This document shows positions 1 through 64,000 of a stretch of DNA of 64,000 nucleotides, in pieces; the stretch's first letter is position 1; each line of letters opens with the position of its first letter. The notes beneath the pieces were generated by a model. The model ran no database searches. It saw only the letters and a list, made by a program, of their open reading frames with translations, and was not told the origin of the DNA. The position numbers were made by a program, and so were the translations under genes. Source of the stretch: Nitrosopumilus sp. (GTDB lineage Archaea; Thermoproteota; Nitrososphaeria; Nitrososphaerales; Nitrosopumilaceae); NCBI GenBank assembly GCA_965197525.1, contig OZ240211.1, forward strand, positions 1,696,001 to 1,760,000. The letters run 5' to 3'.

Positions 1-5
1 TAGTC

Positions 6-188
6 ATGTTGACTGTTGGACTAGTAGGTCAAGCATTTGAGATGCGAAAGATACGTCGCCTTGCAGACGAACAACATCATGCAGATTTAGAGAACCCTGT
101 CAATATCTTTGTAAATAAAAGAAACTTCAAGTGGTATGTTATAATTGGCTTGGGTATACTTTTTTGGTATATTGCCGAGCGTAGCTAA
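6..188 (+). CDS. small membrane protein, probably 5'-truncated by window edge
   Basis: 60-aa ORF ending in a hydrophobic segment (WYVIIGLGILFWYIAE); frame is open to the window start. Confidence 0.45.
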   Translation: MLTVGLVGQAFEMRKIRRLADEQHHADLENPVNIFVNKRNFKWYVIIGLGILFWYIAERS

Positions 189-216
189 CATGATCTATAT
201 AGATCAGAACTCACAT

Positions 217-510
217 CTAGTCTACATCTGGCTTTTCAAGCATTACTTTGCTGTTTGGCAGTGTGTCTATAAACCTGTAACCGTCTGCGATAAGTGTCTC
301 TGCGCGGTCATTGTCTGCCACGACCTGACTTGGCCCGTATTGCTGGTGTTTGTAACGCCTCCAGCACTCAGCTAAGCTGTTCTGGCGGTGGCATTTTCTA
401 TTACCTCTCTGGCCTCCTGTCTTTGTTCCAAGTTCAGATCGATTTCGGTTTGATCTAGGCGTTCTTCAGAACTCTTAAACGATTCACGCGTCTCTTCTCA
501 TCCAAGTCTT
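217..510 (-). pseudogene. 3' remnant of an archaeal tyrosine integrase-like gene
   Basis: Manual translation across two frameshifts and a stop gives EETRESFKSSEERL...AREVIENAT/PEQLS*VLEAL.../QVVADNDRAEALIADGYRFIDTLPNSKVMLEKP, resembling the C-terminal tail of archaeal integrases (recalled motif, not searched). Confidence 0.4.
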
Positions 511-646
511 TGGAATTATTTTGACAATGCATCCGATGTTAGCCACATAAAAGAAAATATATGAGTAATGCCTTAGTAACAATAAGGTAAAGGAGAGCCT
601 ATCAATAATCTGTGTAAACGGTCTCGCTGAAATGACTCCGGTCGTT

Positions 647-1443
647 TCACCTTTCCTCCATTTTCCACTTTTCAATACTGGGAATTATTGAATCACCATA
701 AATTGAATCAGACGTATGTTCCCACAATGGTTCAATTTGTTCATATCTATTGTTTTTTTCATGTTCATGATGTTGCCATACGGAGCGTGCAATAAAATCA
801 GCACATTGTATGCCAGGACTCAGTTCGGAAGGACACAATTGGATGGTATTGAGTATATTTTCCAATTTATCATTTTTGGAAGGATGATATAGAAAACCCT
901 GAATGTTAGTATCGTTTTTTCTAAACGCATGAATCTTCTCTCGTAATTTAGTGTCATTCTTATATTCTTCTTCATCAAAAATGACCATACCGACCATATT
1001 ATGTCTGGTAAGATACATTGAAAATTTACTTATGATTGAACGCATTGCAAGTTGTTTGGGATTATCCGCATCTGTCGAATAATTTTTTTTCATCTGTAAT
1101 TTATTAATTGAAGTGGATATGATAACAGGTTTTAAATCCAATAAAAGTTCAAAGACATCGTCTGCCATGTCTTTTCTTTGAATTTTTGCTAATTTTTGAT
1201 ATATGTTGTTTCCACACATTAGATCCAAATAATGTAATTCATAATAACCATCAGGATAGCTTGATTTCATCTCATCGGAGATATATTTTTCGAGTATCTT
1301 GCATGTTTTTTGCTTGATCTGTAAATCTTGTTCGGGTGTAAAAATTATTCCAGCCATTGTGTACCATTTAACAGTACTTTACCAAACGGTGCAGGCCATC
1401 CTGGATCGCCTGAAGCATCAATGTAAAAATTACATGAATCCAT
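647..1443 (-). pseudogene. DUF3800-family protein, frameshifted near 5' end
   Basis: Track ORF 647-1357 has the C-terminal IQCADFIA motif; upstream, in another frame from ATG 1443, lies MDSCNFYIDASGDPG (family DxSG motif); one missing A in the run at 1378-1380 joins them. Confidence 0.7.
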
Positions 1444-1930
1444 GCAATGGAATCAAATGTGTTATAATAAAATCTTGGTATGTATGGGTAAATTCAACAG
1501 GACTACATATGTGAGTGTTTGAACCACAAGATTGCATTTCTAGAGACAAGAATGATTAGATTCCGATTTTAATAAAAGATAGATAGGAATATTGTAAGCA
1601 TTCCAATTACTTTCTACCGTGATTTATGATGTCTGTGATTATATCAACGATCCAGAGTTTTTGATGCCTTTTATGGAATCTGTAGGCGTACCTACATATC
1701 ATGTCAAGGCATCAAATATCCTTTATTTGACTCCGAAGTTTATGAGCATTTCTATAGGCTGTGAACCCACAACAGAACCTGATCTATATAGATCATCTCT
1801 AAATACTTGATATTACTAATGTATAGTAACGCGTGTTTTGGGTAACGCCCGGACTAACTCTAGATAATGGTTCAAGAATAAACCCATGATGGTGTTTACA
1901 GGTGAAAACCGGTAACACCACCCCTCTCCT

Positions 1931-3349
1931 TTAGATAAAATCAAACTTTGTAATCTCTTGATGAATTGCTTTGATTGCCGTGTTGATATTGTCCTGTGCA
2001 TCTTCTATAACAATAATTATTCTGGATGTCTCTTCTTGCGCATCCATATTCAGAATGTTTAGCTGCACCTCGCCAATCTTTGCACTGGTTCTAGATACTA
2101 CCTGTTTTACTCTCCACATCTCATCCCCAATCAATGTAATGACTCCGCGATTGTATGTAATTACAGCAAGTGGATCAAAGCTTAGAAGATACGACTCGTG
2201 TCTTTTGACGTAATCGCCATCCAGGAACAATATTCTGGAAAACTCGATATCGTCTTTGGTAAACGGTGATAAAATTATAAACTCACTGTAATGTTTCTCT
2301 GTCTTCAATGACGCCAATAATTTTTGAACAACGCTTGTCTCAATTCCAAATATCGCACAATTTGATTTTCCAGTAACTAGTTTTATTGGATGTCCGACGT
2401 TATCATCTAGTACCCTCTTTATCGTGGTTCTCTTCTCTGGCATCTTCATGTTTGTAATTGTTATCGGTACATCCACCCCGTTTTCTACCATCTCTTTTAT
2501 TGCAATGGGGTCTAGTATCTTCATTCCAAACATACCTGCAAGTCTTGCCTCGTTGTATGATAGCTCTTTGATCTCAGTCAGTCCTGATTTTACAACCTTT
2601 GGATCAGCTGATACCACCGTACTGTCCTTTTCAAAATCCACACTTGTTTTGTATCTTTTATGGAACAGTATTCCAAGATCCACTGCCGTCCTATCAGAAC
2701 CGCCGCGCTCGTATGTAGTTATCTGATTGTGTGCCGTCTTTCCAATAAACCCTCCAATGACAACTACATCGTATTCTTGTACCAGCTGCGCAGTCTTCTC
2801 TACTGCATTTTTTGACTCTAGTGGAAGGAAATTTGTAAATTCAATATTTTCATTGGTAATTATTGGCCAGTCATCAAAATCTACTGCATGTGATGCAATG
2901 TTGTTGCTCTTTAAGATATAGTTCATTACATGTGACATCAGCACCTCGCCTGAAAATGCCAATGCCTTTGAGCGTGTCTCGTCTGCAAACCTTCTTGATT
3001 CAAATGCCTCGTCTAGTGCCTGTTGTGCCTTTGCTAGATGACTCTTAATCGTATCTATGCAGTCTTGCTTGTTTTTGTCATTTACCATCTTGAGGATTAT
3101 CTGATAAGTTGACTTTACTGTGTCCAGTGATGGTTTAACGCCTTTTTCTGCTTTTCTGCCCTCCTCTAGTACCACATCAGTCAGTGAGCGTGTCTTTTGA
3201 TCATCACGGACTGTCAACGGTGCTGAGACGACTGCAACTACCTTTGAGTTGGTGCTCATACTGGTGATTCGTTCTATGATGTCAGGAATCGTTGCACCGT
3301 TGGAGCCTATTGCACTGCCGCCAAATTTGGTGATTATCAGGTTGTCCAT
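1931..3349 (-). CDS. lysC: aspartate kinase
   Basis: N-terminal ITKFGGS, VVAVVSA, TTYERGGSD and SADPK motifs; C-terminal ACT-like region. Confidence 0.9.
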   Translation of the reverse strand: MDNLIITKFGGSAIGSNGATIPDIIERITSMSTNSKVVAVVSAPLTVRDDQKTRSLTDVVLEEGRKAEKGVKPSLDTVKSTYQIILKMVNDKNKQDCIDTIKSHLAKAQQALDEAFESRRFADETRSKALAFSGEVLMSHVMNYILKSNNIASHAVDFDDWPIITNENIEFTNFLPLESKNAVEKTAQLVQEYDVVVIGGFIGKTAHNQITTYERGGSDRTAVDLGILFHKRYKTSVDFEKDSTVVSADPKVVKSGLTEIKELSYNEARLAGMFGMKILDPIAIKEMVENGVDVPITITNMKMPEKRTTIKRVLDDNVGHPIKLVTGKSNCAIFGIETSVVQKLLASLKTEKHYSEFIILSPFTKDDIEFSRILFLDGDYVKRHESYLLSFDPLAVITYNRGVITLIGDEMWRVKQVVSRTSAKIGEVQLNILNMDAQEETSRIIIVIEDAQDNINTAIKAIHQEITKFDFI

Positions 3350-3392
3350 GATACCTTAAAAATTATCTGGCTATCTATTATTAACCATTTGA

Positions 3393-4427
3393 TTATGTCT
3401 CTGCGAATTTCTTGATAATATTTGCTGCAGTTGTTGTACCATCTGTATTTACAGGTGTTCGTCTCTCTTTTAGTTTCTCTGCAATCAACGTGTCTAACCT
3501 TTTGATATCCTCAAAGACAAATCCTCGGTCTTGTGCGTTATCTTCTTGCTCAAAATGACCTTTGATTGGGATAAAGATTGATGGCGTTCCATAAGCTGAT
3601 GCCTCATCCATCGTTGACTTTCCTGCAAGGGAGATTAGCAAGTCTGATGCCAAAATTAACTCGTGTAGATTCTCAACAAACCCCAAGTTTCTTACGTTTT
3701 TGAATTTTTGGTTTACCGCAGGTCCTGAAACTAGTACCGTGTCTATATCTTCTTCTTGGCTGATCTTTGCGATTGCTTTTAGCGCGGCATCAATTAAAAA
3801 GATGCCTGCATCTGTTCCTCCTACGGATATCAGTATGGTCTTTCTTTTAAATGAGAATCTCTCTCTGAGCTCGTCTCTTGTATGTCTTGTCTGTCTGACT
3901 ATAGGTCCTGTTCTTGTAATGTTGTCTTGGTTCTTACCATCCTCTGGAAGTATTACGATATCGCATTTTTTGATTATCCGCCGCATCGACTTGTTCATTT
4001 TTTTCTCAACCCAGGATGCAAGTCCCTTGGTAAAATGCGTCTCCAAGACATCAGTAATCAGTACGGTTGGAATCTTCATGTTTTGTGCAACACTCAGTGA
4101 TGCAAAGTCCTCGTCACTTATCACCACATCTGGTCTGTCATCCTCTAGTATCTTTTGTGCTATGTTTTTGCAGTCCCTGTAGTACTGATAGTATCTCCAC
4201 AGCCATTTTGCCGGGTTTTTGAGTGTGCCACCCTCGACTACAAACGAGGGCGGACTGTATACGTCATTTACCGTATAGTTTAGTTTTTTTAAAATCCTTG
4301 CAGCACTGCTCCCTGTTGTAAAATTAATTCTTGCATTTCTCAGATTTTCGACAATTGCAATATCTCGTGTAACGTGACCTAATCCTATGGGGCTGGAGAA
4401 AATGTCAATTGTCTTCTTCTTCTTCAT
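3393..4427 (-). CDS. GT-B glycosyltransferase (family 28 / MurG-like)
   Basis: PIGLGHVTR N-terminal motif, SVGGT, and ISLAGKST...EQEDNA C-terminal motifs. Confidence 0.8.
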   Translation of the reverse strand: MKKKKTIDIFSSPIGLGHVTRDIAIVENLRNARINFTTGSSAARILKKLNYTVNDVYSPPSFVVEGGTLKNPAKWLWRYYQYYRDCKNIAQKILEDDRPDVVISDEDFASLSVAQNMKIPTVLITDVLETHFTKGLASWVEKKMNKSMRRIIKKCDIVILPEDGKNQDNITRTGPIVRQTRHTRDELRERFSFKRKTILISVGGTDAGIFLIDAALKAIAKISQEEDIDTVLVSGPAVNQKFKNVRNLGFVENLHELILASDLLISLAGKSTMDEASAYGTPSIFIPIKGHFEQEDNAQDRGFVFEDIKRLDTLIAEKLKERRTPVNTDGTTTAANIIKKFAET

Positions 4428-4506
4428 AATCTTCTTTTTATTTTATACCAGATTTGTAGATTCTCCTTTCTCAAAGTTTAAATTGATTTTGCGATTGGAT
4501 ATTTCC

Positions 4507-4581
4507 GGGCTCATAGTCCAGGTCGGTTATGACGTCGCCCTTACACGGCGAAGATCCGGGGTTCAAATCCCCGTGGGCCCA
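4507..4581 (+). tRNA. tRNA-Val(TAC)
   Basis: Acceptor GGGCTCA/TGGGCCC, anticodon arm TCGCC-CT TAC AC-GGCGA, T arm CGGGG TTCAAAT CCCCG. Confidence 0.95.
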
Positions 4582-4600
4582 CTCCCACTCTGGGTTCAAG

Positions 4601-4761
4601 TCATTTTTTGACGGTCTCTAGGTTCTTTTTGGTCAGTTTTATAGTAAAAACTGACGCATCCGAATGCTTTGCCACTTTGCTATCTAGCGAACAACTATCT
4701 TGCCTTCGCTGCCCTCCTTTGTTATGGTCGCAGATCTATTTCCAATCGTTTCTTTTGCCAT
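4601..4761 (-). pseudogene. small (~53 aa) ORF remnant, paralog of 27011-27178
   Basis: MAKETIGNRSATITKEGSEGKIVVR*IA/KVAKHSDASVFTIKLTKKNLETVKK; one stop and one frameshift. Confidence 0.5.
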
Positions 4762-4812
4762 GATTGCTCATAAAACAGTCGTTTATGGAATTTGTAATCC
4801 GGATGGATAGCC

Positions 4813-5901
4813 TCACATACACTGAAAATTCCTTATAACCATATACCCATGTGACTTGGCATTTTCATAATGCCTGTTTATGATTTTCTCAAATTCCTGA
4901 TCGAGTATGGTTAGTGATTTTTCTAACTTTGGTATCTCTGTTCGATAACTTTTATTTCGATCAATCAGCTTGTCAATGTATTTTCTTGGTGGCAACGCTC
5001 CAAGTTTTCTGCAATTACATTCCTTGCATGCCAGAGTCAGATTCCAAATATCATCCTCTTCAATATAGTCAAATGGTATCACGTGTTCTACCTCTGGCGT
5101 TGGCTTGTCGTATAACTGCTCTCCACAGTAAAAACACTCTTTGAACAACGGAAACAGCATTTTACGATACCTTGTAAGGGAACCCCTCTTTGTGTTCCTG
5201 CCTTCGGTCTTGGCGATTATCTTTGGAAGGCCCACATTGAGCTTTTCCAGAAACCTTGCCCACTCTAAAATCACTGATTTGAGAAGCCATTGATTGTATC
5301 GTTTGAAAAATTCCCTGGCTCTGGGATTCAGATTTATCCCATGCTCCAAGTCAACAGATTTCTTGTTGCTGTGAAACGTTCTATCAATTTTATACTCAAA
5401 GAACAATCTGGCCTCAGTAGCCCTAGTCACTTTAATCCTCTGAAATCTCCATGTCACATTATGAAAACAGTGTTTTTTGATCCGCATTACGCATTTTCGG
5501 ATTTTTTCAGGCTCTTTTCGGCGTATCTGCTTGAATGTCTGTGGATAGTACGCCTTGTCGAATTCTTTTTCTATAATTTTGACAATCATGGGCTTTTTTG
5601 TGGCCTGTAGGGCGTGCTTTATCTTTTTCTTGCATATCTGGGTCCAATAATATTCTAAAAAATACCCGGCAATGGTATCAAAGCTGACATGCGTCTCTGT
5701 GTGCTCTCTGGAATAGTCCAAAAGAAACCTTGCAAATGCAAACTTGTAGGTATTGTCTTTAGAACTACGACTGATTATGTTGAAAAACACCTTTTCAAAC
5801 TCATCATCAGAGATGTCATCAAACCTAATATCCTTGACCATGCTATCTTGTGATAGGATTGGTCGTATATGAAAATATGGCAATGCGAGGGTTCCATCCA
5901 T
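4813..5901 (-). CDS. HNH endonuclease (McrA-like C-terminus), copy 1
   Basis: CFYCG...VEHVIP...WNLTLACKECNCRK zinc/HNH motif; N-terminal NTYKFAFAR. Confidence 0.85.
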   Translation of the reverse strand: MDGTLALPYFHIRPILSQDSMVKDIRFDDISDDEFEKVFFNIISRSSKDNTYKFAFARFLLDYSREHTETHVSFDTIAGYFLEYYWTQICKKKIKHALQATKKPMIVKIIEKEFDKAYYPQTFKQIRRKEPEKIRKCVMRIKKHCFHNVTWRFQRIKVTRATEARLFFEYKIDRTFHSNKKSVDLEHGINLNPRAREFFKRYNQWLLKSVILEWARFLEKLNVGLPKIIAKTEGRNTKRGSLTRYRKMLFPLFKECFYCGEQLYDKPTPEVEHVIPFDYIEEDDIWNLTLACKECNCRKLGALPPRKYIDKLIDRNKSYRTEIPKLEKSLTILDQEFEKIINRHYENAKSHGYMVIRNFQCM

Positions 5902-6061
5902 GTTTTTCTGAATTATTTTGCAGGTAGCTCAATCTCGAGTATTTTTGATTGGATATCTAATCTAAACACTAAATCGTCAAATGTTCTAGAATGTACATGT
6001 CTGCCCAAATCGTAACCGGATCAAAATAGGTTCGTACAAGGATTAGAACTCTGGCTTGATA

Positions 6062-6130
6062 CTATAATATCGTAGAATCGCCGCAGTTGACTGTTTGTAC
6101 ATTGTTGTGCCATTTTTTATGATATGATTC
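6062..6130 (-). pseudogene. 3'-terminal fragment of the MBL hydrolase, truncated by IS3
   Basis: Matches the last ~23 codons of 19088-20584 and ends at the IS3 terminal repeat. Confidence 0.75.
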
Positions 6131-7370
6131 TGATCTGGACCCTCTTTTTGGTACCACTTTCTGCATACTTTTCCGTATGATTCTATCCCTCATTTATTCC
6201 CACCCTCCAATTTGAGAACGAATTCATTGGGAGTGAGATATCCCAATGCGGAGTGAATCCTGTCCTTGTTGTAATCTACAAATGCTTTTGCTAAAACGAC
6301 CTCTGCGTCTTGGAAGCGTGCAAACTCGTGCGGCCAGACATATTCCCTCTTGAGTGTTTCATGGAATGACTCCACATGTCCGTTTTGCTCTGGAGTATTC
6401 TTCCAGATAAACTCGTGTCTTATTCCTAGTGTCTGCATGGATTTCTTGAATTCATGACTGCTGTACTGCGTACCGTTGTCAGTTCTAAGCCTTAGATGTG
6501 AGATATCTTTTACAGACGATACTGCCTTTAGCACAGATTGAACGGCTGTGTGTGCCGTAGCTGCAGCATCAAAGATGTATGATATCCATTCCCTGGTAAA
6601 CACATCTATGACGTTAAAGCAGTAACACCATCCGTCCATGCCGCAATGGATGTATGTCATGTCGGTCTCCCAAAGCTGGTTGGGTGCGTCAGGCTTGAAC
6701 TTTCTGCGTCTTGATGTACGAATTATGTCGTTTTTACTATTTTGAGGCTTATTCCAGCCTATTTTTCTATATATGCGCTGTATTTTTTTACGATTTGTAG
6801 GATGCTCGTCTCTCTTGCAACCTGTGCTGCCATGCGTCTGGTTCCGTACGTGGGCCACTTGGAGGATATCTTTCTTACCTTGTCTGTGACCTCTGCATTT
6901 ATCAGAACATCTCTTGGTTTTTTAGTATAATACCAAGCGTGTTTGGACATTCCGCAATACTGCAAGGCTTTGTTTAGACTCATCTCTTTGCTTGTTTCAC
7001 GTACTGCCTGCATCCTCATCGCTTTGTCCCCTCCAAAGTTTTTTTTTAAAACGTCGTTGGCTACGGTGATCTCACTGATTATACGCTTGAGATTCTCTAC
7101 CTCTTTTGCGTGATTTTTGGTCTTGCTTCCTTTGTTTAGGATGGCCTCCTTGCCTCCCTGCAGAAACTTGTCTTTCCAGTCTTGGAATGTGGTTGGAGAT
7201 ATGTTGTGTTTGCGACACAGCTCGGCAGCAGATATACTGGTATTGATAAATTCCATTACGATTATTGCCTTGTCTTGAGGGTTACGCTTCTTGTTCATAC
7301 CATTCCTCTAATCTCCTGCTCCAAAAAGTATACGGATTTGATCGGTTTCATTATAGAGGGGTCCGCACCA
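6131..7370 (-). mobile_element. IS3-family insertion sequence (~1.24 kb)
   Basis: Imperfect terminal inverted repeats TGATCTGGACCCTC (6131) and TGGTGCGGACCCCTC (7370, minus strand); orfA HTH plus orfB rve; no matching target-site duplication. Confidence 0.85.
6190..7298 (-). pseudogene. IS3 transposase orfA/orfB, frameshifted
   Basis: orfA SAAELCRKHNISPTTFQDWK; orfB WETDMTYI, RTDNGTQY, ESFHETLKRE (DDE); frame break near 6800. Confidence 0.85.
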
Positions 7371-7450
7371 ATCTGAATTTGGATCAGTACAAATGGACGA
7401 CATAATGACTGTACTTAAATTCGTGCAGACATGTACATCAGCGTACGGTC

Positions 7451-8059
7451 ATGAACGTGCGTAGCCAACACCAACTGCACACATATAACACATCATGCAA
7501 GTTAGATTGTATACCTACACTTACAAGAATTGGAATACCGCGCGATCTATTAGTGCATGTTAGTGAATATGCGGCAAAACTAGATGTGTCACCTGCTGAA
7601 GCGATAAAACGGTTTGCCTTGGTAGGAGATATGGCCAAAACGAGGTATGAAGAATTACGGCGGTCAATCATCATGTATGATTCAGAAAACCATGAAGGTG
7701 TAAATAACGATGAGCACACCCTGCACGTGACTACGTACAATATACTGGGTTTGATCTTCAAGGAATTTGAGAATTTTGACTGGACAGAATCGTTATCGTT
7801 TGACGTTGAGTTTGAACACGTCGTGAATATTAGGTTTGAACAGATCGCCAAGGAAGAGAAAGATGACCTGAAGAACGTGGTTGCCTTAAGAATGTATGTT
7901 GGGTGGTCACTTATAACGAAATGCTCCGAAATACAAAGCGAACACGCACTTGCCAAACCAAGAGACATGATTGAAGAACGCCTAGCTAAATTTGTAGAGT
8001 ACTGTATTAAGCACATCGTTGAACCCTGTATGGGTGAACCAGGCACACGATCCAGCTAG
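7451..8059 (+). CDS. hypothetical protein with N-terminal ribbon-helix-helix-like segment
   Basis: 202-aa ORF; TRIGIPRDLLVHVSEYAAKLDVSPAEAIKRF has an RHH-like beta-alpha-alpha pattern. Confidence 0.5.
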   Translation: MNVRSQHQLHTYNTSCKLDCIPTLTRIGIPRDLLVHVSEYAAKLDVSPAEAIKRFALVGDMAKTRYEELRRSIIMYDSENHEGVNNDEHTLHVTTYNILGLIFKEFENFDWTESLSFDVEFEHVVNIRFEQIAKEEKDDLKNVVALRMYVGWSLITKCSEIQSEHALAKPRDMIEERLAKFVEYCIKHIVEPCMGEPGTRSS

Positions 8060-8363
8060 ATTTACCAACAGAACTACGTTCCTGATGTGCATAAATTCGG
8101 AATCTAAAACTGACGTCGGCAGCCGTTCCATTCTAAGAAAGGTGCTGAACGATTATGCCGAATTCAAATCTTTAGCAATATTTTACAATTCATGGCGGGA
8201 GTACAAACAAGAAAAACTAATGTGTGGACAACACCCAGAGGTCCATCCTGATAACCATGCTAAACCGCACAACGCATCAGATGAGCAGACACCTAGTGAA
8301 AAACACGGAATGGAGGTAAACGGATGGCAAATTGACTACGTTGGTTCAAAATGCCAGCAACGG

Positions 8364-8693
8364 TCAGGTAGATGTAACATCATAATAATAACAAAGTATT
8401 GCAAGCTGATCAAAATCTTTTTTGAATTTTTCTATATGTTTTGGAATCTGTTTTTTTACTTTTGTTTCAAACTTTCGTTTTGGTATAAAGATCGAATATT
8501 CTAAATTCACATCTCTGAACACAAACCCTTCATCTTCCCAGTAACCCTCTGATGGACTATCAACAGATAGTCCGCCATAGTTAAATATGAAGAAGTTTTT
8601 TACTTCTATTATTTTTTTGTCGGAAATACTCGTACCGTCATTATAAAATTTTGGTAACTTGTAATGAAGTTTAACCTTCTTGATTAATCTCAT
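8364..8693 (-). CDS. hypothetical protein, second gene of a coupled pair
   Basis: 109 aa with LPKFYNDG...FNYGGLS...GYWEDEG...D pattern; 4-bp overlap with upstream gene. Confidence 0.65.
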   Translation of the reverse strand: MRLIKKVKLHYKLPKFYNDGTSISDKKIIEVKNFFIFNYGGLSVDSPSEGYWEDEGFVFRDVNLEYSIFIPKRKFETKVKKQIPKHIEKFKKDFDQLAILCYYYDVTST

Positions 8694-8896
8694 TGTATCT
8701 TTTGATATGGAATGTTTTTTTTAGTGAGTAAAGTGCACTGTTTCTCAGTAATAAAATATTCATCCATTGAAATGGCTTTGAAGTGTTGACTGGTAGATAG
8801 CAAAACATTCAGCATCTTTGCTTCATCTTTGGAAGATACTTTGATCTTTCTATACTTTAATACGGTATTCATGTTTAACGATTCATCGAACATCAT
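8690..8896 (-). CDS. small hypothetical protein, first gene of a coupled pair
   Basis: 68-aa ORF whose stop overlaps the next start. Confidence 0.55.
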   Translation of the reverse strand: MMFDESLNMNTVLKYRKIKVSSKDEAKMLNVLLSTSQHFKAISMDEYFITEKQCTLLTKKNIPYQKIQ

Positions 8897-9078
8897 TATA
8901 ACAATTACGATCCATGAGTTAAACGTGGTTTTTCATGATTTTTTTGTTTGGCGATCAATGCAGAACCGGACGTTGTACGGGATTTCATGCCTGGATGCGA
9001 CTGGAATTACGAGATGATTGACACTGTTGACATTATAATTTATTTCAAGCAAGATTTCGAAAAGTAGGAAATAAAAAC

Positions 9079-9993
9079 TTAGTTGTTCTTTTTTAATCTA
9101 GCAAGCAAATCTATAGTTGCTAAATAACAATAAAACATCCAATAGTAATACACCCCACTATTATAATCTGTTTGCTGTTCATTATTGTGATGCCGTATAC
9201 CAAAATTATTAGCGATTTCAAAAAGTCTTCGTTCTTCATTATTTGGAATATATGATTTTAGATCTTTTCTTAATAGCTCTAACACATCTGCCAGATTCTT
9301 TAATGCGTCACGTTTTTCATTTAATGTTGAATTACCTTTCAAGAATAGTGAGCATGCATGATCTATTCTGCTATCAATTGTTTTAGGAGAGTTATACGGA
9401 GTTGGATTTCGTACTAAATTTTCTAATCCCTTTGATGATGGTAATTCTTCAATATTACCTTCAGCAGTTAGAGTGTATGGTATTTCAAGATGTGGTAGAT
9501 GTTTGTTAAACTCTTCTCTCCATTCACATTTTCCAAAATCGTAATCTGCTTCGTTACCAACATGGATGCCACAATTATTATATTCATGATATGACGATTG
9601 TACAGGTTTGGCTATATGATCATATAAGAACTCGATTAAATCAAATAATGAAAACAAATCTGTATATTTGAAATTGTTGGTTGTAGGAATTAGTGATTCT
9701 CCTCTGTTGCCAAAAGTTATCACTAATTGATCTTTCATACTTAGAGATATGATTCCTGGAACAAATCCAGCATCTACGCAATCATAACCAAACTAGTGTT
9801 GAAAATAACCATCTTGTTGAAATTTGTCATATTGAATTCTGATAATTTTTCTGAAATGTTCTAATGAAATTGAATTCGGGAGTTGGTTTTGTCTATCTGA
9901 AAAATATCTGCGTTTCACGAATATATCCTTTTTATGTAATATTTGTTTTTTAGGAATAAACCAGATCCCGTTAAAATGGAACCGACCGGACAC
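9079..9993 (-). pseudogene. AbiJ/HEPN-like protein interrupted by an in-frame TAG
   Basis: ORFs 9793-9993 and 9079-9738 are in frame (GYFQH*FGYDCVDAG); C-terminal IANNFGIRHHN resembles an AbiJ-type HEPN RH motif; likely start GTG 9918. Confidence 0.55.
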
Positions 9994-10370
9994 GCATCAA
10001 TATAGTTCTTTTTTCGGTTCCATTACGCCAACGATGGCGGTGTCAAAAGGCAGAGTGGTGTTGACTGCTTGGAGGGCCTGACAGGCCATATACTAACCGT
10101 AGATAAACATCTGATCCTATTCACAAGCGCAGACAGGTACAATTACAACTTTGTAATTAATAGCAAGCCCAAGGGTGGAACGTACCAAATCCGGCCCGGC
10201 TGTGCGGCATTTTCAGGTTCCATGACATCAATGATGGCAGTGTAGGTAGGGCAAAATGATGTCAACTGTCTGGGGCTCTGACAGGTCACCTGCGCAGCTT
10301 TGTAGACAGTGCTGGATGTTGTATACGCAAACTATTCTTTAAAAAGGTATTTTCATTCGTTTACTGTGCT

Positions 10371-10565
10371 TCATTTCAGTGTGTAGTCATACCGATCAAA
10401 ATGAACACCATATTCATTAAAAATCTCTTTCGCTCTTTCTTCAATATCTTCCCAAACCTTGGCATCGTCTTCGCATTGATGAGTCAGAACGCCATTATAC
10501 TTTTTCAGATTCTGGATTTTCCCTATAAATCCAATACTATCATGCGCGCATTCATAACACATCAT
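10371..10565 (-). CDS. hypothetical protein or fragment
   Basis: 64-aa ORF with protein-like composition, same strand as neighbours. Confidence 0.35.
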   Translation of the reverse strand: MMCYECAHDSIGFIGKIQNLKKYNGVLTHQCEDDAKVWEDIEERAKEIFNEYGVHFDRYDYTLK

Positions 10566-10665
10566 ATCAGACTATCAAAAGCAGGTTGTTATGGAAAAAT
10601 ATTACACTAATTTTTCATCCTTGGCATAGATCTCTAATTTTAGAACCAAATGAGAGCAAACTTCA

Positions 10666-11319
10666 TTATTCCACGCAATCATTGAATGAATCCCCATTAA
10701 TAAGATGGATTGTACCTATACATGGATCATAAATTTTTCTAAAGTCTTCTGGTCTGCTTATTGTCTTTATTCCTGCAAATGCACGAATGTTAGCATTTGG
10801 AAATGCATCTATCAGTCGATTTGCAGCTCCGATGAATGTAGATCCTCTTGTTATAAAATCGTCTATAAGCAAGATTTCATCCGGTTCAGAAAGTTCTTTT
10901 TGAACTACCATTGTATCATAATGCTCTTGAGCTTTTGGCCTATTTGCACTCGAACTGGTATGAGATTTTCGTAAAGGTTTTATCCGTTCAAGACATGAAC
11001 TAACTTTTTTTCCCAGACCGTTATTTACTAGAGCAGTTGCCAAGCGTTGTGGAACCCAAAGTGTATTTGCTTTAGTGAGAGAACTGTTCGGAGTCGGAAT
11101 AAGAATCGGATCGGTGTTAAAGAAATGAGCAAAAGGAAGTCTTTCCAAATTATTCTTAATTCCTTGTGCTATGTACTCAGTCATCAGAATGTTGTCTTTT
11201 TCCAAATATTCGTCAGTCTTCAATTTTGCTTTGAATGTCCTTGAACGAGCCTCTTCGTCTGTAGTTCCGCGAGGGGAATATGTTAGAAGAGACCCAAATT
11301 CAATATTAGAAATTTTCAT
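10666..11319 (-). CDS. type I phosphoribosyltransferase (ComF-like / ShosT-like)
   Basis: PRPP-binding motif ILLIDDFITRGSTF; LIPTPNS; directly downstream of dprA-like gene. Confidence 0.8.
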   Translation of the reverse strand: MKISNIEFGSLLTYSPRGTTDEEARSRTFKAKLKTDEYLEKDNILMTEYIAQGIKNNLERLPFAHFFNTDPILIPTPNSSLTKANTLWVPQRLATALVNNGLGKKVSSCLERIKPLRKSHTSSSANRPKAQEHYDTMVVQKELSEPDEILLIDDFITRGSTFIGAANRLIDAFPNANIRAFAGIKTISRPEDFRKIYDPCIGTIHLINGDSFNDCVE

Positions 11320-11330
11320 AGCTATTATTA

Positions 11331-12029
11331 TTAAAATACATCAATTACCTCGAACTGTGTTGGCAATACTTCAAGAATGTCAAACGGATTGGATAGTTCT
11401 ATTGCTCCGTGTTCAATCATTTCTGTTGGCCACTCCAATTCTTCATTATTCACAACAGATTTCCAAATGAATAACGGTCTTCCCATTCTAAGAGTTTCCC
11501 ATCCTTGATGTTTTGAACCACTTGTTTTTCCAGCTTCTACAATTACAGAAGCGTCAGAAATAAGTGCCATTGTTCTGTTTCGTATCACAAAATTTTTTCT
11601 AGTAATTGGGTAGCCGGTTGGAAATTGTGAAACTACAAGATGATTTTTCATTAATTCTTGTTGAAGCTCATAATTTATTTTTGGATATGTTTTGTCTAAT
11701 GGTGTACCTATTACAGCAATAGTTTTTCCATTCATGTTTAATGCTGTTACGTGTGCAGCAGTATCGATCCCTTCAGCCAGTCCACTAACAATAGTTACTT
11801 TATTTTCAACCAGCGTCTTTGTAATTTTTTGAGTATTCTCAATGCCTTGTGGGGACGCTTTTCTGGAACCAATGACTGACACTTTCGGGCACGGGAGCGG
11901 AATTTTCAAAGAACCCTGTACAAATAGTGACTCTGGATCAGCTTTTGATTCAATATCATTAAGTGCACGGCCTAGAAGTTTTGCAGCAGTTATTGACAAA
12001 TATTCTCTTCTCTCAAGCATTACTATCAC
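11331..12029 (-). CDS. dprA: DprA/Smf-family protein (Rossmann core only; ShosA-like)
   Basis: VIGSRKAS, IVSGLAEGIDTAAH, IAVIGT, FVIRNRTMALIS, VVEAGKTSGS-type motifs. Confidence 0.85.
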   Translation of the reverse strand: MIVMLERREYLSITAAKLLGRALNDIESKADPESLFVQGSLKIPLPCPKVSVIGSRKASPQGIENTQKITKTLVENKVTIVSGLAEGIDTAAHVTALNMNGKTIAVIGTPLDKTYPKINYELQQELMKNHLVVSQFPTGYPITRKNFVIRNRTMALISDASVIVEAGKTSGSKHQGWETLRMGRPLFIWKSVVNNEELEWPTEMIEHGAIELSNPFDILEVLPTQFEVIDVF

Positions 12030-12214
12030 ATCTTACAATATCTAATCTTTTTAGTACTTTCATGATCTTGTATTGAACTGTACATAATATATAATAAATT
12101 TGTCTAATTAGATAAGATATGCCAATTTTTGGAAATATTGAATCGTAGGAAAAGGAATAATTCAATGAAAAATAAATAGTGTTATGGGTATTTTGTATAG
12201 TTTTAGATTGAATG

Positions 12215-12997
12215 CTAAATTATTTTTCTCCAACGCAGAAATTTTGCTAATTCTAAAGGAGGCATGAACACAATTAAATGCGGGTTTCCTCTAGCCATTC
12301 CTTCGAGTTGCATTTCAGAAATAACACTATCTACAGGTTCCAATGCAGATACAAGAATTACATAGTCGGGGTTGGTTCTATTATGGGCCTTTGATACTTG
12401 GTAAGAAATAGATTCCCAATTCAGTTTTTTCAATTTTTGACTTCCGCCTAAACTCTTATAGCCTTTTACAACTACAGCAAAAGAAGATTTTTTACTGTTC
12501 ATGTCCAAGTAAAAATGTTCTATATCTGCAACTTCATGTGCAGAATCTTTCCCTCTCCTAGGAATTGGAGATGCCTCTTTTTCTCTTAATGCATTTCTTA
12601 ATGCCTCTTGAATAACACTTTCATAGATTTTTGAAAGCGTTTCATCAATATTCTTTATATCCAAATGTTTTATCTCTTTAATTTCTGGAAATACATCATA
12701 GATTGTAAGTGGTATGTGTGTCTTATCTTGAGGTATAGTGATTTGTTTTTTCTCAAGATGTTTGAATAATTTCTGTAAATATTCCAGTTTTTTAACTCGG
12801 TTGAATCTAAAGAAATTTGTTTTTATCCTTCGCATTTTACTAACACACCATTCTAAATCTCTCTTTTCACTGAGACATTGATAATAAATTCCCGATATTT
12901 GTGAGACATAATCATCATCATCTTTATATCCTTCTTGTTTGTTAATTCGGAGAATCTCAGATAGAATTGTTATTTCCGTTTCTTTTTTACTTGTCAT
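12215..12997 (-). CDS. putative PD-(D/E)xK restriction-like nuclease, last gene of the HTH operon
   Basis: ESVIQEAL / EVADIEH / AVVVKG / QVSKA arrangement fits motifs I-IV of the fold; start overlaps upstream HTH gene by 11 bp. Confidence 0.55.
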   Translation of the reverse strand: MTSKKETEITILSEILRINKQEGYKDDDDYVSQISGIYYQCLSEKRDLEWCVSKMRRIKTNFFRFNRVKKLEYLQKLFKHLEKKQITIPQDKTHIPLTIYDVFPEIKEIKHLDIKNIDETLSKIYESVIQEALRNALREKEASPIPRRGKDSAHEVADIEHFYLDMNSKKSSFAVVVKGYKSLGGSQKLKKLNWESISYQVSKAHNRTNPDYVILVSALEPVDSVISEMQLEGMARGNPHLIVFMPPLELAKFLRWRKII

Positions 12998-13370
12998 TGT
13001 TTATCTTTCTTAATAATTTCGACAAAGCCTCGCTTAACCTTATAATTTTGTCAATCTTCGTTTTTTGATAAATTGTAGTGGTACTAACGCTTTTTAGTTC
13101 AATTATGCCCATTGCAGTAAGTTTAGCAATTTCTCTAGATACGTTTGATTGCTTCATTACTAATTGTTTTGCAATATCCGATACAGTTTTGTTTCCATCT
13201 ATTTCCAAAAACACGTTTGCGGCAACTGTTTGTCTTTTAAAGAACACCATCATGTCCTCACGAATTTCTTTTGACTGGGGTCTGATTAACCATGGCATGA
13301 AACTATCCATAGATTCTACCCTTTGTAAAATCTTATCTATTTTTTCATGAAGTTCTTTTGATTCTGTCAC
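12987..13370 (-). CDS. winged-HTH protein (array member 9)
   Basis: VFLEIDGNKTVSDIAKQLVMKQSNVSREIAKLTAMGIIE. Confidence 0.8.
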   Translation of the reverse strand: MTESKELHEKIDKILQRVESMDSFMPWLIRPQSKEIREDMMVFFKRQTVAANVFLEIDGNKTVSDIAKQLVMKQSNVSREIAKLTAMGIIELKSVSTTTIYQKTKIDKIIRLSEALSKLLRKINNDK

Positions 13371-13378
13371 ATTATCAC

Positions 13379-13672
13379 CTAAAATCTCTGCTCGTGTATT
13401 TTGTTATCATTTTTTTCGATAGTTTTGATCAGACCTTTGCGTCGTAGGCTTCCCAGCACTGTGTTTACATACTTTGAATCTTTGTGTATATTTTTCATAA
13501 TGTCGGCAGTTGTATTCGTTCCATTACATAATTTGTAACCAGATTCTTCCACAGAACCAGATTTTAGTAATTTTAGTTTTATTTCTTCAATTTTGTCTTG
13601 GTTAGACAAAAGCAATAGTCCTCTGATATCCTCTAATAAATCACATATGTTTGATAGCTTGTCTTCAGACAT
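13379..13672 (-). CDS. winged-HTH protein (array member 8)
   Basis: YKLCNGTNTTADIMKNIHKDSKYVNTVLGSLRRKGLIK. Confidence 0.75.
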   Translation of the reverse strand: MSEDKLSNICDLLEDIRGLLLLSNQDKIEEIKLKLLKSGSVEESGYKLCNGTNTTADIMKNIHKDSKYVNTVLGSLRRKGLIKTIEKNDNKIHEQRF

Positions 13673-14051
13673 TTCGATTCTCCTTGTGTCTAGGTTGATC
13701 TTTTAGAGATTCTTCCTTCTTTTCCTCAGACGTACGGATGTTTTCCAATAAACCTATCCACGATGATGGAGCGTAATCAAGATTTCGTGTAGGATGTTTG
13801 TTATATTGCCTTTCAACTAAATCAGCATCTTTGAAAATGTTTAAGAAAATACACACTACATGATTTATCTTTCCGATGATTTTTGCAATGTCATCAGATG
13901 GTCTTGCCCCATCAAGCAAAACCTGCATTTTTTTTCGATCATCACTTGTGGCATATTTTGCGAGTTCCTTTGTAATAGCTGATCCATTGCCAATTGTAAT
14001 GCTACTTGAAATTTTCTTGGATTCTGTCAGAATCACTTCGTCGTTAGGCAT
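13665..14051 (-). CDS. winged-HTH protein (array member 7)
   Basis: VLLDGARPSDDIAKIIGKINHVVCIFLNIFKDADLVE. Confidence 0.7.
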   Translation of the reverse strand: MPNDEVILTESKKISSSITIGNGSAITKELAKYATSDDRKKMQVLLDGARPSDDIAKIIGKINHVVCIFLNIFKDADLVERQYNKHPTRNLDYAPSSWIGLLENIRTSEEKKEESLKDQPRHKENRNV

Positions 14052-14442
14052 TTTGTTTTACCTCAGTTGTAGGTTGTTCTTCTGGTTGAGTTTGTTTGGT
14101 TTCAGTTTTTACTTCTAGAGACTTTATTCCAAAATCTTCCAAGTCAAATGAGCGTTGAAACCTCTTCCCTCCTTTATTTGAAATGGATTCACCTAAACCA
14201 AGTTTTTCCCACGATTTCCAGCGTTGGTGCACTGTTGCGGATGCTATGCCCTTTACAATCTTTGCAATTTCCTGTGTTCCTTTAGTTCCATCGCTTAATT
14301 GGTAGACTTGTTTTCTAACATCATCACCATTGAATTCATCTTCTAGAACGGGTTTGATATCTTTGATTCCAGATACTTTAATCCATTTTAAAATCTCTTT
14401 CAACACTTTAGTTTGGTCACTGTCATTACTCATGTCTTTCAA
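14044..14442 (-). CDS. winged-HTH protein (array member 6)
   Basis: VYQLSDGTKGTQEIAKIVKGIASATVHQRWKSWEKLGLGE. Confidence 0.75.
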   Translation of the reverse strand: MKDMSNDSDQTKVLKEILKWIKVSGIKDIKPVLEDEFNGDDVRKQVYQLSDGTKGTQEIAKIVKGIASATVHQRWKSWEKLGLGESISNKGGKRFQRSFDLEDFGIKSLEVKTETKQTQPEEQPTTEVKQNA

Positions 14443-14791
14443 CCTCTCCTTGCTCTGTTTGTGTATCGTATTGTCTCCTTGGTTCTTGATTTGTAATTAT
14501 TTCCATCGATTCGAAATCAAATGCTTTTGTGAATCGATGTCCACTGCTAGCAATAGTATGTTTTCCAAAATCCAACAAGATCCATTTTTTCCACCAATCA
14601 TCTATTGCCGAATGGTCTACACCTGTGAGTTTTCCAACATCGTGGATAGTTCTTTGTCCGTCATTGTATGCTTGTTTTCTCTTGTCATCGTTGATATCGG
14701 ATTCAATCACAGTTATTAGTTGGTTTATACCAAACAAATGTAACCAATTAGCCATTTCTCTTCCGCGTGCAATCTGTTCCAAATTACTCAT
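14426..14791 (-). CDS. winged-HTH protein (array member 5), paralog of member 6
   Basis: KQAYNDGQRTIHDVGKLTGVDHSAIDDWWKKW...RFTKAFDFE parallels member 6 (RWKSW...RFQRSFDLE). Confidence 0.7.
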   Translation of the reverse strand: MSNLEQIARGREMANWLHLFGINQLITVIESDINDDKRKQAYNDGQRTIHDVGKLTGVDHSAIDDWWKKWILLDFGKHTIASSGHRFTKAFDFESMEIITNQEPRRQYDTQTEQGEVERHE

Positions 14792-14797
14792 CTTCTA

Positions 14798-14965
14798 TTA
14801 CCTTTTTTTTGTTTTATTTTTTGAAATAAATATGTATAATGTTTTTGTACTCATTCCTGCTGCTTTTGCAACGTCTGCATGTGAAATCCCGTTTTGGATT
14901 AACAAGAGTATCAGTAGTTTTTTTATCGACTCAAGTTCATTTTGGATTTCATTATTTTCTGCCAT
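14798..14965 (-). CDS. 55-aa HTH protein (array member 4; below ORF-track cutoff)
   Basis: Manual translation MAENNEIQNELESIKKLLILLLIQNGISHADVAKAAGMSTKTLYIFISKNKTKKR; fills the gap between members 3 and 5. Confidence 0.75.
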   Translation of the reverse strand: MAENNEIQNELESIKKLLILLLIQNGISHADVAKAAGMSTKTLYIFISKNKTKKR

Positions 14966-15197
14966 CTTTCTTCTCCTTTTCGTTTGTCTTCTTTATTCCA
15001 AATTTTACTTGCTTCAGATGGTTTGCAACATCCTTTGAGAATTTTCCCAGAATCCTTACCATGTTGCCTGTTGACAATCCAACTGAATCCATGAACAGAA
15101 GTTGATCTTTTCGTTCGATTTTTCCATATCCAGGTTGCTGATCTAACATCATCCTAATCAAAATATCCAAGCGTTTTGTAATTCTATCTCTATTCAT
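14952..15197 (-). CDS. short HTH protein (array member 3)
   Basis: Start re-placed at ATG 15197 (8-bp overlap with member 2): ITKRLDILIRMML...DQLLFMDSVGLSTGNMVRILGK. Confidence 0.7.
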   Translation of the reverse strand: MNRDRITKRLDILIRMMLDQQPGYGKIERKDQLLFMDSVGLSTGNMVRILGKFSKDVANHLKQVKFGIKKTNEKEKKDGRK

Positions 15198-15420
15198 CTT
15201 CGTCAGCCTTTTCCTTTGATTTTTTCTTCCGATGTAATTGAACTCGTACGTTGTTTGGTGTTCTACCCAGCATTGATGCAATTTCTGCTACACCCATTCC
15301 TGCGTTACTGAGTAGTTCTATCTGTTCGTTAAGAGGCTTGTGCTTAACAGCATTTAATGCAAGCAGTCTAGACATTACTGTGAGCTTCTTATCGATTGAT
15401 TTTAAAAGATCCTCACTCAT
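15190..15420 (-). CDS. short HTH protein (array member 2)
   Basis: LKSIDKKLTVMSRLL...EQIELLSNAGMGVAEIASMLGRTPNNVRVQL. Confidence 0.8.
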   Translation of the reverse strand: MSEDLLKSIDKKLTVMSRLLALNAVKHKPLNEQIELLSNAGMGVAEIASMLGRTPNNVRVQLHRKKKSKEKADEDE

Positions 15421-15646
15421 TTTTCTTCTCCTTTTTTAAAACAGATTTTTCTTTAGCGACTAATCCTGGAGAAATATTCAAAAGCTTTGCAACTTCATTA
15501 TAGTTAAAATCTAATGAAGATAATTGATAAATCTTCTCACGGTTACTAGACTCTTGAAATTTTGTAGGATTTAACAAAATGCTGATTATGGCATCAAGAC
15601 GTTTGTTAATGCTGGTTACATCATTATCATCAGGTAAATTTCTCAT
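15413..15646 (-). CDS. short HTH protein (array member 1)
   Basis: SINKRLDAIISILL...EKIYQLSSLDFNYNEVAKLLNISPGLV; ATG 15646 preferred from TATA spacing. Confidence 0.75.
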   Translation of the reverse strand: MRNLPDDNDVTSINKRLDAIISILLNPTKFQESSNREKIYQLSSLDFNYNEVAKLLNISPGLVAKEKSVLKKEKKNE

Positions 15647-15665
15647 ACAATTAATTAGGTTCAAG

Positions 15666-15675
15666 TATATTTAAA
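15666..15675 (-). promoter_or_regulatory. archaeal TATA box of the HTH operon (leaderless transcript)
   Basis: TTTAAATATA on minus strand ending 20 nt before ATG 15646. Confidence 0.5.
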
Positions 15676-16070
15676 CATTATTATTAAATTTACCTTTTAA
15701 TAATTTTAGTTTAAAATACATTAAAAAATGTATTAGGTTTTGAATTTATCGCATTTGTAATAAAAACTTCCAAGAATAGATTAATGAATTTTCTTTCTTT
15801 CTATTAACTCTTGATATGCTGAGACAAGTATCGTCATAAAAAGATGTTCCATCAATAGATCATATGTTGTTCTAGCCACTTCAAAATACCTGTAAACTCA
15901 ACCAATAAGAAACACAATTTCTAAAATTTGATGTTCGTTATTATATCCTATAGAATGAATATTGCTAGAATCTCCCAGTTGTCATGTTACAAGTATAGTA
16001 TTTTCAGGTACTTTGAAGAATCACGGGTAACACCTGCATTCTTTCTTTATGCGTCAATTATATCAAAACT

Positions 16071-16370
16071 CTAAAGATTTCCATCTTGAACAACTCTGCC
16101 TGCTTTGATGCTCTTCCCAATATCCACAACATCTTTGCAGTACTTACTTTTCATTTTCCAAAACTGATCAACCAAGTATACACTTTATCTAAATCATAAT
16201 TTTCTCCATAATCACGTAATACTTTGAACATGCTAACAGTTGCTGCTTTATCAGATAGAAGAGTAATTCCTGTAGAATAATTAACTGATGTGATAAGATT
16301 AGTGATGCTTCTTTAACTATGAATGTATGTAAAAATATCTTTGTCGTAATTCAGGTGATGGATTGACCTC
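16071..16370 (-). pseudogene. degraded gene, DUF1889-like
   Basis: RSITNLITSVNYSTGI...MFKVLRDYG...VYTWLISFGK*/KYCKDVVDIGKSIKAGRVV with stops and a frameshift; family call from recalled motif. Confidence 0.3.
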
Positions 16371-16504
16371 TTTGTAAATATGTGCTTAGCACACTTTAAT
16401 TTGAATGATGCAATCCGAGCTGCTGCATTCCTGTGTCTAGCGCACTGGCAGACGACTGCAGATTCCGATCCATTAAAAGCAGTCTATATTGAGGTGGTAA
16501 AAGG

Positions 16505-16621
16505 ATGAGAGATATTGGAATAGACATCAGCAGGAAGAAGTGTACAGTATGCGTAATGGACAACGTGATGCCACAGAACAAATTCCATGATTCGATACGA
16601 TCTTTTCTGTCGGCTGATTGA
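16505..16621 (+). pseudogene. IS110-family transposase 5' remnant
   Basis: MRDIGIDISRKKCTVCVMD matches the IS110 DEDD N-terminal GID motif; stop after 38 codons. Confidence 0.55.
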
Positions 16622-17581
16622 TCGCACTGTAAAATTGACTGTTGCTTAACAGTACGGAACGTTTTATGAGACGGTTTGCCAGACACTTGCTATCCCAGAA
16701 GGGATTAAAGCTGATTTGTAGAACAATGTACAACCTCATTTTTTATTTCTGCAATAATGAAATTCGTAAAAAATAACAAGTTGTTTTGTGCGCCAAAACC
16801 TACGCAAGAGTAATAAGGCACGTGATTTTATATACATCCAGTATGAAACCCAGTACGAGATTTCCCCTCAAATGTATAAAACAACATGAAAAAGTAGCAT
16901 TTAATTTGTGTATATTAGGAAAATATTTTCTTAGATATTGTAATTGCAATACCTAGCAATGTTATTACTCCTATTATTAAGAATAGTTCACCTGTCCCAT
17001 ATGTGTTTTACAAAATTTGGATTTACACCTAGACGACTTACTGATTTTGTATGAATATGACCGGGACAGAAGGGTAAGGCAATCAAATGATTTGCTGACC
17101 GCTCCCGGCAAATTTCGTGCGTGTGGAACCTGAAAATGCCGCGTTATCAAGGTAAATCCGGTCGGCTCTGCTGTTGCTACTACTGTTGCCTGATGTATCA
17201 CATGATTGCCCAATCACACCTGCGGTGGGTGTGGGATCCAATATTGCCGCCGTTTTTCCTCTAGGCATCCTCTCTGGTCTTTTTACTAATTACAATAGGC
17301 CTGCGCACATATCTCTGTCAGTCCAGCAGTATCATAGTGGTGAAATGGCTATGTTTTTGATATAACAGCATCGATCCTGACACAGTTTTTGTCCTGGTGC
17401 GCCTTGTATGCTGACAGCTACCGAAAATGCTGACAGTGTACAAGCTAGATCTGATACATTAGGCTAAAATTATTGCAAGGTGATATCTAGCATGCACGTG
17501 GGTAATTAAAAATAGGAAGGTAGGGATACTGTAAGCGTCCCAATCGCCTTCTGCCATCTATGATGGACTTGAACCCGACCT

Positions 17582-17607
17582 GGGTTCAAATCCCCGTGGG
17601 CCCACTC
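17582..17607 (+). repeat. att-like duplication of tRNA-Val 3' end
   Basis: GGGTTCAAATCCCCGTGGGCCCACTC identical to 4559-4584 (26 bp). Confidence 0.9.
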
Positions 17608-17637
17608 TCATTTGGGTTCAAATCCTTTTTTGATGGT

Positions 17638-17783
17638 CTATAGGTTATTTTTGGTCAGTTTTATAGTAAAAACTGACGCATTCGGATGCTTTGCCACTTT
17701 GTTATGGGGTGAACGACTACCTTGTCTTCACTGCCCTCCTTTGTTATGGTCACAGGTCTATTTCCAATTGTTTCTTTTACCAT
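17638..17783 (-). pseudogene. small ORF remnant, second copy
   Basis: MVKETIGNRPVTITKEGSEDKVVVHPIT/KVAKHPNASVFTIKLTKNNL*; same frameshift as the copy at 4601-4761. Confidence 0.5.
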
Positions 17784-17834
17784 GATTGCTCATAAAACAG
17801 TCGTTTATAGAATTTGTAATTCGCATGGATGGCC

Positions 17835-18923
17835 TCACCTACACTGAAAATTCTTTATAACCATATACCCATGTGACTTGGCATTTTCATAATGCCTGTT
17901 GATGATCTTCTCAAATTTCTGATCGAGTCTAGTTAGTGATTTTTCTAATTTTGGTATCTCTGTTCGATAACTTTTGTTTCGATCAATCAGCTTGTTAATG
18001 TATTTTCTTGGCGGCAACGCTCCAAGTTTTCTGCAATTGCATTCCTTACATGCCAGAGTCAGATTCCAAATATCATCCTCTTCAATATAGTCAAATGGTA
18101 TCACGTGTTCTACCTCCGGCGTTGGCTTGTCGTATAACTGCTCTCCGCAGTAAAAACACTCTTTGAACAATGGGAACAGCATTTTACGATACGTTGTAAG
18201 GGAACCTCTCTTTGTGTTCCTGCCTTCAGTCTTGGCGATTATCTTTGGAAGGCCTACATTGAGCTTTTCCAGAAACCTTGCCCACTCTAAAATGACTGAT
18301 TTAAGAAGACATTGATTGTATCGCTTGAAAAATTCCCTGGCTCTGGGATTCAGATTTATCCCATGTTCCAAGTCAACAGATTTCTTGTTGCTGTGAAATG
18401 TTCTATCAATTTTATACTCAAAGAACAATCTGGCCTCGGTAGCCATGTTCACTTTAATCCTCTGAAATCTCCAGGTCACATTATGAAAACAGTGTTTTTT
18501 GATCCGCATTATGCATTTTCGGATTTTTTCAGGTTCTTTTTGGCGTATTTGCTTGAATGTCTGTGGATAGTATGCCTTTGTGAATTCTTTTTCTATAATT
18601 TTGACAATCATGGGCTTTTTTGTGGCTTGTGGAGCGTGCTTGATCTTTTTCTTGCATATCTGGGTCCAATAGTATTCTAAAAAGTATCCGGCAATAGTAT
18701 CAAAGCTGACATGCGTCTCTGTGCGCTCCCTGGAATAATCCAAAAGAAATCTTGCAAATGCAAACTTGTAGGTATTGTCTTTAGAACTACGACTGATTAT
18801 GTTGAAAAACACCTTTTCAAACTCATCATCAGAGATGTCATCAAACCTAATATCCTTGACCATGCTATCTTGTGATAAGATCGGTCGTATATGAAAATAT
18901 GGCAACGCAATGGCTACATCCAT
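17835..18923 (-). CDS. HNH endonuclease, copy 2
   Basis: 362 aa; 17 substitutions versus copy 1 by manual count; HNH/zinc motif intact. Confidence 0.85.
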   Translation of the reverse strand: MDVAIALPYFHIRPILSQDSMVKDIRFDDISDDEFEKVFFNIISRSSKDNTYKFAFARFLLDYSRERTETHVSFDTIAGYFLEYYWTQICKKKIKHAPQATKKPMIVKIIEKEFTKAYYPQTFKQIRQKEPEKIRKCIMRIKKHCFHNVTWRFQRIKVNMATEARLFFEYKIDRTFHSNKKSVDLEHGINLNPRAREFFKRYNQCLLKSVILEWARFLEKLNVGLPKIIAKTEGRNTKRGSLTTYRKMLFPLFKECFYCGEQLYDKPTPEVEHVIPFDYIEEDDIWNLTLACKECNCRKLGALPPRKYINKLIDRNKSYRTEIPKLEKSLTRLDQKFEKIINRHYENAKSHGYMVIKNFQCR

Positions 18924-19087
18924 GTCTTTCTAAATTATTTTGCAGACAACTCAATCTCGAGTATCTTTGATTGGTCATACTTGATCTGACAACTAAGATC
19001 ATCGCATGTTATAGAATATACATGTCTGCTACAAGCCGTAACCGGATCAAAATAGGTTCACATAAGGACTGGAATTCTGGCCTGATA

Positions 19088-20584
19088 CTATAATATCGTA
19101 GATTCGCCGTGGTTGACTGATTGTACATTGTTGTGCCATTTTTTATGGTATGATTCGTTTTCAAGGGAGGTATGAATTGGGATCAGTTTTTTTGCCTTTG
19201 TACCGTCAATTACACGCTTTATCTGTTGGCCGTCACCATGACCTGAGACATGCACCTGATTCCAGTCCCTCTCACTTGTAATCAATCCAAAGTGTTCAAG
19301 CCAGTTTTTGATCGTCTCTTGCCTGAATTCCATTTCTGCGTCAAACGGCTCCGTCAGTGACCTGATATAGCTAGAACCGTTGCTTGGTTTGATGTCTATT
19401 AACTCTTGTAGTTTGAAATCACTCAATGACAGCATTATCTCATCTTGTTTTTCAGATACGTCACGGTAGTCGATACTGTTGTCATATTCAAGAAAATCCC
19501 TTGCCCAACTACCATAATCCTCGCGTAAAAGTTTCTTGGTAAATCGATTTCTGTTCTTATCAACTAGTCCCCATTCGCCCTTTGGAATGTATATCCTGAT
19601 GTGTCTGTCATTAGGACTAGGGTATATCCCGTGCAAGTCAGCAGATTCGTCAAATAGTTTTAGCAGATATGCTTGCTTTAGATCTATTGCCAGATATCTG
19701 TCTGCAGCCTTTGCTGCAAGATAAAATGATTCAAGCCTGTCCAAATCTCGTATTGGATAGCCACACACAACGAGTTTTTTGGCATTACTTGCAATCTGGC
19801 TCACTTTCTCTTCTATGTCATACTCTGTCATGGAGGGATTCTGATCTATTCTGGTTCCCTCACACAATAACAGATCAAGTGATGCATCTGCACATTTGTC
19901 AACAAATCTTTCAGTATCTTCCTTACGCCTGCCATGAAATCGGAGATCTGCAGTATTTGCAATCATACCCTTTGATGTCTCCAAGAGAAAGCCATGAACT
20001 CCGGAGATCGAATGATCCACCGGCAACGGAGTCACCCTGATATCGCCAACGGAAAACTCTTTGTTACTTTCAAATACTTGTATGTTCCGAGGTATTTTAT
20101 TGCCTTTTTCTTTTGCCATCTTGCCTTTTGTAGGACCTCTCTTGATTTTATGAATCTGAAACTTTTCTGTCATCTCGATGTACTGTTCACCGACACCTGT
20201 ATCATCAAAGTTCTGCATGATTAGTCTTGATTCCTCTGAACAGTAAATTGGAATATCTTCTCTTAGATATTTTATGTATGCACAATGATCTACATGCGCA
20301 TGTGTTAGAAGAATCCCGTCGATCTCAGTATCTTCCCGTCCTCCTATTCCCATATGTCTTGCATAATCTCTCCTGTAGAGGCCTTTGATATTTGGCAAGA
20401 TTCCAAGCTCAATCATGTCGACTAGGCTGTTTGAGCCCCTGGCCTTCATGTATTCTGAAAAATATCTATTTTCTGCACTAAAACTCATGCCAAAATCCAT
20501 GAAAATTTTTGTATTTCTATCCTCTACTAGGAACTTGTTTCCACCAATATCTTTAACTCCCCCATGAAAGGTAATAGAGGTCAT
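19088..20584 (-). CDS. metallo-beta-lactamase fold hydrolase (RNase J / beta-CASP-like)
   Basis: FHGGVKDIGGN, DFG, LTHAHVDH, VDHS, TADLRFHG, EGT, HVSGH, LIPIHT motifs. Confidence 0.85.
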   Translation of the reverse strand: MTSITFHGGVKDIGGNKFLVEDRNTKIFMDFGMSFSAENRYFSEYMKARGSNSLVDMIELGILPNIKGLYRRDYARHMGIGGREDTEIDGILLTHAHVDHCAYIKYLREDIPIYCSEESRLIMQNFDDTGVGEQYIEMTEKFQIHKIKRGPTKGKMAKEKGNKIPRNIQVFESNKEFSVGDIRVTPLPVDHSISGVHGFLLETSKGMIANTADLRFHGRRKEDTERFVDKCADASLDLLLCEGTRIDQNPSMTEYDIEEKVSQIASNAKKLVVCGYPIRDLDRLESFYLAAKAADRYLAIDLKQAYLLKLFDESADLHGIYPSPNDRHIRIYIPKGEWGLVDKNRNRFTKKLLREDYGSWARDFLEYDNSIDYRDVSEKQDEIMLSLSDFKLQELIDIKPSNGSSYIRSLTEPFDAEMEFRQETIKNWLEHFGLITSERDWNQVHVSGHGDGQQIKRVIDGTKAKKLIPIHTSLENESYHKKWHNNVQSVNHGESTIL

Positions 20585-20934
20585 TCTAAATTATTCAAAA
20601 TAACATTGAATATAACTATAAAGTCAAAATTTGGGGTTTACTCCGATATGATACGTTGTTTCTTACTCTTGCTGTTCAAAAAAATTAGAAAAAATGTGAG
20701 ATATGACTATTGTAAGTTCCAACCGCTTTCTGCTGTTGTTGTGGGTTTGAATCCTGCCCAGACTCCAATTCCTGTGACACTCTTGATCCCAATCCTTTTT
20801 TACTGTCTCTTGTATCGGACGAAATGGGGGTCAGAAGACCTCCAACCATGTTATGTTCAGTCTCCAATATCTGAAAATTAGAAATTAAATCAGATCCCTT
20901 GATCTGAAAAACTAAAATCATCAAATGTTCTAGA

Positions 20935-21696
20935 ATGTACATGTCTGCCCCAAACCGTAACCAGATCAAAATAGGGGCTAGAGTCTCAATTGAAACAAAA
21001 AAGAATCAGGGTACCGGTAAATTGACTGAAGGCACAGTAAAGACAATTCTAACTTCCTCTCAGATTCATCCTCATGGAATAAAGGTCAGCTTAGAAGGTG
21101 GTCAAATAGGTCGAGTAAAGCAGCTAGAGGATCAAAATCAGACTAGGGAAACTAACAAACCAATAGATTTGGACAAAATAGAGATACCAAAAACAGAAGA
21201 TGCAAGTAATGAGTTCAAAGAGTTCTACCAATATGACAAAAAAATACCGAATACAGATGACAAACAGGCAATAGGGGGAATAAAGCGTTCAGTACAGGAA
21301 CGATTTGCCACAGCAGTATGTTCCTTTGGTAATTCGTATGAGGGAGGATTTGTGTATCTGGGCATAAACTCTGATGGAGTTATAGTCGGATTGGAACAAG
21401 ATATGAAACTTGGAAAATTCTCAGATTATAGTGATTCATTTGCAAATCACATAGTAGACAAATTAGAGGATTTGTTAAAAGACAAGGTGTTTGTAACTAG
21501 TAAAATAAGGATAAAGTTTCGTCAGATTGAGAATAAAACAATATGTATAGTACATGTCTTGCCTGCAGATCGACCAATATATCTGCACACAAAATCAAAG
21601 ACGTTTTTTGTCAGAGGACCAGCACCCAAGGCAGTCAAATTTGACATGGATCAACAGTTCAAATATATCAAAGAACGATTTCCAAGATATGGTTGA
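20935..21696 (+). CDS. YwbE (DUF2196) - Schlafen/AlbA_2 fusion
   Basis: N-terminal NQGTGKLTEG...ILT...HPHGIKV...GRV (YwbE); C-terminal EFKE...AVCSFGNSYEGGFVYLGINSDG (AlbA_2). Confidence 0.75.
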   Translation: MYMSAPNRNQIKIGARVSIETKKNQGTGKLTEGTVKTILTSSQIHPHGIKVSLEGGQIGRVKQLEDQNQTRETNKPIDLDKIEIPKTEDASNEFKEFYQYDKKIPNTDDKQAIGGIKRSVQERFATAVCSFGNSYEGGFVYLGINSDGVIVGLEQDMKLGKFSDYSDSFANHIVDKLEDLLKDKVFVTSKIRIKFRQIENKTICIVHVLPADRPIYLHTKSKTFFVRGPAPKAVKFDMDQQFKYIKERFPRYG

Positions 21697-21705
21697 GGTA
21701 TACTA

Positions 21706-22662
21706 TTGACCAAGCTTTATCACAGTCCCATGTTTGATGAAATACGAGATTATTTTGAAAAAAGCAATCCAGATAATACAATTTACATTTTTGTACCATA
21801 CATCAAAACAACAGTATTAGAGAAGCTACTAGATGGTCTTCCCAATCCCAAAGTCATTGTCACAACTTGGAAGCCTAGAGATATTTTATTTGGTTCTTCT
21901 GAACTTGAACTGTATCCATATTGTCGTGATCAAAAAATCACATTGTATCTAAGCCCAAACATACACCTCAAGGTATACTCTGTGGAGTTGGAAGATGCCA
22001 TAATTGCAACCGGAAATGTGTCTAATCGAGGCCTTTTACCTAATGGAAACTATGAGGTTGGTGCAAACATTGAATCCCTCGATAATGATGATAGGTTGGT
22101 CTTTGGGAAGATACTCCATGAGGCAAGACTGGTAGATGATGTAATGTATGACAAGCTCACAGAATGGTATGAGAACAACAAGGTAGAGGCAGACAAGTAT
22201 CCTAGTCTGGAAGATATTGTGCCTCTGCCAGAAAAAGATGATTTTTCAGTGGCTGCATTGCCTATGACTCGTTCTGTAGATGAACTGGTATCGGGATACT
22301 TGAGGATTGTTGCAGGCAAGCGCCCATCTGAGGATTCTGAGATTGTCGCATGCGTGTTTCATGATATCGCAAATTATGATATATCTAAGGGACTATCAGA
22401 ATCTGAATTTATTGCAGAACTGACTCGAAGCTTTTTTGCACATCCGTTTATTCAAAGAATTGATGAATTTATTGCGCCAGAGGCATACTTTGGGAGAATA
22501 AAGGAATGGATTCAAGACAATTGCACTGATGTGCCTGTTCCAAGCAGACGAGAATTGACTGGAAACGTCCAAGTTTTATTGGAATGGTTTGAAAGGCTAG
22601 GAGATGGCAAATACAAGATAGATGTTCCAGGCAGACATTCACAAAGAATTAAAAAACTATAA
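21706..22662 (+). CDS. phospholipase D-family nuclease (single HKD-like motif)
   Basis: IHLKVY...AIIATGNVSNRGL...NYE; TTG start. Confidence 0.7.
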   Translation: MTKLYHSPMFDEIRDYFEKSNPDNTIYIFVPYIKTTVLEKLLDGLPNPKVIVTTWKPRDILFGSSELELYPYCRDQKITLYLSPNIHLKVYSVELEDAIIATGNVSNRGLLPNGNYEVGANIESLDNDDRLVFGKILHEARLVDDVMYDKLTEWYENNKVEADKYPSLEDIVPLPEKDDFSVAALPMTRSVDELVSGYLRIVAGKRPSEDSEIVACVFHDIANYDISKGLSESEFIAELTRSFFAHPFIQRIDEFIAPEAYFGRIKEWIQDNCTDVPVPSRRELTGNVQVLLEWFERLGDGKYKIDVPGRHSQRIKKL

Positions 22663-22679
22663 TCAAAACTCACTCAATA

Positions 22680-24299
22680 TCAAGTGTTCAGGTTTTTGTA
22701 TCTCCAAAGATCAGCGAAATATTCATCTGCAAGTTCTATTGACGGAAGTATGTCTAATATTCTGATCAACCTGAACTGTTCAGTACCGCCCATGCGCGGA
22801 CCGCGCATTCCGCGACCAATCATCTGCTGATGAAGCACTATGGATCTAGTGGGTCTAGCTATGAATACCACATCTATGTTGGGGGCATCAAAGCCAACTG
22901 AAAAAACATTAACATTGCATATGCATTTAATCACACCCTCTTTGAATTTTGATATGACATCACGTCTATACGCCATGGGTGTGTTCCCATCCACATGTGC
23001 CGCATTACCGCCCAACGCCAAAATTATGGCGCACATCAGCTTTGATTGTTTTAGATTGGGCGCAAAATATAATATTTGTTTGTTTTCAACTATCAACTCT
23101 TTCAATCGTTTGGCAATTGCGATATTTCTTATATTGTCCGCAGCTATCTCATCTAACAATGCCGGTGGAAGATCGTGATCATCGGCAAATCTTCTTCGTT
23201 GTTCCTGTGTAAGGATGAACTCTCTATTGGATTCAATCGTTTCAGGATCACAGTATGCAAGATACCCTTTTGATTGCAGATAGGATATGTTATCCATATC
23301 TCCAGAGTCTATCTCTATTATCTTATCGTTGAAATATTCACGTAATTTTGTGTTCTCTGGACTGTTCATTCCTCTTAGAGGTGTGGCAGTAAGGCCAACT
23401 ATTCTAGTGCCGTTTTCTTCAAGGCGCCGTATTACATTTTTGTGTGTACGTGCGATCACATTATGTGCCTCATCAGCCACCACAAGCTCAGGTTTGGGAA
23501 AATTACTGGAATCCAGCAAGTTATTCAATTTTTGATATGTGGCAACGATGAACGCATTAGGCTCGAAATTATTTGGATCATTCTTACCCCATACACGATA
23601 TACATGTAAATCGTCTTTGCCCAAATGTGACCAGATCTCTTGCATGGAAGTTATTGCCTGTTCGCATAACTCCTCACGGTCAGCAAGCCATACTACCTGT
23701 CTTTTTTCTCCTGCCTCTATGCCGTTGTTTAGAAAATTACTTACCATCTCCAAGGCAGTGCGTGTTTTGCCGGCACCGGTTGGCATTTTTATGATAAAAT
23801 GTACCCATGGATTCTCCACCAACCGCATTCCCTCGTAGAATACTTTACTTTGATACTCTTTTAACATTCGAAGTGGCTTGTTGGTAGGTATTGTGAATTC
23901 AGAAGTGCGATCCTGTTCTGGACTTGGAATTAGATTTTTGTCATACTCAAATTCTTCTATGAATGCTTGTGTTTCATTATTGCAACCCCATGCTAGTTTA
24001 GAAGCTTTCTCAATTGATTTTTCATATGCTTGATCATCTTGAGATGAAATAGGTATTCCGGTTCTCTGGAAAAATCTAAGACATTTCTTTTTATCCGCAT
24101 ATTTGAGAAGTTTTGCCCGAAATTCCGGTTTTTTGTAAGATGATATGTTTAGTGCATGATGAAGTTTGCCCAGCATATTTTTTGTCCCAATATCAAAATC
24201 TTCATTAGGGTTTATTTCCTTGAGAATAAAATTAAGCGTGTCCCAGTATTCTTTTAAAGAAAACTCTAATTCACTACGTGGTAATCTGTCATTTAACAC
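22680..24299 (-). CDS. SF2 DEAD/DEAH-box helicase (RadD/UvsW-like)
   Basis: MPTGAGKT, DEAH, GLTATP, VGFDAPNID, QMIGRGMRG. Confidence 0.9.
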   Translation of the reverse strand: MLNDRLPRSELEFSLKEYWDTLNFILKEINPNEDFDIGTKNMLGKLHHALNISSYKKPEFRAKLLKYADKKKCLRFFQRTGIPISSQDDQAYEKSIEKASKLAWGCNNETQAFIEEFEYDKNLIPSPEQDRTSEFTIPTNKPLRMLKEYQSKVFYEGMRLVENPWVHFIIKMPTGAGKTRTALEMVSNFLNNGIEAGEKRQVVWLADREELCEQAITSMQEIWSHLGKDDLHVYRVWGKNDPNNFEPNAFIVATYQKLNNLLDSSNFPKPELVVADEAHNVIARTHKNVIRRLEENGTRIVGLTATPLRGMNSPENTKLREYFNDKIIEIDSGDMDNISYLQSKGYLAYCDPETIESNREFILTQEQRRRFADDHDLPPALLDEIAADNIRNIAIAKRLKELIVENKQILYFAPNLKQSKLMCAIILALGGNAAHVDGNTPMAYRRDVISKFKEGVIKCICNVNVFSVGFDAPNIDVVFIARPTRSIVLHQQMIGRGMRGPRMGGTEQFRLIRILDILPSIELADEYFADLWRYKNLNT

Positions 24300-24309
24300 C
24301 CAAGTCCAC

Positions 24310-26088
24310 CTAATTCTTGTATGCTTTTCTTAGATGGTAACTCCATTTTACAAGATGTTCTTCCACAGTATTTCCTACGGATTGTGTACGGGTTAGATCA
24401 TCAAGATCATATTGGCCCTCAGCGTAGGCGTAGATGAGTCTGTCTATATCGGCCTTTAATTCTTTAGCGAGTTTTAACAGATCAGAATTTTGAGGATCAG
24501 CAGACAGGGCTTCTATTTCCTGGATTCTGCGATAAATCTCCACAAAAAATGGATGGCTCATATTATAATGGACTACTTTTTTGCCTACGTTGTCTAGCAC
24601 ATCTATGAATGGGCCGTCCGAGCGAGCCTTGTGATCGTGTATGATCTTATACGGCTTATCCGGATCCATTATCTCTGATACATATTTTTCTTGTTCTTCA
24701 GGATTATCAAAGAGTGTTTCTGCGTGTTGTTCTATATTGTCCTTGGCCTCTTCCGGAGATATCGTTGGCTGTAGCGGTGGACAAATTTCTGCAAGTTCTT
24801 TCTCGGTGCTGGTATGGCTTTGCAATGGTCCTGTTTCTGCTTCAGATTTCTTTTGATCCTCATCGGCCCAAACTTCTTCAAGCGCCTTTCTAAAATTGTT
24901 GATTATAGACGGTTGAAGTTTCTGTTGTAATATGTCTCTGAGTTCTTTAAGAGGTCTGGCGCCGATTTTTATATTCTTTACAGAGAACCAGTGATCTAAG
25001 ACCGGATCAAAATCTATCTCACATCCCCAAAACCTATCCGCTGGTTTTGTCGTCGGTGAAAATCTAGACATTGGACCATAATAGACCTCGCGGCCGTTTC
25101 TCAATATCGAAAACCCTTCATTTTCAAACACTCTTCTATCGTTATTAAATTTGCTACTTCCTCCATACCCCTTCAAATGTGCATTTTTTTCTCCTTTTCT
25201 CCAAGATTTAGGGAGCATGGATGTTCTGATTATGATCTTGCCTTTTTTCTCACCACTGCTAGGTGAATCTACAACATGTACCGGATGATCAAACACATGT
25301 TCAGGTTGGAGCGCTGCGCGGTCATCATCTGGAAATTTGGGATTTTTTGTAGCATAAAGTGGATCATGTGCGGTAACTGATACATTATTTGAACCATTAT
25401 CTATGAATATTTTCCGTAAATTGTTGTTTTTTATGGGCTTACCGTCTTTGATTATTTCTTCGCCTATGAATTTACGATAGATTCTGCCTAGACGATGTTT
25501 AAGCACATCTAGTTCAAATTCAGAATCAATTCGTTCAATCTTACTCCAAATTACTAGAGTACCATAGTCTCCCACCAGATCTTTGTATTCTGATGGAAGA
25601 TCTTTTTGCTCTACGGGATGCAGAAATGGATCTGCATCATTATCGATTCCACTGTTATCCAAAAATGTATATCTCCAATTCCCTTGTTTTTCTCTAGAAT
25701 ACACTTCAATTTTATCACATACATTGATTGCACCCATAGTCATTCGTGGATAGATTGATTGCACCCATAGTCATTAAACCACTCCAAACCTGCCTATTCC
25801 TTTACGATCATCGTATCTATTCGAATAGCCGATAGCTAGGCAATGTTGCAATGTATCAGAATCCATCCCGTGTCCGTCATCACCGACTGCTATACAAACC
25901 GGACGGGGCTTATGTTTGCCCTGCGGTGTACTCATCTTGAATTTGAGTCTAATCTCTTTTGCGTAAGCTTGAATCGAGTTATCAACTACTTCGTAGATTG
26001 CCGAATATGCATTAAAGTCGTTATTGCGAAGAGATTTTAGGGCGGCCCCAATACGTATGGGAGATATTTTTTCAGTACTCATTATCAT
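24310..26088 (-). pseudogene. GHKL (Hsp90/MORC-like) ATPase interrupted by a 33-bp insertion with two stops
   Basis: EVVDNS, DDGHGMD, GIGRFGV in 25774-26088; continues in frame into 24310-25764. Confidence 0.8.
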
Positions 26089-26112
26089 ACCCTCTGCATA
26101 CCCTTTTTTATA

Positions 26113-26952
26113 TTATAGGTGGCAGACAGTACAAGGTGTGGACTCGTCCTCCTCATCCAAGGCGTCTGCAAGCACATCAACTAGCGGCAGGTTCTTTCGT
26201 TTTGATTTGACTCTTTTGAGGTTCTCTGCCTGTCTGGCCATTATATCATCACGTCTTTCCAACAACTCGGTTAATGTCTCGCCTTCAGACCATGTATATT
26301 GCCGTCCCTTCATTCCACTTGATTTAAAATTCGCATCCCCTGCAACTCCTGCATCCTTGAGTATCTTTTGCTCGATTGCGACTGCACGCTTGAACAAATC
26401 AGGATGGTTGTCTGCAAGACCAACCCATTCAGATTTACGCTGAAAGAAGCAGAAATAACATCCGGAACGTGTCCGCCACTTGTAATAATCTGGCAGGTTG
26501 ATTCCTGCATCTTCTAGAATTTTTACTACACCCGCATGATCAATATCTGCATCAATGAATGGAAATACTGTCTTGATGTTGGGCTTGGTCGATATATATC
26601 CTGTCCTGTTTTTCTCATCTGCACGTATTGCCACATATGATATCACGTCATCATCACCTATCCAATCTTCTAGTGGTTTTATCTTCAACATGCTAGTACA
26701 CCACCTCATCTGTGGGGATGGCAAGGTGCCACGATATACTTCAAAATAGTGATCAAAACTTCGTGTAGAATTTAGTTTTTCAATTTTTTTGCCCAATACC
26801 ACCTCAAGCTTTGCAAGATATGCATATGTCTCTGGAAGTTCTGCACCAGTGTCACAAAAGAAATATTCCATGTCGGTAACTTTGTCTCTCATGTATACGG
26901 CAAGAGCACTAGAGTCTTTGCCACCAGAAATACCACAAACATGCCTTGGCAT
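26113..26952 (-). CDS. sspD: PAPS reductase-family protein (SspD-like)
   Basis: GISGGKDSS, CDTGAELPET, RWCT..LK, RSGCYFCFFQ; context with desulfurase, DUF4007 and ATPase. Confidence 0.75.
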   Translation of the reverse strand: MPRHVCGISGGKDSSALAVYMRDKVTDMEYFFCDTGAELPETYAYLAKLEVVLGKKIEKLNSTRSFDHYFEVYRGTLPSPQMRWCTSMLKIKPLEDWIGDDDVISYVAIRADEKNRTGYISTKPNIKTVFPFIDADIDHAGVVKILEDAGINLPDYYKWRTRSGCYFCFFQRKSEWVGLADNHPDLFKRAVAIEQKILKDAGVAGDANFKSSGMKGRQYTWSEGETLTELLERRDDIMARQAENLKRVKSKRKNLPLVDVLADALDEEDESTPCTVCHL

Positions 26953-27010
26953 GATACTAGAAATTTATTACATCATATAACTATTTAATATCAGACAATA
27001 ACTTGGAAGT

Positions 27011-27178
27011 TTATTTTATCTTGGCAGCTAGCGTGTCAAATTCCTTTTTTGAAACAGTGAGGCAGAACAATACCTTATCTGGCTTTTTGGCATTCTTTAC
27101 CATTGGATAGAATTTGATTACATATTTGCCGTCTTTTTTCGTGATATCGTATGGTCTATCGCCAATCTTGTCTCTCAT
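27011..27178 (-). CDS. 55-aa basic protein (below ORF-track cutoff)
   Basis: MRDKIGDRPYDITKKDGKYVIKFYPMVKNAKKPDKVLFCLTVSKKEFDTLAAKIK; homologous to two remnants next to the att sites. Confidence 0.6.
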   Translation of the reverse strand: MRDKIGDRPYDITKKDGKYVIKFYPMVKNAKKPDKVLFCLTVSKKEFDTLAAKIK

Positions 27179-27315
27179 GCGGTTTTTCAATATCCTGTGA
27201 TTTTATAGGTTTATCGGTAGTTTTTTCCCAAAATTCATTTGAAACTTAGATATTGTGCTTGGTAAATTGGGAATTCTACCAAAACATATTATACTTCTTT
27301 AGTGTAGTATATGTG

Positions 27316-27376
27316 CCTATATTCGAATCCTCTAGCCTAACATAGTTAGGGACCTAGGGGCTCATGTGAATATAGG
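27316..27376. ncRNA. candidate structured RNA / long hairpin 3' of DUF3800-like gene
   Basis: Nested stems CCTATATTC/GAATATAGG (9 bp), CCTCTAG/CTAGGGG (6 of 7), CCTAAC/GTTAGG (6 bp). Confidence 0.4.
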
Positions 27377-27381
27377 AGCTT

Positions 27382-27954
27382 TTATTTAAAAAAAGTCCGT
27401 AGTTCTTTTTCAAGATATTGTGTGATATCCATCGCAACCACGCCATCTGGTTCGAAACCTTTGTTATTTGACCAAGCAACCAAGTCAGATAACATGTGTG
27501 CATTTCCTTCTTTGGTATAACGCAAACCATTGTCTTTTGCAAAATTTTTACAGTCATAATCACATTGAAAATTGATCTCAGATAATGAAGTATTGTGTTT
27601 GTGTGTAAATTCTGTTATTTGATCTCTTATTCGATGCAATATTAAATAATTATATGCATGAAAAAGTTTTCCTATTGAAATCGAGTAATGCTTCTTCCTT
27701 AAATTATTTTTGAGCTTATCAATTATTGTCTTCTTGTCAATTCTAATACAAAATGCAATAGACTCATTATTATTAAATTTTAATTTTGAAACAAGCGTCT
27801 TACGATTATATTTGTATGTATTTTGAAGAACTTGTTCATATTCCAAATGTTTAATTATAGAATTAATATTCTCGCTTGTGCCAATAACGATTCCTAGATA
27901 TTTGTAATTTCCAATTTGAGTATTTCCAGAAACATCCATTCCTCCAATAATCAT
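27382..27954 (-). CDS. DUF3800-like protein
   Basis: N-terminal GMDVSGN...YLGIV and C-terminal MLSDLVAW, matching the DxSG...ADxxA pattern. Confidence 0.5.
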   Translation of the reverse strand: MIIGGMDVSGNTQIGNYKYLGIVIGTSENINSIIKHLEYEQVLQNTYKYNRKTLVSKLKFNNNESIAFCIRIDKKTIIDKLKNNLRKKHYSISIGKLFHAYNYLILHRIRDQITEFTHKHNTSLSEINFQCDYDCKNFAKDNGLRYTKEGNAHMLSDLVAWSNNKGFEPDGVVAMDITQYLEKELRTFFK

Positions 27955-27966
27955 AGTTTACTCCGT

Positions 27967-30900
27967 TTATTTTTCACTTAATATTGCCACAAGTGCATCG
28001 ACATCTTTATCTGTGAATCCGTTTTTCTTCATGTCTACAAGTATTTTGTTTACTATTTTTTCCATCTTCTTTTTTTGTTCTGGCTTCAAAGATACTATGT
28101 TATTATGTTCTCTACCATCAGCATGAGTGACGGTAATCTGATACGATGGTTTTACAAAATTGTCAGACACATCTGAAAAATTCATCGATGCAAGTCTTTT
28201 GAATCTTCTAGATACCTCAGCTAGATTATTCTCAAACAGTTCACACTGATCATCTTTCCAAGATTCTGGAGGAACATCTGTAAGGCTCAAAGCAATGTAG
28301 CTTATCCAATCTTCTTCCCTATCTATGGTATCTGAAGACACTACAGTCAAAAACACCTTCATTTTATGATCAGTTACATTTTTCAGCATGACTGAAGCGG
28401 CCTGTGAAACCTTTTTTCTGTCGTCTATTCCCGTGTAATCAAACAGCATTTTTTTAATATCCTGAAGCATTTTAGAATAGGCGTTTTGAAGATTAGTTTT
28501 TGATTTTGTTAGTGTTTTTGAAAACTTTGTGATCTCTGATTTTGATTTATCTGAGTTAAAAGAATCAAATCCCAAGGCCTTTGGAAGTGATTCAAACAGT
28601 AACGTGTCTGGCTCTCTTGCCTCAAGTATGGTATTTCTTACGGCAATAGTGTTTTTGTCTAGATTTTTGGTCTGTCTTGCATATGGTACAAGAACAGAGG
28701 TAATTCGCACCAGATGAGATACAACATCTAGTACACTGCCTTCTGAATTTATATCAAAATCTTTGATTACTGTACTTAGTAGTTGTTTTTTTGATGCAGT
28801 GCTTGTAAAATATTTCAACTCAAAATGGCTTGGATTTTTTATCATTCGCTCTACGATCTCTATTCCAAGTTTTGGTGAATACGTTCCATGCTCGTACAAT
28901 GCGATGTTGTTTTTGTAAATCAGTAAGATCGTAGTGATGATGATATCAATTGTACCTGTTTTCATGCCATATGGCGGCATCTTGCACAGTTGGTGTATCG
29001 AATGCAATGATACACGTTTTTTGGATTTTTTCAACATCTTCAATATTTTATCCCATACAGGATACAGAGTATTATCTGATGAGGGTGACTTTAGTTTCCA
29101 ATCAAGATTAGAATCAGCAACATGAATATTGTTTTTTACAAAAATTGCTTCATATACTGCACGATCAGGCCCGTAACCATCTATTCCAAAGCGTGCTTTA
29201 TTGGTATCAATTATCATGTTCTCTAGTAATTGTCGTTTTGCAGCAGTGCCCTGTGATGAAAGAATTGTACGGTTTATCATCTCATTGTGTATCTTGGGCG
29301 TATCTGGATATGCATCATCACTTACGGTGGATGCTATTGCACTTGGCGTTCCATTTAACATTTTGTTGTCATATGACCACCTTGCAGTACTGCCGTGCGT
29401 ATTGCCAAATTCTCTGTCCAGAATTATTTCTGCATCAGATAATCTCTCCTCTAGTTCTTTGTGTGATACCCAGTCTGATATTACATCCTGGTCATTTTCC
29501 AAAATGTCTCGAATTGCCATAACGTTAATTGCTTCACGGAGTAGTATTGACGTATCTTCTGGTTTTACTGTAATCAGAGGCTTGTTGCATATTACATTTG
29601 TCGAACTGCCTGTATCATACAGAATCGCACCATCATAGCTGTCATCTAGTATGATCTCAGAAGATGTTGCAAATCGTCTCTCAAAAAGTCTCATGGTACC
29701 ATACTTTATGTTGTGTTTTGCAGCCACCACAGGTTCTAGTTCAATGACATTTTGGAGCATTTGGGTCAACGAGGATTTCGAATATCGTTTCTTGTACATG
29801 TCAAGCTTTGCAGCTATGTCGATATCGGTACCATGCCATATGCGGTACTCGTCTGCATATTTTCTGTATGTAATGATGGATTTGTTTTGTAGTTTCTTTA
29901 GAATTTGTTTTGATTTTGCACCGATTACATAATCTATGATTTGTTGAGATGCTCTAAGGTATCCCGATCTTGCAATCAAATTAAGAATTCCAATTGTCTT
30001 CAATGTCTTAATTTCGATTTTGTCTAATCCATACGAGTCACGAATTATGGTCTCAATCTCCATGAGACGAGTTATGTTTGCAGAGCTAGAATTAATCATG
30101 CTTGTACCTGATATGAAGTAATCATACAGAGTATCCAATCCAATTGTGGGAGGTTTGTCATCTTGCCAGTAATTTTCATCGATAAATGTTGCAACCGTGT
30201 TCTTGCCACCGTCTGAGATAAAGGACAACAAAGTTCGCTCATGTTGTCCGTATCTTGAACACAGCTCAGGTAGGACTTCAAGCGCTAATGGCTCTAGAGG
30301 ATAACACGATGCAATCAGATCTGGATCGAATCCTCCTTCTATGCCAAGGTTCTGCAATAATTTTGCCTTGCTTTTGGCCCAATTTCTCACTATTCGGCGA
30401 CGGCTATTATTAGGGGTTAGCTTGATGGTGTTCGAGATTAATTGTCTTGTCTGATTTGGTGAATTTGCAAATGGGATGTCTTCGAATCTGCCCTGAATCT
30501 TTGCCCATTCTTGCTTTCTTGCATGGGATGCGCCTACGGCATATTCCTCAAACGCCATGTGCTGCAGCGTTATAATTGATAGAGGAATTTTTCTTCCCGG
30601 CCCGGACATTTCTGCTAGCTCTTGCAGCAAGAACAGATCGCTTTCCTGTGTTTCATCTGTGGTAAAATATTCTATATTTTTGCCAAATTCATCAAGGATT
30701 ATAACTACAGGAGCAATCTTGCACATATCTACAATAATTTCAGTTATTTCCGAAACAGAAGGCACTGTTTTCTTTAGATTTCTAATGTGTTTTTTTAGAT
30801 GTCGTGCCGTCGAAAAGTGCTTTGTTGTGTATTTGTCAAAATACTTTGTTGCACCATCATCTAATGCCTTTAATATGGTTGCCGTAATTGGTTCGCGTCT

Positions 30901-31293
30901 TGCAGTTATTGCACATACAAGCATTCCCTTCTGGTGAATGTTTGCTTTTTCTCGTGCATCTAAAAGTATGGTAGTAACATTAAATGACTCGCGTTTAAGA
31001 ACATTATGCGCCGTCTTCCATTCCGATTTATGTCGTGCTACAAGAAGGCCTTTGAGAAATGTTGCCATGGTTGACTTGCCTGAACCATACGGTCCTGTAA
31101 TTGAGAGCATTCGTCCATCCTTTGCACCTGAAAGTCCAGCTGAAAAACGCTCAACTATCTCCAGAGTACTTGCACTAGGAAGATAGTTCTTTAATGCGGT
31201 GATATCATCATGTTCAATATTTGTAGAATTGTATTCCTTTGGAGGGATTGTAACTAGTTTTGAGAGTGGCTTGCGTTTTTGAACTGTTTTCAT
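27967..31293 (-). CDS. sspC: large P-loop ATPase (SspC/BrxC-like)
   Basis: 1108 aa; Walker A GPYGSGKS, Walker B IILDEFGK; 1-bp overlap with DUF4007 gene. Confidence 0.75.
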   Translation of the reverse strand: MKTVQKRKPLSKLVTIPPKEYNSTNIEHDDITALKNYLPSASTLEIVERFSAGLSGAKDGRMLSITGPYGSGKSTMATFLKGLLVARHKSEWKTAHNVLKRESFNVTTILLDAREKANIHQKGMLVCAITARREPITATILKALDDGATKYFDKYTTKHFSTARHLKKHIRNLKKTVPSVSEITEIIVDMCKIAPVVIILDEFGKNIEYFTTDETQESDLFLLQELAEMSGPGRKIPLSIITLQHMAFEEYAVGASHARKQEWAKIQGRFEDIPFANSPNQTRQLISNTIKLTPNNSRRRIVRNWAKSKAKLLQNLGIEGGFDPDLIASCYPLEPLALEVLPELCSRYGQHERTLLSFISDGGKNTVATFIDENYWQDDKPPTIGLDTLYDYFISGTSMINSSSANITRLMEIETIIRDSYGLDKIEIKTLKTIGILNLIARSGYLRASQQIIDYVIGAKSKQILKKLQNKSIITYRKYADEYRIWHGTDIDIAAKLDMYKKRYSKSSLTQMLQNVIELEPVVAAKHNIKYGTMRLFERRFATSSEIILDDSYDGAILYDTGSSTNVICNKPLITVKPEDTSILLREAINVMAIRDILENDQDVISDWVSHKELEERLSDAEIILDREFGNTHGSTARWSYDNKMLNGTPSAIASTVSDDAYPDTPKIHNEMINRTILSSQGTAAKRQLLENMIIDTNKARFGIDGYGPDRAVYEAIFVKNNIHVADSNLDWKLKSPSSDNTLYPVWDKILKMLKKSKKRVSLHSIHQLCKMPPYGMKTGTIDIIITTILLIYKNNIALYEHGTYSPKLGIEIVERMIKNPSHFELKYFTSTASKKQLLSTVIKDFDINSEGSVLDVVSHLVRITSVLVPYARQTKNLDKNTIAVRNTILEAREPDTLLFESLPKALGFDSFNSDKSKSEITKFSKTLTKSKTNLQNAYSKMLQDIKKMLFDYTGIDDRKKVSQAASVMLKNVTDHKMKVFLTVVSSDTIDREEDWISYIALSLTDVPPESWKDDQCELFENNLAEVSRRFKRLASMNFSDVSDNFVKPSYQITVTHADGREHNNIVSLKPEQKKKMEKIVNKILVDMKKNGFTDKDVDALVAILSEK

Positions 31294-32312
31294 TATGTTA
31301 TCTGCTCCTGTATCATTGCAACGGGCATGATCTTTTTGTCATATGCCAAAGAAAGTATTTCTTTTGATGCTTCTTCAATAGAATCAAACACCAAGTGTTG
31401 CGCACCGTTGATATTTTGTAGTTTGATTGAATCTGAGATATCACATGCGTTTGATAGCAAATCCAAAAGGTCATTTTCATTTATCTTAAAGATGTTGCCT
31501 ATACTGCCTGCCTCCGTTGCCAATCTGCTAAGAGACACATTCTTGGACTTTATGTCAGAACGAGCTATAAAATCAAGGCATGCAAAGGCTGTAATCAGTG
31601 GAGATACTCCATATTTTTTGCCAAATACAAACCTCATAGTATCTCGTGAACTCTGTTTTATCATGTGGAGCTGTCTTAACGGGCAGTCAAGATAATCTTC
31701 CATGGTAAGTTTGTTCTGCCTAGTAGTGTATGTATGTACAAATACATCAATATCTTTTTTTATGGATTTTGCATGTGCAATAACGCAAGTGCCATCTGCA
31801 TGCCGGGCTTGGCTAGCTCAAAACTGCACGCTGTCGTGGATTGTTTGTGTTTTCCATTCGGCAATGTTTGTAATGCGAGTAGTAATTGACTCGGTCACAT
31901 CCTCAATCTTTACGTTTGTTGCATGAAAATCATTCATTATCATCCACCATACCGGAACTTTACATGGTGGTGCAAAAAGTAGCCAGTGTAATAACCATAA
32001 AGTATCTGGCTTTTCAAGATATGGATCAAGTCCATATTTGTCATCAAATATTATATCGCCTATTTCTGTGCTGACCATAGTCGTGTTTGCACCAGAACCA
32101 CATGCTTCCATTATCTTGTTTGCACGTCCCCAGAATTTTATTGCTCGAACCATGTTTTTTCCAACACCTAGTTTTACTGTGGTATCCTCACGTTTGAATA
32201 TTGAAGGATCGTCTTGTATCTGATCATATGCTTTTTTGAGCCATCCGTATCTGAGATGAAACGATTCGTGGTTTGCAAATGTAGGTTTTGGTATGGCCTC
32301 TGTAACTAACAT
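31293..32312 (-). pseudogene. sspB: DUF4007 protein (SspB-like) interrupted by an in-frame TGA within an apparent 69-bp insertion
   Basis: FANHESFHLRYGWLKK, LGVGKNMVRAIKFW, DPYLE..TLWLLHWLL; both ORF halves in the same frame. Confidence 0.8.
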
Positions 32313-33473
32313 CTATCTCAGATTCTCCGTAATCTCTGCCTCTTTTTTTCGTACAAACTCTGCTGCTTGTGCAATGTCTATTGCAGCAGTTTCAATGTCT
32401 TTCATCTCCGTATGTCTTCCAACAGATACGCGGATTGATTCGTCTGCTGCAGTACGATCTAGTCCCATTGCGGTAAGTACATGTGATGGTTCCATCGTAT
32501 TAGAAGAGCATGCACTTCCTGATGAGATTTCAATATGTTTAGTATTAACAATCACTGCGTCTGATTGTGCACCGTGTATTCTTATACTTGATGTATTTGG
32601 AAGGCGTTCTGTATTCTCGCCGTTTATCGTTACATTTGAAATGAGAGATTTTATTCTTGATTCTAAATTATCGCGCAGTACCAACAGTTTTGCTGACTCT
32701 TTTGGAATTATCTCGTATGCAATCTGGCATGCCTTGCCGAATCCCACGATTCCAGAAACATTTTGTGTGCCACTGCGCAGGCCTTTTTCCTGTCCTCCCC
32801 CATAAATCAACGGAGTCATGCTTTTCCGTATATGACGTGATGCCACAAATGCGCCTACTCCCTTGGGACCATACATCTTGTGGCTACTGCAGGTGGAAAT
32901 ATCTATTCCAAGGTCATGAATGTCGACTGGAATCTTACCTGCAGCTTGTGTAATATCGCTGTGAAGTATGGCGCCTGCATCATGGACAATCTTGGATATC
33001 TCCTTTATGGGGTTTATCACTCCGGTCTCGCTGTTTGCAAGCATTATGGATACCACGTCAGTTTCTGGCTCTATCTTTTCGCTTAATACATCAAGGTCTA
33101 TTACTCCATCAGATTTTACGGGAATTACAAATATTTCTGATCCGAATCGTTTCATAAAGTTGCATGGCTCAATGACAGACTTGTGTTCTGTAGCACCATA
33201 TAATATGCGGTGATTGTTTTCTATGTTCAGTCCAATTCCGGCTATTGCCATGTTGTTGGCCTCTGTAGCTCCGGATGTAAAGATGACGTCCTCCTTGTCC
33301 GCACCAATTAATATCGCTAACTTCTCTCTTGCGTCATCTATCAAATCCATTGCGTCCATTCCTGAGTCATGTGTGCTAGATGGGTTTCCAAATTTTTTTT
33401 TGAACACTGGAATCATTTCATCAATTACTCTTTGGTCTACTGGAGTTGTGGAATTGTAATCTAGATATACCAT
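32313..33473 (-). CDS. sspA: cysteine desulfurase (IscS/SspA-like)
   Basis: YLDYNSTTP, FTSGATEANN, HKMYGPKG, SSGSACSS; start re-placed at ATG 33473; stop abuts sspB start. Confidence 0.85.
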   Translation of the reverse strand: MVYLDYNSTTPVDQRVIDEMIPVFKKKFGNPSSTHDSGMDAMDLIDDAREKLAILIGADKEDVIFTSGATEANNMAIAGIGLNIENNHRILYGATEHKSVIEPCNFMKRFGSEIFVIPVKSDGVIDLDVLSEKIEPETDVVSIMLANSETGVINPIKEISKIVHDAGAILHSDITQAAGKIPVDIHDLGIDISTCSSHKMYGPKGVGAFVASRHIRKSMTPLIYGGGQEKGLRSGTQNVSGIVGFGKACQIAYEIIPKESAKLLVLRDNLESRIKSLISNVTINGENTERLPNTSSIRIHGAQSDAVIVNTKHIEISSGSACSSNTMEPSHVLTAMGLDRTAADESIRVSVGRHTEMKDIETAAIDIAQAAEFVRKKEAEITENLR

Positions 33474-33876
33474 TACATATGTTCTAAACCCGTCACAATT
33501 AAAGTATTTGAGATTTTCAGCTAAGCAAAATATACTTTGATTTAGGCCAAATCTGACAAGAATGAAGCAGATCAGTAAGGGTACGACCCTCCTGGTTTTT
33601 GTTGTCGAGACATAAAACCAAGCCGGGCCGTGACCTATCGAACAATTCCGAAATATATACGGTCTCGTATTTTTATCACGTTTTTTACTCATTAAGCCAG
33701 CGCGAGATCCGTGATCTTTAAGTTTTTCACTGATTTTGAATCAAAAATTTGGACAACGCCATCCAAAGCAACTGAAAAGTAGTTGTCTGGATCAATTTCT
33801 GATCTTTACTCTTCTTGGTTCCAGCTCTAAATGTCAAGATTTGAACACTTGATTCTTGTTTCAAGTCTTATGAACT

Positions 33877-34386
33877 TTATTTGGTTGGCATGGTATGCAA
33901 CACATCCTTGTTGATTCGCCTCATGGTAAACGGCAACGAGTCAAACCAAGGATCTTCGTTTATGAACAGTTCTGCCGTGTTCAGTACGGCATTCAAATCT
34001 GCACGACATCCCCAGACATATCTATCCCAACCTCGTCCGTAGGCTATAGGCACGTCGGCATACCATAGGTCCGGTTCGAATCGAAGGAACTGGAGTAGTT
34101 CGTGTGTTTTCAAATTATTAAACCCTATGAAATGGTTGTCCTCCCCGCATCCGAGAGACTCCATCTCCGCTTTTGCCTTGGGAAAGTCGACGGGCTCGTT
34201 TTTTACACTTGTTTGCCCATCCTGCTTGAAGTAGACGATCCCGTGTTCAGTCGCTGCCTGTTCTTGGTCTTGGACGGTTACTTCCTTGGACTTTTCATAC
34301 CAGACGCGCTGTTGGGGTTTTTCATCTTCAAACTGAAGTCCGGAAGCTTTGAGCGTGGGCATGGAAATTATTCTGGTGGAATTCAT
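33877..34386 (-). CDS. hypothetical protein
   Basis: 169-aa ORF, no recognised motif. Confidence 0.5.
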   Translation of the reverse strand: MNSTRIISMPTLKASGLQFEDEKPQQRVWYEKSKEVTVQDQEQAATEHGIVYFKQDGQTSVKNEPVDFPKAKAEMESLGCGEDNHFIGFNNLKTHELLQFLRFEPDLWYADVPIAYGRGWDRYVWGCRADLNAVLNTAELFINEDPWFDSLPFTMRRINKDVLHTMPTK

Positions 34387-34458
34387 TTAAAGTTTACGAG
34401 GTATGGGGTGTTGATTATCTGGACACGTCAGTGTTCTGATGTTACTTTACCGCCGAGA

Positions 34459-34889
34459 TTAATCCTTATCATGTTCATTTATCTTATCATAAAGCGGTTT
34501 CATTCTCGCGTACTCCTGCTCTCCAACGTACGAGAGGAATTCTTCATCGTCTAGGTGCTGCTCCATCTCTTCTGGGGTATTGATCATGTTGGAGACGGCG
34601 TATATATCCTTCCAAAGATCTCCATTACCAGCGGGCTGTTTACAGACATTGCCACGAACAGCTCCTCGGCACGCATGGATGAAAAGATCTCGGAATTCTC
34701 TACAAGTGTTTTTCTGTGCCGGTCCACACTCTCTTTGATGTCCCACAGATCTATGACTACCTTGTCTTGCATCTTCTGCGGATCCGGGTCTATCAAAGTG
34801 TAATGTTTTCCCAACTTGCCTGAAACCTCGTCAAACTCGTACATGGAGACCATCTCTTTGATTTTGAAACCCATGGAAATCATGCTCAT
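34459..34889 (-). pseudogene. hypothetical gene split by a 2-nt slip in an AT dinucleotide run
   Basis: 34584-34889 and 34459-34746 join into one acidic protein if AT is removed from GGAAGGATATATACGCC (~34600). Confidence 0.4.
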
Positions 34890-35037
34890 AGTTCCAATTC
34901 CTTGGATTTAAGTCATGAGATGTACAAGAGCTCTCAGATCCAACTGATTCAACATCTCATTTAGTTCCATCAACCCAAGTTTTGTGCTACAGACACATTT
35001 CTATTCCTTATATGTAACTACAATACACAATTACGAA

Positions 35038-35295
35038 ATGGCAAAAGCCTTTGGCTACCTTGAAACGTTAGATGATGGTGAAATAAGAATGCGTCAAAAA
35101 CATTTTGCAAAGGCACTCAAGACATCAGATGAAAGCAAGCAAATAACAGTTGAATACTATGGTGGATGCGAGGAGCTTGTGAACCTGTCGGACGATCTGA
35201 ACATTGTTTCTGATGTTACTGTCGCAGCTGATGAATTGGAAATGGATGACGGGAAGATGCACGAGGATGAGATTTATGCGGGGGAAAGAAGATGA
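35038..35295 (+). CDS. small acidic hypothetical protein
   Basis: MAKAFGYLETLDDGEIRM...; ATG 35038 preferred over track GTG. Confidence 0.45.
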   Translation: MAKAFGYLETLDDGEIRMRQKHFAKALKTSDESKQITVEYYGGCEELVNLSDDLNIVSDVTVAADELEMDDGKMHEDEIYAGERR

Positions 35296-35389
35296 TGATA
35301 CCAAGTTACAGTTGTAGTATGCAATACTCAAACAGTCACTTGCATTTAGCTTCTAAAAGTTTGTAATCAATCACATAACATTTGTGGGA

Positions 35390-36805
35390 TCCCGAAAGTA
35401 GTTCGCCCCTCTTCAAAACTTGGAGATGTTTGCATGTATGATGTTCTAGAGTGTTGTATAACTCTCTTGCGCTAAATTCCACTATACAATTCATGAATTT
35501 TATTCATTTCCACTCCACGCATGGCAACTATTCAAAAAATTATGTATAGTATCCACTAAGGATAACATCTGTTTTGATATCATAATGTTACTCTACACTG
35601 TACTCTTGACCTGTTTGACTATCTGTCACCGTCTTGCCAGCAGGTGGCATCTTTCTCTTAAATGCCTGTACCGGAGTCTCTAGATTGTCCCAGTCAAGTG
35701 ACATATGCGGTCTGTTGTAGTTGTACCATTCCATGAACCGTTCCACGGGATCCTTTGCAGATGCGGTGTAAAACGGTCCTCCTACACTAGAGTTCTCTGT
35801 TGTACCACGTCGAGTCTTGCCAGCTGAGGCACCTTCAAAGTGGCCTAGTTTGCGCTGTATCTCTCCGTGCAGACGTTCTAGTTTACCATTTGTCTGTGGA
35901 TGTCGTACACGTGCCAATATGTGTTTGATGTCAAGTTCCACCAGTCTTTGTTCAAATTTGGAGGCACCCTTCTTCTTGGCCTCAGACTCTGTGGCATAGA
36001 ACTGGGTACCGCGATCTGTCAGGATTGATGCAGGCTTGCCGTGATTTTTTATGGCCTCATCAAGTACCTTTAGGGCGTTTTCTGTAGTTGCCTCTGCAAA
36101 TACCCCAAAACCAGTCACAAAACGTGAAGCGTCATCCTGGTAACATATGAGCCATCTGCCATCGTCAAGCTGTTTGAAATCAGTATGCCACAGGGAATTG
36201 GAGTAAGTTCGTTCCCACCTAACCCACTTGCGCCTCTTGCTCTTGTTTGGACTGGCATCTACATAATCTGCATCTTTCAATACTTTGTGTATAAAGTTGT
36301 GCGCAATATACATTCCTACAGATGATCTTATGACGCGCTCCAAGGTTGCAGCTCCTCGAATCTCGTTTGCTATTGCTGAGAGAATCACAGAGTGTTCTAG
36401 TCGTCCGGGCGCACTCTTTTTGGGTCTTCCCATTGGGGCAGGATACACTATCTTGTCTGCATCTTTGTATCTCTTGTGCAGCTTTTGAACCCATCTGACA
36501 GAGACGTTCATCTTTGCTGCAATCTCTCTGTTACTGGCAGTATTCTTGCGTTTTTCTCTGATAATCCATTCCACTTTGGACAAGTCAAGTTTTTTCATTA
36601 CTCGTACTCTCCGTCTTCCTATATAACGCCACACAGTAGAGCGTCTCCATCTGCGGACCCACACACCGCTGTTTCCAGTAATGGACAAGTTGACTGTGTC
36701 TTTCATAGATTTTACATGGGATGCCATGCCGCTGAAAAAATCGGTCATGGAACACGCCCACCTAGGCTATGAGCCTGATGTGAGGGGTGAACTACTTTCG
36801 GGACA
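35390..36805 (-). mobile_element. IS481-family insertion sequence
   Basis: 20-bp inverted repeats TCCCGAAAGTAGTTCGCCCC (35390-35409) / GGGGTGAACTACTTTCGGGA(CA) (36784-36805), one mismatch. Confidence 0.8.
35588..36748 (-). CDS. IS481-family DDE transposase (likely start ATG 36598)
   Basis: WHTDFKQ, DDASRF, ILTDRGTQF, HPQTNGKLER, YNYNRPHMSL. Confidence 0.85.
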   Translation of the reverse strand: MTDFFSGMASHVKSMKDTVNLSITGNSGVWVRRWRRSTVWRYIGRRRVRVMKKLDLSKVEWIIREKRKNTASNREIAAKMNVSVRWVQKLHKRYKDADKIVYPAPMGRPKKSAPGRLEHSVILSAIANEIRGAATLERVIRSSVGMYIAHNFIHKVLKDADYVDASPNKSKRRKWVRWERTYSNSLWHTDFKQLDDGRWLICYQDDASRFVTGFGVFAEATTENALKVLDEAIKNHGKPASILTDRGTQFYATESEAKKKGASKFEQRLVELDIKHILARVRHPQTNGKLERLHGEIQRKLGHFEGASAGKTRRGTTENSSVGGPFYTASAKDPVERFMEWYNYNRPHMSLDWDNLETPVQAFKRKMPPAGKTVTDSQTGQEYSVE

Positions 36806-36941
36806 ATACACAATCACATAACATTTAATCATCTTATATTGCATCAAATCTCTGATTATCTTGCTTGTTACGTGCTCTGTATTCATTCCAAAACAATAAT
36901 TATTCCTAATACGCCTGTTATCCTGCTATTATTATTATTGG

Positions 36942-37433
36942 TCACCCAATCTTGCAACAACTCTTACTTTGCAACCCTCTTGTAATCCAATAGATTGAAA
37001 AAATCAAGACACCAACTGAAATGAACTTTAACTCTAACCCCTGCATAGGAAATAACGATAAACCTCCTACTGCACCTAAAATTACTGCTAGAGGTGCAGT
37101 GCATGCAGGACATCCTGGAGTAAAGGCTGCAAACGCTCCCCCTAACACCGCTGACGAGTTTGATTTTACAGAGTTCATCATCTTTACTCTTTTTATCTTA
37201 AATGCCATCATTGCAAAATTAATTCCGGCAAGTGCTGAGATTGCAATCGTTAGCCCAATTGACGTAGCAATATACCATGGTGCCATCTCTGACACCACAC
37301 CAAAATGTGTTGGCAGCATTGACATTGTCAAATAATAGTAGATTATTCCCAGTCCTACACTGCTAACTATTGCAATACTTGCATATTTTTTGATGGTTAA
37401 CACGTTTGAGACTAGCTGTAATTTGCTTACCAT
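36942..37433 (-). CDS. membrane protein with CPAC motif
   Basis: Several hydrophobic helices; PGCPACTAP; terminal SCCK. Confidence 0.7.
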   Translation of the reverse strand: MVSKLQLVSNVLTIKKYASIAIVSSVGLGIIYYYLTMSMLPTHFGVVSEMAPWYIATSIGLTIAISALAGINFAMMAFKIKRVKMMNSVKSNSSAVLGGAFAAFTPGCPACTAPLAVILGAVGGLSLFPMQGLELKFISVGVLIFSIYWITRGLQSKSCCKIG

Positions 37434-37508
37434 GTAACAGTTATTGGAATTTATTGTATTTTAACTATCTTACCATCATTATCAAAGATTATTATTCGTA
37501 GACTTGTA

Positions 37509-37769
37509 ATGATACATATGAGTGATTTCACACTAGTTGAAAAAACGATACTTGTCCAATATGCTATAAAAAAATACGAAGACGAGCAACTAGTCATCCA
37601 AAAACTTGCCTCCATACTATCTGAAAAAGACATTCAAAGAAACATCGACACTCTCATTGGCACACAACGCGTTAGACGAATCGGCCCTGAAATTCTTCAA
37701 AACAACGAAAGTCACACTGAACTACCAGAACTACCAGATAATCTCAAATCTATCATTGATGCCATTTAG
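37509..37769 (+). CDS. conserved hypothetical protein
   Basis: 86-aa ORF in core-gene context. Confidence 0.65.
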   Translation: MIHMSDFTLVEKTILVQYAIKKYEDEQLVIQKLASILSEKDIQRNIDTLIGTQRVRRIGPEILQNNESHTELPELPDNLKSIIDAI

Positions 37770-37917
37770 CCTCCTGTTCTTTACGTGGATCATATCGTCT
37801 TCTAACCTGCCTTTACTCTGCGATTAACTGCAAATCCATATTTTTGTATGTACAATAAAATCTAAATCTGCTAGTAATGTACATACTATCACACCAATTA
37901 TTTTATTCGTTCCATGT

Positions 37918-38799
37918 TTAGAATCCGCGTAATCCTTGGGGACGTACAACTTCTGGATGCTGTCTCATCCAATCTACCTTTGCAAGCATTGCCTGTTTGT
38001 CTTGGGGGAATGTTCCCTTTATTGTATATGCGTTTGAGCCATGATTTACCCTAAAAATAATCTCATTACTGGTCTCGATTTGATCAACTAAATCATACAA
38101 CTCTTCTAATGATTCATCATCATTGATTCTCTCAAACTGTCCCTGATATTTTTCAAGAAATTCTTCTTTTATCCCATTCTCAAGGTATAGTGTTAATGCA
38201 CCAACATAGTTAGGCGAACATGCGCTGATTACTTGGGCTGTTCCCTTTATGTGATCTTTTGAATATTTTTTACCACCTAGTCCCAAAATTACCATACATG
38301 ACATAATGTATCCTGCATCCTTTGCCTTGTTGACTGATTTAATGATGGTTTTTGCAACAGCGCCCTTTGTTACTTTTTTTAAGACAGTATCAGAGCCGCT
38401 CTCAATCCCTAAATAAAACATGTCAAGCCCCGCCTGATTCATCTTTTTTAACTCGTCAGGTGTCTTTTTTAGAATGTTCATGGGCATGGCATAACATGAG
38501 ATTCGTTGAATGTTTGCAAACTTTTCTTTGATGTATCTTACAATCTTTATCATATATTCAGAATCTAAATTCAACGCATCTCCGTCTGCAAGAAAAACGC
38601 GTTCTGTTTCTGGCATATATTTTGCCATCATATCAATCTCTGATTTTACCTCGTCCCACGATCTTTCAGAATATTCTTTGGAACGATACATGTCACAAAA
38701 GGAACATTCGTTAAATGAACAACCCAGCGTAACCTGAAATATCAGCGATTTGGCCTCTGATGGCGGTCTATACAGCGGAGCGTCATAATTTAACATCAT
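37918..38799 (-). CDS. radical SAM protein
   Basis: CSFNECSFC (CxxxCxxC); YRPPSE; FLADGDAL; GIESG. Confidence 0.9.
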   Translation of the reverse strand: MMLNYDAPLYRPPSEAKSLIFQVTLGCSFNECSFCDMYRSKEYSERSWDEVKSEIDMMAKYMPETERVFLADGDALNLDSEYMIKIVRYIKEKFANIQRISCYAMPMNILKKTPDELKKMNQAGLDMFYLGIESGSDTVLKKVTKGAVAKTIIKSVNKAKDAGYIMSCMVILGLGGKKYSKDHIKGTAQVISACSPNYVGALTLYLENGIKEEFLEKYQGQFERINDDESLEELYDLVDQIETSNEIIFRVNHGSNAYTIKGTFPQDKQAMLAKVDWMRQHPEVVRPQGLRGF

Positions 38800-39274
38800 C
38801 TAACTTGAATAGTTTTTACCATCTTTTTTATACTTTGCATTGCCATACACGTTTCCTATCCTCTAAATTGAATCACGTTTTAAGTGCAGTTATATCACTA
38901 CTATTATTCAGGTAGAACTCCTGATACAGGTCTTATTGGAAGGTGGATTTGTCAGTGATACTATTCTGTTAGAAACAACAAGTCATATCAAAAAACAAAA
39001 ACAAAAACAAAAAAAAAAACAACTTTGAACACAAATACCAAATGATACCATAGGGTTGTAACGGATTGGAACTTGATTGAGACATGATGTCTACTGAACG
39101 TGTATGTTTATAGAGTTGTTGAATCTGTATGTGTTTACATATTTTTAATCATGCGTTCATTTCAGGGATTTTCAACTACGGTTTGTGACATTTATCCAAC
39201 TCTGATCATAATTCCAATACATGTATCTTTGTAATACGTAAAAATACCACATCATTTTTAACAAACTGGTTCTA

Positions 39275-40024
39275 ATGATTCACATGCATGCCATAGACAT
39301 CGAAAACTTATCTGGGAGATATGAGGGCGGTTCTCCACTACCTGTATTTGAAGATCTAAATCTACAGATAAACAGTGGCGAGTTCGTTTGTTTGACTGGT
39401 CCAAGCGGTTGTGGTAAATCAACTCTGATACGCATGATATGTGGTTTTTTAAAACCAGATAGTGGTACAATATACTCATACGGCAAACAGATTAGCGAAC
39501 CTACACCCACATGTGTGATGGTGTTCCAAGAAGACTCTACATTCCCGTGGATGACTGTGCGTGAAAATGTGGAATTTGGCCTCAAGATGGCAAAAATTCC
39601 TGCTGAAAAAAGACACGAGATTGCCAGCATGTATTTGAATATGGTAAATATGCACATGTATGCTGATCAATACGTCAAAAAACTATCAGTTGGCCAACGA
39701 CAACGCGTATCCATAGCAAGGGCTCTTGCACTAGACCCTAACATGTTACTTATGGATGAACCCTTCTCTGCCTTGGATGCAAAAACAAAGGGTGAGCTCA
39801 TGTTTGAACTTCAGATGATTTGGCAAAAAACGAAAAAGACAATCTTGTTTGTTACACATGATCCTCTAGAAGCTGCTACTTTGGGTACTAGGATTCTTCG
39901 CTTCACTGCACGTCCAGGCAAGATAGTCGAAGACATCCCAAATGACTTGCCTATGCCGCGTACACCTGATGCCAAAGAAGTTATTGCCATGGCCACCCAT
40001 ATAAAAAAAGGAATTACAAGATGA
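39275..40024 (+). CDS. ABC transporter ATP-binding subunit (NitT/TauT type)
   Basis: GPSGCGKST, VFQE...PWMTVRENV, LSVGQRQR, LLMDEPF, VTHD. Confidence 0.9.
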   Translation: MIHMHAIDIENLSGRYEGGSPLPVFEDLNLQINSGEFVCLTGPSGCGKSTLIRMICGFLKPDSGTIYSYGKQISEPTPTCVMVFQEDSTFPWMTVRENVEFGLKMAKIPAEKRHEIASMYLNMVNMHMYADQYVKKLSVGQRQRVSIARALALDPNMLLMDEPFSALDAKTKGELMFELQMIWQKTKKTILFVTHDPLEAATLGTRILRFTARPGKIVEDIPNDLPMPRTPDAKEVIAMATHIKKGITR

Positions 40025-40336
40025 TGATGATGATGATGAGTAAACACAATACACAATATACCAAATATGTACTAGTGTTACAAATCTCCAAAAATTCGTG
40101 AAAAGAAAAATACATTCTAGTTGTGACTTGATAATAGATGTAGAATCTAGGGCGTTTACCTTTCTGAATGAGAGAGGGAAGGAGGGATGGGATGTATCTA
40201 GTTTACTATATTCTTATCATACTCGTCGTATCTTATTACTCATCTCAGCACCGAACATTATACTGGAACACCGTACAGCTTTTTTGTATGAAACGCCGTA
40301 CTATTTTATACTAAAAACGTGTATAGCTTGTATCTT

Positions 40337-40639
40337 ATGCCAAATGATCCATATGCTAAAAAACTTCTATGGTTTGTGTTTGCAGGTTCACGAGGTGGAC
40401 TAAATCGATTAAAGATTGTCTCTCACTTGCAAACAAATCCTTCAAACATCAACCAACTAGCAAACAAGATGAATCTTGATTATAAGGGAATCCAGCATCA
40501 TGTTAGAGTGCTTGAAAAAAATAATCTGATAACCAAAGTTGGAGCAAAGTACGCAGTCACATATTTTATCTCTGCTTTTCTTGACATCAACATGGAATCA
40601 TTTGAAGAGATTAAAACCAAGTTGGATAAAAGTACATAA
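40337..40639 (+). CDS. ArsR-like winged-HTH regulator
   Basis: FAGSRGGLNRLKI...NINQLANKMNLDYKGIQHHVRVLEKNNLI. Confidence 0.85.
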   Translation: MPNDPYAKKLLWFVFAGSRGGLNRLKIVSHLQTNPSNINQLANKMNLDYKGIQHHVRVLEKNNLITKVGAKYAVTYFISAFLDINMESFEEIKTKLDKST

Positions 40640-40664
40640 AAGATTAGACGCATTTTATACTAAT

Positions 40665-40949
40665 ATGGAAGCTACTTCTCTTGTGCTGTCTCTTGTATCA
40701 ATTGCAAATATGAGCATATTGGGAATTTTGATTGCCATATTTGGAAAGATGTATGGTAAAACCAAAGCACAGCTTCCACTAGGCATGATTGTTGTTGCAG
40801 GAATGCTGCTACTTCATAATGTTATTGGCGCATTAGCATATTTCTCAATGGAGGAGATCTTCTCTCATGACATATTCCCATACATGTTAGGGGTTGGAAT
40901 TGCTGAGTTGGCAGGCCTGATAATATTCCTTAAAATCACATTAGACTAG
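40665..40949 (+). CDS. small membrane protein
   Basis: Three hydrophobic helices from ATG 40665. Confidence 0.7.
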   Translation: MEATSLVLSLVSIANMSILGILIAIFGKMYGKTKAQLPLGMIVVAGMLLLHNVIGALAYFSMEEIFSHDIFPYMLGVGIAELAGLIIFLKITLD

Positions 40950-41122
40950 TTACTGCATTCATTACGAGTGGGGGGCATGCAACTGTAATCCGACTGAATC
41001 CATTTTCCCAAGGTCTGCTCAAAACATCTAACAAAAATTCAAAATAATAATAGTAATAATGGCAAATCCATCTGTGATGCCCTGCATACCTTAAATTAAC
41101 CGTACACCCAAAATCATCTAAC

Positions 41123-41482
41123 ATGACACTTACCATTTACGTTGATGGTTCTGGCGGTCCTAGCAGCGGATATGGCTATTTCATAAAAGAGACCAATGAT
41201 TCATTTTATGAAAAGAAACCGGATCTTACAAACAATCAGGCAGAATACCACGCTATAATATCTGCACTAAAAGAATATTCAGGTTCAAAAGACAATGTCA
41301 TAATTTACAGCGACTCTAAAATCGTAGTCAATCAGCTAAATCACGAGTTTGCAATAAATAACGACACACTTCGCAGATTGGCGCAGGAAGCTTGGGCTAT
41401 CATGAATACATACTCTTCTTCTATTACCATAAAATGGATTCGGCGAAACGAGAACTTGGCAGGAAAGATGCTTGGAAGTTGA
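41123..41482 (+). CDS. rnhA: ribonuclease HI
   Basis: YVDGSGG, TNNQAEY, YSDSK, WIRRNENLAG. Confidence 0.85.
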   Translation: MTLTIYVDGSGGPSSGYGYFIKETNDSFYEKKPDLTNNQAEYHAIISALKEYSGSKDNVIIYSDSKIVVNQLNHEFAINNDTLRRLAQEAWAIMNTYSSSITIKWIRRNENLAGKMLGS

Positions 41483-41531
41483 CCCAACTATAGATAATAA
41501 CTTTATTATGTAAAATTTATCAAATACCTGT

Positions 41532-43628
41532 ATGACAGAGTCAGTCTTTCTATCTCCAAAATCAATTGCAATCATTGGGGCATCTGATAAAAGAGGAAGC
41601 GTTGGTGCTACCATCACCTCAAACATTATGAACGGTTTTCAGGGTATCGTCTATCCGATTAGTCCCTCACGGGACACTGTATTTTACAAAAAAGCATACA
41701 AAACGGTCCTTGACGTTCCAAAACCCATAGATCTTGCAGTAATTGTTATTAAAAATACCCTAGTCGCACACGTTCTAGAAGAATGTGGCAAGAAAAAGAT
41801 CAAAGGTGTCATCATAATCACTGCTGGTTTCAAGGAGGTCGATGACGAGGGCGCAAAGCGTGAAGAAGAGTTAAAAGCCATATCCAAAAAATATGGCATT
41901 CAAATTATCGGGCCAAACTGTCTTGGCGTCATGAATCTTGCCCCAAAGACCATGATGAACTCTACTTTTCTTAAAATTACTCCAAAGTCAGGCGCCATTG
42001 CCTTGGTGTCCCAAAGCGGCGCAATATGTGCAGCGCTAGTTGAGGATGCTAGCGCACAAGGAATTGGTTTTTCAGCAGTTGTCAGTCTTGGAAACAAGGC
42101 TGCAATGAGCGAGGTTGATATTTTGAAGATACTTGCAAAACACAACCAGACCAAAGTTATCGTAATGTATCTTGAAGACATGGGTGATGGCCAGGAATTC
42201 CTCAAGGTCTGCAAACATATTACCAAAAAACTAAAGAAACCTGTTCTGGTTCTCAAATCAGGACGCAGCCCTGAAGGTGCCAAGGCTGCAATGTCTCATA
42301 CGGGAGCGTTGATGGGATCTGATGAGATTTATGACGCATTACTCAAACAATCAGGTGCAATCAGAGTAGATACCATGGAGGAGCTATTCGATTATGCAAC
42401 TGCCTTCTCAAAACAGCCCCTGCCTGTAACAGGCGATCTTGTGATTGTTTCAAACGCCGGCGGCCCTGCTATTATCTCAACTGATGCCTGTTCTAAAATG
42501 AACATCAAGATGGCAAACATCTCTAGTATTAGCAAAAAAATTGATTCTGTGATTCCGCCTTGGGGAAGTTCTAGAAACCCCGTTGACATTGTAGGCGATG
42601 CTGATTTTAACAGATTCCATAATGTTTTAGACAGAGTGCTGGCGCATCCCAAAGTGGGTTCTGTAGTGTCAATGTGTACACCTTCTGGAACCCTAGACTA
42701 CGACAAACTAGCAGAAGTCATCGTTGCCATGTCTAAAAAATACAAAAAGACAATGCTTGCAAGCTTGATGGGACTAGACGAGGGCATAACCAATCGTGAA
42801 ATTCTGGCCAAGGGCAACATCCCGTATTATAATTATGCAGAAGGTGCAATCAGAACACTTGCAGCCATGATAAGATTTGCCAATTGGACTACGGCACCTG
42901 CAGGTAACATTACAAAGTTCACAGTCAAAAAAGCAAAGGTACGCAGGATACTCAATAAAGCCAAATCTGAAAATAGGCCAAATCTTTTAGAAGAGGAAGG
43001 TCTGCAAATCCTCCAAGCATACGGGTTCCCATTACCATCTAGTGCATTGGCCTCTAATGCTAATCAAGCAGTCACCATTGCCAAGAATATCGGCTATCCT
43101 GTTGTAATGAAGATAGCCTCTCCTCAAATTATTCACAAATCCGATGCAGGCGGGGTTATGGTAAATCTGCAAAACGATTCTCAAGTCAAATCCGCGTTTG
43201 AGACAATTATTGCCAATGCGAAAAAATATGATTCCAAGGCTGAGATCAAGGGTGTCTTGATAGTTGAGATGGTAAAGGGAGGCAAGGAACTGATTATCGG
43301 CTCAAAGCATGAACCTGGATTCGGCCCTGTAATCATGCTAGGGATGGGCGGAATATACGTAGAGGTTCTCAAAGATGTCACATTCAAACTAGCACCCGTG
43401 ACTGATAATGAGGCAGATGACATGATAGCCTCAATTAAGACACAAAAACTCCTTCAAGGCGTTAGAGGCGAGAAACCCTCTGATATTGCAATGCTCTCAG
43501 AATGTATCCAGAGATTATCTCAACTAGTTTCAGACTTTGATGAGATAAAAGAGCTTGACATGAATCCTGTTCTAGTCATGGAGAAAGGCAAGGGATGTCG
43601 TATTCTTGATGTCCGAATCGGTCTTTAA
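41532..43628 (+). CDS. ADP-forming acyl-CoA synthetase, 4-hydroxybutyrate-CoA ligase of the HP/HB cycle
   Basis: GPNCLG, SQSGA, SLGNK, SHTG, HKSDAGGV; adjacent to 4-hydroxybutyryl-CoA dehydratase as in Nitrosopumilus. Confidence 0.85.
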   Translation: MTESVFLSPKSIAIIGASDKRGSVGATITSNIMNGFQGIVYPISPSRDTVFYKKAYKTVLDVPKPIDLAVIVIKNTLVAHVLEECGKKKIKGVIIITAGFKEVDDEGAKREEELKAISKKYGIQIIGPNCLGVMNLAPKTMMNSTFLKITPKSGAIALVSQSGAICAALVEDASAQGIGFSAVVSLGNKAAMSEVDILKILAKHNQTKVIVMYLEDMGDGQEFLKVCKHITKKLKKPVLVLKSGRSPEGAKAAMSHTGALMGSDEIYDALLKQSGAIRVDTMEELFDYATAFSKQPLPVTGDLVIVSNAGGPAIISTDACSKMNIKMANISSISKKIDSVIPPWGSSRNPVDIVGDADFNRFHNVLDRVLAHPKVGSVVSMCTPSGTLDYDKLAEVIVAMSKKYKKTMLASLMGLDEGITNREILAKGNIPYYNYAEGAIRTLAAMIRFANWTTAPAGNITKFTVKKAKVRRILNKAKSENRPNLLEEEGLQILQAYGFPLPSSALASNANQAVTIAKNIGYPVVMKIASPQIIHKSDAGGVMVNLQNDSQVKSAFETIIANAKKYDSKAEIKGVLIVEMVKGGKELIIGSKHEPGFGPVIMLGMGGIYVEVLKDVTFKLAPVTDNEADDMIASIKTQKLLQGVRGEKPSDIAMLSECIQRLSQLVSDFDEIKELDMNPVLVMEKGKGCRILDVRIGL

Positions 43629-43717
43629 TTGTTTTGTACCTAGATTTATCTTTAAATTACTCTATAGACTATTTATACAACGTATGGTTAGTAATACTAT
43701 AGGAGTGATGCATACTT

Positions 43718-45247
43718 TTGATGAATGATCTAATAAAACCCATCAGAACAGGTGATGATTACATTCAAAGCCTTCGAGGACGTGATCTTAAGATTTACCT
43801 CTTCGGCGAGTTGGTAAAAGAGCCAGTAGACCATCCTATGATTCGACCGTCAATCAATGCAGTTGCAGAGACGTATGATCTTGCAGTACGTGAAGAGTCT
43901 TTGGCCTCTGCTGATTCATCCATTACCGGACTGCGAGTCAACAGATTTTTGCATATTGCCGAGAGTGCACAGGATTTGGTTTTACAAAACAAGATGCAGA
44001 GAAAGTTAGGACAAAACACTGGTACATGTTTTCAGAGATGTGTTGGCATGGATGCACTAAATTCTCTACATTCTACTACATTTGAGATTGATGAGAAACA
44101 TGGTACCAATTACCATAAGCGATTCTTGGACTTTGTAAAGATGGTCCAAGAGCAAAATCTTGTAATTGGAGGTGCTATGACTGATCCAAAAGGTGATAGA
44201 AGCAAGGGACCTGCTCAACAAGATGATCCTGATTTGTTTACACGTATTGTAGCCACTGACGACAAGGGTGTTTATGTCTCTGGGGCAAAGGCGCATCAAA
44301 CTGGTTGTATTAACTCACACTGGATAATTTTAATGCCTACGGTAAGACTAACAGAAGATGATAGAGATTGGGCCATCGTAGGTGCAGTTCCTGCAGATGT
44401 AAATGGCATCACATACATTTACGGTAGACAGTCATGTGATACCAGAAGCATGGAGGAAGGTGACATTGATGCAGGTAACGCAAAATTTGGTGGACAGGAG
44501 GCTTTGATGATTTTGGATAGAGTGTTTATTCCATGGGATAAAATTTTCATGCACGGTGAATATGAATTTGCATCAATGCTAATTGAACGATTCACGTGTT
44601 ATCATAGACGAAGCTATGTCTGTAAAACCGGATTGGGTGACGTCCTGATTGGTGCAGCAGCTACCATATCTGATTACAATGGCGTTCCAAAAGTGTCACA
44701 CATCAAAGACAAGATTATAGAGATGACTCATCTAAATGAAACAATATTTGCTGCAGGAATTGCATCATCTCATCAGGGACATCAGATGAAATCAGGAGTA
44801 TATCTTAATGATGATATGCTTGCCCAAGTTTGTAAACACAACGTTACGCGATTTCCGTATGAGATTAGTAGACTGGCCCAAGACATTGCAGGCGGATTGG
44901 TAGTAACACTACCCTCTGAAAAGGACTTTAAGCATCCTGAAGCAGGTCCATTACTAAAAAAATATCTTGTTGGAAGGAAAGGTGTTGATGTTGAAAACAG
45001 GATGCGAATTTTAAGGCTAATTGAGAATATGACCCTTGGCAGAAATGCAGTCGGATACCTGACTGAATCAATGCATGGCGCCGGCTCACCTCAGGCACAA
45101 AGAATTCAGATTCAGAGACAGATGCAGTTAGGATACAAAAAGAATTTGGCCAAAAATTTGGCTGGAATCAAAAATGATGTTGAGGAACCCAAGGAGAACT
45201 CTGAGTATTTTAAACGAGTCTTTAAGACAAAAGATTCAGTCTTGTAG
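43718..45247 (+). CDS. abfD: 4-hydroxybutyryl-CoA dehydratase
   Basis: TGTCFQRCVG, GAMTDPKGDRS, GAKAHQTG, SMHGAGSPQAQ. Confidence 0.92.
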   Translation: MMNDLIKPIRTGDDYIQSLRGRDLKIYLFGELVKEPVDHPMIRPSINAVAETYDLAVREESLASADSSITGLRVNRFLHIAESAQDLVLQNKMQRKLGQNTGTCFQRCVGMDALNSLHSTTFEIDEKHGTNYHKRFLDFVKMVQEQNLVIGGAMTDPKGDRSKGPAQQDDPDLFTRIVATDDKGVYVSGAKAHQTGCINSHWIILMPTVRLTEDDRDWAIVGAVPADVNGITYIYGRQSCDTRSMEEGDIDAGNAKFGGQEALMILDRVFIPWDKIFMHGEYEFASMLIERFTCYHRRSYVCKTGLGDVLIGAAATISDYNGVPKVSHIKDKIIEMTHLNETIFAAGIASSHQGHQMKSGVYLNDDMLAQVCKHNVTRFPYEISRLAQDIAGGLVVTLPSEKDFKHPEAGPLLKKYLVGRKGVDVENRMRILRLIENMTLGRNAVGYLTESMHGAGSPQAQRIQIQRQMQLGYKKNLAKNLAGIKNDVEEPKENSEYFKRVFKTKDSVL

Positions 45248-45498
45248 TTAAAAACAAAAGCAAAAACAAAAAAAAATCTAACTATTCGTAGACGATGCCA
45301 ATGTTTTGATTGTGGCATGCAGTACGACTGTTCTCAAAGTTCCTGTGTCATTTACACTCTAAACTCTTAAACACTCTCTAGGCGTTTTGACATGCTTGAA
45401 TCAAATATTTTTTATACATATACTGAAGATTAGAATTTGTACAGCGATGTAATTTTTTTATCTATTATCTGTTAATTGCTATCTTTTTTTGATTCTTC

Positions 45499-46245
45499 TT
45501 ATTTTACTGTTTTATCCAGTGTCGAGTCGTCGTCATCTTCATCGTCGTCATCTACTTCTTCGTCTACTTCTACTTCCTCTTTTACTGTTTTATCCAGTGT
45601 CGAGTCATCATCTTTTTTTACCATCTCTTCATCTGATATCTCTTCATTATCTATGTATGCTGGTTCTGGTTGGATGCTGTCTATGCTACTCATATCTTCA
45701 GTTGCATCTGAATTGTCTGACTCTAAATAATCTATTTTTCTTTCTCTCTTCTTTCTTATCTGCCATTTTAAAATCATAATCCCTATAACAACCGCAATTA
45801 TGATATAGTTGACAGGCGGTTTTATCACCTGGGTCGCATATCCTACTTGTGGGATTACATGTTCCACTTTTCCAATATACTCATCTACTGTAATCGGATA
45901 GTCAGTTCCCGGAATCGATGCTGAATTTGCATCACCTTGTGTTCTTATTGTTCTAGGATCGTCTTCTATAATTGACACAACTCTATGCACAATTACTCTA
46001 TTATGATCTGATGGTCGATTAAATACAATTATGTCTCCTACTTCGATATTTTCAAACGGTTCGTGACCTTGAACCACCAAAACATCATATACCTGTAAAA
46101 CCGGAATCATGCTTCCGCTAGCCACAACATAAAATGGATTTGGCGTTCCAAAGATTATGTTAATCCCTACCATAATTATCAAAAGACCAACGACTACAAT
46201 TAGGATAGTCTTGATCGTTTCTTTTGGAATTGTTTTACCAGCCAA
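45499..46245 (-). CDS. signal peptidase I (S26) with acidic repeat tail
   Basis: VVASGSMIP, GDIIVF, IVHRVV, TQGDAN. Confidence 0.88.
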   Translation of the reverse strand: MAGKTIPKETIKTILIVVVGLLIIMVGINIIFGTPNPFYVVASGSMIPVLQVYDVLVVQGHEPFENIEVGDIIVFNRPSDHNRVIVHRVVSIIEDDPRTIRTQGDANSASIPGTDYPITVDEYIGKVEHVIPQVGYATQVIKPPVNYIIIAVVIGIMILKWQIRKKRERKIDYLESDNSDATEDMSSIDSIQPEPAYIDNEEISDEEMVKKDDDSTLDKTVKEEVEVDEEVDDDDEDDDDSTLDKTVK

Positions 46246-46282
46246 TTATTTTATCGCCAAAATTATTCCTTGTTTACATTTA

Positions 46283-47098
46283 CTAGGTTATCTTATTTCC
46301 ACATTCTTCACAAAACTTTGAACCTGCTTTGTTGGCAAATCCGCAATTCACGCATTTTGATGACGATGCAGTATCTTCTTGTTGCAGCTGCTGTTGTGTT
46401 TTATCTTCCGGTCTTCCTAAAAGAACTACTTCTCCAATTTTTCTGATATTTGTCCATGGTACACTGAACTCTGTATTGTTGTCTGTTCCAACCATTACTA
46501 GTACCATAGTCTGTGTGGAATCAATCCCAACTTGTTTTGCCGTCCCAATTTTGTTTGCGTTTTCATCATATACTGTTTTTCCTTCAATTAATGTAACTGG
46601 ATTTACCTCTGTTGATTCAGGTTGCACAACCGTCTCTTGGGGTGATGCAATTTCAGCAACAACAGCAGCAGTATCTTCCTTCTGCTCTTCAGGTTGCACA
46701 GCCGTTTCTTGCGGTGCAACAACACTCTCTGTATGTGAATCATCAAGTGGTTTTGCACTACCAATATCTTCTAACTCGTTTTGTTTTTTGAACTCTCTAT
46801 ACTCTGCAATTGAGGCACTACATGCACTGCAAATGTATTGACCTTTTTCAGCTAGTATTAGGTTTTCTGCAACTTCTTCATTCGGATTCTCAAATTCTAT
46901 CTTTGGAGGACCTTCAAATTCTTTCTCACAAGTATTGCAAAAATATTTAGTAATTTTTTCAGCGTCTAATCTTCCAATAGGTGCTAAAAATAGATCAGGA
47001 CCTCCTAGATTTCCTTTTGTCTGCTGTTCATCATTTACCGTAGCCATAACATAACCTCCTGACCCTCTTAATTTTTTTAGTCGAAGTTCAGAACTCAT
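46283..47098 (-). CDS. conserved zinc-ribbon / PRC-barrel-like protein
   Basis: CNTC, CSAC and C-terminal CVNCG...FCEECG. Confidence 0.75.
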   Translation of the reverse strand: MSSELRLKKLRGSGGYVMATVNDEQQTKGNLGGPDLFLAPIGRLDAEKITKYFCNTCEKEFEGPPKIEFENPNEEVAENLILAEKGQYICSACSASIAEYREFKKQNELEDIGSAKPLDDSHTESVVAPQETAVQPEEQKEDTAAVVAEIASPQETVVQPESTEVNPVTLIEGKTVYDENANKIGTAKQVGIDSTQTMVLVMVGTDNNTEFSVPWTNIRKIGEVVLLGRPEDKTQQQLQQEDTASSSKCVNCGFANKAGSKFCEECGNKIT

Positions 47099-47208
47099 GT
47101 TAGATTTTAATTAAAACGTCATTTAAGTATATATCAAAACTAACAATCTTGCTGAAAATAAATATAATTTTGGTGAACATTTTTAGGTGTGTTAGTTTGA
47201 AATATCTT

Positions 47209-47535
47209 ATGCCAGTTACAAAAATTTCGGATGCAAAAACATGGGAGATCGACGTTATAAATTCTGACCTTCCGGTATTTGTAGACTTTTGGGCTGAATG
47301 GTGTGGTCCATGTAGGATGGTAGGTCCTGTAGTTGAAGAATTAGCAAACGACTATGATGGTAAAGTAAAATTTGTCAAAGTCAATGTTGATGAGGCCAAC
47401 GAGTTGGCATCAAAATACAACGTCTTTAGCATACCAACACTCGTACTTCTTAACAAGGGTGAAATCGTTAGTCAACAAGTAGGTGCCGCTTCTAAAGACT
47501 CGTACAAAAATATGATCGATAGAGCTTTGGCATAA
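47209..47535 (+). CDS. trxA: thioredoxin
   Basis: DFWAEWCGPC; start re-placed at ATG 47209. Confidence 0.92.
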   Translation: MPVTKISDAKTWEIDVINSDLPVFVDFWAEWCGPCRMVGPVVEELANDYDGKVKFVKVNVDEANELASKYNVFSIPTLVLLNKGEIVSQQVGAASKDSYKNMIDRALA

Positions 47536-47744
47536 TTACCTAACACGTCTTTATTTTTCATTCTCCCTTATAGCACGCTGCTGATCTTTTTAATGTCTTG
47601 TTGGAATTTTTATAATTTTGTGCTTGAATTAATCTGGTACTTCTCACTCTCAACAATTTAGCATCTCGTCATTTAGACAAACAAGCATATACTCTAATTG
47701 TTTGAATTCTAAAGTAATTAATATTACAAAATCTCACACAAATC

Positions 47745-48272
47745 ATGTCATTTGGTGAAGTAGACACGCTAAACATGTTATTTGATAAACTCTCCAGTCT
47801 GTTTGATGACTCTCAGGGTTACTATGAATCATTTCTTGATACCAACAATATGTACAAAAAAGGTTTGATCAGTGACAAGGAATTTTTTCAAAAATTAGGT
47901 GATTATACCGTAGCATACTCTGCATTAGAATTTTTAGCAATCAAAGTAATGTTTGAGATGAGAAAGTCATTGGGCCCTGCTTCTGGAAATACCCAATCAC
48001 CCGGATTGATGCCAGGAATGGGAAATCCTTCAATGATGGCTGCAGGTGGTGCGAGTGTACCACCAAGATCTGGCACTGCTGCAAATCCTGTAGGTGGCAG
48101 TCCGCCAGGAATTGTCTCTGCACAAGAAGCGTTTGGAGATGTTGGAACATTACCCTCACCTAATCCTGCACTAGTCCCAAGACAATCTACACCTCAAAAC
48201 GGATGTTCTTCCTGTGGTGCAGCTTTACGGGCAAACGCAAAATTTTGCACAAAGTGTGGCACTAAAGCCTAG
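47745..48272 (+). CDS. zinc-ribbon domain protein
   Basis: C-terminal CSSCG...FCTKCG after a G/P-rich linker. Confidence 0.75.
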   Translation: MSFGEVDTLNMLFDKLSSLFDDSQGYYESFLDTNNMYKKGLISDKEFFQKLGDYTVAYSALEFLAIKVMFEMRKSLGPASGNTQSPGLMPGMGNPSMMAAGGASVPPRSGTAANPVGGSPPGIVSAQEAFGDVGTLPSPNPALVPRQSTPQNGCSSCGAALRANAKFCTKCGTKA

Positions 48273-48321
48273 TCATAACTAAACGATTCTCTGTTACTAG
48301 GTATATTATAATAAAAATCGC

Positions 48322-48681
48322 TTACTCTTGAGTTGACCCACATTCAGGGCAGAATTTTGCAGTTGCTGAAATATTTGCTCCACATTCAGAACAGAACTTG
48401 CCGTCTGCTTGTTGTTCATTGTACGCATTTCCAATAACTGCTGTGCTTCTAACTGCTCCTGATGGTTCATACTTGTCGTCATCAATTAAGACTGGTTCAA
48501 AGTCCTGCTCTGTCAAGAATGTCATCATTCTTGGAATTCCTTTTTCACTGTTGTTTGGATCTGGGACTGAATCACCTAGCCAAAAAGCGAATCTCATAAG
48601 AGTCAATTCCGGAGTAGAAAATGCCAACGTATGTTTTGACATGTACTCTTGTGCCGCTTTTTTACCATCAAAAACTTCCAT
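48322..48681 (-). CDS. zinc-ribbon domain protein
   Basis: C-terminal FCSECG...FCPECG. Confidence 0.75.
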   Translation of the reverse strand: MEVFDGKKAAQEYMSKHTLAFSTPELTLMRFAFWLGDSVPDPNNSEKGIPRMMTFLTEQDFEPVLIDDDKYEPSGAVRSTAVIGNAYNEQQADGKFCSECGANISATAKFCPECGSTQE

Positions 48682-48725
48682 AATGGTGAATATGTTTTTT
48701 ATTTATTATAATAGTTACTAAAAAA

Positions 48726-48797
48726 TGGACCGGGAGGGAATCGAACCCTCGACAGCCTCGTTGCGAACGAGGTATTATACCCCTAAATCACCGGCCC
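48726..48797 (-). tRNA. tRNA-Ala(CGC)
   Basis: Acceptor GGGCCGG/CCGGTCC with G3-U70; anticodon arm CCTCG-TT CGC AA-CGAGG; T arm GAGGG TTCGATT CCCTC. Confidence 0.95.
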
Positions 48798-49064
48798 ACT
48801 AATCATTGGATTTTGTCTCTTCTTTTATTCATTCTCAACGTAGATTCTGTAACTGGTAGGATTTTTTATTTTATCAAGCTCTTGAGTCTGATGCATCAAG
48901 GCTGTAATCGTCTATAGTTGTGCCAATCTCAATAGCAAAGCATCTTAGATCCTGAGAATCTAGCACACTTCTCTGTCATCTGAGAAGTCATCCTTGTCTG
49001 CTATGAAGATGCATACGTCCATAACCCTCAACGCATAAAAACCCGAACCGCCTAAAATTTTTAG

Positions 49065-50468
49065 ATGACATATGATTCCATAATCACTGATTCCCATATA
49101 GTGCTCCCACAAGGAATACTGGAAAAAAACATCCTAATTGATGAGGGAAAGATTGTAGGGTTTACAAACGATACTCCGTCTTGTGATAATAAAATAAATG
49201 GCAACAACCTGATCTCAATACCCGGTCCTATTGACACACATACTCATTATGGTGTATACTCTCCAATTAATCAAGCAGCAAAGACTGAATCGCATGCTGC
49301 TGCAATCGGTGGAATAACTACCATGATGAGAATGCTTCGATTGGGTACAAGTTTTACCACATCACTGCAGTCTCAACTTGACGCTGCATCTCTTAATCAT
49401 TATATTGACTATGCCATTCATGCTTCTATCTTTACTTTACAACAGATAAGTGAGATGACATTTTGCATCAAAAAAGGGGTAACATCTTTTAAAATCTATA
49501 TGAATCTTGGGGGTAAAGTCGGTCATGTGTATATGGATATGCCTCCCAATTCATCTGCACTTGTTGCCGCCCAAGTTGACGTTACTGATGATATAGTACG
49601 GGAGACCGTAAAAACAGCTGCTGCACTTGGCTGTCCCGTATTGGTACATGCAGAAGACTATGAATCATGTGGATGTGGCATGCAGACTGCAAAAGAAAAA
49701 AATCAGGATGGTTTGTCTGCATGGTCTTCTAGTCGTTCTCCTGAATCTGAAGTCAAGGCGATAAAGACTGTATCTAAGTTCGGACGAGATTATAACTGTG
49801 TCATTTATTTTGTTCATATTGGTTCTAGACGTGCATTAGAGCAAATCACAAAAGAGAAGAAACTAGGGACAAAAATCTTTGTAGAGACATGTCCACATTA
49901 TCTTACATTATCTTATGATACGCAGTCAGGCTATCTTGCCAAGGTTATGCCTCCAATTCGTACATCTGATGACTGTCAGGCAGTATGGAGTGCCTTGTCT
50001 GAAAACCGTATTGACACGATAGGTACTGACCATGTGGCAAATCAGCTCAAACTAAAACTAGACGGCAATGATGTCTGGAGCGCTCTTGCAGGATTCCCTG
50101 GAATTGGAACCGTGTTGCCGTTATTACTGCACTATGGAGTTAATCAGCACAAGATTACACTTGAGCAGTTTGTAAAGTTTACAAGCCAAAATGCTGCCCA
50201 AATTTTTGGAATGTACCCTCAAAAAGGTATGTTGTCTATACATTCTGATGCAGATATTACAATGATCGATTTGAAAAAAGAACAAAAAGTTACATCTGAT
50301 CTGTTTGGTGGATTTTCTGACTATATTGTATATGAGGGAAGGAATCTGAAAGGATGGCCTGTTAAGACAATTGTTCGCGGCGAGCTGGTCGCAGATGATT
50401 TTGAGATTGTTGGAAGATTGGGTCACGGCAGGCTTGTTGAGCGAAAAATCAACTCTTTGTCTAATTAA
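49065..50468 (+). CDS. cyclic amidohydrolase (dihydroorotase/dihydropyrimidinase family)
   Basis: PGPIDTHTH, GGITT, SFKIY, VHAED, ETCPHYL, GTDH, DADI. Confidence 0.85.
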   Translation: MTYDSIITDSHIVLPQGILEKNILIDEGKIVGFTNDTPSCDNKINGNNLISIPGPIDTHTHYGVYSPINQAAKTESHAAAIGGITTMMRMLRLGTSFTTSLQSQLDAASLNHYIDYAIHASIFTLQQISEMTFCIKKGVTSFKIYMNLGGKVGHVYMDMPPNSSALVAAQVDVTDDIVRETVKTAAALGCPVLVHAEDYESCGCGMQTAKEKNQDGLSAWSSSRSPESEVKAIKTVSKFGRDYNCVIYFVHIGSRRALEQITKEKKLGTKIFVETCPHYLTLSYDTQSGYLAKVMPPIRTSDDCQAVWSALSENRIDTIGTDHVANQLKLKLDGNDVWSALAGFPGIGTVLPLLLHYGVNQHKITLEQFVKFTSQNAAQIFGMYPQKGMLSIHSDADITMIDLKKEQKVTSDLFGGFSDYIVYEGRNLKGWPVKTIVRGELVADDFEIVGRLGHGRLVERKINSLSN

Positions 50469-50550
50469 TTGTAAATGATGTTATGCGCAAATAATTTTTT
50501 ATAATCTGGCAATACGTACATACATACCGAATCTTCTATTCTCACGAATT

Positions 50551-51237
50551 TCAAAGAATATCATATTTACCATTGGCTCTTGCCTTGTAAATAACATCAG
50601 GTCTTTTGAGAAATATTCCTGATTCTAATACTCCTCCGGTCTGTTTGATCTTTTTGGTCAGTGCTTTTGGATTCTTTATTGCTCCAAAGTCGCAATCTAA
50701 AATTATATTTCCATTTTCTGTAAAGAATGGATATCCATTTTGAAGTGTACGTATGCGTGCTCTTCCGCCCATCTTGCTAATGGCATCCGTAACGGGATTT
50801 CTCGCAAGTGTGTGCACTTCTACTGGAACGGCCATTGTAAAGTTTTTTACAAATTTTGTTTTATCTGCCATTACTACAATTTTTTTGGCATGGTTGAACA
50901 AAATATTCTCTTGAAGCAATGCGCCACCGCCACCCTTGATCAGATATCTCTCTGAATTGATCTGATCTGCACCGTCAAAGATTACATCAATGTGTTCTAC
51001 TTGGTTTGTCTCTACTAGCGGTATTTTGTATTTTTCTGCAATTAATCTAATCTGTAATGATGTTGGCACTCCTCGAATATTGTATCTCTTTGACTTTATC
51101 ATCGTTGCAAGTGATTCTGTAAATGCTCTGGCCGCTCGTCCACTGCCTAATCCTATTATGTCACCGTCTTTTACAAATTTTAACGCATCATTTGCTACTG
51201 ATTTTATGGCATCGTCATAACTGCTGCGACTTACCAG
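50551..51237 (-). CDS. rpiA: ribose-5-phosphate isomerase A (5' end lacks a canonical start)
   Basis: DGADQ, IKGGGGALLQE, TENGNIILD; frame stays open upstream of track ATG 51102 through IIGLGSG to CTG 51237. Confidence 0.88.
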   Translation of the reverse strand: MVSRSSYDDAIKSVANDALKFVKDGDIIGLGSGRAARAFTESLATMIKSKRYNIRGVPTSLQIRLIAEKYKIPLVETNQVEHIDVIFDGADQINSERYLIKGGGGALLQENILFNHAKKIVVMADKTKFVKNFTMAVPVEVHTLARNPVTDAISKMGGRARIRTLQNGYPFFTENGNIILDCDFGAIKNPKALTKKIKQTGGVLESGIFLKRPDVIYKARANGKYDIL

Positions 51238-52407
51238 TCACTCCACCTCTGCTTGGTCAAGTTTTGTCATTATCTTTACAATATCTTTTTTTATCTCATC
51301 TAAATCTTGTATATCGCCATCACCATCATCAAATTCTACATCTGTTGTAACTGGGTTTTCTTCTAAAGATAATTTAGAGCTCGTGTCTGTTTTATCGGGA
51401 TCTATCACTGCTACAGGTTTAGGCATCGCTATTGAGGTGCGTGTTTTTTCAAGTTGATTTTCTGGTTTTTGTACCATTGCTTGCATTATCTGAATTTTGT
51501 CTTCTGTACTTTGTATTGGTACTTTTCCATCTATCTCTTCTTCTATTGGTAATATCTTGCCTGTTTGCACGGATTCTGATATTGCCAGTGCCGATTTTTT
51601 TGTACTAGCTGTTTCTGGTAACGTTCCGACCTCTGTTTGGCTATCCACTTTTGGTAACACCGGCGCTACTACTGCCGTAACCGATGCTGCAGGTGCTGCT
51701 ACTGCCGTAACCGATGCGGTAGGTGCTGCCGTAACCGATGCTGCAGCTGCTGTTACCGCCTTTCCAACCTCTGTTTGGTTATCCACTTTTGGTAGCACAG
51801 GTGCTGCTGTTACCGCCGTTCCAACTTTAGTTTCAATGTTTTTTGATTGTGGTACTGACTCTTTCGTCAGCGTTGGCTCTTTTTGGCCTATCGATATCTT
51901 TGATTTTTCACTAATTCCATCTTTTAATTCCTGTGTCTTCTCTGAACTGTTCTCTACTGTTTTTGTAATGTCTGGTTGCTTTATTTTTGGCAATTCTTGT
52001 TTTGATGCCTCTTGCATCTTTGCTGATATCTCGTCTAACCTGCCATCCAATTTTGATAATTTCTTATCCATTAGCGCAGCCAAACTGTTGCTTACTAGAT
52101 TAAAGTCTGGATGTTCTCTTGCCTGTTCTAGTCTGTCTAATTTTTCTGTTACAATCTTTAATTGATACTGGTATTTTGCTAGTAGTTTGTCTTTTTGGGC
52201 ATTGGTAATATCCGGGCTGTCTTTGTATAGTCTTGTAATTATTTTATTGAGAATATCTCTTTCAACTTTTAGGGACGTGATCTGATTTTTAACGTGGGTG
52301 TTTACTGTGGTTTTACCTGCTTGATTCTTTTCTTTTGGAATTCGTCGCACAATGGCAGCTGTTGCAACTCCTGCTAGCGAACTAAGAATAATAGCAATTT
52401 CTTGCAT
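51238..52407 (-). CDS. conserved coiled-coil protein with N-terminal membrane anchor and A/V/T/P repeat insert
   Basis: Hydrophobic N-terminus, heptad region, repeated PVLPKVDxQTEVG and SVTA units. Confidence 0.7.
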   Translation of the reverse strand: MQEIAIILSSLAGVATAAIVRRIPKEKNQAGKTTVNTHVKNQITSLKVERDILNKIITRLYKDSPDITNAQKDKLLAKYQYQLKIVTEKLDRLEQAREHPDFNLVSNSLAALMDKKLSKLDGRLDEISAKMQEASKQELPKIKQPDITKTVENSSEKTQELKDGISEKSKISIGQKEPTLTKESVPQSKNIETKVGTAVTAAPVLPKVDNQTEVGKAVTAAAASVTAAPTASVTAVAAPAASVTAVVAPVLPKVDSQTEVGTLPETASTKKSALAISESVQTGKILPIEEEIDGKVPIQSTEDKIQIMQAMVQKPENQLEKTRTSIAMPKPVAVIDPDKTDTSSKLSLEENPVTTDVEFDDGDGDIQDLDEIKKDIVKIMTKLDQAEVE

Positions 52408-52575
52408 CTATGTATACCATTTGATCCAAGAGTACTTTCTGCGTTTAGCATCTGGAAATCCACAACTGGCACACTGATAATGACGTTTATGAAGCGAATT
52501 CTTGCCACATCTTCTACACCTGATGTGAACCTTTTTCTTTGTAAAACCACCCATGGAAGTTGTGCCTTTTGTCAT
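52408..52575 (-). CDS. rpl37e: 50S ribosomal protein L37e (below ORF-track cutoff)
   Basis: [10 protein letters not shown]...[25 protein letters not shown]. Confidence 0.95.
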
Positions 52576-52587
52576 CTATGATCACAC

Positions 52588-52824
52588 CTAATGGGCCACT
52601 GGCGGTGGTGATATCATAACCACGTTGTCTCCTCTGACCACAATGCTTCCAAGACTTTTAGTATCTCCTTGAGCAGAAATTTCCTCTGATGCGTCTAGTA
52701 GCAGATTCATGTGTTGGTCAAAACCTAGTAAATTACCTCTAATGGTCTTACTGCCTTTGAGTTTTATCAATACTATTTGATCAATACTTTCGTCTAATAC
52801 CTTTACTGCCATATCAACGGACAT
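52588..52824 (-). CDS. Sm-like archaeal protein (Lsm)
   Basis: GNLLGFDQHMNLLL, VVRGDNV; upstream of rpl37e as usual. Confidence 0.92.
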   Translation of the reverse strand: MSVDMAVKVLDESIDQIVLIKLKGSKTIRGNLLGFDQHMNLLLDASEEISAQGDTKSLGSIVVRGDNVVMISPPPVAH

Positions 52825-52872
52825 CTATATCACTCACTTTATGTGGTGTAAAAGGATTATATTAAAATTTCA

Positions 52873-53625
52873 TTAGCGCACTTGTGATATATCGTTATTT
52901 AGGCACACTTGCAATATTTTTTTTCTAATATTTTGAACAATCTGCGATAAAATCCTTTCTCCATCTACCTTGGTTGCTTTCCTTGGATCTCCCCAAACCC
53001 CGTTCTCAGTAACTTGGATAAACGACTTGTTTGCAATCTTGTTAATCTTTGCTACCTCCCTCTTTGACATCTTATCTGTTATCAGTCCTTTTTTTGCCAA
53101 TCTCATCTTTACATTCTTTGAGATTGCAAGCATTAGCGATGTTTCTACAAACCCTGCATGATCAAACTCCCTTGTCATAAAATGCCAGTAAGACAGCACA
53201 GATACCCTGAGTCTACCTTTTGATCTCTCTTTGAGTTTTGCATCCAAATTCTTTATTGCCTTGAGATTTCCATGATGGCCGTTAATTATGAAGACTGTTC
53301 TGATATTATTTGATAAAAGCGACAGGCACAAGTCAATTAAAACACTGCGTAGCGTTGATTCCCTGATGCTTAGATTGAAAAATGGCGCATGCTCAAATGA
53401 TACTCCGTAGTTTATTGTTGGCAACAACATATATCTGTCCTTCTCTGAGACTTGTCTTGCAATCTCTGTAACAATATCTGAATCGACTGATACCGGTAAG
53501 TGTGGTCCGTGCTGTTCAATGGCGCCTATTGGAATTATTGCAACTTGGTGATTCTTCTTCTTCTTTGCTATATCTTCTCGTATCTTGGGATCAAACTGCT
53601 CTCTGATCTCTGTCATCTGAATCAC
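52873..53625 (-). CDS. creatininase-family amidohydrolase
   Basis: PIGAIEQHGPHLPVSVD, YGVSFEH, NGHHGN, DHAGFVETS. Confidence 0.88.
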   Translation of the reverse strand: MIQMTEIREQFDPKIREDIAKKKKNHQVAIIPIGAIEQHGPHLPVSVDSDIVTEIARQVSEKDRYMLLPTINYGVSFEHAPFFNLSIRESTLRSVLIDLCLSLLSNNIRTVFIINGHHGNLKAIKNLDAKLKERSKGRLRVSVLSYWHFMTREFDHAGFVETSLMLAISKNVKMRLAKKGLITDKMSKREVAKINKIANKSFIQVTENGVWGDPRKATKVDGERILSQIVQNIRKKILQVCLNNDISQVR

Positions 53626-54464
53626 TTTGATTTAATGTGGACTTTTCTCCAACGAACTTCAAGTTTGTTTTGGAGGTGCATCTTTATTGCCTTGAGCAGT
53701 GTCTCTGCTTCAAGCTTCTGCCCCTTTTCTTTTATCTCTTTTAGTGTATTCTTTGGATCTACCTTGAAGGAATCCTGAAGTATGATGGGTCCTTGATCTA
53801 GATTTTCTGTCACGTAATGTGTTGTAACTCCTACAATCTTTGTTCCTCTTTCATATGCTTGTGCATAAGCTAAAGCACCTGGAAACGCAGGCAGCACTGA
53901 TGGATGTATGTTTATAATTCTATTTGGGTACCTCCAAACAAAATTTGGTGTTAGAATTCTCATATACCTTGCAAGAACGATCAGATCAATGTCATATTTT
54001 TTACATATCTTTATGATCTTCTCTTCTGCATCTGTTTGAATTTTTTCATTTATTGTGACAAACGGAATATTTGCTTTTTTAGCCAACGCTTCTAATGTTT
54101 TTTCAGTACCTATAACTACCGATATATTTCCTTTTAGGGTTTTTGCGTTATTGAGGATCTTTTCAAGACAAAGCGGTTCTTTTGTTACTAGTACTGCAAT
54201 ATTTTTCTGTGAGTTAGTCTCATAATGTACACTTGCATCCATGCTCTCTTTTTTAGCTAGATTCTGGATTTCGGTATCGAATTTTTTGACGTTGATCTTT
54301 TTTGAGAAAGATATTTCCAGATACATTCCAAAAACTCCTTCTATTACATTTTGATTTACTTTCTCAATATTTCCGTTTTGAGCGAATGCGAAATTTGTAA
54401 ATGACGCCACTATTCCTTCTCTGTCTTTTCCCACTATGGTAATTCCAATCGTTGTCTTTTTCAT
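53622..54464 (-). CDS. purU: formyltetrahydrofolate deformylase
   Basis: N-terminal ACT (GKDREGIVA), LARYMRIL, INIHPSVLPAFPGA, LDQGPII. Confidence 0.92.
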   Translation of the reverse strand: MKKTTIGITIVGKDREGIVASFTNFAFAQNGNIEKVNQNVIEGVFGMYLEISFSKKINVKKFDTEIQNLAKKESMDASVHYETNSQKNIAVLVTKEPLCLEKILNNAKTLKGNISVVIGTEKTLEALAKKANIPFVTINEKIQTDAEEKIIKICKKYDIDLIVLARYMRILTPNFVWRYPNRIINIHPSVLPAFPGALAYAQAYERGTKIVGVTTHYVTENLDQGPIILQDSFKVDPKNTLKEIKEKGQKLEAETLLKAIKMHLQNKLEVRWRKVHIKSK

Positions 54465-55607
54465 GATCTTTTACCATGTCTTCTTTTTATTAACCATTCA
54501 CTAAGGATCAGTGTCTCGTGTTATCGTATTGTAAGGCATTTGTATCTGAAAATATTCTATCTCTAATTGTTTTGAGCATTTTATTATCTGTAATCTCAGT
54601 CTCGTTTGTGTGCCTGCTACCGATATAGTGAGAAGGAAATAATGGCGTAGAAACATCAAAAACCTTAGACACACGATTTCATCTCAGCGTACTAAAAAAC
54701 TTCATGGCACATGAGACCATCCTGACCTTGTATTGATCGCTTGCAGGTTTTGCAATCTAGATGCTGGCATTTGACATCATCTATTCATTATAATAATCAT
54801 GGATATATGCCGCATAAAGTACTTGGCATTTAAAACAATGGGTTTTGACCCAGATTTTCAATGCCATTTTAAAGAAACTGAGGACGCTTGTTTGATGAAA
54901 ACCGTGTCTGTTAGCGGAGTTATCTGATTGCATATAACGCAAATTCTTTTGTTGCAAATCTGCAATGAATTTGCCAAATGCGGGTTCGTGGGACACGTAC
55001 ACATTATCTATTTCCTGCAAAGATCCTGTCATGATTCTGCGCCGTTTAACCTTGCCTCTGACTGAATAATGCGTGATCTCTATAATCAAAAACTTGGATT
55101 CCATCAAGGGATCTAACCACATACTGGTATCTGCCTCAAACAAATCATTCTTAGGCAAAATCCTCAAACGAGAAAACAATACTATTGAGCGTGTATTTGG
55201 CTCTATTGCAGTAAAGGCAATCTCTGTTTTGTATATCTAACTGTTTACTCATTTGTGTCTGCTTTGACGAATACTTCAATATGAGAACTTCCAGTGATCC
55301 CTGCTGCAGCAATTATTGCGATCGGGATTGCCAAGGCAGATAATTCAATCAATTCTAATAAACTCAACCCAAAGATGGAGCTTATCTCTGTTATCATTTG
55401 GAATTACCGTTCACCGTATCTCTCCACAGCTCCTGATAATCTGACATAACCATTAAAAATAGTTTAATATCTATGAATGATAGAGTCGTGTAATGTTTTT
55501 TAAACTACAAGGTACTTGCAGGACCGGTGCGTAATTCTGCCCGTCATATCGTACGCACTCTCAGATGTATATGCGATAAACTATGTACCAGTTTTGGTGC
55601 TGTCAAA

Positions 55608-58100
55608 ATGATATCTGTCCAAAGATTGGTAGTTATATCGTCATTATTATTGCTTTTTGTTGTGACTGTATCGTATGTATCATATGAGGCGTACGTCGAT
55701 ACAAATCCCTTCATAACTATCTGGAAAACGACCGAAACTAACGAATCCATAACTATCCCGGTGGGCGGCGCATCCGACACATACACAGTCAACTGGGGTG
55801 ATGGAACTATGTCTGCCGGTGTTACAGGAGATCAAATACACCAGTACACTACTGCAGGAAATTATACAGTCAGTATATCGGGCAACTTTGAACGAATTTA
55901 TCTTGGCGGTAACTCGGTTAATGCAAAAAAACTACAGTCAATTGAGCAGTGGGGCGATATCACGTGGTCTACGATGAACTTGGCGTTCCATACCACTTCA
56001 AACATGGTCTACAACGCTGTCGATTTACCAAACCTCTCAAGTGTGACTGACATGTCAGGCATGTTCAGTAGTTCCTCCTTCAACGGCGACATCTCCGGGT
56101 GGGACGTCTCGTCTGTAACTAACATGTCCTACATGTTCAGTGATTCTTACTTCAACGGCGACATCTCCGGGTGGGACGTCTCGTCTGTAACTAACATGTC
56201 CTACATGTTCATGAACTCAGATTACAAAGACTACACCGTCATTTGGGACGTCTCGTCGGTAAGCGACATGATAGATGTGTTCTGGCGAAATGATTTTAGC
56301 AGTACTTTCAAGTACGATTACGCCTTCAACGGCGACATCTCCGGGTGGGACGTCTCGTCGGTAACTGACATGTCAGGCATGTTCTGGCTTTCCGCCTTCA
56401 ACGGCGACATCTCCGGGTGGGACGTCTCGTCGGTAACTGACATGTCAGGCATGTTCGGAGATGCATCCTTCAACGGCGACATCTCCGGGTGGGACGTCTC
56501 GTCTGTAACTAACATGTCCTACATGTTCAGTGATTCTTACTTCAACGGCGACATCTCCGGGTGGGACGTCTCGTCGGTAACTAACATGTCAGGCATATTC
56601 TTGCGTTCATTCTTCAACGGCGACATCTCCGGGTGGGACGTCTCGTCGGTAACTAACATGTCAGGCATATTCTTGCGTTCATTCTTCAACGGCGACATCT
56701 CCGGGTGGGACGTCTCGTCTGTAACTAACATGTCCTACATGTTAAGTGATTCTTACTCCATAGACGACATCTCCGGGTGGGACGTCTCGTCTGTAACTAA
56801 CATGTCCTACATGTTCGGAAGAGCATTCTTCAACGGCGACATCTCCGGGTGGGACGTCTCGTCGGTAAATGACATCTCCTACATGTTCTTGCGTTCCTCC
56901 TTCAACGGCGACATCTCCGAGTGGGACGTCTCGTCGGTAACTAACATGTCAGGCATGTTCAGAGATACATCCTTCAACGGCGACATCTCCGAGTGGGACG
57001 TCTCGTCGGTAACTAACATGTACGGCATGTTCCTAGACTCATCCTTCAACGGCGACATCTCCGGGTGGGACGTCTCGTCGGTAACTAACATGTCTGAAAT
57101 GTTAAGTAGCCCATCCTTCAACGGCGACATCTCCGAGTGGGACGTCTCGTCGGTAACTAACATGTCTCACGTGTTCAGTAACTCAGCTTTCAACGGCGAC
57201 ATCTCCGAGTGGGACGTCTCGTCGGTAACTAACATGTCCTACATGTTCAATAATTCTCACTTCAACGGCGACATCTCCGGGTGGGACGTCTCGTCTGTAA
57301 CTAACATGTCCGCCATGTTCGCTAATTCTCACTTCAACGGCGACATCTCCGGATGGGATGTCTCGTCGGTAACTAGCATGACTGCCATGTTCTTGTACTC
57401 CTCTTTCAACGGCGACATCTCCGAGTGGGACGTCTCGTCTGTAACTAACATGTCTCACGTGTTCAGTAACTCAGCTTTCAACGGCGACATCTCCGGATGG
57501 GACGTCTCGTCTGTAACTAGCATGTATCGCATGTTCTCGTCCTCCTCCTTCAACGGCGACATCTCCGAGTGGGACGTCTCGTCTGTAACTAGCATGACCT
57601 CCCTGTTCTCATACTCCTCCTTCAACGGCGACATCTCCGAGTGGGACGTCTCGTCTGTAACTAACATGTCCTACATGTTCAATAATTCTCACTTCAACGG
57701 CGACATCTCCGGATGGGATGTCTCGTCGGTAAATGACATGTTTCACGTGTTCAGTAACTCAGCTTTCAACGGCGACCTCGGCAACTGGTACATTACGCTT
57801 GATAACACATCGATTGCCAAAATTCCAGGGACAGTCATAAACATCATAGCGCAGAACAGATTCCTTGTAGACCAAAGACTCGTATACGGTATTGGATCCG
57901 GTGACGGCTCGGAATATTTTGACATAAACGGTACCGAATTGATCCTGATGGCTACTCCAGATGACAGTCCGGTCACCGTTAACATAACCTCTACCATAAG
58001 CAGTCGCATCTACGACGTAAACAACAGCGTCTACAACATAGGCATTAGTGGGACCCATTCTCGCATATTTGAGATAACTTTCACACCAATACCACCTTGA
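55608..58100 (+). CDS. BspA/DUF285 leucine-rich-repeat surface protein
   Basis: N-terminal hydrophobic signal, FITIWKTT...VNWGDG PKD-like domain, 23 WDVSSV repeat units; ATG 55608 preferred over track GTG 55527. Confidence 0.9.
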   Translation: MISVQRLVVISSLLLLFVVTVSYVSYEAYVDTNPFITIWKTTETNESITIPVGGASDTYTVNWGDGTMSAGVTGDQIHQYTTAGNYTVSISGNFERIYLGGNSVNAKKLQSIEQWGDITWSTMNLAFHTTSNMVYNAVDLPNLSSVTDMSGMFSSSSFNGDISGWDVSSVTNMSYMFSDSYFNGDISGWDVSSVTNMSYMFMNSDYKDYTVIWDVSSVSDMIDVFWRNDFSSTFKYDYAFNGDISGWDVSSVTDMSGMFWLSAFNGDISGWDVSSVTDMSGMFGDASFNGDISGWDVSSVTNMSYMFSDSYFNGDISGWDVSSVTNMSGIFLRSFFNGDISGWDVSSVTNMSGIFLRSFFNGDISGWDVSSVTNMSYMLSDSYSIDDISGWDVSSVTNMSYMFGRAFFNGDISGWDVSSVNDISYMFLRSSFNGDISEWDVSSVTNMSGMFRDTSFNGDISEWDVSSVTNMYGMFLDSSFNGDISGWDVSSVTNMSEMLSSPSFNGDISEWDVSSVTNMSHVFSNSAFNGDISEWDVSSVTNMSYMFNNSHFNGDISGWDVSSVTNMSAMFANSHFNGDISGWDVSSVTSMTAMFLYSSFNGDISEWDVSSVTNMSHVFSNSAFNGDISGWDVSSVTSMYRMFSSSSFNGDISEWDVSSVTSMTSLFSYSSFNGDISEWDVSSVTNMSYMFNNSHFNGDISGWDVSSVNDMFHVFSNSAFNGDLGNWYITLDNTSIAKIPGTVINIIAQNRFLVDQRLVYGIGSGDGSEYFDINGTELILMATPDDSPVTVNITSTISSRIYDVNNSVYNIGISGTHSRIFEITFTPIPP
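56079..57788 (+). repeat. 72-bp tandem coding repeat array
   Basis: Near-invariant 48 nt (TTCAACGGCGACATCTCCGRGTGGGACGTCTCGTCKGTAACTAACATG) plus variable 24 nt per unit. Confidence 0.95.
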
Positions 58101-58650
58101 CAACATACCTCTGGGCTACATCGATCGAGAGACGTAGTTTTGTAGCTCAAATCACATACAACCAGATCTAGTCTATCGCGCGATTTTTTGTCCTTTAGAA
58201 AGTTGTTTAGTGTGTTCAATAATACACAATCATAAATTACATTTAAAGATAAAAAAATCCCAAATTCAGTTGTTAAAAAAAATAGATATTTTAAAAAACA
58301 AGTACATCCATATAATCATGATATCTCAAATGATGCATAATGATTTACTATTTTTGTTAAAAGATTCTATGAAAATCAAAGTTAAAAAATCATTTAGGTG
58401 AACTTGAACCGTACAACTAATTAATTACCATATACTGTACTGTCAACTTTGTATTTGTACCAATGTAATGTTAGATGATCTTACATGCAGCAGCAGCAGT
58501 ATCTAATAAACACATGTGCACAAACGCAGAGGTCATCCAAGTCCAAACAAAAGATAAATCTATAATTACACAAATCACATCTTTGAAGTTTTTTTTCTGA
58601 GAATTGTATTATATATCAAGTGTCATGTCTCACACCATCTATAGCTGTTT

Positions 58651-59124
58651 CTACTCTTTTAGCCATCTTACCAAGGCCTTGTTTGGATCTGCAATCTCGT
58701 CTATATTTGTATAATACCAGTCCTTCCAATCTTTTTTTGGCAGACCGGTAAACAACATTAGGTTAAGGGGGTATGTATCACTGTCAGTACACCTGCGAAA
58801 ATCATCACGAAACAAAAAAATCTCTTTGCCCCACGCGATTGCCATACCAAGCTCAACCATCACACCCTCGTCAGGTGGTGTTCCATTGACTACTGCAAAT
58901 ATGCCATCTGCGTCTCTGACATCCTGCATGTCAGATCGGCCTATCTCATAAGGGCTGTTGCTTTTTGGCCCATCATTTTGGTTGTTTCGCTCAAAAGGTT
59001 CCCATACCTCTGCTCCGAGTCCGCTTAACATCTTTACAAGATCCTGAAGCGGTCCTGTTTTTTGCTGTAAAGAAAATCCATACTGGTTTGCAAGATAAAG
59101 TGTTTTTTTTGCCACTATCTGCAT
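58651..59124 (-). CDS. nucleoside 2-deoxyribosyltransferase family protein
   Basis: DMQDVRDADGIFAVVNG..PDEGVMVELGMAIAWGK. Confidence 0.85.
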   Translation of the reverse strand: MQIVAKKTLYLANQYGFSLQQKTGPLQDLVKMLSGLGAEVWEPFERNNQNDGPKSNSPYEIGRSDMQDVRDADGIFAVVNGTPPDEGVMVELGMAIAWGKEIFLFRDDFRRCTDSDTYPLNLMLFTGLPKKDWKDWYYTNIDEIADPNKALVRWLKE

Positions 59125-59160
59125 CTCTTTGCATTTTATTTGTATTTATCTAAACTGTGG

Positions 59161-59245
59161 TGCGGGAGGTGGGATTCGAACCCACGAACTCCTAAGAGAT
59201 AGGGTCCTAAACCCTACGCCTTTGGCCAGGCTGGGCGACTCCCGC
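59161..59245 (-). tRNA. tRNA-Leu(TAG)
   Basis: Acceptor GCGGGAG/CTCCCGC, anticodon arm TAGGG-TT TAG GA-CCCTA, long variable arm; genomic CCA follows at 59160-59158. Confidence 0.95.
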
Positions 59246-59292
59246 AACAAATCTGCCGCTAGACACAAATTTATCTATTATTACCAAGTATT

Positions 59293-60663
59293 GTGGCAAA
59301 ATTCTTTGGAACAAACGGAATCCGTGGTGTATTTCCAGACGATCTAACCTTGGAATTTATTCATGATATGACATTGTCCATTGGCACTTTCTTTAAACGA
59401 GGACCGATACTTGTTGGCTATGATGGACGTGAGTCAAGTCCTGCCATGTGCAAAATTGTCACCTCTGCTTTAAATTCCATAGGTATCGACTGTGGCGTTG
59501 CACCCGGGGTTATACCTACACCATGTCTTGAATTTGCAGCAAAAACTTTGGGATACTCTGGAGGATTGATGATTACGGCATCCCATAATCCTCCACAATA
59601 TAACGGAATCAAACCTGCAGCAAGTGATGGAGTTGAAATCTCACGCGAGGACGAACTAGTAATTGAAGACATCTACCTGCAAAAAAATTGGCTCAAATCC
59701 CAACAACAATGGGGCGTCACAAAAGCAGAATCCAGATCCATATCCACATATTTGGAAGGCGTACTATTCCACGTTGATTCGAAATCAATACAATCAAAAC
59801 AGCTTTGCATAGTTTTAGATTTGGGCAATGGCGCCCAGGCAGTCACTGCACCTGATCTATGTAAGATGTTACATTGCAAAACATTTCTCATAAATGAAAG
59901 TATTGATGGTAAATTTCCAGGACGTGGGCCAGAACCAACTCCTGAGAATCTCTCAGAGCTATCAAAAGCTGTAATTAGTCACAAAGCGGATTTGGGAATT
60001 GCATTTGATGGTGATGGAGATCGTAGTATCTTTTGTGATAATAAAGGCAACATACTGACTGGCGACAAGTCTGCATTGTTGCTATCTGATCACATCCTGC
60101 AAAAAAACCCCAACTCCTTGATAGTCACTTGTCTGAACTCTGGATCAAACATCGAAGTCTTGGCAGATTCGTTTCATTCCAAAGTCATTCGTACACGCGT
60201 TGGAAGTGTAGAGGTTTCAAGAAAGATGGTATCAACTGATGCTTTAATCGGATTTGAAGAAAACGGTGGATTTATGTACGGTAGACATAACCCGGTACGA
60301 GATGGATGTATGGCATTGGCATTGATGCTCGAGCTTTTGGCAACAACTGCAAATAAACCGCTATCTGATCATAGCAATGATGTTATTGCACGTTTGCCAT
60401 CGTCGTTTACAACAAAGACCAAGGTTGCATGCCCGCAGAATGTCGTAGTTGATGATGTTATCGCCCTTCTACAAAAAGAGCATCCTGATTCTGACATGTC
60501 TGATGGTATAAAAATTACAATTGATTCTAAAAACTGGGTCATGGTAAGACCCAGCGGCACGGAACCAATTCTTAGAATTTATGCCGAATCAGACAGTCAA
60601 TCCGGATTAGATAATATAATTTCAGAATACACTCAGAAAATCGTTGGCTTCATTTCCAGATAA
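59293..60663 (+). CDS. phosphohexomutase (PMM/PGM/GlmM family)
   Basis: FGTNGIRG, TASHNP, FDGDGDR, GFEENGG, VRPSGTEP. Confidence 0.92.
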   Translation: MAKFFGTNGIRGVFPDDLTLEFIHDMTLSIGTFFKRGPILVGYDGRESSPAMCKIVTSALNSIGIDCGVAPGVIPTPCLEFAAKTLGYSGGLMITASHNPPQYNGIKPAASDGVEISREDELVIEDIYLQKNWLKSQQQWGVTKAESRSISTYLEGVLFHVDSKSIQSKQLCIVLDLGNGAQAVTAPDLCKMLHCKTFLINESIDGKFPGRGPEPTPENLSELSKAVISHKADLGIAFDGDGDRSIFCDNKGNILTGDKSALLLSDHILQKNPNSLIVTCLNSGSNIEVLADSFHSKVIRTRVGSVEVSRKMVSTDALIGFEENGGFMYGRHNPVRDGCMALALMLELLATTANKPLSDHSNDVIARLPSSFTTKTKVACPQNVVVDDVIALLQKEHPDSDMSDGIKITIDSKNWVMVRPSGTEPILRIYAESDSQSGLDNIISEYTQKIVGFISR

Positions 60664-60725
60664 CACTTTTAAAACCAACTACATGGATAATTATAATGGA
60701 GTCTCAACTATTAAAGTGATTAGAT

Positions 60726-61112
60726 ATGGCAAAAGGATATTATGTTAAATTTGCAACTCCTGAAGATCTTGTAAACCCAATTCTCGAGGCAGTTAGAGTC
60801 GCATCAACTAGCGGCAAAGTAAAAAAAGGAACAAATGAAGCAACCAAAGCAATTGAGCGTGGCACAAGCAAATTAATTGTTATAGCTGAAGATGTTGAGC
60901 CTCCTGAGATAGTAGCACACCTCCCAATTCTATGTGAAGAGCAAGGTACTGCATATGCATTTGTACCTAGTAAACAAGAGTTGGGCAATTCATTGGGTAT
61001 TGATATTACTTCTGCGGCTGCTGCAATTTTGGATGCTGGTGATGCACAACACATTATAGATCAGGTTGTATCGACCATTGCTAAAATTAAGGGCGGTAAG
61101 ACTGAACAATGA
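60726..61112 (+). CDS. rpl7ae: ribosomal protein L7Ae
   Basis: [14 protein letters not shown]...[11 protein letters not shown]. Confidence 0.95.
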
Positions 61113-61324
61113 GCAGTACAACATCTGAAGAAGTAGTCCAATCTGAAATTATTCAAATTGTTGGCAGAACAGGCATTGCAGGCGAGGTTATTCAAGTTAG
61201 AGTCAAAGTTCTTACTGGTAAGGATAAGGGAAGAATTCTCACAAGGAATGTAAAGGGTTCTGTTAGATTGGGTGAAATTCTCATGCTCAGAGAAACCGAA
61301 CGAGAGGCAAAAAAGATCAAATAG
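61109..61324 (+). CDS. rps28e: ribosomal protein S28e
   Basis: [14 protein letters not shown]...RNVKG...LRETERE. Confidence 0.95.
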
Positions 61325-61342
61325 AGGTAGGTTGTTGTTTTT

Positions 61343-61543
61343 ATGAGTCTTTTAGTTAAACCATGCACTTTTTGTGATAGACCAGTTGCCAAAGGTTCAG
61401 GTACCATGCTTGCCAAAAACGATGGAACTGTGCTCTGGTTTTGTTCTTCTAAATGCAAGAAAAATGCCTTGGTTCTCAGACGTGATCCACGAAAATTAAA
61501 GTGGACCAAAAAATACGTCAAGGGTGGAATTAGGAAGAAATAG
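61343..61543 (+). CDS. rpl24e: ribosomal protein L24e
   Basis: CTFC...G.GTM..KNDG...FCSSKCKKN...WT. Confidence 0.95.
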   Translation: MSLLVKPCTFCDRPVAKGSGTMLAKNDGTVLWFCSSKCKKNALVLRRDPRKLKWTKKYVKGGIRKK

Positions 61544-61549
61544 TAAAAA

Positions 61550-61951
61550 TTGACTGAACAATCATTATTCATTGTAAAGCCCGATGCTGTATCCAGAGGA
61601 TTAGTAGGCCAAATTATATCACGGTTTGAGAATAAGGGATTTAAAATCTTAAAACTAAAAATGCTCACGTTTACGCAAGAACAAGCTGAATCATTTTACG
61701 CCATACACAAAACCAAACCGTTCTTTGACGAACTGATATCATTTATGAGATCAGGTCCTATAGTTGTGGCAGTCATCGAAGGCGATCATGCAATTGCTAC
61801 CACACGTATAATGGTTGGTGCAACAAAATCATTTGAGGCAGCCTCTGGTTCAATAAGGGGTGACTTTGGATTGGATGTAGGCGAGAATATCATTCATGCA
61901 TCAGACTCACAAGAAAGTTTTGAATATGAATCGAGGGTAGCATTTGAGTGA
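61550..61951 (+). CDS. ndk: nucleoside diphosphate kinase
   Basis: IVKPDAV, SIRGDFG, NIIHASDS. Confidence 0.95.
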   Translation: MTEQSLFIVKPDAVSRGLVGQIISRFENKGFKILKLKMLTFTQEQAESFYAIHKTKPFFDELISFMRSGPIVVAVIEGDHAIATTRIMVGATKSFEAASGSIRGDFGLDVGENIIHASDSQESFEYESRVAFE

Positions 61952-61957
61952 TCTGAT

Positions 61958-63742
61958 TTGCATATTCGTCAGCCCATAGTGGCAGTTTTAGGTCATGTAG
62001 ACTCTGGAAAGACGTCCCTTCTTGACCGTATTCGCGGCACAGGTGTTCAAGGCAGGGAAGCGGGAGGAATTACACAGCACATTGGCGCAAGTTTTCTTCC
62101 AACATCTGTAATTCAAGAGACCTGCGGCGTACTGTACAAAAAACTTGAACAGAATTCAGTCAACCAAGTTCCAGGACTGCTAGTCATTGATACGCCAGGC
62201 CACGAGGTATTTACAAATCTTCGTACACGTGGCGGATCTGCTGCTGATATTGCCATTCTTGTAGTCGATGTCAATCGTGGGTTTCAACCTCAGACAAATG
62301 AGAGTTTGTCCATACTTCAGAACAGAAAGGTGCCGTTTGTTGTTGCATTAAACAAATGCGATCAGATATCCGGATGGCGCAAATCAGAGACACAGTTTAT
62401 CTCACAGGCAATAAAAGAGCAGGATGCATCAGTACAAGCTGATTTAGACCAAAAAATTTATGATGTTGTAGGCACCTTGTCGATTTTGGGATACAAGTCA
62501 GAGGCATTCTTTCGTATCAAGGATTTCAAGTCCGAGATTGCCATAGTTCCAATCTCTGCAAGATCTGGTGTTGGTATCCCTGAATTATTAAGCGTACTTG
62601 TGGGTCTGACACAGCAATATCTTCAAAAACGACTAAACCAAGAGGAGAAGGAGCCGCGTGGCATAGTGCTTGAGGTAAAAGACGAGACTGGTATGGGGCA
62701 GACTGCAAACGTCATCTTAATTGACGGCACTATAAAAAGAGAGAATAGTGTTGTTGTTGCAAAGCGTGATACGGTTGTATCTGCGAAACTCAAAGCTATA
62801 CTCCTCCCAAAACCTCTTGATGAGATGCGTGACCCTCGTGACAAGTTTAAACCTGTATCTCAAGTAGATGCAGCAGCAGGCCTGAAACTTGTGTCAAATG
62901 AACTTGACGGTGTTCTCCCTGGGAGTACGTTGTATGTAGCGCAAAATGATTCAGAAGTTCAAAGATTCACAAAACTAATTGAATCAGAGATGAAGTCCGT
63001 ATTTCTTGATACACAGACAACTGGAGTCATTATCAAATGCGACACTATTGGGTCACTTGAGGCAGTAACTGAGATGCTCAAACGTTCTCAGGTTCCCATC
63101 GCCAAGGCAGACATTGGTTTTGTTACTAGGAGAGATGTAATCGATGCTAAAGCAATAAAAGAGAAGGACAGACACCGTGGCGTTATACTGGCCTTTAACG
63201 TAAAGGTGCTCCCTGATGCCAAAGATGAAGCAGAGATGAGTCACATCAAACTCTTTGAGGAAAAGGTGATTTACAACTTGATTGACACATATAACCAATG
63301 GGTGATAGATGACTCTACACATGAAGAAGATGCAATATTTGCAGAATTGACTCCGATATCCAAATTTACTTTTCTCAAAGGGATGGTGTTTCGAAATAAT
63401 AATCCTGCAGTATTTGGCATACATGTGGATGTAGGGACTTTGAGACATAAGATTCCGTTTATGAACATGTCCGGACGCAAAGTAGGTTACATCCATCAAC
63501 TTCAGTTAGATAAAAAGACCGTCTCCTCTGCCCAAGCGGGAGACGAGGTTGCATGTTCTGTCAAGGACGTTACAATTGGAAGACAAATCTATGAAGAAGA
63601 AGTCTACTATACGTTTCCTCCATCGCACGAAGCAAAAGCCTTACTCTCCAAATTCATGCACAAGTTAACATCAGAGGAGCAATTAATCCTGACTGAGATA
63701 GTGCGAATTCAACGAGCAATAGAACCCGTGTATGCTTATTGA
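61958..63742 (+). CDS. infB: translation initiation factor IF-2 (aIF5B)
   Basis: GHVDSGKT, GGITQHIGA, DTPGHE, NKCD. Confidence 0.95.
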   Translation: MHIRQPIVAVLGHVDSGKTSLLDRIRGTGVQGREAGGITQHIGASFLPTSVIQETCGVLYKKLEQNSVNQVPGLLVIDTPGHEVFTNLRTRGGSAADIAILVVDVNRGFQPQTNESLSILQNRKVPFVVALNKCDQISGWRKSETQFISQAIKEQDASVQADLDQKIYDVVGTLSILGYKSEAFFRIKDFKSEIAIVPISARSGVGIPELLSVLVGLTQQYLQKRLNQEEKEPRGIVLEVKDETGMGQTANVILIDGTIKRENSVVVAKRDTVVSAKLKAILLPKPLDEMRDPRDKFKPVSQVDAAAGLKLVSNELDGVLPGSTLYVAQNDSEVQRFTKLIESEMKSVFLDTQTTGVIIKCDTIGSLEAVTEMLKRSQVPIAKADIGFVTRRDVIDAKAIKEKDRHRGVILAFNVKVLPDAKDEAEMSHIKLFEEKVIYNLIDTYNQWVIDDSTHEEDAIFAELTPISKFTFLKGMVFRNNNPAVFGIHVDVGTLRHKIPFMNMSGRKVGYIHQLQLDKKTVSSAQAGDEVACSVKDVTIGRQIYEEEVYYTFPPSHEAKALLSKFMHKLTSEEQLILTEIVRIQRAIEPVYAY

Positions 63743-64000
63743 TTTGAATGCTTTTTACATATCATATGTATTCCGGGCGCCCCTACAGCTCCCATCATCT
63801 TGTCTACTATCTGTCCTGATTTGAACATGATAAATGTAGGAATTGACTGTACTGCAAATCTCTGTGCAATATCTTGGTTTTGGTCTACGTTGACCTTGGC
63901 AAATCTTACGTTTGAGTATTTTTTTGAGAGACTTTCAAATATTGGATGCATGGATTTGCATGGACCGCACCATTCTGCCCAAAAATCTACTAGGGTGGGA
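63736..64000 (-). CDS. thioredoxin (5' end beyond window)
   Basis: Frame extends to the window edge as PTLVDFWAEWCGPCKSMHP. Confidence 0.9.
   Translation of the reverse strand, partial: PTLVDFWAEWCGPCKSMHPIFESLSKKYSNVRFAKVNVDQNQDIAQRFAVQSIPTFIMFKSGQIVDKMMGAVGAPGIHMICKKHSNQ

What the first reader, a model, noticed from the sequence alone, without database searches (positions are those of the whole stretch)
21706..33473. Archaeal sspABCD-like phosphorothioation cluster with a GHKL ATPase + SF2 helicase (+ convergent PLD) instead of SspE
Seen: desulfurase - DUF4007 - 1108-aa ATPase - (insert) - PAPS reductase, then co-oriented GHKL ATPase and helicase, converging on a PLD nuclease. No DUF262 protein, PglZ or BrxL is visible. 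Knowledge: SspABCD makes single-strand PT and pairs with SspE or SspFGH in bacteria; archaeal PT defence described so far is DndCDEA-PbeABCD, where PbeA has PLD and helicase domains. Inference: a new modification-effector pairing.
Basis: partly seen in the sequence, partly recalled or inferred. Interest (0 to 1): 0.8.

Follow-up and report, generated by a model that had tools for sequence, protein, structure and literature searches.

The report
New effector module for phosphorothioate DNA defence
A Nitrosopumilus-like archaeon carries a DNA-sulfur (phosphorothioate) marking cluster joined to an unnamed ATPase-helicase-nuclease gene set that also sits beside sulfur-marking genes in many other archaea and bacteria, so it is probably a new restriction arm for this kind of immunity.

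Summary
On the minus strand lie sspA, sspB, sspC, two small conserved ORFs (190 and 55 aa), sspD, a MORC-like GHKL ATPase and an SF2 helicase. They converge on a plus-strand pair: a DUF2196/AlbA_2 protein and a 318-aa PLD nuclease with a C-terminal winged-helix domain. There is no DUF262 protein in the cluster, and no PglZ or BrxL in the 99%-complete genome.

GHKL-(PC4)-helicase-PLD-(AlbA) is a conserved module in Nitrosopumilaceae and many bacterial phyla. In 36 of 37 fully flanked loci with the helicase it lies within 10 kb of Ssp (26) or Dnd/Pbe-type (11) genes; one locus has both. Its partner switched at least 6 times on the GHKL tree. In 301 genomes of the order, 10 of 12 SspC-positive genomes carry a GHKL homologue, against 2 of 289 others.

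It is not SspE, SspFGH, PbeABCD or BREX type 4. Its closest relatives are a split SauUSI/PbeA-like PLD-helicase plus a MORC-type ATPase. I found no paper linking such a module to phosphorothioation.

Caveat: in this assembly sspB and the GHKL gene each carry an in-frame insertion with stop codons. Contigs from three public runs, otherwise identical, lack both insertions.

The parts
32313..33473 (-). sspA, cysteine desulfurase (sulfur donor). The ORF is open up to 33692.
   Evidence: Aminotran_5 2.8e-80; PADLOC SspA 6.2e-135 and DndA 3.7e-134. Relatives are 386-391 aa.
31293..32312 (-). sspB (DUF4007, DNA-recognition subunit). In this assembly it is interrupted by an in-frame TGA.
   Evidence: DUF4007 6.9e-48 and 9.6e-20; PADLOC SspB. 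Reading through shows one stop. Alignment to intact relatives.
31772..31846 (-). Lesion in sspB. 75 nt stand where relatives and read contigs have 6 nt, a net +69 nt that stays in frame and holds a TGA. Pieces are identical to a DDE transposase gene about 200 kb away.
   Evidence: blastn against L002. Exact 41-nt and 23-nt matches at G000:C1:1927665-1927705 and 1928161-1928183. Contigs of runs X1, X2 and X3 skip it, with GGCTAG between the two sides.
27967..31293 (-). sspC, 1108-aa BrxC/ORC-like ATPase
   Evidence: PADLOC SspC 1.6e-296; BrxC 4.8e-99.
27382..27954 (-). 190-aa ORF of unknown family, conserved between sspC and sspD in Nitrosopumilaceae Ssp clusters
   Evidence: No Pfam, PADLOC or NCBIfam hit. 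tblastn gives 38-50% identity in L011, L012, L013 and L015 at the same position.
27011..27178 (-). 55-aa ORF conserved upstream of sspD, and upstream of dndB in related Dnd clusters. Possibly a small regulator (inference).
   Evidence: tblastn gives 73-89% identity in L011, L012, L013 and L004, and 38-59% beside Dnd clusters in L005, L016, L019 and L020. No NCBIfam hit.
26113..26952 (-). sspD, PAPS-reductase-type ATP pyrophosphatase
   Evidence: PADLOC SspD 5.6e-109; PAPS_reduct 3.7e-10.
24310..26088 (-). MORC-like GHKL ATPase (about 580 aa when intact). It starts 24 nt after sspD. In this assembly it is split by TAA-TGA.
   Evidence: HATPase_c_3. 91% identical to the intact 581-aa P0001. The model matches Hsp90, MORC and GyrB ATPase modules. 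MORC2/3/4 are the only PDB hits of the profile.
25746..25778 (-). Lesion in the GHKL gene. An in-frame 33-nt insertion inside the GxxGxG box carries TAA and TGA and includes a 22-nt copy of the following sequence.
   Evidence: Contigs of X1, X2 and X3 skip exactly these 33 nt and otherwise show no differences.
22680..24299 (-). SF2 helicase (539 aa) with intact motifs I, II (DEAH) and VI, plus an N-terminal region of about 140 aa of unknown fold
   Evidence: ResIII, DEAD and Helicase_C. PADLOC PbeA helicase part 1.5e-20 and type IV REase 2.8e-17. PDB hits: RadD 2.4e-41, SauUSI 2.6e-26. Invariant motif residues.
21706..22662 (+). PLD (HKD) nuclease domain (residues 1 to about 150) plus a C-terminal tandem winged-helix domain (residues about 175-318)
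   Evidence: Invariant H87, K89, N104, N115 and E117. Model pLDDT 94. N-terminal domain: SauUSI Z 17.5, BfiI 14.8, Nuc 14.4. C-terminal domain: BspD6I, BrxA, SspB and FokI recognition domains at Z 6.3-8.1. Relatives pass the PLDc_2 cut-off.
20935..21696 (+). DUF2196 + Schlafen/AlbA_2 protein (253 aa). It is co-oriented with the PLD gene and ends 9 nt before it.
   Evidence: DUF2196 4.8e-24; SLFN_AlbA_2 1.6e-11. It lies next to the PLD gene in L001-L003, L005, L008, L012-L014, L016, L035, L048, L050 and L052.

Best explanation
The region is a two-part phosphorothioate (PT) defence locus.

Part 1 is a canonical Ssp writer: SspA supplies sulfur, SspB recognises DNA, SspC is the ATPase and SspD is the PAPS-reductase-type enzyme. 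Two lineage-specific small proteins accompany it.

Part 2 is a conserved effector module that has no name. It is transcribed from the same strand directly behind sspD and from a convergent two-gene unit:
- a MORC-like GHKL ATPase;
- an SF2 (RadD/SauUSI/PbeA-like) helicase;
- a PLD nuclease with its own winged-helix DNA-reading domain;
- a DUF2196/AlbA_2 protein.

Proposed mechanism (inferred). The helicase and the PLD protein act together as a split SauUSI/PbeA-type ATP-dependent restriction enzyme. The winged-helix domain of the PLD protein, possibly with AlbA_2 and in bacteria with the PC4 single-strand binder, reads DNA and its PT status. The helicase translocates. The GHKL ATPase dimerises on DNA as a clamp or switch that licenses cutting. 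DNA carrying the host's PT marks is spared and unmarked incoming DNA is nicked or cut, as with DndFGH and SspFGH.

What is shown: gene content, domain identities, intact catalytic motifs, operon-like arrangement, and strong, repeated co-localisation with two unrelated PT writers. What is inferred: complex formation, the role of PT as the protective mark, and nuclease action on foreign DNA.
For: Writer genes identified with E-values from 1e-109 to 1e-296.

Operon-like layout: the GHKL gene starts 24 nt after sspD and the helicase 10 nt after the GHKL gene.

Conserved order SspB-SspC-SspD-GHKL-(PC4)-helicase-PLD-(AlbA) in Nitrosopumilaceae, Poribacteria, Bacteroidota, Planctomycetota, Pseudomonadota, Bacillota and others.

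Co-occurrence:
- 36 of 37 fully flanked loci with the helicase have Ssp (26) or Dnd/Pbe-type (11) genes within 10 kb. For GHKL paralogues without the helicase the figure is 2 of 13.
- In 301 genomes of the order, 10 of 12 SspC-positive genomes have a GHKL homologue, against 2 of 289 SspC-negative ones. Wherever both lie on one contig they are within 11 kb of each other.
- The partner type (Ssp or Dnd) changes at least 6 times on a well-supported GHKL tree. This ties the module to the PT mark rather than to one writer protein.

Domain evidence:
- The PLD catalytic H, K and N are invariant and the fold matches restriction PLD nucleases, with SauUSI at Z 17.5.
- The helicase motifs are intact and related to SauUSI and PbeA.
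- The GHKL protein has the Bergerat-fold motifs and a MORC/GyrB-like ATPase module.

Literature: 83.9% of sspBCD clusters have no known effector (PMC8092258). MORC-like ATPases with SFII helicases and nucleases were predicted to be R-M-like systems (PMC2292703).
Against: There are no functional data of any kind.

PT has not been shown in this organism.

The direction of control is not addressed by any result: PT may protect, or PT may activate as in SspE.

The winged-helix domain matches SspB, BrxA and FokI only at middling Z (6.3-8.1). It has no sequence-profile similarity to SspB (hhalign probability 0.2).

The PC4 gene found in most bacterial versions is missing here.

In the assembled genome sspB and the GHKL gene carry stop-containing insertions. 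If these are real and fixed, this copy is dead.

One fully flanked locus (L018) has the pair with no PT genes nearby, so the module may not strictly need a linked writer.
Confidence: 0.5

Rival explanations
1. PT-sensing rather than PT-protected. Like SspE, the module is switched on by PT marks in host DNA and then nicks or blocks replication of incoming DNA. It is inert, not toxic, when the writer is lost.
For: SspE works this way (PMC8092258 and PMC9646914). The module coexists with GmrSD/SspE-like genes in L012, L013, L015 and L052, which shows that PT loci can stack effectors with different logics. Nothing in my data fixes the sign of the PT dependence.
Against: Helicase-plus-nuclease architectures of the type I/III, SauUSI and PbeA kind, and DndFGH and SspFGH, usually act on DNA lacking the host mark. 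The module has no DUF262-type PT-sensing NTPase domain.
Confidence: 0.2
2. An independent defence system. It would be a SauUSI-like type IV or MORC-type R-M-like enzyme that merely shares defence islands with PT writers and does not use PT at all.
For: SauUSI-type enzymes act alone on modified DNA. L018 has the pair without PT genes. The window is a defence-rich island with HNH genes, IS copies and a variable slot.
Against: 36 of 37 loci are adjacent to PT genes. The gene order is conserved and co-directional right behind sspD, across phyla and across both writer types. That is far tighter than ordinary island clustering. GHKL paralogues without the helicase show no such link (2 of 13).
Confidence: 0.12
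3. An accessory to modification, not restriction. The ATPase and helicase would help load or move the writer complex, or repair nicks made during sulfur insertion.
For: The genes are co-transcribed with sspD. A PC4 single-strand binder would suit single-strand PT chemistry.
Against: SspABCD alone is reported to confer PT modification without such partners (PMC9646914 abstract). In PMC8092258 iscS-sspBCD was cloned without such partners to supply PT. Most sspBCD clusters lack the module. A PLD nuclease with conserved catalytic residues and a reader domain is a typical effector. The module also serves Dnd writers, which have different machinery.
Confidence: 0.06
4. In this genome the locus is a dead relic. 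Both the writer (sspB) and the effector (GHKL) are pseudogenes, so nothing works here.
For: The assembly, both the window and the whole-genome copy, has in-frame insertions with stops in both genes.
Against: Contigs of three public runs from two samples match the window with no other differences over about 8 kb and lack both insertions. No listed contig carries the GHKL insertion. For the sspB insertion the only listed contig matching inserted letters is a 734-nt one covering 31771-31811, read here as the transposase gene (inference). All other genes are intact, with conserved motifs.
Confidence: 0.15

Closest known systems
SspABCD-SspE (single-strand PT defence, Vibrio and E. coli)
   Same: The writer module has the same four families (SspA/B/C/D). 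Close relatives of this locus also carry a DUF262/DUF1524 (GmrSD-type) gene inside the cluster.
   Different: The window has no DUF262 protein in the cluster. The effector candidates are GHKL, SF2 helicase and PLD. The relatives' GmrSD proteins are shorter than SspE and score best as PADLOC HEC-06/Orf5, with only N-terminal SspE matches.
SspABCD-SspFGH
   Same: A multi-gene effector set encoded next to sspBCD that can coexist with SspE. It is reported to damage non-PT DNA, which is the logic I propose here.
   Different: SspF/G/H are described as lacking recognisable domains apart from a Walker A motif and an FtsK-like C-terminus (PMC8092258). The present proteins have GHKL, SF2-helicase and PLD domains, and none has an FtsK-like domain.
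DndCDEA-PbeABCD (archaeal PT defence; the CxC ABC-ATPase system)
   Same: A PLD (HKD) nuclease and an SF2 helicase next to PT writers. The helicase core matches PbeA HMMs (1.5e-20) and weakly TIGR04095. It is found in archaea and bacteria.
   Different: In PbeA the PLD and helicase are one polypeptide; here they are separate genes on opposite strands. PbeB, PbeC (CxC ABC ATPase) and PbeD (DndE-like), which define the system, are absent. A MORC-like GHKL ATPase (with PC4 and AlbA_2) stands in their place. This module also pairs with Ssp.
SauUSI (ATP-dependent type IV restriction enzyme, PDB 7CLG)
   Same: Best structural match of the PLD domain (Z 17.5, rmsd 2.0 over 144 residues) and second-best sequence match of the helicase (2.6e-26). 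The nuclease-motor-reader logic is the same.
   Different: SauUSI is a single chain with an SRA-like reader for modified cytosine, and it attacks modified DNA.
Prokaryotic MORC/paraMORC + SFII helicase + nuclease operons (Iyer, Abhiman and Aravind 2008, PMC2292703)
   Same: A GHKL+S5 ATPase next to a Rad25/ResIII-type helicase, with an HKD or other nuclease. They were predicted to be R-M-like.
   Different: That work paired them with DNA methylases and does not mention Dnd, PAPS reductase or cysteine desulfurase (0 occurrences).
BREX type 4 (BrxP/BrxC/PglZ/BrxL PT system)
   Same: SspC resembles BrxC (4.8e-99), SspD resembles BrxP, and SspB is DUF4007.
   Different: The 99%-complete genome has no PglZ and no BrxL. 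SspD and SspB are separate genes.
Tiamat and MzaB (GHL/GHKL ATPases in anti-phage systems)
   Same: The N-terminal GHKL domain is distantly similar to MzaB (1e-9 to 1e-17, far below cut-off) and to the sacsin-type domain (1e-6).
   Different: Only the first 170 residues or so match. There is no Tiamat hit in PADLOC, the partners differ, and the Tiamat preprint does not mention PT.

Membership tests
SspABCD PT-modification module | SspA-type cysteine desulfurase encoded with the cluster | tested here: met
   PADLOC SspA 6.2e-135; Aminotran_5 2.8e-80.
SspABCD PT-modification module | SspB (DUF4007) DNA-binding subunit | tested here: met
   DUF4007 and PADLOC SspB hit both halves. The assembly has a stop-containing insertion, but read contigs give the intact form.
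SspABCD PT-modification module | SspC large ATPase and SspD PAPS-reductase-type enzyme | tested here: met
   SspC 1.6e-296; SspD 5.6e-109.
SspABCD PT-modification module | DNA actually carries single-strand PT at a defined motif | not testable with these tools
   Needs LC-MS/MS, iodine cleavage or PT-seq.
SspE effector | DUF262 (+DUF1524) protein encoded with sspBCD | tested here: not met
   None in the cluster. tblastn with the relatives' GmrSD protein finds nothing in the window or the genome. The only PF03235 hit in the genome is at 582 kb.
SspFGH effector | Three-gene set with a Walker A SspF and an FtsK/SpoIIIE-like SspH | tested here: not met
   No FtsK-like domain in any neighbouring ORF. 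The trio has GHKL, SF2 and PLD domains instead. The SspFGH description is from PMC8092258. Whether the PADLOC copy holds SspF/G/H models was not verified.
PbeABCD (CxC ABC-ATPase system) | PbeA, a PLD/HKD nuclease fused to an SF2 helicase in one protein | tested here: not met
   The helicase matches only PbeA positions 248-602 of 672 (1.5e-20). The PLD is a separate, convergent gene.
PbeABCD (CxC ABC-ATPase system) | PbeC CxC-type ABC ATPase and PbeD DndE-like protein | tested here: not met
   No PbeC, DndD, PbeD or DndE hit among the cluster's ORFs. Other loci that do have them were recognised by the same library.
BREX type 4 | PglZ and BrxL present | tested here: not met
   PF08665 and PF13337 have no match in the 98.99%-complete genome.
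MORC/paraMORC-SFII helicase R-M-like operons (predicted class) | GHKL ATPase with an S5-type transducer domain | tested here: met
   HATPase_c_3 4e-19. The model aligns over 410-480 columns with the MORC2/3/4 and GyrB 43-kDa modules. MORCs are the only PDB hits of the sequence profile.
MORC/paraMORC-SFII helicase R-M-like operons (predicted class) | Adjacent SFII helicase and a nuclease (REase or HKD) | tested here: met
   The helicase starts 10 nt downstream of the GHKL gene. A PLD/HKD gene lies in 30 of 37 fully flanked loci.
MORC/paraMORC-SFII helicase R-M-like operons (predicted class) | Partner DNA methyltransferase as the modification arm | tested here: not met
   The partner here is a PT writer. 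No methyltransferase was found among the ORFs scanned between 17835 and 40024.
SauUSI-type type IV restriction enzyme | Single polypeptide of PLD, SF2 helicase and an SRA-like reader | tested here: not met
   The PLD (Z 17.5) and helicase (2.6e-26) are related to SauUSI but encoded separately. The reader domain is a tandem winged helix.
Tiamat / Mza | Full-length match to TmtA or MzaB | tested here: not met
   Only the N-terminal 170 residues or so match MzaB at 33-61 bits against a cut-off of 850. No TmtA hit.

The most novel reading that the evidence does not exclude
GHKL-(PC4)-helicase-PLD/winged-helix-(AlbA_2) is a widespread, unnamed, writer-agnostic restriction module for phosphorothioate immunity. 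It works with both single-strand (Ssp) and double-strand (Dnd) PT marks in archaea and bacteria. It would account for part of the roughly 84% of sspBCD clusters that have no known effector, and it would give a prokaryotic MORC-type ATPase a concrete, testable epigenetic-reading role.
Probability: 0.5. Interest if true: 0.75.

Novelty: new variant of a known kind. Interest (0 to 1): 0.66.

Why it matters
PT-based defence is known with four effector sets: DndFGH, PbeABCD, SspE and SspFGH. Most sspBCD clusters have none of them nearby, 83.9% in PMC8092258, and its authors asked whether other restriction partners exist.

This locus points to such a partner, and the partner is not a one-off. It recurs across two domains of life and has been re-paired repeatedly between Ssp and Dnd writers. 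That pattern suggests it reads the PT mark, or its absence, generically. No characterised effector is known to do this for both PT types; SspFGH, for example, is not protected by Dnd-type PT.

It also ties a prokaryotic MORC-like ATPase to a defined DNA mark, which bears on how eukaryotic MORCs came to act in epigenetic silencing. Cultured bacterial carriers exist (Roseivirga seohaensis SW-152 and Nitrincola alkalisediminis JCM 19317), so the idea can be tested directly.

Tried and rejected
- **Helicase-PLD complex prediction**: no answer, score 0.00. This counts neither for nor against binding.
- **Profile comparison of the PLD protein with SspB** (hhalign): no similarity, probability 0.2. 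I therefore call the C-terminal domain only a tandem winged-helix fold of the FokI/BrxA/SspB kind. I do not call it an SspB homologue.
- **Named families.** PADLOC, Pfam and NCBIfam give no named family for the full-length GHKL protein, the PLD protein, the PC4 protein, the 190-aa ORF or the 55-aa ORF.
- **Literature.** No held paper combines phosphorothioate with GHKL, helicase and defence; sspBCD with HATPase; or GHKL, helicase, phospholipase D, phage and defence system. The search for phosphorothioat* with MORC returned 184 papers. I opened only PMC3506569, where MORC occurs only in a reference title. The papers I read on Dnd, BREX and Tiamat do not mention the pairing. This covers only the held library.
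- **Stop-codon recoding or read-through** (Sec, Pyl) for the in-frame stops: rejected. The stops lie in inserted DNA that relatives and read contigs lack.
- **Intron or intein reading of the in-frame insertions:** rejected, because DNA contigs without them exist.
- **IS insertion followed by deletion in sspB:** unlikely. The retained pieces come from inside the transposase ORF, not from IS ends.
- **RNA evidence:** no RNA holder was listed, so nothing can be said about expression.
- **A second PT system in the genome:** none. The only other PAPS_reduct hit above the family cut-off is a 254-aa open frame scoring 172.7 bits, which I take to be a housekeeping sulfate-assimilation enzyme (my reading, not tested); a third hit is below the cut-off.

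Full report
**What is there**

ORF listing and HMM scans give this map.

Minus strand, in order of transcription:
- sspA, 32313-33473 (PADLOC SspA 6e-135)
- sspB/DUF4007, 31293-32312
- sspC, 27967-31293 (1108 aa, SspC 1.6e-296)
- a 190-aa ORF, 27382-27954
- a 55-aa ORF, 27011-27178
- sspD, 26113-26952 (SspD 5.6e-109)
- a GHKL ATPase, 24310-26088, starting 24 nt after sspD
- an SF2 helicase, 22680-24299, starting 10 nt after the GHKL gene

Plus strand, converging on these:
- a DUF2196+AlbA_2 protein, 20935-21696
- a 318-aa protein, 21706-22662, starting 9 nt later

The genome is a single 2.21-Mb contig, 99% complete. The closest relatives of its proteins are Nitrosopumilus and Cenarchaeum MAGs. 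A sponge metagenome holds a 95-99% similar relative.

**The 318-aa protein is a PLD nuclease with a reader domain**

Its own Pfam score is marginal (PLDc_2, E 0.0098). However, 33 homologues share invariant H87, K89, N104, N115 and E117, and relatives pass the PLDc_2 cut-off.

A high-confidence model (pLDDT 94) superposes residues 1-150 on PLD nucleases: SauUSI at Z 17.5, BfiI at 14.8 and Nuc at 14.4.

Residues 175-318 align over about 131-135 residues with an uncharacterised protein (3BHW) and with the DNA-recognition modules of N.BspD6I, BrxA, SspB and FokI, at Z 6.3-8.1. That Z range is middling by the tool's own note. A profile comparison with SspB is negative. I therefore claim only a tandem winged-helix reader fold.

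**The ATPase and the helicase**

The intact form of the ATPase is about 580 aa. Its profile hits only MORC2/3/4 among solved structures. Its model matches the GHKL+transducer modules of Hsp90, MORC and GyrB.

The helicase has intact motifs I, II (DEAH) and VI. Its nearest solved relatives are RadD (2.4e-41) and SauUSI (2.6e-26). In PADLOC its core matches the helicase part of PbeA (1.5e-20) and type IV enzymes.

**Is the pairing real?**

I took GHKL homologues and read their contexts. I then fetched 80 loci from species-representative genomes, called and clustered their ORFs and named the clusters.

The common layout is SspB-SspC-SspD-GHKL-(PC4-domain protein)-helicase-PLD-(AlbA_2). It occurs in Nitrosopumilaceae, Poribacteria, Bacteroidota, Planctomycetota, Pseudomonadota, Bacillota, Zixibacteria, Woesearchaeota and others. 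Other loci place the same module beside DndB-C-D-E(-A).

Of 50 loci with at least 8 kb on both sides, 37 have the helicase. Of those 37, 36 have Ssp (26) or Dnd/Pbe-type (11) genes within 10 kb, and one locus has both. GHKL paralogues without the helicase show this in only 2 of 13.

In an even sample of 301 genomes of the order:
- 12 have SspC and 12 have a GHKL homologue.
- 10 have both.
- Wherever both lie on one contig they are 3-11 kb apart.

On a GHKL tree the partner type changes at least 6 times on well-supported branches. The module is therefore tied to PT writers as such, not to one writer lineage. Related genomes are not independent, so I give counts rather than a P value.

**What it is not**

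- **Not SspE.** No DUF262 gene lies in the cluster. Close relatives do have a GmrSD-type gene in the slot between sspC and sspD, where the window has only about 26-60 bp.
- **Not SspFGH.** The domains differ.
- **Not PbeABCD.** There is no PbeC or PbeD, and the PLD and helicase are not fused.
- **Not BREX type 4.** The genome has no PglZ or BrxL.

The generic class of a MORC-like ATPase with an SFII helicase and an HKD or REase nuclease was predicted in 2008 as R-M-like, with methylases as partners. I found no paper in the held library that links it to PT.

**Mechanism proposed**

See the best explanation. In short, a split SauUSI/PbeA-like motor-nuclease carries its own reader domain and is gated by a MORC-type ATP clamp. 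It spares PT-marked host DNA and cuts unmarked DNA. The sign of the PT dependence is the weakest step, and an SspE-like PT-activated mode is the main rival.

**The lesions**

In the window, and in the whole-genome copy, two genes are interrupted by in-frame insertions that carry stop codons.

- **GHKL gene.** A 33-nt in-frame insertion with TAA-TGA sits inside the GxxGxG box. It contains a 22-nt copy of the following sequence.
- **sspB.** 75 nt stand where relatives have 6 nt. They hold a TGA and are built from pieces identical to the single full copy of a DDE transposase gene about 200 kb away.

Contigs of three public runs (two samples, one study) match the window with zero other differences over about 8 kb and skip exactly these letters. 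This restores ...GRFGVGMTMG... in the ATPase and ...EWKTPSPKSIKKD... in SspB. The best-holding runs have 0.98 of the sampled words, which is what remains once the insertion words are removed.

Intact alleles therefore exist in the same strain. The insertions are either assembly errors or a minority or sample-specific allele, and contigs cannot decide between these. I do not build the interpretation on co-decay of the writer and the effector.

**Verdict**

The finding is a new variant of a known kind of system, of real interest because it is widespread, testable in cultured carriers, and bears on the many orphan ssp clusters.

Noticed in passing
window 25746-25778 and 31772-31846: Two in-frame, stop-containing insertions sit in the GHKL gene and in sspB. 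Contigs of three public runs that are otherwise identical to the window lack both. The sspB insertion is a patchwork copied from inside a DDE transposase ORF about 200 kb away (G000:C1:1926900-1928259). The GHKL insertion is a 22-nt local duplication plus filler. They are an assembly artefact, a minority allele or a recent templated repair scar; which one is undecided.
   Followed up: partly
window 27011-27178 (-); L005 545-697, 1075-1227, 2276-2425; L016 20477-20626; L019 497-646: A 55-aa ORF is conserved next to both Ssp and Dnd writer clusters in Nitrosopumilaceae (38-89% identity) and matches no known family. It may be a small regulator shared by the two PT systems.
   Followed up: partly
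window 26953-27010, compared with L012 7142-9132 and L011 7508-9068: The gap between the small ORFs and sspD is a variable slot. One relative has a 593-aa GmrSD-type (DUF262/DUF1524) gene there on the opposite strand, another has an unrelated 366-aa ORF, and the window has nothing.
   Followed up: partly
L014 (Candidatus Poribacteria) on the GHKL tree: The module of a bacterial sponge symbiont (Poribacteria) nests with 100/100 support inside the clade of Nitrosopumilaceae and Cenarchaeum sequences. This suggests transfer of the whole Ssp-plus-module locus between archaeal and bacterial symbionts of the same kind of host.
   Followed up: partly
L029 11644-12312; L050 11684-12307; many bacterial loci: Most bacterial versions, and one archaeal version, carry an extra gene of about 210 aa with a PC4 (single-strand DNA-binding) domain between the GHKL and helicase genes. 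It is absent from the Nitrosopumilaceae versions, including the window.
   Followed up: partly
L036, L038, L042, L063, L065, L074, L075, L080, L082: A more distant GHKL subfamily has no helicase. Instead it is followed by a protein of about 125 aa of unknown family. In the Nostoc loci (L036, L038, L042) a PD-T4-6-like kinase lies upstream. Helicase-less GHKL loci as a whole are rarely near PT genes (2 of 13 fully flanked).
   Followed up: no
window 4556-6130 and 17579-19156: A 1.58-kb repeat (92% identical) carries a 362-aa HNH-domain ORF. One copy lies about 2 kb from the module. It may be a mobile HNH element.
   Followed up: no
window 35382-36810: A roughly 1.43-kb IS with an rve-type integrase (386 aa) lies 2 kb upstream of sspA. 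It has at least three further copies in the genome (92-98% identical). One copy lies directly beside the transposase gene that donated the sspB insertion.
   Followed up: partly
window 56043-57776: A long array of imperfect tandem repeats (offsets in multiples of about 72 nt, GC about 0.50 against a genome average near 0.39) lies inside an 857-aa ORF (55527-58100, +). It is probably a repetitive surface protein.
   Followed up: no
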